Below are positions 1-32,000 of a stretch of DNA of 32,000 nucleotides, one piece after another. Each line of letters begins with the position of its first letter. Position 1 is the stretch's first letter. Source of the stretch: Nitrosospira multiformis ATCC 25196. GTDB lineage: Bacteria; Pseudomonadota; Gammaproteobacteria; Burkholderiales; Nitrosomonadaceae. The DNA is taken from positions 1,110,001 through 1,142,000 of the forward strand of contig NC_007614.1 of assembly GCF_000196355.1 (NCBI RefSeq), given 5' to 3'. A program made the translations under genes and the position numbers. A model generated the notes under the pieces. It was not told the origin of the DNA and did no database searches. It worked only from the letters and a program-made list of their open reading frames with translations.

Positions 1-960
1 TATCCGGTATACCTCGCTTCGAGGCGCTTTGACATACACGGCGGGGTCGAGCAGATCGGGCGTCACCGCGACACGCCGTAGGGTTTCCCCGGCCAGCAGG
101 ATAGGCCAGATGCAGGCCAGCCGTTGACGAATTTCCGAGACAGGAATCGCCATGGTATAAATCCAGCCTTGATCCAGGTGCTCGATGGCCATCCTGATGA
201 GGCGGTCGAGAACCGGTTTGAATTTTGGCAGGCTGCTGTCATTCAACAGGTTCGCGGGCTTCAGGCCTGCCTCATCGAGAAGCGATTCGGGAATATAACA
301 GCGGCCATTGTGCAGGTCCCGGCCGATATCCTTCAGAATGTTGGTGAGTTGCAGCCCTTTCCCGAACCTTACCCCGATGGCTGCCATCTCCTCCACATCC
401 CATCGTCCCATCGTCGGCCGATGAGCACAAATCATCCTGGTCCAGAAATCCCCGACACAACCTGCGACATGGTAAGTGTACTGGTCCAGGTCGTCCAGAG
501 TGGATAGCGCTGCAAGTTGGTTACCTGACTGGCCGGGGAAGCGGTTCAAGTCCATTTCCATCCCTTCGGTGAGTACCTTTATAACCCACTGGATGCGCTT
601 CCGGTCATCGGGCGAGCACTCCTCGTACAGCCTGAAACAATCCTCTAGCCGCTGCAGAAGAATGCTTTCTCCCGAGTCTTTCTGATGAGGGACCAGCGCG
701 CTCTGAATCTCCTGAACGGCTTTCCGATCAATCCTGGCCGTCATGAATTGCTCACGGAACTGGTTCAGGTATTTCAGACGCTCTGCCCGGTCGATCAGAT
801 CCGTGTCGGCAATGGTATCGGCGGCACGCGCAAACAGATACGCCAGGCCCATCTGCTCGCGCACTCCGATAGGCAGCACATTGAGCGTGAGATAAAACGA
901 ACGGGAAACCTGCTTGAGGATGTCGTGCAGCAGTTCGTGTCTGGTGGAGGGAGTAGTCAA
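1..960 (-). CDS. Squalene/phytoene synthase family protein (Sqs-like); 3' end runs off the window
   Basis: Missing from the ORF track because it is open to the window edge. My reverse-strand translation from TTG 960-958 reads TTPSTRHELLHDILKQVSRSFYLTLNVLP..GLAYLFARAADTIADT (DxxxD) ... QLTNILKDIGRDLHNGRCYIP. These are hallmark motifs of head-to-head isoprenyl diphosphate synthases. The frame stays open for all 320 codons down to position 1. The + strand ORFs 124-984 are antisense shadows. The start codon is uncertain: TTG, with no clear SD. Confidence 0.8.
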   Translation of the reverse strand, partial: MTTPSTRHELLHDILKQVSRSFYLTLNVLPIGVREQMGLAYLFARAADTIADTDLIDRAERLKYLNQFREQFMTARIDRKAVQEIQSALVPHQKDSGESILLQRLEDCFRLYEECSPDDRKRIQWVIKVLTEGMEMDLNRFPGQSGNQLAALSTLDDLDQYTYHVAGCVGDFWTRMICAHRPTMGRWDVEEMAAIGVRFGKGLQLTNILKDIGRDLHNGRCYIPESLLDEAGLKPANLLNDSSLPKFKPVLDRLIRMAIEHLDQGWIYTMAIPVSEIRQRLACIWPILLAGETLRRVAVTPDLLDPAVYVKAPRSEVYRI

Positions 961-1397
961 GGATGGAAATTCCGGAACCGTTAACGCAAAGGGCAGAACA
1001 TTATCTGCTCTGGCACAGGAGGGCAAGATAACTTGTTAAGAAAAGAGTTGAATCCCCTCTGCACAAGTACTGATCAGACCCAAGTATCTTTTGGAGGCGA
1101 TCAGGAGCAGGGGTAATCTAAAAAAGCAATAGAATCAAGCCGATATAAAAGTAACGTGCTTTGAGGATAGGTTTTTACCTACTTAAGCCCTCGTTTTAAT
1201 TGATAAAATTGTGTCAAAGTCCAATTGGTTAGGAGAGTTTTAAAAATTAGAATTGGGGGCTGACAAGTGGGACAAAGGTCTTGAGTGCAGGTAATTTTGG
1301 AAAATTAATTATCAATTGTAATAGTTAGAGATAAAAGAGCAGTAAACAGATTTATGACAAATATTTAAAAATGTAATAGTAATAAGAAGCGGAGAAG

Positions 1398-2717
1398 TTG
1401 GTGAAGATCACTGAAATTGTCGATTTTTTTAAGACATCTTGGTATACAAAAACGGGTCTTGGTGCCGCCATAGTTTTCGTCACCATAGCCGGTATTGGAT
1501 GGCATGAATCCTTGAAACAAACCACTATTGGCCTCTTCTTCATCTACCTGATCATAGGTCTAGTCTGGGGGTGGATGAGGCGCCCTCCAAGGACTTCAAA
1601 GCATAAAATCGGATTCTTGGTCAGCATATCATGTGCGGACGATACTACAAGTCAGCAATTGCAAGAGGATTTTATTCGTCCTCTAAGACAGCTTATGAAG
1701 TCTGGAAAAACAGGGTATGCATTTCAATTCATAAATCTACCTCAGTTTCTCGCACGGGAAGTTGAAGATGTTGAGCAAGCGGAAGCGATGAGAATTCGCA
1801 CTAGAGCGAACTTCATGCTTTATGGAAATGTGCGTAAGCGTCTTATTGGCGGGAAAAGTACTCATGTAATTCATCTTGAAGGTATAGTTTTATATAGATC
1901 AATATCAGAGCTTGTGAATCGAGATCTAGCAACTGAATTTACCGAATTGCTTCCCAGAAGGATTCATATCAGTGGTGAAAACGACATCTTGGCTTTCCAG
2001 TTTACTTCTGAGTGGACTGAGATCGTTGTCAGATACGTCCTCGGCATTGCTTTTGGTCTATCTGGTGAATTGGATTACTCGGAAAGCTTACTAAATGACT
2101 CGCTCCAGCAACTCGCCAACAAAAACCAAGACTTTCCAATATACAGGAAGCTTAAAGAACGAATACCATTACGACTTTCCGAAATATGTCAAGCACGTAT
2201 CAACTGGTTGTATATGGAATGGATGAAAACTCGGGTACTCGACATATGGGATGACATTGAAATACGGCTAAAAGAAGTTCACCCAGCTCATCAGAATAGC
2301 CCTGACATGATTTATTGCGAGGCCATGCTCCACATTGTGAAATATAGGGATAGTCGTTTACCCTTAACAAAGATGAAGAAAATAGGGAAGGATGGGGATG
2401 CAGTATGGCATCTCAATATGGCATTTCTTTATGCGTACAACGGTAACTTAAGAAACGCTGCGAGGCATTACAATCAGGCAGCTTTGATTGAGATACATCC
2501 TGAGACAATCGCGCAAGTAGAAAGCTTTATGGTTTGGATAATAGAACAGGATCCGAAGCAAAAACATTTATTTTACTGTCTGGGTTTCTTCAACTGGAAA
2601 ATAAAAGGAGATGAAGTACAAGCTCGAAAGGACTTTGAGAGTTTTTTGGAGCTTCCGCTGTCTGAGGTATTTTCAAAAGAAAAACAGTTGGTACAAACGT
2701 GGATGAGTGAGATGTAG
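1398..2717 (+). CDS. Hypothetical membrane-anchored protein with an alpha-helical, TPR-like C-terminal region (orphan in an AT-rich insert)
   Basis: 439-aa ORF with a GTG start preceded by GGAGAAG. It has two N-terminal hydrophobic helices (GLGAAIVFVTIAGIGW, TTIGLFFIYLIIGLVWGWM). The soluble region starts KIGFLVSISCADD, and the C-terminus has helical-repeat-like segments (WHLNMAFLYAYNGNLRNAARHYNQAAL). I recognise no family signature. The gene and its upstream region are much more AT-rich than the flanks. Confidence 0.7.
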   Translation: MVKITEIVDFFKTSWYTKTGLGAAIVFVTIAGIGWHESLKQTTIGLFFIYLIIGLVWGWMRRPPRTSKHKIGFLVSISCADDTTSQQLQEDFIRPLRQLMKSGKTGYAFQFINLPQFLAREVEDVEQAEAMRIRTRANFMLYGNVRKRLIGGKSTHVIHLEGIVLYRSISELVNRDLATEFTELLPRRIHISGENDILAFQFTSEWTEIVVRYVLGIAFGLSGELDYSESLLNDSLQQLANKNQDFPIYRKLKERIPLRLSEICQARINWLYMEWMKTRVLDIWDDIEIRLKEVHPAHQNSPDMIYCEAMLHIVKYRDSRLPLTKMKKIGKDGDAVWHLNMAFLYAYNGNLRNAARHYNQAALIEIHPETIAQVESFMVWIIEQDPKQKHLFYCLGFFNWKIKGDEVQARKDFESFLELPLSEVFSKEKQLVQTWMSEM

Positions 2718-2790
2718 ATTAAAACGTCCAAATAGCTATCTGCAGGACCTGCCTTTTGTTGCCAGAACCGCATGCCACTATCGCAGAGAC

Positions 2791-4050
2791 TTAGGTGAGC
2801 CCTGGGACTTTCCTCGCTTTCCCTCTTCGCCTAACCCACACCCCGATCAAACCCATCCCCGCCAGCATCATTGCGTAGCTTGCAGGTTCGGGTATAAGGG
2901 CGATTCGTCCGACTTGCCCATTGAGGCTTACCAGATAAAGGTTGCCGGAAGCATCCTCGCCGAATGAGGTGATATTCCCCGAAATGCCCGTTGGGGAGAG
3001 CAGTTCGGCAGTGCGGTCGGTGAGGTCGGTAATGCCTGAGCCAGTAAAGCGGAAGGACATCACCTTGTCGTTGACGAAGTCCGCAAAGAAGTAGGTGCCT
3101 TCCAGGCCGGGGATTTCTGAGCCGCGGTAGACATAGCCGCCAATGACTGAGGCGCCATCCGCGGTATGGTTATATTCAAAGATGGGCGGCGTGTGGTTGG
3201 GAATCTGTGGATCGTTAGGAAAATTCACCAGCGTTCCCTCGAATCTGCGCCACCCATAGTTCGCTCCGGCAGCGCCTATATCGATTTCCTCGCGTGCGTT
3301 CTGCCCGACGTCACCGATGTAGAAAGTGCCGTTTTCCCGGTCAAAACTGTCACGAAACGGGTTACGCAATCCAGATGCATATATCTCCGGATTGCTGCCT
3401 GTGGCATTTCCATCCGGTATTGCATAGCCATACTGCGTGGGATCATTGGGCAGGCGATCAGATGAAACATCGATTCGCAAAATTTTGCCGAGATTGCTGG
3501 ACAGGTTTTGCGCGCGGTTACCAGGATCATCCCGGAGGCCGCCGTCTCCTGTGGCTATGTAAAGATTCCCCGGCTCGCCGGGCCTGAAGCCGAGCCACCC
3601 GGCCTTGTGATTGTTGAACTCAGGTTGCTGCACAGTGAGCACTGTTTGTCGGCTGGTGATATCTGCCACGTTTGGCTGCGTTGCACTTACCTGATACGTT
3701 GCGACTACGGTATTGAGCGAAGTCCTGTCTATGTAATCGACATAAAATCGACGGTTGCTGGCAAAGTTTGGATCGAATGTCATTCCCAGCAGGCCGCGTT
3801 CGCCCTCGGTATTGACCGAGCCTGACAGATCGAGAAATGGTGTTGGCTGCACACTCCCATTCTGGAGGATTTTGATCAACCCGCCCTGTTCGACAATGAA
3901 CAGGCGTGAGTCTCCTGCTGGCGATGTTGCGAACAAAGGGCGATCAAGGCCGTTTGCAACGATCCGGGTTTGCAACTGTGCAAAAGCCTCCGGTGCCCCA
4001 AGACCAGTGGCGAAGACCAAGGCAAGCAGGGCAGAAAAGGGTTTGATCAT
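2791..4050 (-). CDS. PQQ-dependent sugar (glucose/sorbosone) dehydrogenase-like beta-propeller protein with a C-terminal PEP-CTERM sorting signal
   Basis: Signal peptide MIKPFSALLALVFATGLGAPEAFA. GLDRPLFATSPAGDSRLFIVEQGGLIKIL and GERGLLGMTFDPNF..RFYVDY are typical of the soluble GSDH/sorbosone dehydrogenase family. The C-terminus IPEPASYAMMLAGMGLIGVWVRRRGK has the PEP motif, a TM helix and a basic tail. SD GAAGG lies before the ATG. Confidence 0.85.
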   Translation of the reverse strand: MIKPFSALLALVFATGLGAPEAFAQLQTRIVANGLDRPLFATSPAGDSRLFIVEQGGLIKILQNGSVQPTPFLDLSGSVNTEGERGLLGMTFDPNFASNRRFYVDYIDRTSLNTVVATYQVSATQPNVADITSRQTVLTVQQPEFNNHKAGWLGFRPGEPGNLYIATGDGGLRDDPGNRAQNLSSNLGKILRIDVSSDRLPNDPTQYGYAIPDGNATGSNPEIYASGLRNPFRDSFDRENGTFYIGDVGQNAREEIDIGAAGANYGWRRFEGTLVNFPNDPQIPNHTPPIFEYNHTADGASVIGGYVYRGSEIPGLEGTYFFADFVNDKVMSFRFTGSGITDLTDRTAELLSPTGISGNITSFGEDASGNLYLVSLNGQVGRIALIPEPASYAMMLAGMGLIGVWVRRRGKARKVPGLT

Positions 4051-4357
4051 GTCAACCTTCGGGACCGGTTAGAGTTGAAATCAATCGAGTCAATAGCGGA
4101 AATAATGCGAAGGCCAACTTATGTATAGAAAAGGCAAAGTTCGCTGTCAACCCGGCTTGAAATGGGCGGCGAATTCGAATCTATCGTCATTGCCAGGTTT
4201 CCATTCTGGAACAGGCACCCTCAAACCTGCCGAGATAGAAATATGTTGAAGTTAGAAGGAGTTACAAAGGAATCACCGGGCAAGCCAAAACAACACAACT
4301 TGCTATACTGAATCATGGGTGTCCTATTCATTGTCATCGATCGCGGAGGGGAGGCGC

Positions 4358-4897
4358 ATGATTCACGAAGTAAGGGGCGATATCCTGCTGAGCCATGCGC
4401 AGGTCATTGCCCACGCCGTTGCCCCCGATGATCGTTTCAGTCAGGGGCTGGCCTTGAGTTTGCGCCAGCGGTGGCCTGCCCTGGTCAAGGATTTCCATCA
4501 CTTCTGCCATACCAGGCAACCCAAAGCGGGCGACGTGTGGGTCTGGTCGGGTGCGATGAGCAAGCGGGTGATCAGCCTGCTGACGAATGAAGCGCCGCCT
4601 GGGACCGGGGACAAGCCGCCTCCGGCCAGAAAGGAAGTTTTAGAACTGTCGTTGCGTGAACTTCGCAGTCTGCTGGAGAGCAAGAGGTTTTCCCATATCG
4701 CGCTGCCGCGCCTTGCTACTGGTGCAGGCGGTCTGGATTGGAAGGTGGTGGAACCCTTGATCGAGCGCCATCTGGGGGACCTGGATCTGCCTATTTACAT
4801 TTATACTCAATATGAGGAAGGCGTTCAGGCCATGGAGCCGGGGTTGAGTCGAAATGACAGCCTCGACAGGAGACCGGATGTTTCCCGCAGGCAGTAA
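4358..4897 (+). CDS. Macro domain protein (ADP-ribose binding/hydrolase family, TARG1/DarG-like subtype)
   Basis: MIHEVRGDILLSHAQVIAHAVAPDD..GLALSL..RWP and IALPRLATGAGGLDW match the macro-fold N-terminal strand and the glycine-rich phosphate-binding loop. I prefer ATG 4358, preceded by GGAGGGGAGG, over the track start GTG 4319. Confidence 0.8.
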   Translation: MIHEVRGDILLSHAQVIAHAVAPDDRFSQGLALSLRQRWPALVKDFHHFCHTRQPKAGDVWVWSGAMSKRVISLLTNEAPPGTGDKPPPARKEVLELSLRELRSLLESKRFSHIALPRLATGAGGLDWKVVEPLIERHLGDLDLPIYIYTQYEEGVQAMEPGLSRNDSLDRRPDVSRRQ

Positions 4898-4917
4898 TAG
4901 CCTCACGCCTGATGATT

Positions 4918-4942
4918 CCTGGTTCGATTCCAGGGCAGGGAG
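4918..4942 (+). other. tRNA 3'-end-like fragment (T-arm plus 3' acceptor strand), not a complete tRNA
   Basis: cctGGTTCGATTCCagg gcagggag: a 5-bp stem, the canonical 7-nt T-loop GGTTCGAxTCC core, then 7-8 nt where the acceptor strand would be. The upstream sequence does not fold into anticodon or D arms, and no complementary 5' acceptor strand lies at the right distance. Confidence 0.4.
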
Positions 4943-4943
4943 G

Positions 4944-7358
4944 TCAGGAGGGCTTTTTGCTGGCGGGTAGCAGATGCAACGTTTGCTCGGAGGGGCCGGG
5001 AAGGAAGGGTGTGAGCCTGCCCGTCACCCAGTCTTCGTGTCCACTGCCGTAATAAGGTGACAGGGGATGTCCGCTCTGGCCGCCGGGCATCTCGAAATAC
5101 CCGCTCTCTTCATCGCCCGGGGCGACGGCAAACCGGTTCGACGCACCAAATGCAGGCCCCTGCACGCGCGGCATTTTGCTGTCTCCGGCAAGTTCATCTC
5201 CGGGCATATCCAGCCACTTTCCGATAAATAACGGTAAAGCCTGGCTGAAAGGATGCCGGATGCGGGCGGTATTGCGTTCGCCCCAGGTTCTTGCGGCAAT
5301 ACCGCCGGGTTGGCGCCGGAAACGCTCGGCTACCCGATGCGCGCACTTGCCAAGGAGATCGTCCCAGTCGGCATGCACAGGGAGTAGAAGGTGCGGGGGA
5401 CGTTCCTCTATCAATTTCCAGACCGCATGTTCCGCCTGATTCAACGGCGGCAGTTCGAACTCCGGGTATTTCTCCCGCACGACTGCTTCAAATCCGCGGA
5501 GGACGCCATTGACAACTTCCTGCCGAAAGGCGCGCACTACCCGATAGGCTGCCGAGTCCGTGGAGGCATGTCCATCCCAGTCCTTGAGCGCCTCTTGCAT
5601 TTCAGTGCGCCAGGGCGCTGCTTCGGTTCTTTCCAGGGTTTGTTCGAGAAGCTGCCGCCAGCGCGCGAGGAACAGCGCCCGATCGTCCAGTTGAATGGCC
5701 AGCATGGTGGCAGGTGTAAAATAATCGTGTTGATAAAGGGAGTCGCGGATCTGCTTTGCCCGTGCGCCGAGATCAAAGCCGCCATCCCCGAGCCTCTCCA
5801 GCATCAGGCCCTCCACGGTGCGTGCGTTCGCAGTCCACAGACGCTGGTCGATAGGATCGATGATGGTTGGATAGAGCGCGGGATCCAGCCATCCGTTCCA
5901 GCCGGTACCCGGTGCGCTCCAGTCCGACGGGAGCCGCGGATTATATTCCTTGCCCCGTGCCGGCAGTCTTCCGGCAATGGTCCATGCGGTTCTGCCTGTC
6001 CGGTCGCCAACGATAAAGTTCTGCGCGGGGATACCGGCAGTCCGTACGATGACGATCGCTTGATCCACGCTTTCCACCTGTTCCAGCTCGGTAAGCTTGA
6101 TGTCCATCGAGCCCGGTTGATGCGCAGTCCAGGCAAATGCAAGGGGTGTTCCGTCATGATCGGTTGCCGCAATGGGTCCCCATTCTGTTTCCTGGACCTC
6201 CAGTGTTTCATCTGCCGCTCCACGTACACGCAGCACTTCGCGATGTACCTCGATGCGCTTCCATCCGTCCGCAGTCCGGTAGCGCAGGGGATCATCCGGA
6301 TCGCGCATTATCCGCACCCAGTCGATCAAATCGCCGTAGCTGTTTGTAAAACTCCACGCAACATGCCGATTGGAACCGACCGTGATTGCTGGTGTGCCCG
6401 GCAGACTGGCACCTGTGATGTCGCTTGTTTCCCCCGGCCGTTGCGGGTGGGGATAGATGAAGCGTGTGCGAAACCAGATATTGGGAACACGCAGTTCCAG
6501 GTGCATGTCATTGGCAACCAGTGCCGCGCCTCCGGCCAGGGAGCCCGCCACTGCAAAGCTATTGCTCCCAAGTATATCGTCGACGTATTCGTCCGGGCTA
6601 TGCGTATCCACGGGAAGCATAAGGCCGGGATCGAGCTTGCGGAGGTCGAGTTCGCTCGCAGGCGGGATATCCGGCCAGGCAAGGGGAGGGCCCAGCAACG
6701 GAGCATCCCATTTGCCACCCTTGGCGCTAAGAAACCGGAAGGCAGCCGGAGGAAGCGCATCCCGCAGGGTAGAGAAGGCAAGTTCGCGCACGTCGCTTGC
6801 TTCTTTCAACGTGAAATACATCGCCCCGATGACCAGCAAGCTGTCTTCGCTGCGCCATGGCAGAGGTTTCAAGCCCAGTAGAAGATAGGGAAAGGAATTT
6901 GTCGTCAGCGCATCGAGACCTTCATTTACCCCATCGCGATACGCGTCGAGCAGTTCGCGCTGTTCAAGCGGCAATTCTTTCAGCATCGAGGATGCGCGCA
7001 CTCGCATCCGATGCTTGCGTGCTTCCCGGTCGGCGGCCAAGACGCGCGGTCCGAACAACTCGGCCAGCTCGCCCGCAGGCTGCCGGCGCATCAGGTCCAT
7101 TTCAAAGAAGCGCTCCTGCGCATGAACATAACCCAGCGCCCAAACCAGGTCACGCCGGTTTTGCGCACGCAGTGTAGCGGTACCGAGGGTATCGCGTTCG
7201 ACAGCCACAGATGCAGACAGGGCGTCCGTTTGTACTGTTCCTTCGTATTGCGGCAGGCTTCCACGCAATACCAGCCAGAGAATAGCAACGGACAGCAACA
7301 CCAGGATAACTAGGGCGCAGGCAAGGCGAGCCAGACGATGAGGCGCCCGCGGAGTCAT
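4944..7358 (-). CDS. Penicillin acylase family (S45 Ntn-hydrolase; AHL/aculeacin-acylase-like) protein
   Basis: 804 aa with the N-terminal anchor LARLACALVILVLLSVAILWLVL. WALGYVHAQERFFEMDLMRR belongs to the alpha subunit. The predicted autoprocessing site ..ILG/SNSFAVAG would expose the Ser nucleophile of the beta subunit. Confidence 0.9.
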   Translation of the reverse strand: MTPRAPHRLARLACALVILVLLSVAILWLVLRGSLPQYEGTVQTDALSASVAVERDTLGTATLRAQNRRDLVWALGYVHAQERFFEMDLMRRQPAGELAELFGPRVLAADREARKHRMRVRASSMLKELPLEQRELLDAYRDGVNEGLDALTTNSFPYLLLGLKPLPWRSEDSLLVIGAMYFTLKEASDVRELAFSTLRDALPPAAFRFLSAKGGKWDAPLLGPPLAWPDIPPASELDLRKLDPGLMLPVDTHSPDEYVDDILGSNSFAVAGSLAGGAALVANDMHLELRVPNIWFRTRFIYPHPQRPGETSDITGASLPGTPAITVGSNRHVAWSFTNSYGDLIDWVRIMRDPDDPLRYRTADGWKRIEVHREVLRVRGAADETLEVQETEWGPIAATDHDGTPLAFAWTAHQPGSMDIKLTELEQVESVDQAIVIVRTAGIPAQNFIVGDRTGRTAWTIAGRLPARGKEYNPRLPSDWSAPGTGWNGWLDPALYPTIIDPIDQRLWTANARTVEGLMLERLGDGGFDLGARAKQIRDSLYQHDYFTPATMLAIQLDDRALFLARWRQLLEQTLERTEAAPWRTEMQEALKDWDGHASTDSAAYRVVRAFRQEVVNGVLRGFEAVVREKYPEFELPPLNQAEHAVWKLIEERPPHLLLPVHADWDDLLGKCAHRVAERFRRQPGGIAARTWGERNTARIRHPFSQALPLFIGKWLDMPGDELAGDSKMPRVQGPAFGASNRFAVAPGDEESGYFEMPGGQSGHPLSPYYGSGHEDWVTGRLTPFLPGPSEQTLHLLPASKKPS

Positions 7359-7592
7359 GTAGGCGGATTCGCTACGGCGAAACAGCCATTGATAGCGTGC
7401 GAAATGGGTGCCGGGTGCGGATTATGCCAACAGGAGGGGATATGCAAGGCGTTTTCAGGAATTCAAAAGCTTTTCCCGGATGGATTCCATCGTCATTTCT
7501 TGCCATCCAGCCGGATGGCAGGCGAGGCGACTGCGGCCTCATATCCTGCCGTCATTTCCCGTCAGAAAGCCGATGCGGTCGCTATTCGGCCG

Positions 7593-7898
7593 CTATTTCG
7601 TCTTGCTGTTCGCCAGGACGTATTCTGCGAGACGTTGTGCCGGTTCGCCCTGAATATTCGGGAAAGCCGTCATTCCCATGCTTCCCTTCTGCACTTTCTG
7701 AATGATCGCATCCTTATTGGCCATCTTCTCGCTCAATATCATTGCCGCGCCCGCTTCGGGTTTGTGGCATTTTGTGCAGTTTGTGCTGAATATATCTTCT
7801 CCCGTGGCATCTGAAGGCGGGGTGTAAGGATCTGTTCTCGAACAGCCTACCAAGCCTGCCAGTGCGACAAACGTCAATATCAAGGTTGTGTTCTTCAT
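7593..7898 (-). CDS. Class I c-type cytochrome, lipoprotein
   Basis: The lipobox LAGLVG-C follows the signal peptide. There is a single heme motif CTKCH and a distal Met region GSMGMTAF. A strong SD AGGAG lies 5 nt before the ATG. Confidence 0.85.
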   Translation of the reverse strand: MKNTTLILTFVALAGLVGCSRTDPYTPPSDATGEDIFSTNCTKCHKPEAGAAMILSEKMANKDAIIQKVQKGSMGMTAFPNIQGEPAQRLAEYVLANSKTK

Positions 7899-7942
7899 TA
7901 TTGCTCCTGATTAAAGAGGAATTGTTTTTATACCCAGGGTGG

Positions 7943-7958
7943 ATTATAGCGCGCTATA
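7943..7958 (-). promoter_or_regulatory. Candidate -10 box (TATAAT) embedded in a perfect 14-bp palindrome upstream of the cytochrome c gene
   Basis: TATAGCGCGCTATA at 7945-7958 is a perfect palindrome. On the minus strand it reads ..tatagcgcgcTATAATcc, with TATAAT at 7948-7943, about 45 nt upstream of the ATG. I could not find a convincing -35. Confidence 0.3.
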
Positions 7959-8066
7959 CGGTCCTAAGTGATATTGCGCTTTGAGGCTTCATTCGACAAT
8001 TCCTGATCATCGAGCGGAGCGATCTGTTACCTGTTTCTATTACCTGTCACCTGCCGCTGCCCTTGG

Positions 8067-9407
8067 CTAGAAAGCAGCTGGAAAATTATTCAAAACAATT
8101 TCTCCGCCCGAAATAACCAGATCCGGGTATTCCAGATTTTTCAGGTTATGGGTGGGATCCCCCTTGATGGCGATCACGTCGGCGGGCGCGCCGGGCAGAA
8201 GGGTGCCGAGAAGGGGCAAGCCGAGGTGTTCCCCCGCTTTCGACGTGGCCGCGCGCAGGACCTCCAGGGTTTCCATATTTCCCATCTGCATCATGTACAT
8301 AAGCTCTTGGGCGTCGATTCCCCTGGGAACATCCGGGTGTGCGATTTCAGCGCCGTACAGCAGTTCGCCACCCTGTTCCCGCCAGACCCGGGTATTGTGC
8401 GCAACACCGGGACATTTCGACAGGGTATCGAGCGTCGTAACTATTCTGACACCCTGTGACACGGCTTTTTTTAACAGAGGCTCGGGGATGATGTCGCAGG
8501 GAACATGAGCCCACTCATCGATTCCCGCGTTGATGGCAATCTCCGCGCCTTTTACTTCGGCGATATGGGCCGTTACCCTGCGTTTGTTCACATGGGCTTC
8601 GTCCACTATCGCCTTTACGACTCTTTCAGCGAGCAGGGGCCAGGCAGTACCGAGACCAGTATTGGGATGTGGGTGAGAGGAATGGGCGTCGTTTGCCGCT
8701 TCGTGGTTTGGCGGTTCGTGATTGGGCTGTGCATGATGAGCATGATTACCGGCGGCCGCATGGTTGTGGTGATGCACATGCGCATGGCCGCACGACCACG
8801 GCGCGCCCGGCTCGCCGCCGGGTTCCAGGGCAATCTTGATCACCACCGCGCCCGCATCGATCAGGTTTCGGACTGTTTCTCTTGCTTCTTTCTCCGTGGA
8901 TACCGGTGTTGCGATATTCTTTTCCCCTGTCAGCGGGATAGGATAACCGCCAGGTGCGGTGATGATGGGTCCCGAGGTAAGCATGCGCAGGGTGCCATTT
9001 CCGCCATAGGGCTTGTGTACCGGTCCGCCTACGTCCCGGATTGTGGTAATCCCATGCTTCAATACAGTATCGGCAGGAACATGCTGGAACGAAAGATGGG
9101 CATGCAGTTCGATAAAACCGGGCAGTATCGTCGCGTCCCCCAGATCGATGACTTTTGCATTATCGGGGGCGAATGAGCCGCGTGGGCCGATTTGCGTTAC
9201 CTTTCCGTTTACTACCTGTACCGATGTGTTTGTCCTCATCCTGTGGCCGTCGAAAACCCGTGCGGCATGCAGGAGAAGCGCGTCGTGCTTCCCCATCTGG
9301 GCAACAGCCAGAGGGGAGGCCAGCATGACCGACATCAACGATAAACCTGTCGTGATTCGGCTGGCGAGGCTGATGAGGCTGGTGATTTTCAGGCAGACGC
9401 TTTTCAT
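8067..9407 (-). CDS. Periplasmic metal-dependent amidohydrolase family protein with a histidine-rich insertion
   Basis: SD AGGAGA before the ATG and a signal peptide ending ASPLAVAQ. GFIELHAHL is the HxH metal motif, and later His residues occur at VTAHIAEV and EWAHVP. The overall layout resembles COG1228-type amidohydrolases. The 44-aa insert CGHAHVHHHNH...HSSHPHPN contains 14 His. Confidence 0.85.
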   Translation of the reverse strand: MKSVCLKITSLISLASRITTGLSLMSVMLASPLAVAQMGKHDALLLHAARVFDGHRMRTNTSVQVVNGKVTQIGPRGSFAPDNAKVIDLGDATILPGFIELHAHLSFQHVPADTVLKHGITTIRDVGGPVHKPYGGNGTLRMLTSGPIITAPGGYPIPLTGEKNIATPVSTEKEARETVRNLIDAGAVVIKIALEPGGEPGAPWSCGHAHVHHHNHAAAGNHAHHAQPNHEPPNHEAANDAHSSHPHPNTGLGTAWPLLAERVVKAIVDEAHVNKRRVTAHIAEVKGAEIAINAGIDEWAHVPCDIIPEPLLKKAVSQGVRIVTTLDTLSKCPGVAHNTRVWREQGGELLYGAEIAHPDVPRGIDAQELMYMMQMGNMETLEVLRAATSKAGEHLGLPLLGTLLPGAPADVIAIKGDPTHNLKNLEYPDLVISGGEIVLNNFPAAF

Positions 9408-9471
9408 GGCCTTTTCTCCTTTTTCCTATATCTTGATTGCGTTCCAGATGCTGCTCGATTCAGCAGTATTT

Positions 9472-10620
9472 TTAAAACTCGTTCGGCTTCAGCATATCCA
9501 GCAGAACGCAGAGAGCGGCCATGAGAAAAAAACTGCCCCAGGCAGATTCGACCATTTCCTCTTTGTTGCTGTTGGTCTTATAACAGCAGCCCCAGAATAT
9601 TCCGGAAGGCGAATCGCCACTTTTTACATGGCTGCCGTTTTCATGAAAACCGGTGAAGTAATCGCTTCGAACGATCGCGGCAATCTCCCGATGGGCGGAA
9701 GCACGCCATTGCATCCCGTCCGCCAGCAGTTCAGCGAGGGTGAGCATTGCGAGGGACGCGATGACCGAGGACGAAGGGTCGGCAAGACCTGATGGATCAT
9801 CCAGCCGATTCAGGGGCAGGAGCGCCAATCGCGAGCGCTTCCAGTATTCACACGCGCGCAACGTGCAGGTCAGATAAGGTTCTCCCCACAGTGCTGCTGC
9901 CCGGCTTAGGCCCAGCATGGCCCACGCTTGACCGCGAGACCATACGCCTGCCGGTTCCGTTGGCCGAAAGTGCCCGTCAGCGAAGCGCGCGCCGGGGTGA
10001 AATGCGCCATTGCCGATACCGCACACTCCCGCCAGGGTGCTTGCGTGAGTACGCGCGACTTGATGATGAGCACTATCCTCACTATGATTCAGAAGCTGGA
10101 TCAGGGGAGCAAGCGAGTCCACGGAGATGAGTTGATGGCCTTCCTTTCCGCCTCCCATATCTCTACCAAGTGGAATGCAATGCATTTCCGGATCATAGGA
10201 AGAGGCAATCGTGGAAATGGATGCCGAGGCAAGGCCACGCGCCTTTGCGTCACTGAACCAGAGATCGCCAAGTGCTGCCCCGTACCAGAATATGAGGTTT
10301 CGGTTAATGGAGTCGGTTGCCATTTTAGGCGACAGCCGCTGGCAGATGGCGGCAGCTTTATGGCGATCGGACAGGGAACCTGTTATCCGTGACCGTAGCC
10401 ACCAGCACGCCCCCCAGTATCCTCCGACCCAGGAACCGCCTGCCGATAAGATCCATCGATCGGCAACCTTCGGCGAATAAAGTGGAAAACTGTTCGCGCA
10501 GCTCGAATGAATGGTCCCCATGCGCTGTACCAGCAACTCCAGTGCCTGCTTCATTTCTGCAGGATTCAACAGGACGCCTGACGACTGCTCCTCGATGCTG
10601 TATCGGGTCTTTTCAAGCAT
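9472..10620 (-). CDS. GH88/GH105-like (alpha/alpha)6-toroid protein (unsaturated glucuronyl hydrolase family-like), with no signal peptide
   Basis: GGSWVGGYWGACWWL, WSRGQAWAMLGL, DPSSSVIASLAML.LAELL and ESAWGSFFLMAAL resemble the conserved blocks of glycoside hydrolase family 88. There is no N-terminal export signal and no obvious SD. The family call is from motif memory only. Confidence 0.6.
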   Translation of the reverse strand: MLEKTRYSIEEQSSGVLLNPAEMKQALELLVQRMGTIHSSCANSFPLYSPKVADRWILSAGGSWVGGYWGACWWLRSRITGSLSDRHKAAAICQRLSPKMATDSINRNLIFWYGAALGDLWFSDAKARGLASASISTIASSYDPEMHCIPLGRDMGGGKEGHQLISVDSLAPLIQLLNHSEDSAHHQVARTHASTLAGVCGIGNGAFHPGARFADGHFRPTEPAGVWSRGQAWAMLGLSRAAALWGEPYLTCTLRACEYWKRSRLALLPLNRLDDPSGLADPSSSVIASLAMLTLAELLADGMQWRASAHREIAAIVRSDYFTGFHENGSHVKSGDSPSGIFWGCCYKTNSNKEEMVESAWGSFFLMAALCVLLDMLKPNEF

Positions 10621-10649
10621 GTGCGTAAGAGATCAAGTAAAAAGTTGCT

Positions 10650-12317
10650 TCAAAAAACCAGGCTGAAGTCGATGTAGACCATGTCCGCATCTTTCTTGCC
10701 CTGATAAAAATTCCTGACCACGCTGCCGCCGAATGCATGGCCGTAATAGAACCGCCATGACAAGTGCTTGTTGAGCGTGTGCGTGAAACTGATGTCCACC
10801 AATTGACCTACATCACTTTTGCCGCCGGAGGGGCGACCCGAGTAGCCAAATGCACCCGAGCGGGACGTCGGTCCGAGCCCTGAGTAGAACAGATCACTCG
10901 AATTGCTGAGGGACAGATGGTGCAGATCGATTGTCACTCTGGTTTTCGGAGTGGGCGAGACGATCATCTGAAGAAATGCATCCTGCATATTAATGAGGTT
11001 GTAGAAAGGGAGCTTGGCATACGCACGCCCGCTGGGAAGGGCGGTAAAGTAGGTTTTATGCGTGCCGTCATTGGCCTTGTCGTCGCCTGAACTTCTGAAA
11101 TAGAGCGCCCGCAGCCATGGCTGGAAGGGAAGAGCCGTCCATTGATATCCGGCCTCTGCCGCAATCGCCCATGCCTGGTGGCCCTGGTTGGTCCAGTCAC
11201 CGAACTGATAAGCCCCCCACAACAACGCATCGATGCTGCCCGACCCTAACGGATGGAGGGTGAGCAGGTGCGCGCCGATGGTATGGAGATTCAGGTTCTG
11301 GTTATCAAGCCTGGGCCGTTCTGCGGCAGGACGGTTGTCCACCGCCTGCGTGTTGCGTTTGTCCTCGTAATTGAGGTAGAAGAGGCGACCTTCTGTTCCT
11401 GGGAGCAGAACATCCTTCTTGCTGGTGAGTGCCGCGTAAAACAGATTGATGTCGCCGATTTCTTTTTGCCCCTGGACGGTGAACCCGCCCTGGGTGGGAC
11501 GTATCCCGGCAGCCGTTACATTGAAACCGGGCCGGTCATAAACAGCGGTAAAGCCGTCGAAGCTTCGACCTACATGGACGACGTTGGAGGCAAGGAGGCG
11601 TTGGGCGATACGTGCCCGTTTAAGGCCGTCGAACTTGCCGATGCCTGTTGTATATTCCATGCCATCCATGAACTCGAACCGGCCGATTTTAAGCAACGCT
11701 CCCGGCAGCCCCAATGAACTGAACTTGAAGTCGAGATAAACCTGTTTCAGAAAAACGTTGCTGGCATTCGTTGACTGGTTGGCAAGGAAATAGGCGCCGC
11801 CCAGTCCCAGCGGGCCGCCGGGAGATGCAACCGCATCGTCCGGAAGGCTGTATAAACCGATATATTGGGCTTGCGCATAGCCATCGATATAGGGCGTGGT
11901 GAGCAGGGCGCCCAATCTTGCCCGCGCTGCCCACAAGCCATAATCGTTGTTGTTATTGGTTGCCGGGTCTGGTCGAAAAAAATTCCAGGTCTCGTGGCTG
12001 CCGTACAGCTCGCCCATCAGCCGCAGATATTCGTTAATCTGACCTATGGGTTTGATGCCGTCCGCAGCAGCCCATGTACCCGTGGCTTGAAACATGAGGC
12101 AGATCAAGATGCAAAGGATTTCCCATCTTGATCGTCTTCGACGGTTATTCTTAGGGAATCGCTGAACAAATCCCTCGCAGGCGCGACGGTGGCTTTGCGG
12201 GATGAGATGCGCGAAAGGCGACGACGCGAATGGCTGATCCCCTTCGCTAGGAGTCTGACAGCGCAGATCGCCCGCAAAGCTCCGTCCCAGGGGGTTGCAG
12301 CAAAATCGCACGCTCAC
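10650..12317 (-). CDS. Outer-membrane beta-barrel porin-like protein; start codon unresolved
   Basis: The body has alternating amphipathic strands rich in Y/G, and the C-terminus ..MVYIDFSLVF has the terminal Phe typical of OM barrels. There is a good signal-like segment RRRRSRWEILCILICLMFQATGTWAA/ADG, but no ATG, GTG or TTG lies directly upstream of it. The only upstream in-frame ATG (12317) sits inside the palindromic repeat element at 12161-12422. The subfamily (alginate-export-like?) is not established. Confidence 0.6.
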   Translation of the reverse strand: MSVRFCCNPLGRSFAGDLRCQTPSEGDQPFASSPFAHLIPQSHRRACEGFVQRFPKNNRRRRSRWEILCILICLMFQATGTWAAADGIKPIGQINEYLRLMGELYGSHETWNFFRPDPATNNNNDYGLWAARARLGALLTTPYIDGYAQAQYIGLYSLPDDAVASPGGPLGLGGAYFLANQSTNASNVFLKQVYLDFKFSSLGLPGALLKIGRFEFMDGMEYTTGIGKFDGLKRARIAQRLLASNVVHVGRSFDGFTAVYDRPGFNVTAAGIRPTQGGFTVQGQKEIGDINLFYAALTSKKDVLLPGTEGRLFYLNYEDKRNTQAVDNRPAAERPRLDNQNLNLHTIGAHLLTLHPLGSGSIDALLWGAYQFGDWTNQGHQAWAIAAEAGYQWTALPFQPWLRALYFRSSGDDKANDGTHKTYFTALPSGRAYAKLPFYNLINMQDAFLQMIVSPTPKTRVTIDLHHLSLSNSSDLFYSGLGPTSRSGAFGYSGRPSGGKSDVGQLVDISFTHTLNKHLSWRFYYGHAFGGSVVRNFYQGKKDADMVYIDFSLVF

Positions 12318-12422
12318 TTCGTTGCGCTCCTTGGCATCGTAGTCCGAGCTACGAGCTTCGTCGCGCGCCTCGTGATCATCCCGATTTTGACAGCAACGCG
12401 CTCTGCGGAGGATTTGTTCAGC
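12161..12422. repeat. 262-bp nested-palindrome element with ~25-bp terminal inverted repeats (REP/BIME- or MITE-like)
   Basis: The left end gctgaacaaatccctcgcaggcgcg (12161-12185) matches the reverse complement of the right end cgcgctctgcggaggatttgttcagc (12397-12422). Internal arms include gacggtggctttgcgggatgagatgcgc (12184-12211) versus 12258-12285, with a perfect 10-bp gctttgcggg/cccgcaaagc. A second hairpin pairs ttgcagcaaaatcg (about 12296) with cgattttgacagcaa (about 12382). Confidence 0.6.
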
Positions 12423-12502
12423 GGTTCCTTAATTACAAACACTAAACTGTCTTCTTGCGCTGCTTGGATTACTCTTGCGCGAGATCATGGGAGTTATTGG
12501 AT

Positions 12503-13741
12503 TCATGGCTTCACAGGTTCTTGCACCTTTGCGGTAGTCGCGCGCTGAACCGCGCCAGTTGGCGCCGGTGTTTGCGCCTTGCGCCGTCGGGCAGAAGCCA
12601 GTCCCAGGGCCGTCAGGCACCCGCACAAGAGCACGCCGATCAACAAGCCCCAGGAAGACTGGGAGTTGCCGGAATAATTCGAAAACTCGCTATAAAGGGG
12701 CGGGCCGGATGCGAACCCGCTGAAGAAAGCGACTGAAACAAAACCGGATGCCGTTGCTATCGGGCCAAATGTGGCATCCCTGATCAACATGCTCATTGCG
12801 ATTGCATTGGTGCCGACGGCGGTGAGGCCCATTCCCACAGCTCCTGCCCAGAGGGGCCAATGACTGTCCGCATTGGCCCTCATCGTCACCGCGATTGCGC
12901 AAGCTGCAATGGCGATGAGCACAATCAGAAGCAGCGATTCGTCTTTCATTCTGGCACCGAGGGGTGTCAATGTTATCCGCGAGAGTATCCCCATCACGCC
13001 GAAGACGGCGATCAAGCTTCCCGCCACCGACAGCGCCATCCCTTGGCGGACGGCAAAGGTCGGCAGGAACGTAACGAAGGCGGAGAGTGCTATACCCACG
13101 CAAAACTGGATGGCCATCAAACGCAGCAGCAGTACATTTGGCAGGGGGACAGTGAAAGCTTTACGCGTTTCCGAGGGTTTCCGCGGAGCGATGAAGGGTG
13201 TCGTAATTCCGAACAGTATCGCTACCGGAACAACGATGCCGAATGCGGCATGCCACCCGTATTGCGTTGCGATGGCGGGAAGAATGAGACCTGCAAAAAG
13301 CGCCGCAAGCTGAACGCCGGATTGCTTGAATCCTACGACTGTCGCCTTTTTCTCCGGTGAAACATGCTGCGCGATCAGTAAATTGGTGACCGGGTTTGCC
13401 AGCGCCTGGGCGATTCCGCAAATGGCAGCCGCTGCAACCAGGGAGTAATAATCTTCAACCGTTGCAATCAGCGCAAAAGCAAGCGCTACGGCGAAGAAGA
13501 GCACTGCCAGCGCTCGGCGTGTCCCGATCCGGTCGACGAACGCGCCTGACCAGAGCGATAGAATGGCCGCGATGCCGAATGCACTCATCACGAGATAACC
13601 CGGCAGTCCGGGCTCGAAGCGCAGATCGCGCACGAGGAATGGTCCAAGCGTGCTGATGGCATACAAGACAAGCATCGGCAGGGCCATGGCAAATACCAGG
13701 ACAATCCTGAACCAGATGCCTGCAAATAGTGATTTAGCCAA
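12503..13741 (-). CDS. MFS transporter (candidate exporter/importer for the cluster product)
   Basis: 412 aa with about 12 hydrophobic segments and typical MFS loop motifs (e.g. FVDRIGTRR between TM2 and TM3). The TTG start overlaps the upstream ACAD stop by 8 nt. Confidence 0.85.
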   Translation of the reverse strand: MAKSLFAGIWFRIVLVFAMALPMLVLYAISTLGPFLVRDLRFEPGLPGYLVMSAFGIAAILSLWSGAFVDRIGTRRALAVLFFAVALAFALIATVEDYYSLVAAAAICGIAQALANPVTNLLIAQHVSPEKKATVVGFKQSGVQLAALFAGLILPAIATQYGWHAAFGIVVPVAILFGITTPFIAPRKPSETRKAFTVPLPNVLLLRLMAIQFCVGIALSAFVTFLPTFAVRQGMALSVAGSLIAVFGVMGILSRITLTPLGARMKDESLLLIVLIAIAACAIAVTMRANADSHWPLWAGAVGMGLTAVGTNAIAMSMLIRDATFGPIATASGFVSVAFFSGFASGPPLYSEFSNYSGNSQSSWGLLIGVLLCGCLTALGLASARRRKAQTPAPTGAVQRATTAKVQEPVKP

Positions 13742-14954
13742 AATGATAAACGTCCTCTTCCTTGAAGAAGTCGATGAGCCGGCGGCCTGTCGAACTGATA
13801 AGCGACTCGTCGGTGCCGTCGAGAATTCGCGACGTGCGCGCTATCCTGTAAATTCCGGAGAGGGGCGTGAGGTCGCTGATGCCTTCAGCACCATAAAGCT
13901 GCACCGCTGAATCGGAGGCAATGCAGAGTGCTTGTGACGCAGCCATTTTGGCGACATTGATCCGCACATCGCTGGGGCATTGAATATCGATTCCGCGTGC
14001 AGCAACGCGAATCAATTCGCGCGCGCTTGCAATAGCCTGATAAGTGTTGGCAATGTGCTGCCTTACGAGCTGCTTGTAAGGCAGCCGGGCTGAAAGGCCG
14101 CGGCGGGAATTGATGCGCATACCCATCAGGTCGAAACATCGTTGCGCCAGTCCCACCCAGTTCATCGCGCGAAGCAGACGGCCGAGACGGAGCCGTTGAC
14201 TCATCAGCTCTGTGCCATTGTCATTTTTGCCCAACCGGTTATATTCGGGGACCTGCACATCGGTGAAAGACATTTCACCCTGGCCCAGAAAACGCCCCAG
14301 TATGGGAATCTGGCGCTCGATACTGAATCCAGGGGAGTTCGTGGGAACAAGGATCATTGAAAGCGTCTGGCGGGTATGGATTTCTTCTTTGCCAGTGCGC
14401 GCCAGAACCGTGACAAAAGTGGCACGGTCGGCATTGCCGACAAACCATTTTCTGCCATTGATCGTCCAGTTTCCGTGCGACAGGTGGGCGGAAGTCGTTA
14501 TCAGCGTGGGAAACGAGCCGCCATGATCGGGCTCGGTCATGCCGTAACTGGGAGTGGCTTCCCCGGCAACCATGGGTTCCAGGAAATTTCTGTGAATTTC
14601 ATCGCTGCCGAACTTCAGGAGCATGTGCGCATCCAGGGCTGAATGGCTGCCAAAGATCGCGGACGAGAACTCTGAGCGTCCTTCCTGCTCGGCTACGATC
14701 AGGTAATCTTCAAGAGAAGCAATTTTTCCGCTGTGGGAGAGCGGATAAAACAGGCCCCAGAGGCCGGCACGCCGTGCTTTTTCGGTCAATTCCGATTGCA
14801 GTTGCGCTGCCGAATCCCCTCCCTCGGCCAGGCGCGGCTCGCAAGGGATGATTACCTTGTCGACGAACTTTCTTACCTCGCACGAAAGAGATCGGGCTGC
14901 TTCGGTATGGGAGGATGCTTGCTCCTGATATGCTTGCAGCATCAATGTGCCCAT
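13734..14954 (-). CDS. Acyl-CoA dehydrogenase family flavoprotein
   Basis: GMTEPDHGGS (the GxTEPxxGS motif), QLYGAEGIS, and the C-terminal RILDGTDE with the Glu at the catalytic-base position. The start overlaps the ligase stop by 13 nt. Confidence 0.85.
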   Translation of the reverse strand: MGTLMLQAYQEQASSHTEAARSLSCEVRKFVDKVIIPCEPRLAEGGDSAAQLQSELTEKARRAGLWGLFYPLSHSGKIASLEDYLIVAEQEGRSEFSSAIFGSHSALDAHMLLKFGSDEIHRNFLEPMVAGEATPSYGMTEPDHGGSFPTLITTSAHLSHGNWTINGRKWFVGNADRATFVTVLARTGKEEIHTRQTLSMILVPTNSPGFSIERQIPILGRFLGQGEMSFTDVQVPEYNRLGKNDNGTELMSQRLRLGRLLRAMNWVGLAQRCFDLMGMRINSRRGLSARLPYKQLVRQHIANTYQAIASARELIRVAARGIDIQCPSDVRINVAKMAASQALCIASDSAVQLYGAEGISDLTPLSGIYRIARTSRILDGTDESLISSTGRRLIDFFKEEDVYHFG

Positions 14955-16603
14955 TCGGGATGACTCCGGTGGGCGGGATGTTCCGTGAATTCGATTTCGG
15001 TAGTCAGCCGCTTCTTATCGATTTTTCCCGCAGGGCTGAGGGGCAGCTGGCGGTAATAGCGCAGGTATTCGGGAAGCTTGCTTGTCTCCAGGCCCTTTTC
15101 ATGGAGAAAACGGGTGAACTGGGAAAGTGACGGACGTTCCGCTCCCTCTCTCGTGACGAGACAGAGGCAAACCCTGTGTCCCAGGTCCGCGTCGGGCACC
15201 GGAACACAGGCTGCGCTGACAACCGCCGGATGGGAAACAGCAATGTTTTCAATTTGAGCGGGACTGATATTGACGCCGCCCCGAATGATGATGTCTTTCT
15301 TGCGGCCGGATAGCACCAGATGGCCCTCTTCATCAATAAGGCCGAGGTCACCGGTATACACCCATCCCTCCTGGTCACGGTACAGGGCGTCGAGATCCGG
15401 GTCATTGACGTACTGCATGGGACTTATCGGACCCCTGGCCGCTATTTCTCCTATGCAACCTTGCGGTACTTCCTGCTTCTGGTCATCGATTATACGAATG
15501 GAACAGATTTCCGGATTGGGCCTTCCCGCCGTCCTGATAATGGTTTCCAGGTCATCATCCAGGGTCGTATGACAATTGACGCCATCGGCAGAACCATACA
15601 AGCTGATGAATCCACATCGGAACGCCTTCGTACATCGGCGAATGGAGGTTTCATCGATTTTCGCGCCGCCGCTGATGATGGCAACCAGGCTGGACGTATC
15701 CGCCTGCGTCAACGCAGGGTCTGCGGCAATGCGTTGAAACATCGTGGGAACGCCCAATATATGCGTGGGCTTCAGTTCCGCGAGGGCTTGAATAGCAGCT
15801 GCAACGTCAAATTGCCGCAGGACAATGAGGGAGCCGCCCAGCCAGGATAAAACCCCGAATGTCGCCGTGGAGCCGAATGCGGTGCCGAGCGGCATCAGGT
15901 AAAGACCCCTGAAAGTCTTTCCTTCGGGATGAATTCGTTGCAGAAATCGCCCTCGTCCGCCCGCCAGCGCGTTGTGAGAATAAGCCACCCATTTGGGCTC
16001 GGATTCCGTGCCGGATGAGATCAGGAAACGGGCAGGTGAATCGGGGCAGACTGTCGGCAGGTCCGGTTCAATGGAGGCGGGCCGGAACAATTCATCCAGT
16101 GCGTGCCAACCGTCTCCGGCTGCGCCATCGACCACGAGGATGCGCAGTGAAAGCAAAGTGGGGCGTATGGATTCGATCAATTCGCAAAGGTCGGTTTTTC
16201 CATATTCGCGCTCGACAATAATTGCACGGGCGTCACAGCGTCTGAGCAGGGACTGGATATCGAGGCGGCCGCGGCCTGGCGGAAAAGGTGCCACGATGGC
16301 TCCAAGCGCGGCCGCCGCCAGGTCGATCGCGCAGCTCCGCCAGTCGTTATGAAGCTGGTATGAGATTACATCGCCCGCAACAATGCCCAATTCCTGGAAA
16401 CTGGTTGCCAGGCGATGGACCTTGTCCAGCAACGCTGCGTAACTGGTGGTATGGTCGAGCGATATTACTGCCGGATTATCCGGCTGTTGCTCCACTCGCT
16501 CGCAAAACAACTCGTACAGGGATTTATTCGGATAGATTCCCTGCCGGGCCCATTGCGCGCGGACCTCGGCGGGGACCATATCCAGGATGCCGGAATGGTT
16601 CAT
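14942..16603 (-). CDS. Adenylate-forming acyl-CoA synthetase / AMP-dependent ligase (ANL superfamily)
   Basis: ISSGTESEPK (the A3 P-loop-like motif), YGSADG, YTGDLGLIDEEGHLVLSGRKKDIIIRGGVNISPAQIE (A7/A8) and PAGKIDKKRL (A10 Lys). There is an ATGA start/stop overlap with the CoA-transferase gene. Confidence 0.9.
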   Translation of the reverse strand: MNHSGILDMVPAEVRAQWARQGIYPNKSLYELFCERVEQQPDNPAVISLDHTTSYAALLDKVHRLATSFQELGIVAGDVISYQLHNDWRSCAIDLAAAALGAIVAPFPPGRGRLDIQSLLRRCDARAIIVEREYGKTDLCELIESIRPTLLSLRILVVDGAAGDGWHALDELFRPASIEPDLPTVCPDSPARFLISSGTESEPKWVAYSHNALAGGRGRFLQRIHPEGKTFRGLYLMPLGTAFGSTATFGVLSWLGGSLIVLRQFDVAAAIQALAELKPTHILGVPTMFQRIAADPALTQADTSSLVAIISGGAKIDETSIRRCTKAFRCGFISLYGSADGVNCHTTLDDDLETIIRTAGRPNPEICSIRIIDDQKQEVPQGCIGEIAARGPISPMQYVNDPDLDALYRDQEGWVYTGDLGLIDEEGHLVLSGRKKDIIIRGGVNISPAQIENIAVSHPAVVSAACVPVPDADLGHRVCLCLVTREGAERPSLSQFTRFLHEKGLETSKLPEYLRYYRQLPLSPAGKIDKKRLTTEIEFTEHPAHRSHPEWAH

Positions 16604-18543
16604 TTAAATCTCCAGGGAGAATTGACTTGGGTATAAGAACCGGAGGTCAGCCCTGGTTGCAGATGCGCCAGGGTTTGAAGGTCGACAAGATCTTCGATGA
16701 CGACGGCGGAGGGAATGCCTGCGTGCTGGAAGAGTTCAACCCATTGGTCAGCCGTTTTTGAGAGGAACACTTCGCTCAAGCATTGCTGGAAGCCATTGTT
16801 TTCAATGCCAGGAGTAAGGTCGAGGACTTCCGCGAGCCGTAATACCGTATCCACATCGGGGCATTCGATTGCAATCCTGCCCTGCCTTGTGGCGTAAACG
16901 TCATTGATGATACTTGTCGAAGGTTTTGAACCGGAAGCCGGCAAACTGTATATATCCCGGAAATCCTCGGCACACAAAAGTGTTGCTGCGCTCATGAGCG
17001 AGGAAGTGACCTTCGCCCCCACATTGTTCATGCACCGGTTAAGCAGTGCAATCGTGACACCTTGAGCCGCTACCACGCCTCCGAGCACATCCAGGACGGT
17101 GAACAAGGAGCCGCCACGGCTGCTGCCACCTCCTCCGACCTTTCCTGCCACTCCCGAATAGGCTTGAGCCATGAAATCCGTTCCGGGCATTGAATTTGAA
17201 GAGACGTGCTCGGCACAATCGGTGGCCCATCCGCCTGCATACGCATAAATCAGGGAGGGGTTGATTGCCGCCAGATCGCCATGATCGAGATTGAGCAGTA
17301 CCGCTTTGCCCGGCGCCCAATTGTGCAGAAAAATATCGGCGTGCCGTGCCAGCTCCCTGATTTCTGTTTTTCCAGCTGCGGATTTGATATCGATTTCGCG
17401 CACCGTTTTGAGATGGTTGAGCGCCTGGAAACGCGCGGAGCAACCTGCAGCCATGGGCGGCATTCCTCGCAGCGGATCGCCGCCTGGCGGCTCTATCCTG
17501 ATAACGGTTGCCCCGAGGAGTGCGAGCAAATGCCCGGCGAGAGGACCTTGTATGCGCCGGCATGATTCGATCACTGTGAATCCGCTTAACGGCAAATCAT
17601 CCTCCGGCAATGCGCCGCCCGCGGGGAGCAGGTATTCTCCATTCGGTTTTGGTTCGGATGAGAACGACGAAAACGCCCACGGGCCTTGCTGCCAGATTTG
17701 TCTGGCATCGTCGTCCTGTGCCCTGTCATCGATCGAGCGGACGGGGCAGATAGCCATGCCGGTTCTCGCACACACTTGCGAGATGCGGTGATAGGTCAGC
17801 CTCGAGATAGCGCGGGACAGCTCATCCGGCAATGGCGAGGCCGCTTTTGCGTATCGCAGCAGAAAAACTCTCCATCCTTTTCCCGCCGCTGCTGAACTTA
17901 CACCCAGTGTTGACCAGAATCTTTGCCAGGGGCCGGCGTCAAGTGTTTCGAGTTCAAAAATGACTCCGTCCAGGGAGACAAAGGGAGGGCAAGCGGGGGA
18001 TGAGCCAGGAAGGGGACGAGTGGCTTCAGCGGCCTCGGTGGTTTCAGGAGACTCCGAAGCAGTCGCCCCGGCGATATACTGACTCATGCTCAACAAGCCT
18101 GCGGCTGCCATCGAGACAGTACTGCTGGAAACAGGCAGTCCCCGCAGCCGGGCAATGGAAGCGGCGATGCTGCCCTGAAGCGCCAGTGCCGCAGTCAAGG
18201 TCGAAACGTAGTTCAGCCCCAGAGGTTTCGGCTGCCGATGGCTTCGCCCGTGCACCGACATCAATCCGCATGCTGCCTGCATGATGTTTTCGCTTACGGC
18301 GGCCTGCCGGAAAGGATCTTCCCATCGGGTGATCTCACATGTGACAGGGGCGGTGTGGGGTGTTTCGAATTCGAAGCACAATGTCTCGTCGCCTGCACAA
18401 TTTCCATCTGCTACGGTTTGCATCCCCAATGCTTCGGACTGATAAAGAAACGAGGAGGCTATGGGGGCAAAATCAGGGGTTATGCTTTTCGGACCCTTCA
18501 TCACACAACCCGTCAATGTTCGATTCATGCTCATGTTTCTCAC
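16600..18543 (-). CDS. Type III (CaiB/BaiF) CoA-transferase, full copy preceded by a fused N-terminal partial copy
   Basis: The C-terminal half has the full family pattern: LSGFTVIESCRRIQGPLAGHLLALLGATVIRIEPPGGDPLR, GTDFMAQAYSGVAG (catalytic Asp context), YATRQGRIAIE and SPWRF. The N-terminal ~300 aa repeats the middle and C-terminal blocks (SENIMQAACGLMSVHG..P.PLG...STLTAALALQGSIAA, FVSLDGVIFELE..GPWQRFWSTLG) but lacks the Rossmann-like N-terminal block. The GTG start is uncertain (18543, 18534 or 18528). Confidence 0.85.
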   Translation of the reverse strand: MRNMSMNRTLTGCVMKGPKSITPDFAPIASSFLYQSEALGMQTVADGNCAGDETLCFEFETPHTAPVTCEITRWEDPFRQAAVSENIMQAACGLMSVHGRSHRQPKPLGLNYVSTLTAALALQGSIAASIARLRGLPVSSSTVSMAAAGLLSMSQYIAGATASESPETTEAAEATRPLPGSSPACPPFVSLDGVIFELETLDAGPWQRFWSTLGVSSAAAGKGWRVFLLRYAKAASPLPDELSRAISRLTYHRISQVCARTGMAICPVRSIDDRAQDDDARQIWQQGPWAFSSFSSEPKPNGEYLLPAGGALPEDDLPLSGFTVIESCRRIQGPLAGHLLALLGATVIRIEPPGGDPLRGMPPMAAGCSARFQALNHLKTVREIDIKSAAGKTEIRELARHADIFLHNWAPGKAVLLNLDHGDLAAINPSLIYAYAGGWATDCAEHVSSNSMPGTDFMAQAYSGVAGKVGGGGSSRGGSLFTVLDVLGGVVAAQGVTIALLNRCMNNVGAKVTSSLMSAATLLCAEDFRDIYSLPASGSKPSTSIINDVYATRQGRIAIECPDVDTVLRLAEVLDLTPGIENNGFQQCLSEVFLSKTADQWVELFQHAGIPSAVVIEDLVDLQTLAHLQPGLTSGSYTQVNSPWRFK

Positions 18544-18564
18544 GGGACAGGAATAATTTCGGAC

Positions 18565-18837
18565 TCAACCCCCTGCAACGGCAGGCAGGATGGTCAGCAA
18601 GTCGCCATCAGTGAGGCTGGTCGAGAGGCCCTCGCTAAAGCGAATATCGTTGTCGTTCACATAGATATTGACGAAGCGGTGTGCTTCGCCCCCGGTGATC
18701 AGTTTTTCCTTGACGCCAGGGTACTGTTGTTCCATCCGTTCAATGGCATCGAGCACATTGGAGCCATCCACTTCGATACGCTTCTGGTTGTCGGTAAGGG
18801 GTCTGAGTATGGTCGGGATACTTATGGTTATCGGCAT
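18565..18837 (-). CDS. CysO-type MoaD/ThiS-family sulfur carrier protein ending in Gly-Gly
   Basis: MPITISIPTILRP...HRFVNIYVNDNDIRFSEGL...LLTILPAVAGG-stop. This is the beta-grasp carrier pattern, and as I recall it, very close to mycobacterial CysO (SIPTILRP, HRFVNIYVND, TILPAVAGG). I prefer ATG 18837 with SD GGAGA over the track start 18867. Confidence 0.9.
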   Translation of the reverse strand: MPITISIPTILRPLTDNQKRIEVDGSNVLDAIERMEQQYPGVKEKLITGGEAHRFVNIYVNDNDIRFSEGLSTSLTDGDLLTILPAVAGG

Positions 18838-19042
18838 ATTTATTTCTCCATATTTGGTTTTAAACACGAAAAGTATTAATAAGGATTTAAATTCGCATTA
18901 ACGCCCTTATTCAACATAAAAGCGTATCGCGTTCATCTAATTGGCAGGTTCAAGCGTTTTCACGCGTGCCTCAATCCCGCTACCACCTGCCAATATTCCT
19001 GATCAACCTGTTTGCGAAAAATCGAACCCTCCAGAAGGCGCC

Positions 19043-19495
19043 CTAGGCTACCATTGCCTCCATCGATAACTCCCATTCCGCCTTATATGAATTTATCATC
19101 CTGATTCTCTCTTCGGTGACCATTCCATCGAGAATGCGGAAGCTGCGGATTTCTTCTCCGTATGCGGGATCGGTTGGAACAATGACATAATGGGATTGGG
19201 GCTGGGACGCGTATTGCACGTCGGTACGGCTTGGATAGGCTGGAGTGTGGGTATGGGAGTGATAAATCACGATGGGTTCTTCGCCACGTGCCTCCATCTC
19301 TCTCCAGACCTGTAGCTGCTCTTGCGGATCGAACTTGAAAAATGTTTCGGACTGGGCTGCATTGCGCATCGGGATGAGGCGCAGGGGAAGATTCGATTTT
19401 TCCGGACCGGCAATGACCCCGCAGATTTCAAAAGGATGATCTTTATGTGCCTGAGCAAGCATTGCTTCAACGAGCTTGGCGTGTATGGTCAGCAT
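19043..19495 (-). CDS. JAMM/MPN+ metalloprotease (Mec+/QbsD-like)
   Basis: It carries the upstream Glu (FEICGVIAG) and a complete JAMM motif HSHTHTPAYPSRTD (HxHx7Sx2D). I prefer ATG 19495 with SD GGAGGA over the track start 19522. Confidence 0.9.
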   Translation of the reverse strand: MLTIHAKLVEAMLAQAHKDHPFEICGVIAGPEKSNLPLRLIPMRNAAQSETFFKFDPQEQLQVWREMEARGEEPIVIYHSHTHTPAYPSRTDVQYASQPQSHYVIVPTDPAYGEEIRSFRILDGMVTEERIRMINSYKAEWELSMEAMVA

Positions 19496-19675
19496 GATTC
19501 TTATCCTCCATGATGTTGACATTAATCAGCATATTCCCGGTCGAGAAAAATATAATTCCGTCATTGTGTGCCTCATCCGGAATCCAGAGGTTTTCGCATA
19601 TGGATTGCCAGGTTAGCCAGGCTTCGCCCGACGTCCGGGTATGTCGGTTGGAGCTCTACCCTAGTGACGACTCGC

Positions 19676-20848
19676 TCAATAACTTGGCAATGTCTGATCC
19701 ACATCCCTGATCCACGCCAGGATTCCGCCATCCAGGCTTTTGACATTCGTAAACCCCCGCTTGCGCATCTCCATGAGAATATCCCGGGACCGCACGCCCA
19801 TTTTGCAGTGAAGCACGATAAGCTCATCCTTGTTCAATCGGGCTAAAACTTCCTCGGACATCATCCTGTCCTTGGGAATATGATTTGCCCCTTCGATATG
19901 CACGATGTTCCATTCCTGGATTCCGCGAACATCGATAAGCTGCATGGCTACGCTGCAATCCCGCATCTCTTTCAATTCCAGGGCGCTGATCGTGGGTACG
20001 TTCGGTTTGCCGCCCGTCGTTGACTGCGGGAGGCCGCAAAATGCCTGGTAATCGATCAGCCGGGTGATCGGTGTCCTGACCGGGGCTCGCCGCAGCGGGA
20101 TGAATCTGAAGGTCATATCCAGGGCATCGTAGACAGCAAGCCTGCCGAGCAGGGTATTGCCCAGACCGGTAATCAATTTGATGGCCTCGGTAGCCATGAT
20201 CGCGCCGATGGATGCGCACAGTATGCCCAGCACGCCGCCTTCCGCACACGACGGGGCCATTTCGGGCGGCGGGGGTTCGGGATAAAGGTCGCGGTAGTTC
20301 AGGCCGCGTCCTCCTGGCGCATCTTCCCAGAAGACCGAGGCCTGCCCTTCGAAGCGGAAAATGGACCCCCAGACATAGGGCTTTCCAGCCAGCACGCAGG
20401 CATCGTTGACGAGATAGCGGGTGGAGAAGTTATCCGTTCCGTCTATTACCAGATCGTAGTCCGATATGATGTCAATAGCATTTGTTGTTTCGAGTCGTTC
20501 ATCGTGAATCCGAACCTGGATATAGGGATTCAGGGCCTTGACCGAGTCCTGCGCACTCCGGCATTTGGGTCTGCCGATATCCTGCTGCCGATGAATGACC
20601 TGCCGCTGTAGATTGGATTCATCAACAATATCGAAATCGATAATGCCCAAGGTTCCCACGCCGGCTGCGGCCAGATAGAGGAGCGTCGGCGATCCCAGCC
20701 CTCCGGCGCCGATTACCAGGACCTTGCTGTTCTTGAGACGCTGCTGCCCTTCCAGACCGACATCCGGAATCAGCAGATGGCGGCTGTAGCGCGAAATTTC
20801 TTCTTTACTCAATTCTTCCGAGGGATGTACCAGCGGTGATAGCTGCAT
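19676..20848 (-). CDS. moeZ: MoeZ/MoeBR-type E1-like adenylyltransferase fused to a rhodanese sulfurtransferase domain
   Basis: RYSRHLLIPDVGLEGQQRL..VLVIGAGGLGSP is the ThiF/MoeB nucleotide loop. CAEGGVLG is present, and the C-terminal rhodanese domain has the active-site loop HCKMGVRS. SD GGAGG lies before the ATG. Confidence 0.9.
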   Translation of the reverse strand: MQLSPLVHPSEELSKEEISRYSRHLLIPDVGLEGQQRLKNSKVLVIGAGGLGSPTLLYLAAAGVGTLGIIDFDIVDESNLQRQVIHRQQDIGRPKCRSAQDSVKALNPYIQVRIHDERLETTNAIDIISDYDLVIDGTDNFSTRYLVNDACVLAGKPYVWGSIFRFEGQASVFWEDAPGGRGLNYRDLYPEPPPPEMAPSCAEGGVLGILCASIGAIMATEAIKLITGLGNTLLGRLAVYDALDMTFRFIPLRRAPVRTPITRLIDYQAFCGLPQSTTGGKPNVPTISALELKEMRDCSVAMQLIDVRGIQEWNIVHIEGANHIPKDRMMSEEVLARLNKDELIVLHCKMGVRSRDILMEMRKRGFTNVKSLDGGILAWIRDVDQTLPSY

Positions 20849-20886
20849 TCGAAACCTCCATGTTCAAGTCAAAGGATCATCATTTC

Positions 20887-22827
20887 TTAGAAGCTTGCGG
20901 CTATGCCGATTTGTCCCCACCGACCCGGCATGGGATACCCCGGACGGTAGGCATAGTTGGCATCCAGAAGGTTTTCCATGGCCACGAAAATTTCTCCTTT
21001 CGTGCCCAGGAAAGGCAATGGGTGGGAGACACGCGCATTCATGATTACAAAGGAGTCGACTCGCTCGGTATTCCCTGCCCCGGCTGAGCGGGAGCGGCTG
21101 AGCGCCAGTACGCTGGATTGGTACTGGGTATCGATCGTCACGCGAATCATTCCGAATTGGCCATTAAGACCGGCTGTAACCGCTCTTGCCGGGGTATAAG
21201 GCAGGTTGTCGATGGTAGGATCGAGCAAGGTCAGCCCGCCGAATATCGTCCAATGACGTCCGATATTCTGCGTGATCGCAATCTCGGCACCCCGGATCGA
21301 ATAAGTGCCGAGATTGAGGAATTGAGGCGGTGGCGGAACATTCGGCGGAAAGCCGAAGATGAACCGGTTCTTTACCTGGTCGATAAAGAGGCTGACATCG
21401 ATTTGCGTCGCGTCGATAGGTGTCAGTTTCAAACCGATCTCCGCATGGTTGAGTTCTTCCGCGGACAGCTGTTTCCATGTCTGCCCCAACGGCGGAATCA
21501 GGAAGGAGAGAACAGGTGCTTCCAGACCTGGATAGTTGATGCCGCGTGAAACATTGCCGAAGAGGGTCAGCTTCTCGGAAACCAGGGAGAGGCCCGCGTG
21601 GGGCGAGGTTCTCGTGCGGAACATGCTGTGATCGTAGACACGTATCCCGACCGACGGCACCAGCGACCAGTTTTCATTGAGATCGATCTTCTGGCTTAAT
21701 GCCACATAGGGCGAGGTAACACGGAAAGTCGGTGTATCGAAACTGTCTCGTGGAGCTGGCGGCAGCCGGTTGAATCGTACGTCGCCCGAAACCCAGTCGC
21801 TGTCGAGACCGGCAACAATAGCACTCCCCCTCCATAGGGAGAATTCTTCTTTCCAGCGCATGCCAGTCATCTGGAAGTTATTGAACTGGTCTCCTTCTAA
21901 TCCGGATTGATGCAACCAGTTGCCTTCCCCTCTATTGTGGTAAACACGCAGGCCACCACGCCAGTTGCCATGACGATGCGATACAAAAACAGAGACGATT
22001 CCTGCCTGGGTATTGTATTGTGGCGCCACGGCGGGCACCGGGAGCCGGTTGTCACCCGGGTCACCTGCCTGGTTGTTGACATAAAGAAAGCTCGTGCCAA
22101 CTGACCAATTAGCGTTCAGGCGCACCCCGATGCGTCCCATTACATTGTTCAGCTCGCCGTTCGCATTAGGCCGATGTCCATTCGATTGGGCGTGGCCTTG
22201 CGCCAGCATGAAATCCACGTTTCCATAACTGCCCACCAGATCCGCCTGCTCTATGAAGGTGCTGAAGTAGCCTCCGGATATCCTGCCGCTGGCATGCAGG
22301 CCCTCTTCAGTGGCGCGCTTGGTTTCCAAATTGATCGAGGCAAAGTTGTTTCCGTTGATTTGTGGCTGCGGGCTTTTATATACTGTGATTGCCTGCATGC
22401 CGTTGACCGGCAGAAGATCGAGCAAGGGATGGTTCCAGACCCCCATGTAAAATGGAACGCCATCGATGTAGGTTTTGATTTCGCTGCCGGGCCGGCTGAC
22501 GCCCATCCCGCGGATATAAACCCCGCCGCCCTGATCCCCACCAAAGGCGCCCACAGGGTTGTAGCGCGATATCTGGACGCCAGGCGTGCGCCGCAGCGCG
22601 GTAGCCAGATCGAATGCATTCTGGTCGTGCAACTGGCTTTCGGTGACGACCGCCGATGTGCTGGAAAAACCGTCGATACGAATGCGATCTATGATCGGAT
22701 TGGCGGTTACCACAATCGGAGTAAGTTCAGTTTCATGCGCCATGGCAAAACCTGGGCAGATTATCGTCAAGACCGCAGATAGTGCGGTTGCTGTGTTTTT
22801 TCTTCTTATCATTTTTCTTGTTTTCAT
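20887..22827 (-). CDS. TonB-dependent outer-membrane receptor (siderophore/metallophore type)
   Basis: The signal peptide ends FAMA/HE. The TonB box-like LTPIVVTA follows directly, so there is no FecA-type signalling extension. The plug has FDLATALRRTPGV, and the C-terminus is ..WGQIGIAASF. I prefer ATG 22827 (MKTRKMIRRK..) over the track start 22878. Confidence 0.85.
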   Translation of the reverse strand: MKTRKMIRRKNTATALSAVLTIICPGFAMAHETELTPIVVTANPIIDRIRIDGFSSTSAVVTESQLHDQNAFDLATALRRTPGVQISRYNPVGAFGGDQGGGVYIRGMGVSRPGSEIKTYIDGVPFYMGVWNHPLLDLLPVNGMQAITVYKSPQPQINGNNFASINLETKRATEEGLHASGRISGGYFSTFIEQADLVGSYGNVDFMLAQGHAQSNGHRPNANGELNNVMGRIGVRLNANWSVGTSFLYVNNQAGDPGDNRLPVPAVAPQYNTQAGIVSVFVSHRHGNWRGGLRVYHNRGEGNWLHQSGLEGDQFNNFQMTGMRWKEEFSLWRGSAIVAGLDSDWVSGDVRFNRLPPAPRDSFDTPTFRVTSPYVALSQKIDLNENWSLVPSVGIRVYDHSMFRTRTSPHAGLSLVSEKLTLFGNVSRGINYPGLEAPVLSFLIPPLGQTWKQLSAEELNHAEIGLKLTPIDATQIDVSLFIDQVKNRFIFGFPPNVPPPPQFLNLGTYSIRGAEIAITQNIGRHWTIFGGLTLLDPTIDNLPYTPARAVTAGLNGQFGMIRVTIDTQYQSSVLALSRSRSAGAGNTERVDSFVIMNARVSHPLPFLGTKGEIFVAMENLLDANYAYRPGYPMPGRWGQIGIAASF

Positions 22828-23060
22828 CGAATTCCTGTGAATTGCTGCAAGCAGGCCCAAGCAACAGGGCCAAAGCAACCATCAATGCTGTAAACGAAGT
22901 CATTTGCTCGAAGGCGGAATGCATATCGACGTGAAGCCCGAAGCCTCGTGCCGGGAAAAAACCGGAAGGAGCTTGTCACCTGCGGCCAGGAGAATGTCGG
23001 CAAACCCTGTATAGCTGCTGAGGTGGAATGTAAGGCAAATCGTGGGAATTAGGAATGTGG

Positions 23061-23104
23061 CATATTGCCGCATGTGACAAATTGTCGCATGTCATATTGC
23101 GGCA
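23061..23104. promoter_or_regulatory. Tandem 17-bp repeat with overlapping dyad symmetry; candidate operator in the receptor/PBP divergent intergenic region
   Basis: attgccgcatgtgacaa (23064-23080) is followed immediately by attgtcgcatgtcatat (23081-23097), with 13/17 identical. The outer inverted repeat is tgccgca (23066-72) / tgcggca (23098-104). The central near-palindrome is tgtgacaa-a-ttgtcgca (23073-23089). Confidence 0.35.
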
Positions 23105-23407
23105 CTCACGCCAGGTTTGATGCGGAAGGTTTCATCGTCTCGACAGACTGTTTCCGGTACATATCCGGCGTTGCGGAATCCGCCTTGCTGCTGACTGTCT
23201 TAAACATTGCAGTTCGATACCCGCTTATTTATCATGTCCATAATGCCGGCGGTGTTTGCGTCCGAAACGAAATAAGAAGCGAAAAGATTTAACAATCTTT
23301 TTGATCAGAGATTCGACACGAATTCAAAAAAACGAACAAGTCGAGGAAAATGCTGCATTTCGTGGTTTGGTTGATATCCATAAAACAGTAATGTTGTATT
23401 TTTACCC

Positions 23408-26400
23408 TTGCTGATTCCTACTTTGCGGCGTGCACTCAGGTTTTTCACTCCCCGCGTATTAATCCTGCTTTTTGCTGCGCTTTCAGTTGCAGTCTTTCTT
23501 GTCTATCGGGAAATAGAAACATCCTGGTATCAGGCATGGCGTCTGTCAAAGCTGGCTGGCGATCTGAAGTGGGAGATAAGAAGCGGTCGGGATGAAGACT
23601 TCACCCAACTCGCTCTTTCCCAGACCGGGCCGTATGATATTCGTCTGGGCTACAGCAGCCTGCCCCGGTTGCTTCAGAACCTGGAAAAACATGGTTTCGA
23701 GGTGCAGGCGCAGGCGCATGCTTCCAGGCAGATGAAGGATCTGGTCCGGCGGGGCGTGTTCGTGCCATATCGCGAAAAATCCCAGGCGGGCCTCGAGATA
23801 ACCGGAAGCAACGGGCAATCGCTATACCGCGTGTCGTTTCCGAAACGGGTGTATGATAAATTCGAATCCGTTCCGTCGGTGATCACGAGCAGTCTTCTGT
23901 TTATCGAAAACCGTGAATTGCTGGATGAAACCCGGCCGAAAAAAAATCCCGCCATAGACTGGGCCCGGCTCGGCAGGGCAATCCTGGACAAAGGGATTCA
24001 GGTTTTCAATTCCGACCATGATGTTCCCGGCGGCAGTACGCTTGCCACGCAGATCGAGAAATACCGTCATTCTCCCAACGGGCTGACGCTTACCAGCGGG
24101 GACAAGTTCCAGCAGATTGCTTCCGCCTCCGTGCGTGCGTATCTGCAGGGGGACAACACGCTGGCGGTCCGCAAACAGATCATGGTGGACTATCTTAATA
24201 CCGTTCCGCTTGCGGGCGCTCTCGGGTTCGGAGAAACGAATGGAATCGGTGACGCTCTCTGGGCTTGGTATGGGCTCGATTTCGAAGAAACCAACCGCAT
24301 CCTGAACTGGCAATACCGGAACGAAACCGAATTTGCCAAGGCTGCAGGGCGCTACAAGCACGTACTGAGCCTCATGATTGCGCAGCGGAGGCCTTCCTAT
24401 TATCTGTTGGCTGGCCGCCAGGAGCTCGATGAGCTCACGGATGCCTATCTGCGCGTGCTTACCCAGGTGAAAGTGATTCCACCCAGACTCAGGGATGCTG
24501 CCCTTCGACAACCTCTGCGGTTTCGGGATGCCTTCAAGCCGGAGGAGATCAAGGACTTTTCCGCCCAGAAGGCGGTCAATGCGGCGCGAGTACGCCTTGC
24601 GTCCCAACTCGGGCTACAGGGGCTGTATGATCTGGACCGGCTGGATCTGTCCGTGCAGAGCACGCTCGATATCGAGCTGCAAAAAAGGACCACCGAAATG
24701 CTGCGCCAGTTGAGGGACCCGATAAATGCGGTAGCGGCGGGACTGTATGGCCATCGCCTGTTGGGAAAAGAAGATCCATCCAAAATCATCTATAGCTTCA
24801 CCCTTTCAGAATTGACTCCCGACGGCGCCAAGTTCCGCATTCTCGCTGACAATTTCGACCAGCCTCTCGATATCAACAAGGGGACCAAGCTTGATCTGGG
24901 TTCCACCGCCAAGTTGAGGACACTCGTGACGTATCTCGAAATTGTCGAGGCCCTGCATCGAAAATATGCAGCCTGGGAACTGAAAGCATTACGCGCGGAA
25001 GAGGTCGATCCAAGCGACGCGCTCAGCCGCTGGGCAATCGACCATCTTTTGCATAGTGGGGACAAGAGCCTGAGATCCATGTTGAATGCGGCCATGGAGC
25101 GCAAGTACTCTGCCAATCCCTATGAGCGCTTCTTTACCGGGGGGGGCCAGCACGTCTTTCATAATTTCAAGCCCGAAGACAACTACAGGATCATGAGCGT
25201 ACGCGAGGCCACGACCAACTCGGTTAATCTCGTCTATATCCGGTTGATGCGGGATATCGTGCGTTACTACATGTTCCAGGTGGGAGGGTCGTCCGCCAAA
25301 ATACTCAGGGATGCGAGTAATTCCGATCGGGGGGAATATCTTCGGCGCTTTGCAGACAAGGAAGGCAGAGTGTTCATCAACCGTTTTTACCTGAAGTACA
25401 AAGACAAGTCCACTGATCCGCGCGAGGTGAGCGACATATTCTTTTCCAGCTTCCGGCACACGCCCCGGCGTCTCGCAGCGGCTTACCGCTATATTTACCC
25501 AGCCTCCAGTCTGGTCGAATTCGTGGCCTTCATGACCCCGCATTTGCCCCGGTTCAAACAGCTGGATACCTATAGACTGGAGGATCTGTACGAGGCTTAT
25601 GCACCAGGAAAATATTCGCTGGCGGATCAGGGCCATATCGTCACGGTTCATCCTCTGGAACTATGGCTGGCGCGTTACCTGATCCTGCATCCGGCAGCCG
25701 ACTACAAGGAGGTGATCGACGCGAGCGCCGGCGAGCGCATTGCCGTCTATCACTGGCTGTTCAATACTATCCATAAAAACTCCCAGGACGTGCGTATCCG
25801 CGGCCTTCTGGAGGTCGAGGCATTTCTCGAAATTCACCGCAGCTGGAAGCGCCTCGGGTATCCTTTCGACTCTCTCGTACCATCGCTCGCTACGGCAATA
25901 GGAAGTTCCGCGGATCACCCCGCGGCCCTTGCCGAGCTTATGGGTGTCATCCTCAACGATGGCGTCCGGGTACCCACGCTGCTGATCGAGCGTCTGCGCT
26001 TTGCAGCCGACACGCCTTTCGAGACGATCGTCGAGAAGAAACCCCTCCAGGGTGAAAGAGTATTTTCCCCCGAACTGGCGGCAACGGTGCGCAGTGTCCT
26101 GACCAAGGTGGTAGCGGTGGGTACGGCTTCGCGGCTGGCGCATGCAATGGTGGAAGAGGATGGCTCGGAAATCCTGATCGGCGGGAAAACCGGCACGGGT
26201 GATCATCGTCATATCACGTTTTCTTCATCGGGAGTCATCAAGGAATCGCGTGCGGTGAACCGTTCTGCAACTTTTGTCTTCTTTATCGGCGACCGTTTTT
26301 TCGGGACCATGACTGCATTCGTACCGGGAGTGGATGCAGCAAACTATACGTTTACCTCGGCACTTTCCACACAGGTGATGAAAAAACTGGTACCGGTCCT

Positions 26401-26512
26401 CAAACCCCTTATTGACAAGCCTCCATCCTGGCCGGAATCCACCCTGGCGGAGGATGCGATCAGGAAAGCTTTACCGGAAGAAAAGGAAAAGCTGCAGCCC
26501 ACTTCCAGCTAA
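23408..26512 (+). CDS. Divergent class-A PBP-like protein (GT51 transglycosylase + penicillin-binding transpeptidase motifs)
   Basis: N-terminal TM anchor. GT51-like blocks: SLLFIENRELLD, PGGSTLATQIEK and RKQIMVDYLNTVPL. Transpeptidase-like motifs: STAK (Ser499), SVN (Ser605) and KTG (Lys927). The start is TTG at 23408 or 23423, with no upstream ATG. Confidence 0.8.
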   Translation: MLIPTLRRALRFFTPRVLILLFAALSVAVFLVYREIETSWYQAWRLSKLAGDLKWEIRSGRDEDFTQLALSQTGPYDIRLGYSSLPRLLQNLEKHGFEVQAQAHASRQMKDLVRRGVFVPYREKSQAGLEITGSNGQSLYRVSFPKRVYDKFESVPSVITSSLLFIENRELLDETRPKKNPAIDWARLGRAILDKGIQVFNSDHDVPGGSTLATQIEKYRHSPNGLTLTSGDKFQQIASASVRAYLQGDNTLAVRKQIMVDYLNTVPLAGALGFGETNGIGDALWAWYGLDFEETNRILNWQYRNETEFAKAAGRYKHVLSLMIAQRRPSYYLLAGRQELDELTDAYLRVLTQVKVIPPRLRDAALRQPLRFRDAFKPEEIKDFSAQKAVNAARVRLASQLGLQGLYDLDRLDLSVQSTLDIELQKRTTEMLRQLRDPINAVAAGLYGHRLLGKEDPSKIIYSFTLSELTPDGAKFRILADNFDQPLDINKGTKLDLGSTAKLRTLVTYLEIVEALHRKYAAWELKALRAEEVDPSDALSRWAIDHLLHSGDKSLRSMLNAAMERKYSANPYERFFTGGGQHVFHNFKPEDNYRIMSVREATTNSVNLVYIRLMRDIVRYYMFQVGGSSAKILRDASNSDRGEYLRRFADKEGRVFINRFYLKYKDKSTDPREVSDIFFSSFRHTPRRLAAAYRYIYPASSLVEFVAFMTPHLPRFKQLDTYRLEDLYEAYAPGKYSLADQGHIVTVHPLELWLARYLILHPAADYKEVIDASAGERIAVYHWLFNTIHKNSQDVRIRGLLEVEAFLEIHRSWKRLGYPFDSLVPSLATAIGSSADHPAALAELMGVILNDGVRVPTLLIERLRFAADTPFETIVEKKPLQGERVFSPELAATVRSVLTKVVAVGTASRLAHAMVEEDGSEILIGGKTGTGDHRHITFSSSGVIKESRAVNRSATFVFFIGDRFFGTMTAFVPGVDAANYTFTSALSTQVMKKLVPVLKPLIDKPPSWPESTLAEDAIRKALPEEKEKLQPTSS

Positions 26513-26544
26513 ACTTGAACACACTCGTACCCGGCAGCGGGGAT

Positions 26545-26664
26545 TCAGTCCTCTGTGTTGATCCACCACAGGAAAACCACTATTCCCAGCACCAGGGCGA
26601 GGCCCAGGATAGCCTTGGCAAATTCCTTTACAAACCAGAATACCATCGATTCATATAAACTCAC
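26545..26664 (-). CDS. Small hydrophobic protein (39 aa), not in the ORF track
   Basis: My translation is (GTG)SLYESMVFWFVKEFAKAILGLALVLGIVVFLWWINTED-stop, with one clear TM helix. GGGGAGA lies just upstream of the GTG, which begins 15 nt after the stop of the DUF2905-like gene. The alternative start is ATG 26646. Confidence 0.35.
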   Translation of the reverse strand: MSLYESMVFWFVKEFAKAILGLALVLGIVVFLWWINTED

Positions 26665-26679
26665 ATTTTCTCCCCTGAT

Positions 26680-26883
26680 TTATTTTCGGGTCCACCACCA
26701 CAACAGAAACGACAGAACCAGCGACACCAGCAGCCCGCTGGTGAGCGGAAAGTAGAGTCTGAAATTCTCGCGTTCAATGACAATATCTCCGGGAAGACGG
26801 CCAAAGGGCAGCTTCGACAACCAGGGCCACAATAATCCCGCCAACAACAGGAGTATGCCGCATAGGATAAGCAGACGCTGCAT
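26680..26883 (-). CDS. DUF2905-like small membrane protein
   Basis: MQRLLILCGILLLLAGLLWPWLSKLPFGRLPGDIVIERENFRLYFPLTSGLLVSLVLSFLLWWW. The G.LPGDI core flanked by two TM helices matches my memory of DUF2905. ATG 26883 with SD GGAGA is preferred over the track start 26985. Confidence 0.7.
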   Translation of the reverse strand: MQRLLILCGILLLLAGLLWPWLSKLPFGRLPGDIVIERENFRLYFPLTSGLLVSLVLSFLLWWWTRK

Positions 26884-27469
26884 AAGAATCTCCGACTCGT
26901 CATTTTCTGCGAACATGTTCCAGCCAGTGTAAACCGGTTTTTCCGGAAAGATCAATTCGCTCTTCCCGGCTATATCCGGGGGCACTCTGCCTTATCCGCC
27001 AGTTCTTCCTCCCAGGGAACCTGTGAATAAATCCTTCGCAAACTGCGCTGTTAAAATGGGAATGATGGCAAGGCACCCGAAGAAGATCATAGCCTGGTCT
27101 GCCCTACCTGGAAGCGCAGCTAGTGGGATCCAGTAACGTCAGACATCGAGACGTCGGCGTCGTAATACATACTTCTTATCTTTCACCCACTTATCATGTG
27201 GGATAACCCGATCAACAGAAAAGTTCTGTAGTCGATAGAGGGGCGAATTACGATTGCTTTCTCCTGTTGTCCATCCCTTCGGTGGTATGGATCAGTTATG
27301 TGTGAAAGCGAACGGAACACGTGGGAGGCTGTCACTAGAATCGGCAGAATGACCTGCATCGTTCCTTCTTTTCTATGAGGAACGCCACGCCGGGTCTACT
27401 GGTTTATTTTTATCTTCGTTAATCGAATCTGATTGCAATCCTCAGATTTCTGTTTTCAAGGAGGATAAC

Positions 27470-27988
27470 ATGAATATTCTGGTAAAGAAGAACTCCCGTA
27501 GTTTACTGACCATAGTTACATTGGTGTTCGGCATGTCTGTTTCAGCCGGGCTCAGCGCGCAGGAGCATTCTGACAAGCGGGTAGTGAATAAAAAGTCGGA
27601 ACAGGTCGAAAGCAAGCACCCCGGGGCCAAAGTTGACAAGATGACTATCGAGGTTCCCGTATTGACGTTCGTTCCAGTCCAGGTTTCAGCAGAACTCGAA
27701 AACAGAGGGTGCTGGGTGAAATTTTTTGACAAGAAGAATTTTCAAGGCGACAGCCTGTTTTTAAGCGGCCCCGCTACCTTGCCTCGACTGATAGGTCCGT
27801 TTGGCTACGATTGGGAGAACAAGGTTCGCAGTGTCAAAGTCGGTCCCAGAGCCAATCTCACCATTTTTGACAATCACAATTATCGGGACGAGGATAAGTT
27901 TCTCGATGCCGGTGCAAACGTCGCTAATCTGTCGAAGGAAATGGGTTTTTTTGACAACTTCCGTTCAATGGTACTGAATTGTATTTGA
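27470..27988 (+). CDS. Secreted beta-gamma-crystallin-like domain protein
   Basis: Strong SD AAGGAGG and the signal peptide ..VFGMSVSAGLSA/QE. There are two Greek-key-like motifs: FFDKKNFQGDSLFL...NKVRSVKV and IFDNHNYRDEDKFL...DNFRSMVL, showing the F/YxxxxF/YxG and D/N-x-x-R-S patterns. Cysteines bracket the domain. Confidence 0.65.
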   Translation: MNILVKKNSRSLLTIVTLVFGMSVSAGLSAQEHSDKRVVNKKSEQVESKHPGAKVDKMTIEVPVLTFVPVQVSAELENRGCWVKFFDKKNFQGDSLFLSGPATLPRLIGPFGYDWENKVRSVKVGPRANLTIFDNHNYRDEDKFLDAGANVANLSKEMGFFDNFRSMVLNCI

Positions 27989-28052
27989 TTTGCCGTCCGC
28001 TTCATTGATCTTATCGGGATAGCGGTGGTGACCGGCGGTGCAGCAGATTTCA

Positions 28053-28071
28053 GGGCGGGTAGAACCCGCCC
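28053..28071. terminator. GC-rich hairpin between convergent genes (possible bidirectional terminator)
   Basis: gggcggg-tagaa-cccgccc has a perfect 7-bp GC stem. It lies 65 nt after the stop at 27988 and 16 nt after the stop of the minus-strand hydrolase gene. Neither side has a clear U-tract. Confidence 0.35.
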
Positions 28072-28086
28072 CTCATCAAGAAATTT

Positions 28087-28770
28087 CTAGGGGCGGCAGG
28101 AATCGAGGACGATGCGTTTGAGTATATGCAGGCGCCGATGAAAGAAATGCTCTGCGCCGGGTACAACGACAATGGGTAATTCCTGCGGAGCGGCCCAATC
28201 CAGAACGGTTTTAAGCGGAACGACGTCATCCTGATCGCCGTGAATGATCAGCACGCGCGGTAGAGATTGGACATCCTGCGTATCCTGCGGAAAGGAGAGG
28301 GGAGGAGCGCTCAAGCGCTCTACTGCCGGGGCGACCAGCACCATTTGTTGCGGCTTGAGCCGTTGCGCGGCGAAAACCTGGATTGCACCGCCAAATGAAA
28401 ATCCCGCCAGGCACAACGGCGGAGAAGAGTTGAAACGGGAGGCATATTCCGCTGTTACAGCTTCCGTCACCGCCACTACATCCTCGACTTCTCCCAGACC
28501 ATCGTTGCCCGAATAGAGGGGACCTTCGCTCTGCTCCACACCCCGGAAGTTGAATTTGACCGTGATAAACTCGAGCTCCAGGAAGGACTTGAACAGGGTA
28601 TGCACTACCTTGTTATTCATGGTTCCGCCATAGAGCGGATGAGGGTGTGCGATGACGGCAATCCCTCGGGGGGAAGGCGAGGCCGGCTCCGCCAGAACCG
28701 CTTCCAGCTTTCCCGCCGGGCCGTCGATGAACAGGTTTCTGGACAGGGTTTGGGAATTATGCGCAGTCAA
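28087..28770 (-). CDS. Alpha/beta-fold hydrolase (COG2945-like)
   Basis: IAVIAHPHPLYGGTMNNKVV is characteristic of that small hydrolase family. The nucleophile elbow is GFSFGG, and a late HGDQD..VP / GAEHFF supplies the Asp and His. The start is TTG, the only start codon in the open frame. Confidence 0.8.
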   Translation of the reverse strand: MTAHNSQTLSRNLFIDGPAGKLEAVLAEPASPSPRGIAVIAHPHPLYGGTMNNKVVHTLFKSFLELEFITVKFNFRGVEQSEGPLYSGNDGLGEVEDVVAVTEAVTAEYASRFNSSPPLCLAGFSFGGAIQVFAAQRLKPQQMVLVAPAVERLSAPPLSFPQDTQDVQSLPRVLIIHGDQDDVVPLKTVLDWAAPQELPIVVVPGAEHFFHRRLHILKRIVLDSCRP

Positions 28771-28819
28771 CGGATAGACATGAAATCGTGAATCGAAGGA
28801 GCAGTATCATACACCGAGA

Positions 28820-29131
28820 TCAGATCCGTAACCGCTCGACCACACGGCCGTTTTTCAGGTGCTCTTCGATGATTTCATCGATATCCTCCTTGTCCACGTA
28901 GGTATACCAAACATCTTCAGGATACACGACGATGACAGGACCTTCATTGCAACGGTCCAGGCAACCTGCATTATTAATCCTTATCCTCTTGTTCTTAGAG
29001 TCCAGCTTGAGTGCCTTTACACGCTCTTTGGCATAGTCGCGCATTGCCTGGGCGCCAAAGTTATTGCAGCACAAGGTGCCGGGTTCACGCTGGTTCACGC
29101 AGAAAAATACATGCCGATGGTAGTAGCTCAT
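28820..29131 (-). CDS. Thioredoxin-like [2Fe-2S] ferredoxin
   Basis: HVFFCVNQR....CC and GCLDRCNEGPVIVVYPEDVWY give the four-Cys pattern and the P.vvvyP..vWY block of the thioredoxin-like 2Fe-2S ferredoxin family. Confidence 0.85.
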   Translation of the reverse strand: MSYYHRHVFFCVNQREPGTLCCNNFGAQAMRDYAKERVKALKLDSKNKRIRINNAGCLDRCNEGPVIVVYPEDVWYTYVDKEDIDEIIEEHLKNGRVVERLRI

Positions 29132-29169
29132 GGTTTTTGTATTGAATGGATGAGCAGAAATTATAACGA

Positions 29170-30270
29170 TTATCGCAGTTTAATTTCTGTCCACAAGCGG
29201 CTCAACAGTCGCCGCTGCTTGCGATCGAGATCGCGCAGCATTTCAAGCCGGGCAATCAGTTCCGGATCGGGAAAAATGGCCTTGTTGCTTGCAATTTCTG
29301 GCTGGATGTATTGCAAAGCATCGAGATTGGGATTGCCCGAGCCGATGAGATTGGTGAGTTCGGCGGAATTCTTTCCATCCAGCATGAAATTGATGAACTG
29401 GTGAGCAAGATCGGGGCGTTTCCCGCTTTTGTGCAGAACCATGCTATCCACTGCCAGCACTGCTCCCTCTTTGGGCGTCGAATAGCTGATCGTGAATTTC
29501 CGCCCGGTTTTCTGGGCATCGAGCGCCGCCTGGAACATGTCATTGGAATAACCGTGCGCCACCCACAGATTACCCACTGCCAGTTCCTTGATGTAGCTGG
29601 TATTGCTGAAGGCCGCCCAATAGGGTTTGGCGCGCACGATCAGAGCGGCGGCCTCCTGCCAATGCCTCTCATCCGTATCGTTCACGGAATAGCCCAGATA
29701 CTTGAGCGCGGCGGCCATCAGCTCGCGCTGGCTGTCGAGCACGGTCACCCGTCCCCTGATTTTTTCCAGATATTTGGGTTCGAAGATGATTGCCCAGGTA
29801 TCAGTCGGCAGACCAAGCTGCTCGATCTTCTCCTTGTTGAAACCGAGCAGAGAGAGCGTGTAGGCGTAGGGGACCGAGTATATGTTACCGGGGTCAAAGG
29901 CCGTATCGAGATAGGCAGGATTGATATTCCTGAAATTGGGCAGGAGCGATTTATCCAGCGGCCGCAGCGCTCCCTGGCGGATGAGGGTGTCGATCGCATT
30001 GCCCGTGGGAACGATAACATCATAACCGGTGGCTCCCGCCGCGAGCTTCGCCAGCATTTCCTCGTTGTCGGCATAATAATCCTGCGACAGGTCGCACTTA
30101 CAGGATTTCTCGAAGCGCGCAACGGTTTCCGGCGCGATGTAGTTATTCCAGTTGAACAGGTGCAGGACATTTTTGCCGCTGTTGCCCGCATCCGGATTCG
30201 GGGGAGTACATCCCGCGGCGAACGTGAGCAGTGATGCCAGCAGAAAAAAAAGGAGTCGTGGAGGGTTCAT
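29170..30270 (-). CDS. Polyamine (spermidine/putrescine) ABC transporter periplasmic binding lipoprotein, PotD/PotF-like
   Basis: The lipobox is LTFAAG-C. LHLFNWNNYIAPE..FEK, YDVIVP, and the SYSTPKEG/VLAVDSMV blocks are typical of the PotD/PotF family. Confidence 0.85.
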   Translation of the reverse strand: MNPPRLLFFLLASLLTFAAGCTPPNPDAGNSGKNVLHLFNWNNYIAPETVARFEKSCKCDLSQDYYADNEEMLAKLAAGATGYDVIVPTGNAIDTLIRQGALRPLDKSLLPNFRNINPAYLDTAFDPGNIYSVPYAYTLSLLGFNKEKIEQLGLPTDTWAIIFEPKYLEKIRGRVTVLDSQRELMAAALKYLGYSVNDTDERHWQEAAALIVRAKPYWAAFSNTSYIKELAVGNLWVAHGYSNDMFQAALDAQKTGRKFTISYSTPKEGAVLAVDSMVLHKSGKRPDLAHQFINFMLDGKNSAELTNLIGSGNPNLDALQYIQPEIASNKAIFPDPELIARLEMLRDLDRKQRRLLSRLWTEIKLR

Positions 30271-30293
30271 TATTCCGCCGCTTGTTTCACCGC

Positions 30294-31097
30294 TTATTTC
30301 ACCGTTTTGCGAGGTTTCGTGCTCTCTTCCGAGGAGGCGTTTGATTCAAGCCGGGCGGCAATGATGATCATGACCAATGTCAGCAACATCAATAATGTCG
30401 AGATGGCGTTCACTTCAGGCGTCACTGCCACTTTTATCATCGTATAAATCTGGATCGGCAGAATCGGTTCGCCTACACCCTTGGTAAAGAATGTAATGAC
30501 AAAATCATCGATGGACAAGGTGAACGACATCAAGGCGCCTGCGACTACAGCCGGCATGATGAGCGGCAAGGTGACGAGGCGGAAAGTTTGCCAAGGCGAT
30601 GCGCCCAGATCGCGCGCCGCTTCGAAGATGCTTTCATCCATTCCCTGCAGCCGCGCCCGCACGATGATGGCAACGAAACCAATGCAGAAGGTAGTATGCG
30701 CAATGATGATGGACACCATTCCAAGCGTGAAATTCAGGACTTGCAAAAAGAATAGCAGGATCGATACTCCAAGCAGGATTTCGGGCATTGCCACTGGAGT
30801 GAATACCAGCACCGGCAATACCCTGAGCTTGTACCGGTGTATCGCCAGGCCGGACATCGTGCCCAGCAGGGTAGCGCTGAAGCTGGCGCAAAGCGCGATG
30901 ATGAGCGAGTTGCGTGCCGCCAGCAGCATTTCGGTATTGTTGAACAGCGCCTTGTACCAGAACAAGGTAAAGCCGACCCATTCAGCATTCAACCTGGAAT
31001 CGTTGAACGAGTACAGCACTACGATGATCAGCGGGATATAAAGGAAGGCGTAAACCAGCACGGCCGCGGACCACAACCAGGGATTGCCGCGCTTCAC
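30294..31097 (-). CDS. ABC transporter permease, PotC-like
   Basis: Six hydrophobic segments and the EAA loop FEAARDLGASPWQTFRLVTLPLIMP. The GTG start lies 1 nt after the upstream permease stop. Confidence 0.85.
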   Translation of the reverse strand: MKRGNPWLWSAAVLVYAFLYIPLIIVVLYSFNDSRLNAEWVGFTLFWYKALFNNTEMLLAARNSLIIALCASFSATLLGTMSGLAIHRYKLRVLPVLVFTPVAMPEILLGVSILLFFLQVLNFTLGMVSIIIAHTTFCIGFVAIIVRARLQGMDESIFEAARDLGASPWQTFRLVTLPLIMPAVVAGALMSFTLSIDDFVITFFTKGVGEPILPIQIYTMIKVAVTPEVNAISTLLMLLTLVMIIIAARLESNASSEESTKPRKTVK

Positions 31098-31098
31098 G

Positions 31099-31998
31099 CT
31101 ATATCGCCCGCTGGCCGGTTGCGGAACGGGCGAACCATGTCGTCAAGCCTGCTACGGATAGTACCGCCAGTGTCAGCATGATGGACAATGCAGAACCGAA
31201 AGGCCAGTCGCGAGTGCCCAGGAACTGATCCTTGATCAGGTTTCCGATCAGGATATCGCCTGTGCCGCCTAATATATCCGGCACGGCGAACATGCCCAGC
31301 ACCGGAATGAATACCAGCGCGGATCCTGAAAATACGCCCGGCAGGGACAGCGGCCAGGTAACCCGCCAGAAGCGTTGCCAGGCATTCGCCCCCAGATCCT
31401 GTGCCGCATCCAGAAGGGAGGGATCGTGCTTCTCCAGATTGGTATAGAGAGGCAGCACCATGAAGGGCAGATGTACGTATACCATGCCCACCAATACTGC
31501 AAAAGGCGAGAATAATAACGTGACCGGGGCGATTCCGAACGCGCCGAGAAGGGTGTTGACAAAGTGGCTGAGCGCGGATTCCGGGCCGAGAATGATCATC
31601 CACGCGTAGATGCGAATGAGGAAATTGCTCGCGAACGGAAGTATCACCAACAGGACCATCAGGTTGCGCAAGTGTTTTCTGCTGCGGGCAATCAGTACTG
31701 CCAATGGATAAGCCAGGATGAGGCAGATCAGGGTCGTGCCGAACGCAACCGCGAACGATTTGAGAAAGATCTCCGTGTAGATGAAGTCGCTGAAAAAGAA
31801 CTGATATGCGTCCGAGGTGAATCCATATTCGCCAATCGCTTGGTCCGAAGGCGGGATAACGGGGGCCAGTCCGCCGAATTCACCCGGAAAGCGAAACGAG
31901 GTGAGAATCATGATCAGGCTGGGTGCCACAAAGAACACTATCAGGAACAATAGGGGTGGCCCGCTCACCAGCAGCCGGGCAAGCTGCTTTTCTTTCAT
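31099..31998 (-). CDS. ABC transporter permease, PotB-like
   Basis: Six hydrophobic segments and the EAA loop LLDAAQDLGANAWQRFWRVTWPLSLP. The ATG is at 31998. The cognate ATPase gene is presumably beyond the window edge. Confidence 0.85.
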   Translation of the reverse strand: MKEKQLARLLVSGPPLLFLIVFFVAPSLIMILTSFRFPGEFGGLAPVIPPSDQAIGEYGFTSDAYQFFFSDFIYTEIFLKSFAVAFGTTLICLILAYPLAVLIARSRKHLRNLMVLLVILPFASNFLIRIYAWMIILGPESALSHFVNTLLGAFGIAPVTLLFSPFAVLVGMVYVHLPFMVLPLYTNLEKHDPSLLDAAQDLGANAWQRFWRVTWPLSLPGVFSGSALVFIPVLGMFAVPDILGGTGDILIGNLIKDQFLGTRDWPFGSALSIMLTLAVLSVAGLTTWFARSATGQRAI

Positions 31999-32000
31999 TT

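Follow-up and report, generated by a model that had tools for sequence, protein, structure and literature searches.

A Conserved Operon of Nitrosospira multiformis That Likely Makes and Recovers a Thiocarboxylate Metallophore, Possibly for Copper

In this work, we describe a conserved operon of about 15 kb in Nitrosospira multiformis ATCC 25196, running on the minus strand from position 22878 to 8067 of the window, that is, the whole stretch of 32,000 nucleotides that was analysed. We favor the view that this operon serves to make, secrete and take back a small metallophore bearing a thiocarboxylate, of the PDTC and thioquinolobactin kind, with copper as the most likely metal. That the locus is a thiocarboxylate metallophore system with dedicated transport we consider highly probable, while the comparison with orthologous operons leaves about even chances that copper is its physiological metal in ammonia-oxidizing bacteria (AOB). 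A sequence-only reading of this DNA had proposed that a sulfur-carrier system feeds a thioacid cassette to give a thiocarboxylate metal chelator with its own transport. This central idea is backed by the two-domain structure of the CoA-transferase, by its Asp456, by the overlap of its gene with that of the ligase, and by its co-occurrence or fusion with the carrier in related loci. The features of the locus are collected in Table 1.

Table 1. Genes and control region of the Nitrosospira multiformis locus, in window coordinates
Feature	Coordinates	Strand	Domains and other support
Predicted promoter and tandem 17-nt palindromic operator	23106-23027	-	conserved among AOB loci
TonB-dependent receptor	22878-20887	-	Plug domain only in Pfam
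MoeZ-type E1+rhodanese	20848-19676	-	ThiF + Rhodanese
JAMM/JAB metalloprotease	19522-19043	-	Prok-JAB
ThiS/MoaD-like carrier	maximal ORF 18867-18565; likely gene 18837-18565	-	ThiS/MoaD-like, ends AVAGG*
Type III CoA-transferase	18543-16600	-	CoA_transf_3
Adenylate-forming acyl-CoA ligase	16603-14942	-	AMP-binding + AMP-binding_C
ACAD	14954-13734	-	acyl-CoA dehydrogenase, ACAD10/11 type (by sequence)
MFS transporter	13741-12503	-	MFS_1
AlgE-like outer-membrane beta-barrel	12317-10650	-	Alginate_exp family, Pfam E=9e-27
GH88-fold (alpha/alpha)6 enzyme	10620-9472	-	AlphaFold model + Foldseek
Periplasmic His-rich amidohydrolase	9407-8067	-	Amidohydro_1, signal peptide

The eight co-directional genes from the receptor to the MFS transporter, as first proposed, are all present on the minus strand in that order and at those coordinates, and the maximal ORFs overlap as stated at 16600-16603, 14942-14954 and 13734-13741 and leave the 21-nt gap between carrier and CoA-transferase (18544-18564). 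Likely starts lie farther downstream for the receptor (ATG 22827), the JAMM protease (ATG 19495) and the carrier (ATG 18837). The CoA-transferase likely starts at M4 or M6, as judged in part from homologue lengths of 643-646 aa, so that the gap separating it from the carrier measures 21-36 nt; the true start of the AlgE-like barrel is probably also internal to its ORF. The MoeZ-JAMM and JAMM-carrier gaps measure about 150-180 nt and about 205 nt, and no minus-strand terminator-like site was found in these gaps. The limits first given to the locus, 12503-22878, proved too narrow on both sides: the conserved unit reaches 8067 and includes a porin, a GH88-fold enzyme and a His-rich amidohydrolase that had been overlooked, and the promoter and operator sit outside, at about 23027-23106.

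The order MoeZ-JAMM-carrier-CoA-transferase-ligase-ACAD-MFS was found again in most of about two dozen related alpha-, beta- and gamma-proteobacterial loci, indicating that this arrangement is not due to chance. The Methylosinus and Rugamonas loci are rearranged versions of the common gene order, and the Methylosinus operon is headed by an ECF sigma factor, a common arrangement in iron systems. The operon is present in many betaproteobacterial AOB and in several methanotrophs, a taxonomic picture that is biased because the query sequence came from an AOB. Genes NE2347-NE2350 of N. europaea have been described as co-regulated (iScience paper).

The sulfur-carrier trio is readily recognized. The MoeZ-type protein reaches 626 bits on the MoeZ model NF005902 (model cutoff 647), the JAMM protein matches Prok-JAB with E=1e-31 and displays the HSHTHTPAYPSRTD motif, and the carrier is a protein of 90 aa with an uncapped C-terminal Gly-Gly, its AVAGG* terminus being kept in relatives. 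The same combination of E1-rhodanese, JAMM protease and GG carrier is found in the CysO/Mec+/MoeZ system of Mycobacterium tuberculosis, but here it comes without CysM or an O-phosphoserine sulfhydrylase and is tied to the thioacid cassette, also through gene fusion, as two relatives (L005 and P0010) have the carrier fused to the CoA-transferase. Domain searches of the window revealed no PLP-dependent sulfhydrylase of the CysM type beside the trio and, as the sequence-only reading had held for the usual acceptor enzymes, no CysM, MoaE or ThiG/ThiH domain in any plausible ORF. By homology to characterized enzymes, the MoeZ-type protein would adenylate the Gly-Gly carrier, which would then become a protein thiocarboxylate. 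The JAMM protease would uncap or release the carrier wherever it is capped or fused, and it may have been retained because the carriers of relatives can be in either state.

The CoA-transferase consists of two tandem type III domains in one protein. The Pfam model CoA_transf_3 covers residues 319-615 (E=5e-67), and the N-terminal 304 residues, searched alone, match it as well (E=6e-12, 45.8 bits, cutoff 23.3). The N-terminal domain is degenerate, with a Glu and a Cys within the motif SENIMQAACG. The C-terminal domain contains D456, in PGTDFMAQAYSG, which aligns with the Asp of the PGxD motif of solved type III CoA-transferases, a residue that we take to be the catalytic Asp by reference to Frc D169. 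The PGTDFMAQAYSG Asp motif was detected in 23 of the 28 orthologous matches, the remaining five being truncated or too divergent for the search pattern. In PtmU4 the catalytic Asp, D430, is located in the C-terminal domain too, and PtmU4 homologues are defined as two-domain enzymes (Dong et al. 2018, PMC6006322). The fused CoA-transferase, once thought to distinguish this locus, is therefore a hallmark of the family. N. multiformis ATCC 25196 itself appears in the thioacid group of the sequence similarity network published in that study (Supplementary Data 2, row 148, SEF49176.1/SEF49150.1).

The genes of CoA-transferase and ligase share 4 nt (ATGA). The ligase itself reached no NCBIfam equivalog cutoff and, by analogy, would fill the role of PtmA3/PdtJ. 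As in the characterized homologues, the ligase would convert a carboxylic acid into its CoA thioester, and the two-domain CoA-transferase, via Asp456, would then swap CoA for the sulfur of the carrier to give the thioacid. In line with the pairing of CoA-transferase and carrier proposed earlier, the trio lies alongside in every sufficiently long locus except two from Micromonospora. In the PtmA3/PtmU4 system of Streptomyces platensis, the sulfur donor is likewise a carrier protein that a MoeZ-type enzyme turns into its thiocarboxylate; however, the ptm cluster takes its carrier, E1 and JAMM protease from elsewhere in the genome, whereas here they are inside the operon, and the product predicted here is probably a chelator and not an antibiotic building block.

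The operon shares with the pdt locus the same five-gene core in the order of PdtF-G-H-I-J (E1-rhodanese, JAB, carrier, two-domain CoA-transferase, AMP ligase), an uncapped GG carrier, and a TonB receptor and MFS transporter within the locus. In fact, N. multiformis was already listed under the PdtF/G/H/I/J siderophore neighbourhood (Iyer et al. 2006, Table 1, row 4a). The locus had been taken to stand apart from those described, but the idea was already known, as regards the neighbourhood from Iyer et al. (2006) and as regards the cassette from Dong et al. (2018). What is new here is the base-position Asp of the ACAD, the carrier-CoA-transferase fusions in relatives, the AOB operator, and the presence of CruR and NF033672 in orthologous operons. 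The qbs locus of Pseudomonas fluorescens (QbsC/D/E, QbsK/L) also joins the E1-rhodanese, JAMM and carrier trio to a CoA-transferase/ligase pair, and makes an N,S-chelating heteroaromatic thioacid, thioquinolobactin; QbsE, however, is capped after GG and needs QbsD, whereas the carrier of the window is uncapped. PDTC and thioquinolobactin have both been described as siderophores (Iyer et al. 2006; Dong et al. 2018).

Between CoA-transferases, rough identities obtained from OCR-derived sequences of the N-terminal halves were about 43% with PdtI, 37% with YtkF, 34% with QbsK and 31% with PtmU4. When the window protein or the P. mendocina protein was used as the query, the top 120 homologues were all at least 47% identical and included no Pdt or Qbs protein from P. 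stutzeri, P. putida or P. fluorescens, which places the window protein in a clade separate from Pdt/Qbs. Set beside the pdt core, the operon also integrates an ACAD of the ACAD10/11 type, together with genes for a GH88-fold enzyme, a porin resembling AlgE and an amidohydrolase rich in His. The window has no dipicolinate synthase gene, and domain searches found no kynurenine-pathway scaffold genes in it.

The best PDB match of the ACAD is ACAD11 (8v3u, E=3e-46), and its sequence assigns it to the ACAD10/11 type. At the position of the catalytic base, Glu is replaced by Asp (motif RILDGTDE, aligned with RLADGPDE), which is kept in all orthologues; the mutant entry 8v3v has Asn at this place. The phosphate-elimination chemistry of ACAD10/11 is not implied for this protein because it has no kinase domain. 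The GH88-fold protein gave no match in Pfam or NCBIfam, but its AlphaFold model (pLDDT 90) resembles the unsaturated glucuronyl hydrolase (UGL) 2fv0 (Foldseek TM 0.82, 18% identity). Taking as GH88 reference the Bacillus UGL, in which D88 and D149 form the catalytic Asp pair, the equivalents of D149, H193 and R221 are invariant, whereas the equivalent of D88 is a Ser here and is not invariant. Despite the shared fold, the protein is probably not a glycosidase; it is probably a tailoring enzyme of the hydratase/dehydratase type. It has no signal peptide and was assigned to the cytoplasm. Its gene is syntenic in AOB, Pseudomonas, Ralstonia, Hahella, Rugamonas, Burkholderia alba, methanotrophs and Micromonospora. 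The amidohydrolase carries a signal peptide and a His-rich loop in which 14 of 50 residues are His (in AOB orthologues the loop always has 10-16 His), and its gene is also part of the Methylosinus operon.

As for transport, the MFS protein has 12 TM segments, and its gene adjoins that of the ACAD in all loci compared. In NCBIfam it came nearest to symporter families for organic anions (D-galactonate, PgtP and aromatic-acid symporters), but weakly, with every score far under cutoff. Most AOB have kept the AlgE-like barrel, as have both loci from gamma-methanotrophs. The receptor belongs to a divergent TonB-dependent family, with weak best PDB matches to YncD and PqqU and a best NCBIfam match to a generic siderophore-receptor model at 84 bits, far under the cutoff of 223.5.

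From fold and context, we infer the following roles for the ACAD, the GH88-fold enzyme, the amidohydrolase, the porin and the MFS transporter. Ahead of sulfur transfer, the ACAD10/11-type dehydrogenase would desaturate and the GH88-fold enzyme would dehydrate a CoA-bound precursor supplied by primary metabolism. The most parsimonious candidate for this precursor would be a saturated N-heterocyclic acid of the di-/tetrahydrodipicolinate, pipecolate or proline type, made aromatic to yield an N,S chelator. The TonB-dependent receptor and/or the AlgE-like barrel would let the metal complex back in, the metal may be freed or taken over with the help of the His-rich periplasmic amidohydrolase, and passage of ligand or complex over the inner membrane may fall to the MFS transporter.

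A predicted operator with the consensus TGCGRCAAWWTGYCRCA precedes the receptor gene, with units at 23089-23073 and 23072-23056 and a degenerate third copy at about 23104-23090; on the 3' side follow TTCCTA (23055-23050), a 17-nt spacer and TACATT (23032-23027). Two or three units occur upstream of the receptor gene in every Nitrosospira locus reaching that far, and in three Nitrosomonas loci without an upstream receptor (L011, L013 and L017) they precede MoeZ. Judging from these sequences, the tandem 17-nt palindromic operator is common to AOB. The absence of a regulator noted before thus holds for regulator protein genes, none of which lies in the window, but not for cis-acting sites, since a strongly conserved predicted operator precedes the operon. 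No Fur-box-like site was found in the window promoters, the best match having 8/19 mismatches. The pdt locus is under iron regulation with the AraC-type activator PdtC. The operon described here differs in that the window has neither an AraC-type regulator nor a Fur box, and in that its Burkholderiales orthologues are predicted to be under copper (CruR) control and not under iron control.

In three Burkholderiales genera (Ralstonia, Rugamonas and Burkholderia, the last with B. alba), a DUF2946/CruR leader ORF is located directly upstream of MoeZ, and all three ORFs match the family hallmarks exactly (CXXC, 45 residues, R[AG]PP, then 3 residues). Bordetella CruR turns off downstream genes in the presence of copper (PMC9426467). 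Moreover, in Ralstonia, Hahella, Rugamonas and B. alba the GH88-fold gene is separated from the receptor gene by one for a "copper uptake system-associated protein" (NF033672, scores of 126-132 bits with a model cutoff of 50). The receptors that end the NF033672-containing operons of Ralstonia, Rugamonas and Hahella are 68, 64 and 60% identical to the window receptor. The periplasmic His-rich parts were also counted toward copper, as were the lack of a Fur-box-like site in the window promoters and the occurrence of the operon in many betaproteobacterial AOB and several methanotrophs. On the other side stand the description of PDTC and thioquinolobactin as siderophores, the siderophore-receptor model as best NCBIfam match of the receptor, and the ECF sigma factor of Methylosinus. 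The Burkholderiales orthologues, which start with CruR and include the NF033672 protein and a TonB receptor, resemble CruR-headed copper acquisition operons; the window differs from these by having neither CruR nor NF033672. Because both are missing from the AOB loci as well, the link of AOB to copper is based on orthology of the operon and of the receptor. Since related operons contain copper-sensing and copper-uptake parts, the locus may be how ammonia oxidizers scavenge copper. This context points to copper rather than iron, and we regard the locus as probably serving copper scavenging and not iron uptake by a siderophore.

The correspondence with pdtFGHIJ, filed under siderophore biosynthesis (Iyer et al. 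2006), may suggest instead an iron siderophore locus, a pdt orthologue that makes PDTC from dipicolinate and recovers the ferric complex through a PdtK-like receptor and a PdtE-like MFS transporter. Both transport proteins are indeed present, PdtI looks the nearest characterized homologue by the rough identities given above, and the carrier is uncapped like PdtH, only PtmS2, PtmS3 and QbsE being named as capped (Dong et al. 2018, Supplementary Fig. 9 legend). Nevertheless, we consider an iron role unlikely. N. europaea carries the operon, yet it is CAS-negative under iron limitation (PMC3050691), and this adds to the lack of a Fur box in the window promoters, to the separate clade, and to the copper-specific regulatory and uptake parts of orthologous operons. 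Even production of PDTC would not by itself imply a role in iron nutrition, because PDTC binds copper too.

Thioacid natural products also include antibiotics such as thioplatensimycin (Dong et al. 2018), and in Pseudomonas and Micromonospora the cassette adjoins PigD-/PigE-like pyrrole-forming enzymes and an O-methyltransferase, suggesting more elaborate secondary metabolites. The product could be secreted for defense or as an antimicrobial, or could serve as a ligand that detoxifies metals; export, self-protection or signalling would then be the task of the receptor and MFS transporter. This seems to us quite improbable, given that CruR leaders shut down downstream genes when copper is present, which fits acquisition and not detoxification, that the TonB-dependent receptor and the copper uptake system-associated protein are import parts, and that the operon is kept across slow-growing chemolithotrophs with small genomes. 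Database names of homologues ("L-carnitine dehydratase/bile acid-inducible protein F", "CaiB-like", "acyl-CoA dehydrogenase") and the treatment of NE2347-2350 as cell-envelope or fatty-acid genes (iScience paper) would rather suit an ordinary carnitine, bile-acid or fatty-acid catabolic module merely lying beside a cysteine or sulfur-assimilation trio of the CysO/Mec+/MoeZ type. We find this scarcely credible, as the carrier and CoA gene sets occur together in most related loci and are fused in some, the CoA-transferase has two domains as in the thioacid group and not one as in CaiB/Frc, every NCBIfam catabolic equivalog stays far under its cutoff, and the window has no CysM.

The proposed thiocarboxylate metallophore system would share with methanobactin-type chalkophore systems the task of copper supply in bacteria reliant on copper enzymes, but its ligand would be a small enzyme-made thioacid and not a ribosomal peptide; no ORF scanned against Pfam/NCBIfam matched an Mbn family. 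Betaproteobacterial ammonia oxidizers are textbook "non-siderophore producers". If the metal is copper, the operon would function as a chalkophore system for the copper enzymes of ammonia oxidizers and methanotrophs. As a more detailed and still tentative proposal, betaproteobacterial AOB and some methanotrophs might use a heterocyclic acid of primary metabolism to build a small thiocarboxylate chalkophore enzymatically, through the ligase, aromatization by the ACAD and carrier-dependent sulfur transfer, and regain its copper complex through the receptor or porin and the His-rich hydrolase, with a regulator binding the tandem 17-nt operator in AOB. If true, such a compound would be the non-ribosomal equivalent of methanobactin and would supply the ammonia and methane monooxygenases.

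The thiocarboxylate locus of N. multiformis is real. An ORF check recovered all eight genes that the sequence-only reading had placed on the minus strand between 22878 and 12503, and Pfam and NCBIfam profiles bore out the domain content claimed for each. The overlaps and gaps quoted between them are reproduced by maximal ORFs, although some move slightly with the likely true starts. No terminator-like site was found on the coding strand in the intergenic gaps of the operon, and domain searches across the whole window upheld the absence of CysM, MoaE and ThiG/H. The core interpretation, a metallophore locus joining a sulfur carrier to a thioacid cassette, was right but not new in outline.

In fact, the locus has been flagged twice in the earlier literature. 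Iyer, Burroughs and Aravind (2006; PMC1779556) grouped "Nmul" with N. europaea, Ralstonia, Hahella and Pseudomonas producers, under the heading of a "siderophore biosynthesis" neighbourhood of PdtH, PdtF, PdtG, PdtI and PdtJ homologues. Dong et al. (2018; PMC6006322), in whose thioplatensimycin pathway the acyl-CoA is made by PtmA3 and the thioacid by PtmU4 together with a carrier-protein thiocarboxylate, have N. multiformis ATCC 25196 as row 148 of a 175-member "thioacid group". Because this group has the same fused CoA-transferase, the fusion, once taken as a distinguishing mark of the locus, is instead a hallmark of the family. The two-domain form was confirmed in the window protein, which is 100% identical to the ATCC 25196 enzyme: its N-terminal 304 residues alone match CoA_transf_3 (E=6e-12), and D456, the predicted catalytic Asp of the C-terminal domain (in PGTDFMAQAYSG), lines up with PGxD in enzymes of solved structure, a motif found again in nearly all full-length orthologues. 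The N-terminal domain is degenerate (SENIMQAACG), with Glu replacing the catalytic Asp; the Cys of its QAxCG motif also occurs in PtmU4, PdtI and YtkF in a published alignment and could be a sulfur-handling site. Our literature search found no paper naming a product for this clade or tying thioacid cassettes to copper.

Among the best 120 homologues of the window or the P. mendocina CoA-transferase, all at least 47% identical, there was no protein of P. stutzeri, P. putida or P. fluorescens, and the operon clade is therefore separate from the characterised loci. In N-terminal halves recovered by noisy OCR from Suppl. Fig. 27 of Dong et al., the window CoA-transferase is ~43% identical to PdtI, 37% to YtkF, 34% to QbsK and 31% to PtmU4. 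Three close homologues (P0265, P0266 and P0271; ~50% identity) are labelled Salmonella enterica, an unexpected host, for which a mobile element or an assembly under the wrong label could account.

Features of the operon, its surroundings and the related loci (window coordinates unless a locus, L, is named)
Feature	Location	Strand	Description
Receptor		minus	TonB-receptor Plug domain
MoeZ-type E1		minus	ThiF + Rhodanese; 626 bits on MoeZ model, cutoff 647
JAMM protease		minus	Prok-JAB
Carrier		minus	ThiS/MoaD-like; C-terminus AVAGG*
CoA-transferase	16600-18543	minus	CoA_transf_3; ORF 647 aa
Ligase		minus	AMP-binding
Acyl-CoA dehydrogenase (ACAD)		minus	three-domain
Transporter		minus	MFS_1
~380-aa protein	10620-9472	minus	predicted GH88 fold
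Amidohydrolase	9407-8067	minus	signal peptide; loop with 14 His in 50 residues
Candidate operator array	23106-23027		upstream of receptor gene
Cytochrome c ORF	7593-7898	minus	uncalled, 101 aa; lipoprotein-type, monohaem
Penicillin-amidase family protein	4944-7358	minus	804 aa; PvdQ acylase model 46 bits, cutoff 950 (weak)
Divergent protein	23408-26512	plus	1034 aa
Low-GC stretch	1000-4900		GC 0.40-0.45 at 1001-3000
ORF in low-GC stretch	1398-2717		439 aa; no family match
Macro-domain ORF	4319-4897		192 aa; resembles N-terminal part of DarG antitoxin, 68 bits, cutoff 250
Beta/gamma-crystallin-domain protein	27470-27988		secreted; Crystall_3, E=1e-27
ABC uptake system	29170-31998		binding-protein-dependent; one SBP_bac_8 + two permeases
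Carrier-CoA-transferase fusion	L005 9698-11908		Nitrosospira multiformis Nl18
Pig-like flanks	L020 17716-21869; L023 460-7761; L015/L016 ~15550-19870		Pseudomonas/Micromonospora cassette
Possible CruR-like ORF	L025 605-1033		Methylosinus
Small DUF2946-headed operons	L021 5257-7360; L026 4833-6975		neighbouring the thioacid operon
Extra operator copies	L013 20778-20794; L008 4894-4910		Nitrosomonas MAG, 0 mismatches; Nitrosovibrio tenuis, 1 mismatch

The conserved unit exceeds the eight genes originally delimited. Window proteins were compared by tblastn with 28 related loci, from ammonia-oxidising bacteria (AOB) and methanotrophs (Nitrosospira, Nitrosovibrio, Nitrosomonas, Methylobacter, a Methylococcales MAG, Methylosinus) and from Ralstonia, Rugamonas, Burkholderia alba, Hahella, two Pseudomonas and Micromonospora. 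Most of them keep the order MoeZ, JAMM, carrier, CoA-transferase, ligase, ACAD and MFS, followed by the ~380-aa protein, which is often preceded by an AlgE-like barrel; AOB and Methylosinus loci additionally have the amidohydrolase, whose loop holds 10-16 His in the AOB orthologues. Within the AOB, the operon is conserved in Nitrosospira, Nitrosovibrio and Nitrosomonas.

A small cytochrome c and a penicillin amidase were rejected as operon parts, since they lie downstream of it in the N. multiformis lineage only. The cytochrome ORF lies just downstream of the amidohydrolase and is conserved in that lineage alone (L001, L002, L012); its signal peptide ends in LVGC, its haem motif is CTKCH, and it matches cytochrome c6/c551 weakly. 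The penicillin amidase is probably unrelated to the operon because it adjoins it in close relatives only; substrates of acylases of the penicillin-amidase family include siderophore precursors and acyl-homoserine lactones. Elsewhere in the window, the low-GC stretch may be the remnant of a toxin-antitoxin or defence island, and neither the crystallin-domain protein nor the ABC uptake system has an evident link to the operon.

The sequence-only reading had counted it against itself if the CoA genes were catabolic and unlinked to carriers. The related loci do not bear this out: every sufficiently long locus, save two of Micromonospora, has both gene sets, and they are sometimes fused. In N. multiformis Nl18, the carrier and the two-domain CoA-transferase appear to be encoded as a single in-frame fusion, and the same fusion is found in a metagenomic protein of 737 aa (P0010; PF02597 + PF02515). 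The N. europaea orthologues of the MFS, ACAD, ligase and CoA-transferase genes (NE2347-NE2350) shift expression together (PMC11024918). The carrier ends in an uncapped GG in the window and most loci, in GGC in four Nitrosospira loci, and in longer caps in Hahella, Methylosinus, B. alba and locus L018; this variation among relatives would explain why the JAMM protease is kept although the window carrier needs no trimming.

Two putative tailoring enzymes stand out. The best solved relative of the ACAD is ACAD11 (8v3u, E=3e-46). At the catalytic-base position, where the YEGT motif has Glu, the window enzyme has Asp (RILDGTDE), and ACAD11 entry 8v3v has Asn at exactly the same position. The Asp is common to all orthologues, while the unrelated ACAD of locus L019 has the usual YEGTSE. 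Because the enzyme is without a kinase domain, the phosphate elimination of ACAD10/11 was not assigned to it; we infer that it would oxidise, or eliminate on, a CoA-bound precursor. The ~380-aa protein has no Pfam or NCBIfam match. Its confident structural model (pLDDT 90) predicts the (alpha/alpha)6 fold of family GH88, with TM 0.82 and 18% identity to unsaturated glucuronyl hydrolase (UGL). UGL residues D149, H193 and R221 have invariant equivalents, and a Ser aligns with D88. This fold and residue pattern, together with the absence of a signal peptide from the protein, point to a cytoplasmic enzyme whose acid/base chemistry would act on a non-polysaccharide substrate.

AOB loci contain no scaffold genes. 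The simplest proposal for the AOB-type operon is a hypothetical scheme in which the ligase would activate an acid of primary metabolism, and the ACAD and GH88-fold enzyme would desaturate and dehydrate it, perhaps aromatising a saturated N-heterocyclic acid (a dipicolinate, pipecolate or proline precursor). The CoA-transferase would finally install sulfur to give an N,S chelator. In Pseudomonas and Micromonospora, the cassette adjoins genes for a PigD-like enzyme, which scores below its cutoff (663 bits against 950), and for a PigE equivalog, which exceeds its own (1429 bits against 850). PigE is the thioester-reductase/aminotransferase of prodigiosin MAP synthesis, and these flanks suggest that such lineages have a more elaborate pyrroline/pyrrole chemistry leading to a pyrroline- or pyrrole-based thioacid. 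One of these loci (L023) also has an O-methyltransferase, a second MFS and a receptor.

The receptor gene of the window is preceded by three copies of the 17-nt palindrome TGCGRCAAWWTGYCRCA, two of them clear and one degenerate, which abut the sequence TTCCTA-17 nt-TACATT. An array of 2-3 units is found at this place in every Nitrosospira locus extending that far, and in Nitrosomonas loci, where there is no upstream receptor, the same array precedes MoeZ. The half-sites resemble those of CRP type, but with a 7-nt spacer. With centres that would lie near -44, -61 and -78 of a guessed start site, the units may be bound by an activator. The regions preceding the operon in methanotrophs, Pseudomonas, Hahella and Methylosinus yielded no shared palindrome, and the predicted operator is specific to the AOB lineage. 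No regulator gene was found in the flanks of the operon in the window or in loci L008, L011 and L013, and an Rfam scan of window 4000-24000 (E<=0.1) gave no match, with no riboswitch or leader RNA found. Extra operator copies, which may mark other regulon members, occur just after the amidohydrolase gene of the Nitrosomonas MAG, with no recognisable gene adjoining, and, in Nitrosovibrio tenuis, ~100 nt ahead of a gene for a PEP-CTERM protein. Divergent from the operon promoter, and in the same position in L001, L002 and L012, is the 1034-aa protein, with only weak transglycosylase/transpeptidase matches (PBP1A/PbpC-like, far below cutoffs).

Copper is the metal indicated by several independent observations on orthologous operons. 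An ORF of the DUF2946 family lies 166-193 nt upstream of MoeZ in Ralstonia solanacearum, Rugamonas and Burkholderia alba, and each of the three has the hallmarks of the leader peptide CruR: a CXXC motif, exactly 45 residues, and R[AG]PP followed by three residues and the stop. The CruR of Bordetella senses copper as a nascent peptide and then brings about Rho-dependent termination, which restricts expression of the downstream genes to copper scarcity (PMC9426467). Ralstonia, Hahella, Rugamonas and B. alba encode a periplasmic protein of ~155 aa with a His-rich tail that matches NF033672, "copper uptake system-associated protein" (126-132 bits, cutoff 50); its gene separates the GH88-fold gene from that of the receptor. 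The receptors of the Ralstonia, Rugamonas and Hahella operons are 68, 64 and 60% identical, respectively, to that of the window. The operon is widespread in beta-AOB and also present in methanotrophs, a distribution biased by the AOB origin of the query. A Methylosinus ORF in which 42 residues separate CXXC from RGPP, with no Pfam support, hints at a further CruR-like leader. Next to the thioacid operon of Ralstonia, and divergent from that of Rugamonas, a second DUF2946 ORF heads a small operon that encodes a ~350-aa protein of no assigned family and an AhpC/TSA-like thioredoxin-fold protein.

The alternative is an iron siderophore, as the characterised relatives are described, and this counts against copper, as does the absence of both a CruR-like leader (from the window and every AOB locus) and NF033672 (from the AOB loci). 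Control by iron through Fur was nevertheless dropped as the default: a scan of all intergenic regions of the locus found no Fur box in the window promoters, the best promoter match having 8/19 mismatches. Moreover, N. europaea, which carries the operon, is reported to be CAS-negative under iron limitation (PMC3050691). Compared with PDB entries, the window receptor gave weak matches to YncD and PqqU, and no sequence link to OprC, CrtA or MbnT.

This work extends the earlier descriptions to the whole operon. It adds two tailoring enzymes, one of ACAD10/11 type and one with a GH88 fold, fusions of carrier and CoA-transferase, the operator of the AOB, and orthologous operons whose context consistently indicates copper. 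Nitrification, in soils as in wastewater treatment, is limited by how much copper is available. Since the operon is conserved in AOB and its relatives carry a copper-sensing leader and a copper uptake protein, the locus is a concrete and testable candidate for a chalkophore pathway supplying copper to ammonia monooxygenase. If the product were PDTC acting as an iron siderophore, the locus would be just another ordinary member of a known family. If the chalkophore reading is true, natural thioacids, a small class with PDTC, thioquinolobactin and thioplatensimycin, would gain a further member, a widespread orphan cassette would gain a function, and an ACAD10/11-type dehydrogenase and a GH88-fold enzyme would join thioacid biosynthesis.

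Follow-up and report, generated by a model that had tools for sequence, protein, structure and literature searches.

The DNA analysed here is a window of 32,000 nucleotides from the genome of Nitrosospira multiformis ATCC 25196, and all positions are those of the window. Five co-directional genes occupy positions 14942-20848. They encode an E1-rhodanese protein, a JAB protease, a sulfur carrier, a CaiB-like transferase, and an AMP ligase (Table 1). The transferase gene, which we refer to as pdtI, is the subject of this analysis. The ATG of the ligase gene overlaps the stop codon of pdtI (ATGA). A TonB receptor gene lies upstream in N. multiformis, and a receptor homologue was found in just seven of the 80 loci that were compared.

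Table 1. Features of the pdtI region, with positions in the window and the evidence on which each assignment rests.
Feature	Positions	Strand	Basis
PdtJ/PtmA3-type acyl-CoA (AMP-forming) ligase	14942..16603	(-)	PF00501, PF13193
PdtI/PtmU4-type two-module type III CoA-transferase gene	16600..18543	(-)	ORF, translation, PF02515, full-length relatives
C-module, residues 317-647, complete family III CoA-transferase	16603..17595	(-)	PF02515, VIA, conservation
Asp456 codon GAT, catalytic-type Asp of the C-module	17176..17178	(-)	Motif alignment, conservation
Linker between the modules, residues 295-316, of variable sequence and length	17596..17661	(-)	Conservation, pLDDT, gappy alignment
N-module, residues 1-294, slimmed family III fold copy lacking the CoA site	17662..18543	(-)	Pfam, hhalign, AF2, VIA, Foldseek
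Glu85 codon GAA, catalytic-Asp position of the N-module	18289..18291	(-)	hhalign to Asp456; codon checked
ThiS/MoaD-type carrier, C-terminus ...AVAGG, upstream of pdtI	18565-18867	(-)	Pfam, NCBIfam
JAMM/JAB protease, upstream of pdtI	19043-19522	(-)	Pfam, NCBIfam
MoeZ-type E1 with rhodanese, upstream of pdtI	19676-20848	(-)	Pfam, NCBIfam

A single gene for a two-module protein

Counted from the GTG, the open reading frame at 16600-18543 encodes 647 aa. Translation gave zero internal stops, and the stop-free frame is present as a single copy in the N. multiformis genome. Because homologues begin with MSMN... or MN.PL.GC, translation probably starts at one of two ATG codons, 18534 or 18528, rather than at the GTG at 18543.

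The whole protein matched PF02515 with 227 bits in two stretches. Its length is unusual for the family, and this feature would fit an artefact in which two neighbouring genes were merged by a sequencing frameshift or by a lost stop. Nothing else favours that explanation, and several observations oppose it. The frame is open without stops, and over 100 relatives from many genera are full-length at 620-645 aa, with 47-100% identity over 99-100% coverage. In a representative search (50% identity clusters, E ≤ 1e-30) the architecture was kept in 227 clusters, and the AF2 model of the whole chain is one compact unit (pLDDT 92, pTM 0.94). We rejected the frameshift or two-gene explanation on the conservation of the full-length protein among relatives and consider its probability to be negligible. 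The single gene assumed in the original prediction therefore stands. The two-module architecture is present in Nitrosospira, Nitrosomonas, Methylobacter, Ralstonia, Hahella, Pseudomonas, Burkholderia, and many Actinobacteria.

Properties of the two modules

The C-half had been described as having every block of family III, and this was borne out. Positions 1-311 of the PF02515 profile align with residues 319-615 (185.7 bits), and the C-module carries both the Q-G-P motif of the CoA site and Asp456. Using VIA, we aligned the C-module with SUGCT (9br7) over 326 residues (Z 24.2, rmsd 2.9), and Rv3272, YfdE, Frc, and CaiB matched similarly; overall, the module superposes almost end to end on Frc, YfdW, YfdE, CaiB, SUGCT, Rv3272, and MCR (Z 20-24). 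Asp456 lies within GTDFMAQAYSG (residues 454-464), and the stretch pGTDFmaQAySG pairs with PGYDFVVQAESG of formyl-CoA transferase 10uh. Asp occupies position 456 in 67 of 73 relatives. It appears to be the counterpart of Asp169 in Frc and, judging from the motif, of Asp430 in PtmU4.

The linker that joins the modules is poorly conserved (mean column conservation 0.15), is modelled with a pLDDT of 57-62, and has gaps in the alignment. A sequence search of the PDB returned one-domain relatives of the C-half only (best 84 bits) and no solved two-module structure. Short database matches to one half alone (e.g. P0122, P0223, and P0267) may be fragments from short metagenome contigs.

Our results support the view that the N-half is a genuine family III module, though a diverged one, and that it is fused to a complete module of the same family. 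When the N-half was scanned alone against PF02515, residues 77-281 matched profile positions 127-324 with 45.6 bits (E 6.8e-12), where the curated cut-off is 23.3 bits. The two halves align with each other by hhalign (probability 93%, E 2.6e-7), and in this alignment Glu85 pairs with Asp456. BLASTP of one half against the other gave no match (E 19); profile and fold methods are needed because the duplication predates what pairwise comparison can detect. The N-half was also modelled alone by AF2 (pLDDT 89). In a wide VIA search with this model, family III (CaiB/Frc-type) chains were the only matches at Z 11.8-13.0, with 239-255 aligned residues, and the best unrelated match had a Z of 4.5. Foldseek likewise matched the N-half to the family III fold (E 5.5e-7). 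The proposed similarity of the N-half to family III CoA-transferases is thus upheld by Pfam, hhalign, and VIA, and the alignment of the halves suggested with the original prediction reveals homology by hhalign, though not by BLASTP.

The N-half had also been described as a second copy with the middle and C-terminal blocks only. This is correct for what can be detected in the sequence, where the Pfam match covers residues 77-281, but it does not hold for the structure models. Residues 6-72 are modelled as a reduced beta-alpha-beta-beta-beta unit in the place where the N-terminal part of the family sits, and residues 3-294 of the N-half model align with whole family III chains (chain positions 2 to ~360). 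Because residues 6-72 occupy the N-terminal position and the model spans whole chains, the N-half is, as modelled, a slimmed copy of the full family III fold and not a clean N-terminal truncation. In the N-module this N-terminal section is no more than the beta-alpha-beta-beta-beta unit of residues 14-72, versus ~115 residues in the C-module. A recognisable Rossmann-like CoA-binding section (Q-G-P region) is absent from the N-module, in which the Pfam match begins at profile position 127.

Conservation is distributed unequally over the modules. Only one column is conserved at ≥90% in residues 1-72 of the N-module versus 40 in residues 317-440 of the C-module. By contrast, the small-domain-equivalent block of the N-module (residues 186-294) is highly conserved and has 16 such columns versus three in the equivalent residues 531-647 of the C-module.

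The catalytic Asp that opens the active-site helix is absent from the N-module. The corresponding stretch, SENIMQAACGLMSVHG (residues 84-99), contains Glu85 at this position, and among 73 relatives the residue is Glu in 71 and Asp in two, which confirms the predicted replacement of Asp by Glu in the N-half. Q89, A90, and G93 are invariant in the same relatives; at least 93% of them retain H98 and G99, and 89% retain R100, down to 27% overall identity. The conservation of Glu85 and its Q-A-x-x-G-x-M-x-V-H-G-R helix equals that of the live-site motif and would exceed what is expected for a purely structural relic.

Relation to PdtI, PtmU4, and their gene clusters

We consider the product of 16600-18543 to belong to the PdtI/PtmU4 family and to be orthologous to PdtI, which is known as OrfI in the pdt cluster of Pseudomonas, with a probability of roughly 80%. 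PtmU4 has two type III domains and forms a thioacid from an acyl-CoA and a carrier thiocarboxylate, a reaction demonstrated for this enzyme only (Dong et al., 2018; PMC6006322). Both PtmU4 and the N. multiformis protein are single chains of ~600-650 aa with a tandem pair of family III modules, both have a conserved Asp in the C-terminal module, and both are encoded beside (within two genes of) a PtmA3-type acyl-CoA ligase gene. Asp430 in the C-domain of PtmU4 is essential to thioacid formation, and D430 mutants lose 125-400-fold activity; in this one biochemical study, of PtmU4, the C-module Asp was the only one mutated (PMC6006322). OrfI, QbsK, and YtkF are ~36% identical to PtmU4 (PMC6006322).

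The two-module layout, which the original prediction presented as unusual, is real but is already known as a published, defining feature of this family. Supplementary Data 2 of PMC6006322 includes five N. multiformis homologues, all paired with a ligase and one of them belonging to strain ATCC 25196, and the protein analysed here is 90-100% identical to N. multiformis proteins. The PdtF/G/H/I/J neighbourhood of N. multiformis was listed by Iyer et al. (2006; PMC1779556) in class 4a, the pdt-type sulfur-carrier siderophore clusters of the PDTC and thioquinolobactin kind, and the five genes of Table 1 conform to this class. With the architecture, the C-module Asp, the ligase pairing, and the presence in N. 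multiformis all published (PMC6006322, PMC1779556), the discovery value of the locus is small. When full texts were searched for subsequent studies of PtmU4 or of the thioacid cassette, Dong et al. (2018) was the sole result, and a literature search on thiocarboxylate siderophores in Nitrosospira gave no specific match. By gene content, ammonia oxidisers possess a complete and tightly coupled operon for a predicted thiocarboxylate metallophore.

Genomic context was compared across 80 loci using related loci and tblastn. An acyl-CoA ligase gene lies directly downstream of the pdtI-type gene in 77 of the 80. Sulfur-carrier genes adjoin it in 25, every one proteobacterial, and the complete MoeZ-JAB-ThiS-PdtI-PdtJ order was found in 25 proteobacterial loci. 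In actinobacterial loci, no carrier, E1, or JAMM genes were found within 8 kb. These counts do not agree with the idea that the fusion is conserved specifically beside sulfur-carrier genes; the constant partner is the ligase.

The gene order around PdtI/OrfI (P. stutzeri KC and P. putida; PDTC) and QbsK (P. fluorescens; thioquinolobactin) is that of N. multiformis, and Pseudomonas loci (44-52% identity) have the same seven-gene order, including an acyl-CoA dehydrogenase and an MFS transporter. Actinobacterial relatives of the N. multiformis protein share 35-47% identity with it, aligned over residues ~60-646. The Streptomyces PtmU4 cluster is without carrier, E1, and JAMM genes (PMC6006322), whereas N. 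multiformis has them directly upstream. The substrate of PtmU4 presumably also differs from that of the N. multiformis enzyme. A natural ThiS-linker-PdtI fusion occurs in a metagenome (P0011).

PDTC carries two thiocarboxylates. Together with the pdt-type operon and its PdtF/G/H/I/J order, this fits the suggestion, made in the original prediction, that the two modules are two distinct sites that thiolate both carboxylates of a dipicolinate-type precursor to give a bis-thiocarboxylate such as PDTC. However, both the layout and the Glu/Asp asymmetry are shared throughout the thioacid group, among it the PtmU4, QbsK, and YtkF pathways, which lead to one thioacid or thioester (PMC6006322), and the N-module, with its single ≥90% column in residues 1-72, is without a recognisable CoA-binding section. 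We rejected this explanation, which seems very improbable, because the mono-thioacid pathways show identical architecture.

Proposed mechanism and possible roles of the N-module

By analogy with PtmU4, N. multiformis PdtI would act as a thioacid-forming two-module enzyme, and we regard the mechanism as a whole as quite likely. In the first step, as suggested by the characterised homologue, the translationally coupled PdtJ-like ligase would convert a carboxylic acid precursor to its CoA thioester. The acyl-CoA would then occupy the intact Rossmann-like CoA site of the C-module, with Asp456 as the catalytic carboxylate. The sulfur used by PtmU4 comes from a ThiS/MoaD-type carrier that a MoeZ-type enzyme loads, and the same is presumed for N. 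multiformis, where sulfur would be supplied by the C-terminal thiocarboxylate of the ThiS-like carrier after loading by the MoeZ/rhodanese enzyme. This step is predicted to yield a thiocarboxylic acid and to release free CoA. The route of sulfur delivery is tentative even for PtmU4, whose native carrier accelerated the reaction only ~3-fold in vitro (PMC6006322).

The canonical enzymes transfer CoA between acids, whereas the characterised relative PtmU4 carries out thiolysis to a thioacid. Canonical family III CoA-transferases are interlocked homodimers of ~360-430 aa subunits with two equivalent sites, and the partner subunits help to complete the active site across the interface. They share the Asp and Q-G-P motifs with the C-module and the overall fold with the N-module (Z 12-13). 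By contrast, the 'subunits' of the N. multiformis protein are fused and unequal, and the N-module has Glu in place of Asp and a minimised N-terminal section. Based on the asymmetry in conservation and on general knowledge of the fold, we propose that the N-module stands in for the second subunit in a type of enzyme that is normally an obligate homodimer, and that its residues 186-294 may reach across the interface of the modules to complete the only live active site. The protein would then have a single live site plus a pseudo-site that lacks CoA but keeps Glu85. The strong conservation of the Glu85 helix counts against this proposal. The pTM of 0.94 for the whole-chain model argues for a fixed and intimate arrangement of the modules, which fits a single-chain pseudo-dimer as suggested in the original prediction.

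A different role for the N-module would be that of a second, CoA-independent functional site made up of Glu85, His98, Arg100, and the conserved 186-294 block. Such a site might serve to bind the ThiS-like carrier by its Gly-Gly-thiocarboxylate tail or to activate this tail; alternatively, it might process an acyl-thioanhydride-type (sulfur-transfer) intermediate. If this is true, PdtI/PtmU4 enzymes are hetero-functional single-chain dimers. Glu85 (71/73) and the invariant Q89, A90, and G93 are at least as conserved as Asp456 (67/73), but the conserved helix could be mere packing at the module interface, and residues 531-647 of the C-module, which are the partner of the pseudo-site in the canonical dimer geometry, are the least conserved part of the protein. 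The metagenomic fusion P0011 is compatible with contact between carrier and enzyme. However, Actinobacteria keep the motif though their carriers are encoded elsewhere, so the linkage signal cannot separate a second site from a structural role. We consider a second site to be possible but unlikely, and the same applies to the functions suggested for it.

In the tree of Dong et al. (PMC6006322), one further single-chain tandem family III protein, with a different function, groups neither with the one-domain enzymes nor with the remaining two-domain ones. What our analysis adds is a sharper description of the N-module as an apparently slimmed copy of the full fold that has a near-invariant Glu at the Asp position and a small-domain block whose conservation greatly exceeds that of its C-module equivalent. 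The description offers a defined target for mutagenesis on the question of how the acyl-CoA receives its sulfur in the PdtI/PtmU4 class.

The doubled fold of the transferase

The minus-strand frame has 647 open codons counted from GTG and consists of an N-half (residues 1–294), a linker (295–316) and a C-half (317–647). Because homologues begin MSMN... or MN.PL.GC, the real start, judged from sequence, is probably one of two ATG codons (see table). The gene is present as a single copy, without an internal stop, in its own 3.23-Mb genome. A frameshift as an alternative explanation of the 647-aa frame was excluded.

The original prediction was a type III CoA-transferase with a fused, N-terminally truncated second copy. 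The motifs it quoted, SENIMQAACGLMSVHG and GTDFMAQAYSG, are both found, at residues 84–99 and 454–464, respectively. Residues 319–615 of the C-half match positions 1–311 of the Pfam profile PF02515 (CoA-transferase family III), and the N-half by itself matches positions 127–324 with residues 77–281 (45.6 bits, E 6.8e-12; curated cut-off 23.3). Pairwise BLASTP gave no match between the halves. Profile–profile comparison, using profiles from 22 relatives, matched them with a probability of 93% (E 2.6e-7), pairing Glu85 with the catalytic-type Asp456 and the terminal GPWAF with SPWSF. The profile matches and this comparison therefore place the doubled CoA-transferase well above chance, and its description at the sequence level is correct.

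The AlphaFold2 model of the whole protein, which rests on 73 aligned relatives, has a mean pLDDT of 92 and a pTM of 0.94. Residues 314–647 superpose nearly end to end on solved family III enzymes; the best match to the C-half is SUGCT 9br7 (Z 24.2, rmsd 2.9, 326 residues) and Rv3272, YfdE, Frc, YfdW, CaiB and MCR match similarly. The N-half modelled by itself (pLDDT 89) was searched, with no Foldseek pre-filtering, against 48,161 representative chains. All seven top matches are family III CoA-transferases (Z 11.8–13.0, 239–255 residues aligned), the next fold scores Z 4.5, and Foldseek concurs (E 5.5e-7). Since model residues 3–294 cover chain residues 2 to about 360 of these matches, the second copy is borne out but is a slimmed full copy rather than a clean truncation. 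In the whole-protein model, residues 14–72 form a short beta-alpha-beta-beta-beta unit whose C-half counterpart has about 115 residues. A search of the PDB by sequence returned no two-module structure.

The published family and the operon

Neighbourhoods of this type were classified by Iyer, Burroughs and Aravind (2006) as class 4a, "siderophore biosynthesis", comprising PdtH (ThiS/MoaD-like), PdtF (E1 with rhodanese), PdtG (JAB), PdtI (CaiB-like CoA transferase) and PdtJ (AMP ligase), with N. multiformis named among the carriers (PMC1779556). Dong et al. (2018) studied PtmA3 together with PtmU4 under the name "thioacid cassette" and obtained thioacid from the acyl-CoA with a carrier protein, PtmS4 and thiosulfate, or with hydrosulfide. 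PtmU4 shares about 36% identity with QbsK, OrfI (pdt) and YtkF. Changing the conserved Asp of its C-terminal domain (D430A/E/N) lowered activity 125–400-fold. They counted 2,401 two-domain homologues and found a ligase within two genes for 160 of the 175 thioacid-group members. Their Supplementary Data 2 includes N. multiformis five times, once under the label ATCC 25196, along with other Nitrosospira and Nitrosomonas strains (PMC6006322). A full-text literature search found no later structural or mechanistic paper on PtmU4 or the cassette. The transferase of the window is 100% identical to one database protein and 90–91% identical to named N. multiformis proteins. These entries and identities place the gene among the listed members of an architecture that has been published; the doubled layout is real and ordinary for the family.

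We surveyed 80 genome loci with 8-kb flanks. The AMP-forming ligase lies directly 3' of the transferase in 77, whereas the MoeZ, JAB and ThiS genes occur together in only 25, all proteobacterial and ordered as in the window. Thus, the constant partner of the fusion is the ligase rather than the sulfur carrier. Actinobacterial loci in this survey contained no MoeZ or ThiS homologue; one of them, L032, carries a homologue of JAB. Across loci L002–L081, the transferase–ligase pair is often accompanied by homologues of the acyl-CoA dehydrogenase (54/80) and MFS transporter (52/80), including in many Actinobacteria without nearby sulfur-carrier genes. The dehydrogenase, a flavoenzyme, might, speculatively, oxidise a CoA-bound precursor. 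In the window these genes are tightly coupled. The ThiS-like carrier ends straight in Gly-Gly, without a cap, and an intact JAB/JAMM protease gene is still beside it.

Features of the transferase region (nucleotide positions in the window)
Feature	Position	Remark
Transferase (PdtI) ORF	16600–18543	minus strand
Probable ATG start	18534 or 18528	
Ligase ATG/transferase stop overlap	16603–16600	ATGA
pdtJ/acyl-CoA dehydrogenase overlap	14942–14954	13 nt
Dehydrogenase/MFS overlap	13734–13741	8 nt
Tight gene coupling	13734–16603	
Acyl-CoA dehydrogenase and MFS transporter genes	12503–14954	
ThiS-like carrier gene	18565–18867	
JAB/JAMM protease gene	19043–19522	
Place corresponding to P0011 fusion	18543–18567	

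The best-supported reading makes this protein PdtI, the enzyme that transfers sulfur in a pdt-type operon for a thiocarboxylate metallophore. That operon encodes a TonB receptor, MoeZ-rhodanese, JAB, a ThiS-like carrier with a C-terminal GG, PdtI, PdtJ, an acyl-CoA dehydrogenase and an MFS transporter. Acyl-CoA would be made by PdtJ and handled by the C-module with Asp456, sulfur would come from the carrier thiocarboxylate, and the N-module would act as a built-in partner subunit. The remaining interest lies in the operon product in ammonia oxidisers and in the role of the conserved N-module motif.

Conservation and the role of the N-module

Conservation was assessed in 73 full-length relatives with identity down to 27%. 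At position 85, 71 have Glu and two have Asp; Q89, A90 and G93 never vary, at least 93% of the relatives share H98 and G99, and 89% share R100. At position 456, 67 have Asp and six have Glu. These six and the two Asp-85 relatives contrast with PtmU4 D430E, which lost most activity (PMC6006322); they might reflect misalignment, copies without activity or a variant that the enzyme tolerates.

Columns conserved at ≥90% number 1, 11 and 16 in residues 1–72, 73–185 and 186–294, and 40, 11 and 3 in residues 317–440, 441–530 and 531–647. The conserved CoA-binding section is gone from the N-module and is the best-kept part of the C-module, and the small-domain block is conserved far better in the N-module than in the equivalent C-module block. 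Canonical family III dimers have their active site between one subunit's large domain and the small domain of its partner. With this geometry, the asymmetries would fit a single live site, to which the C-module gives its large part and the N-module its small part, next to a pseudo-site without CoA. The single-chain pseudo-dimer originally suggested is a reasonable idea, compatible with the modelled pTM of 0.94. That the N-module is a docking site for the carrier seems rather unlikely. The near-invariance of Glu85, His98 and Arg100 is the single feature for which a purely structural role gives no obvious explanation. Mono-thioacid pathways share both the two-module enzyme and the Glu/Asp asymmetry, which speaks against the further suggestion that the two modules supply a pair of sites for a bis-thiocarboxylate.

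Relatives and natural fusions

More than 100 proteins of 620–645 aa span 99–100% of the query at 47–100% identity, and an exhaustive profile-free search reached 227 clusters (50% identity) at E≤1e-30. Full-length relatives occur in Nitrosospira, Nitrosovibrio, Nitrosomonas, Methylobacter, Methylosinus, Ralstonia, Hahella, Halomonas, Pseudomonas and Burkholderia. One 70% identical metagenome protein (P0011, JGI, 737 aa) joins a ThiS-like carrier to a whole PdtI (PF02597 + PF02515) through a 13-residue linker after ...AVAGG. Its carrier could be used only after a cut following Gly-Gly, for which the JAMM protease encoded nearby would be well suited; alternatively, the fusion may stem from the loss of a stop codon, as the contig is 4.4 kb long. 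Other fused forms, among representative-library proteins (P0151, P0197, P0230 and P0163), are PdtI with AMP ligase (1145 aa), with AMP ligase and O-methyltransferase (1545 aa), with methyltransferase (963 aa), and behind biotin carboxylase and biotinyl carrier (1326 aa).
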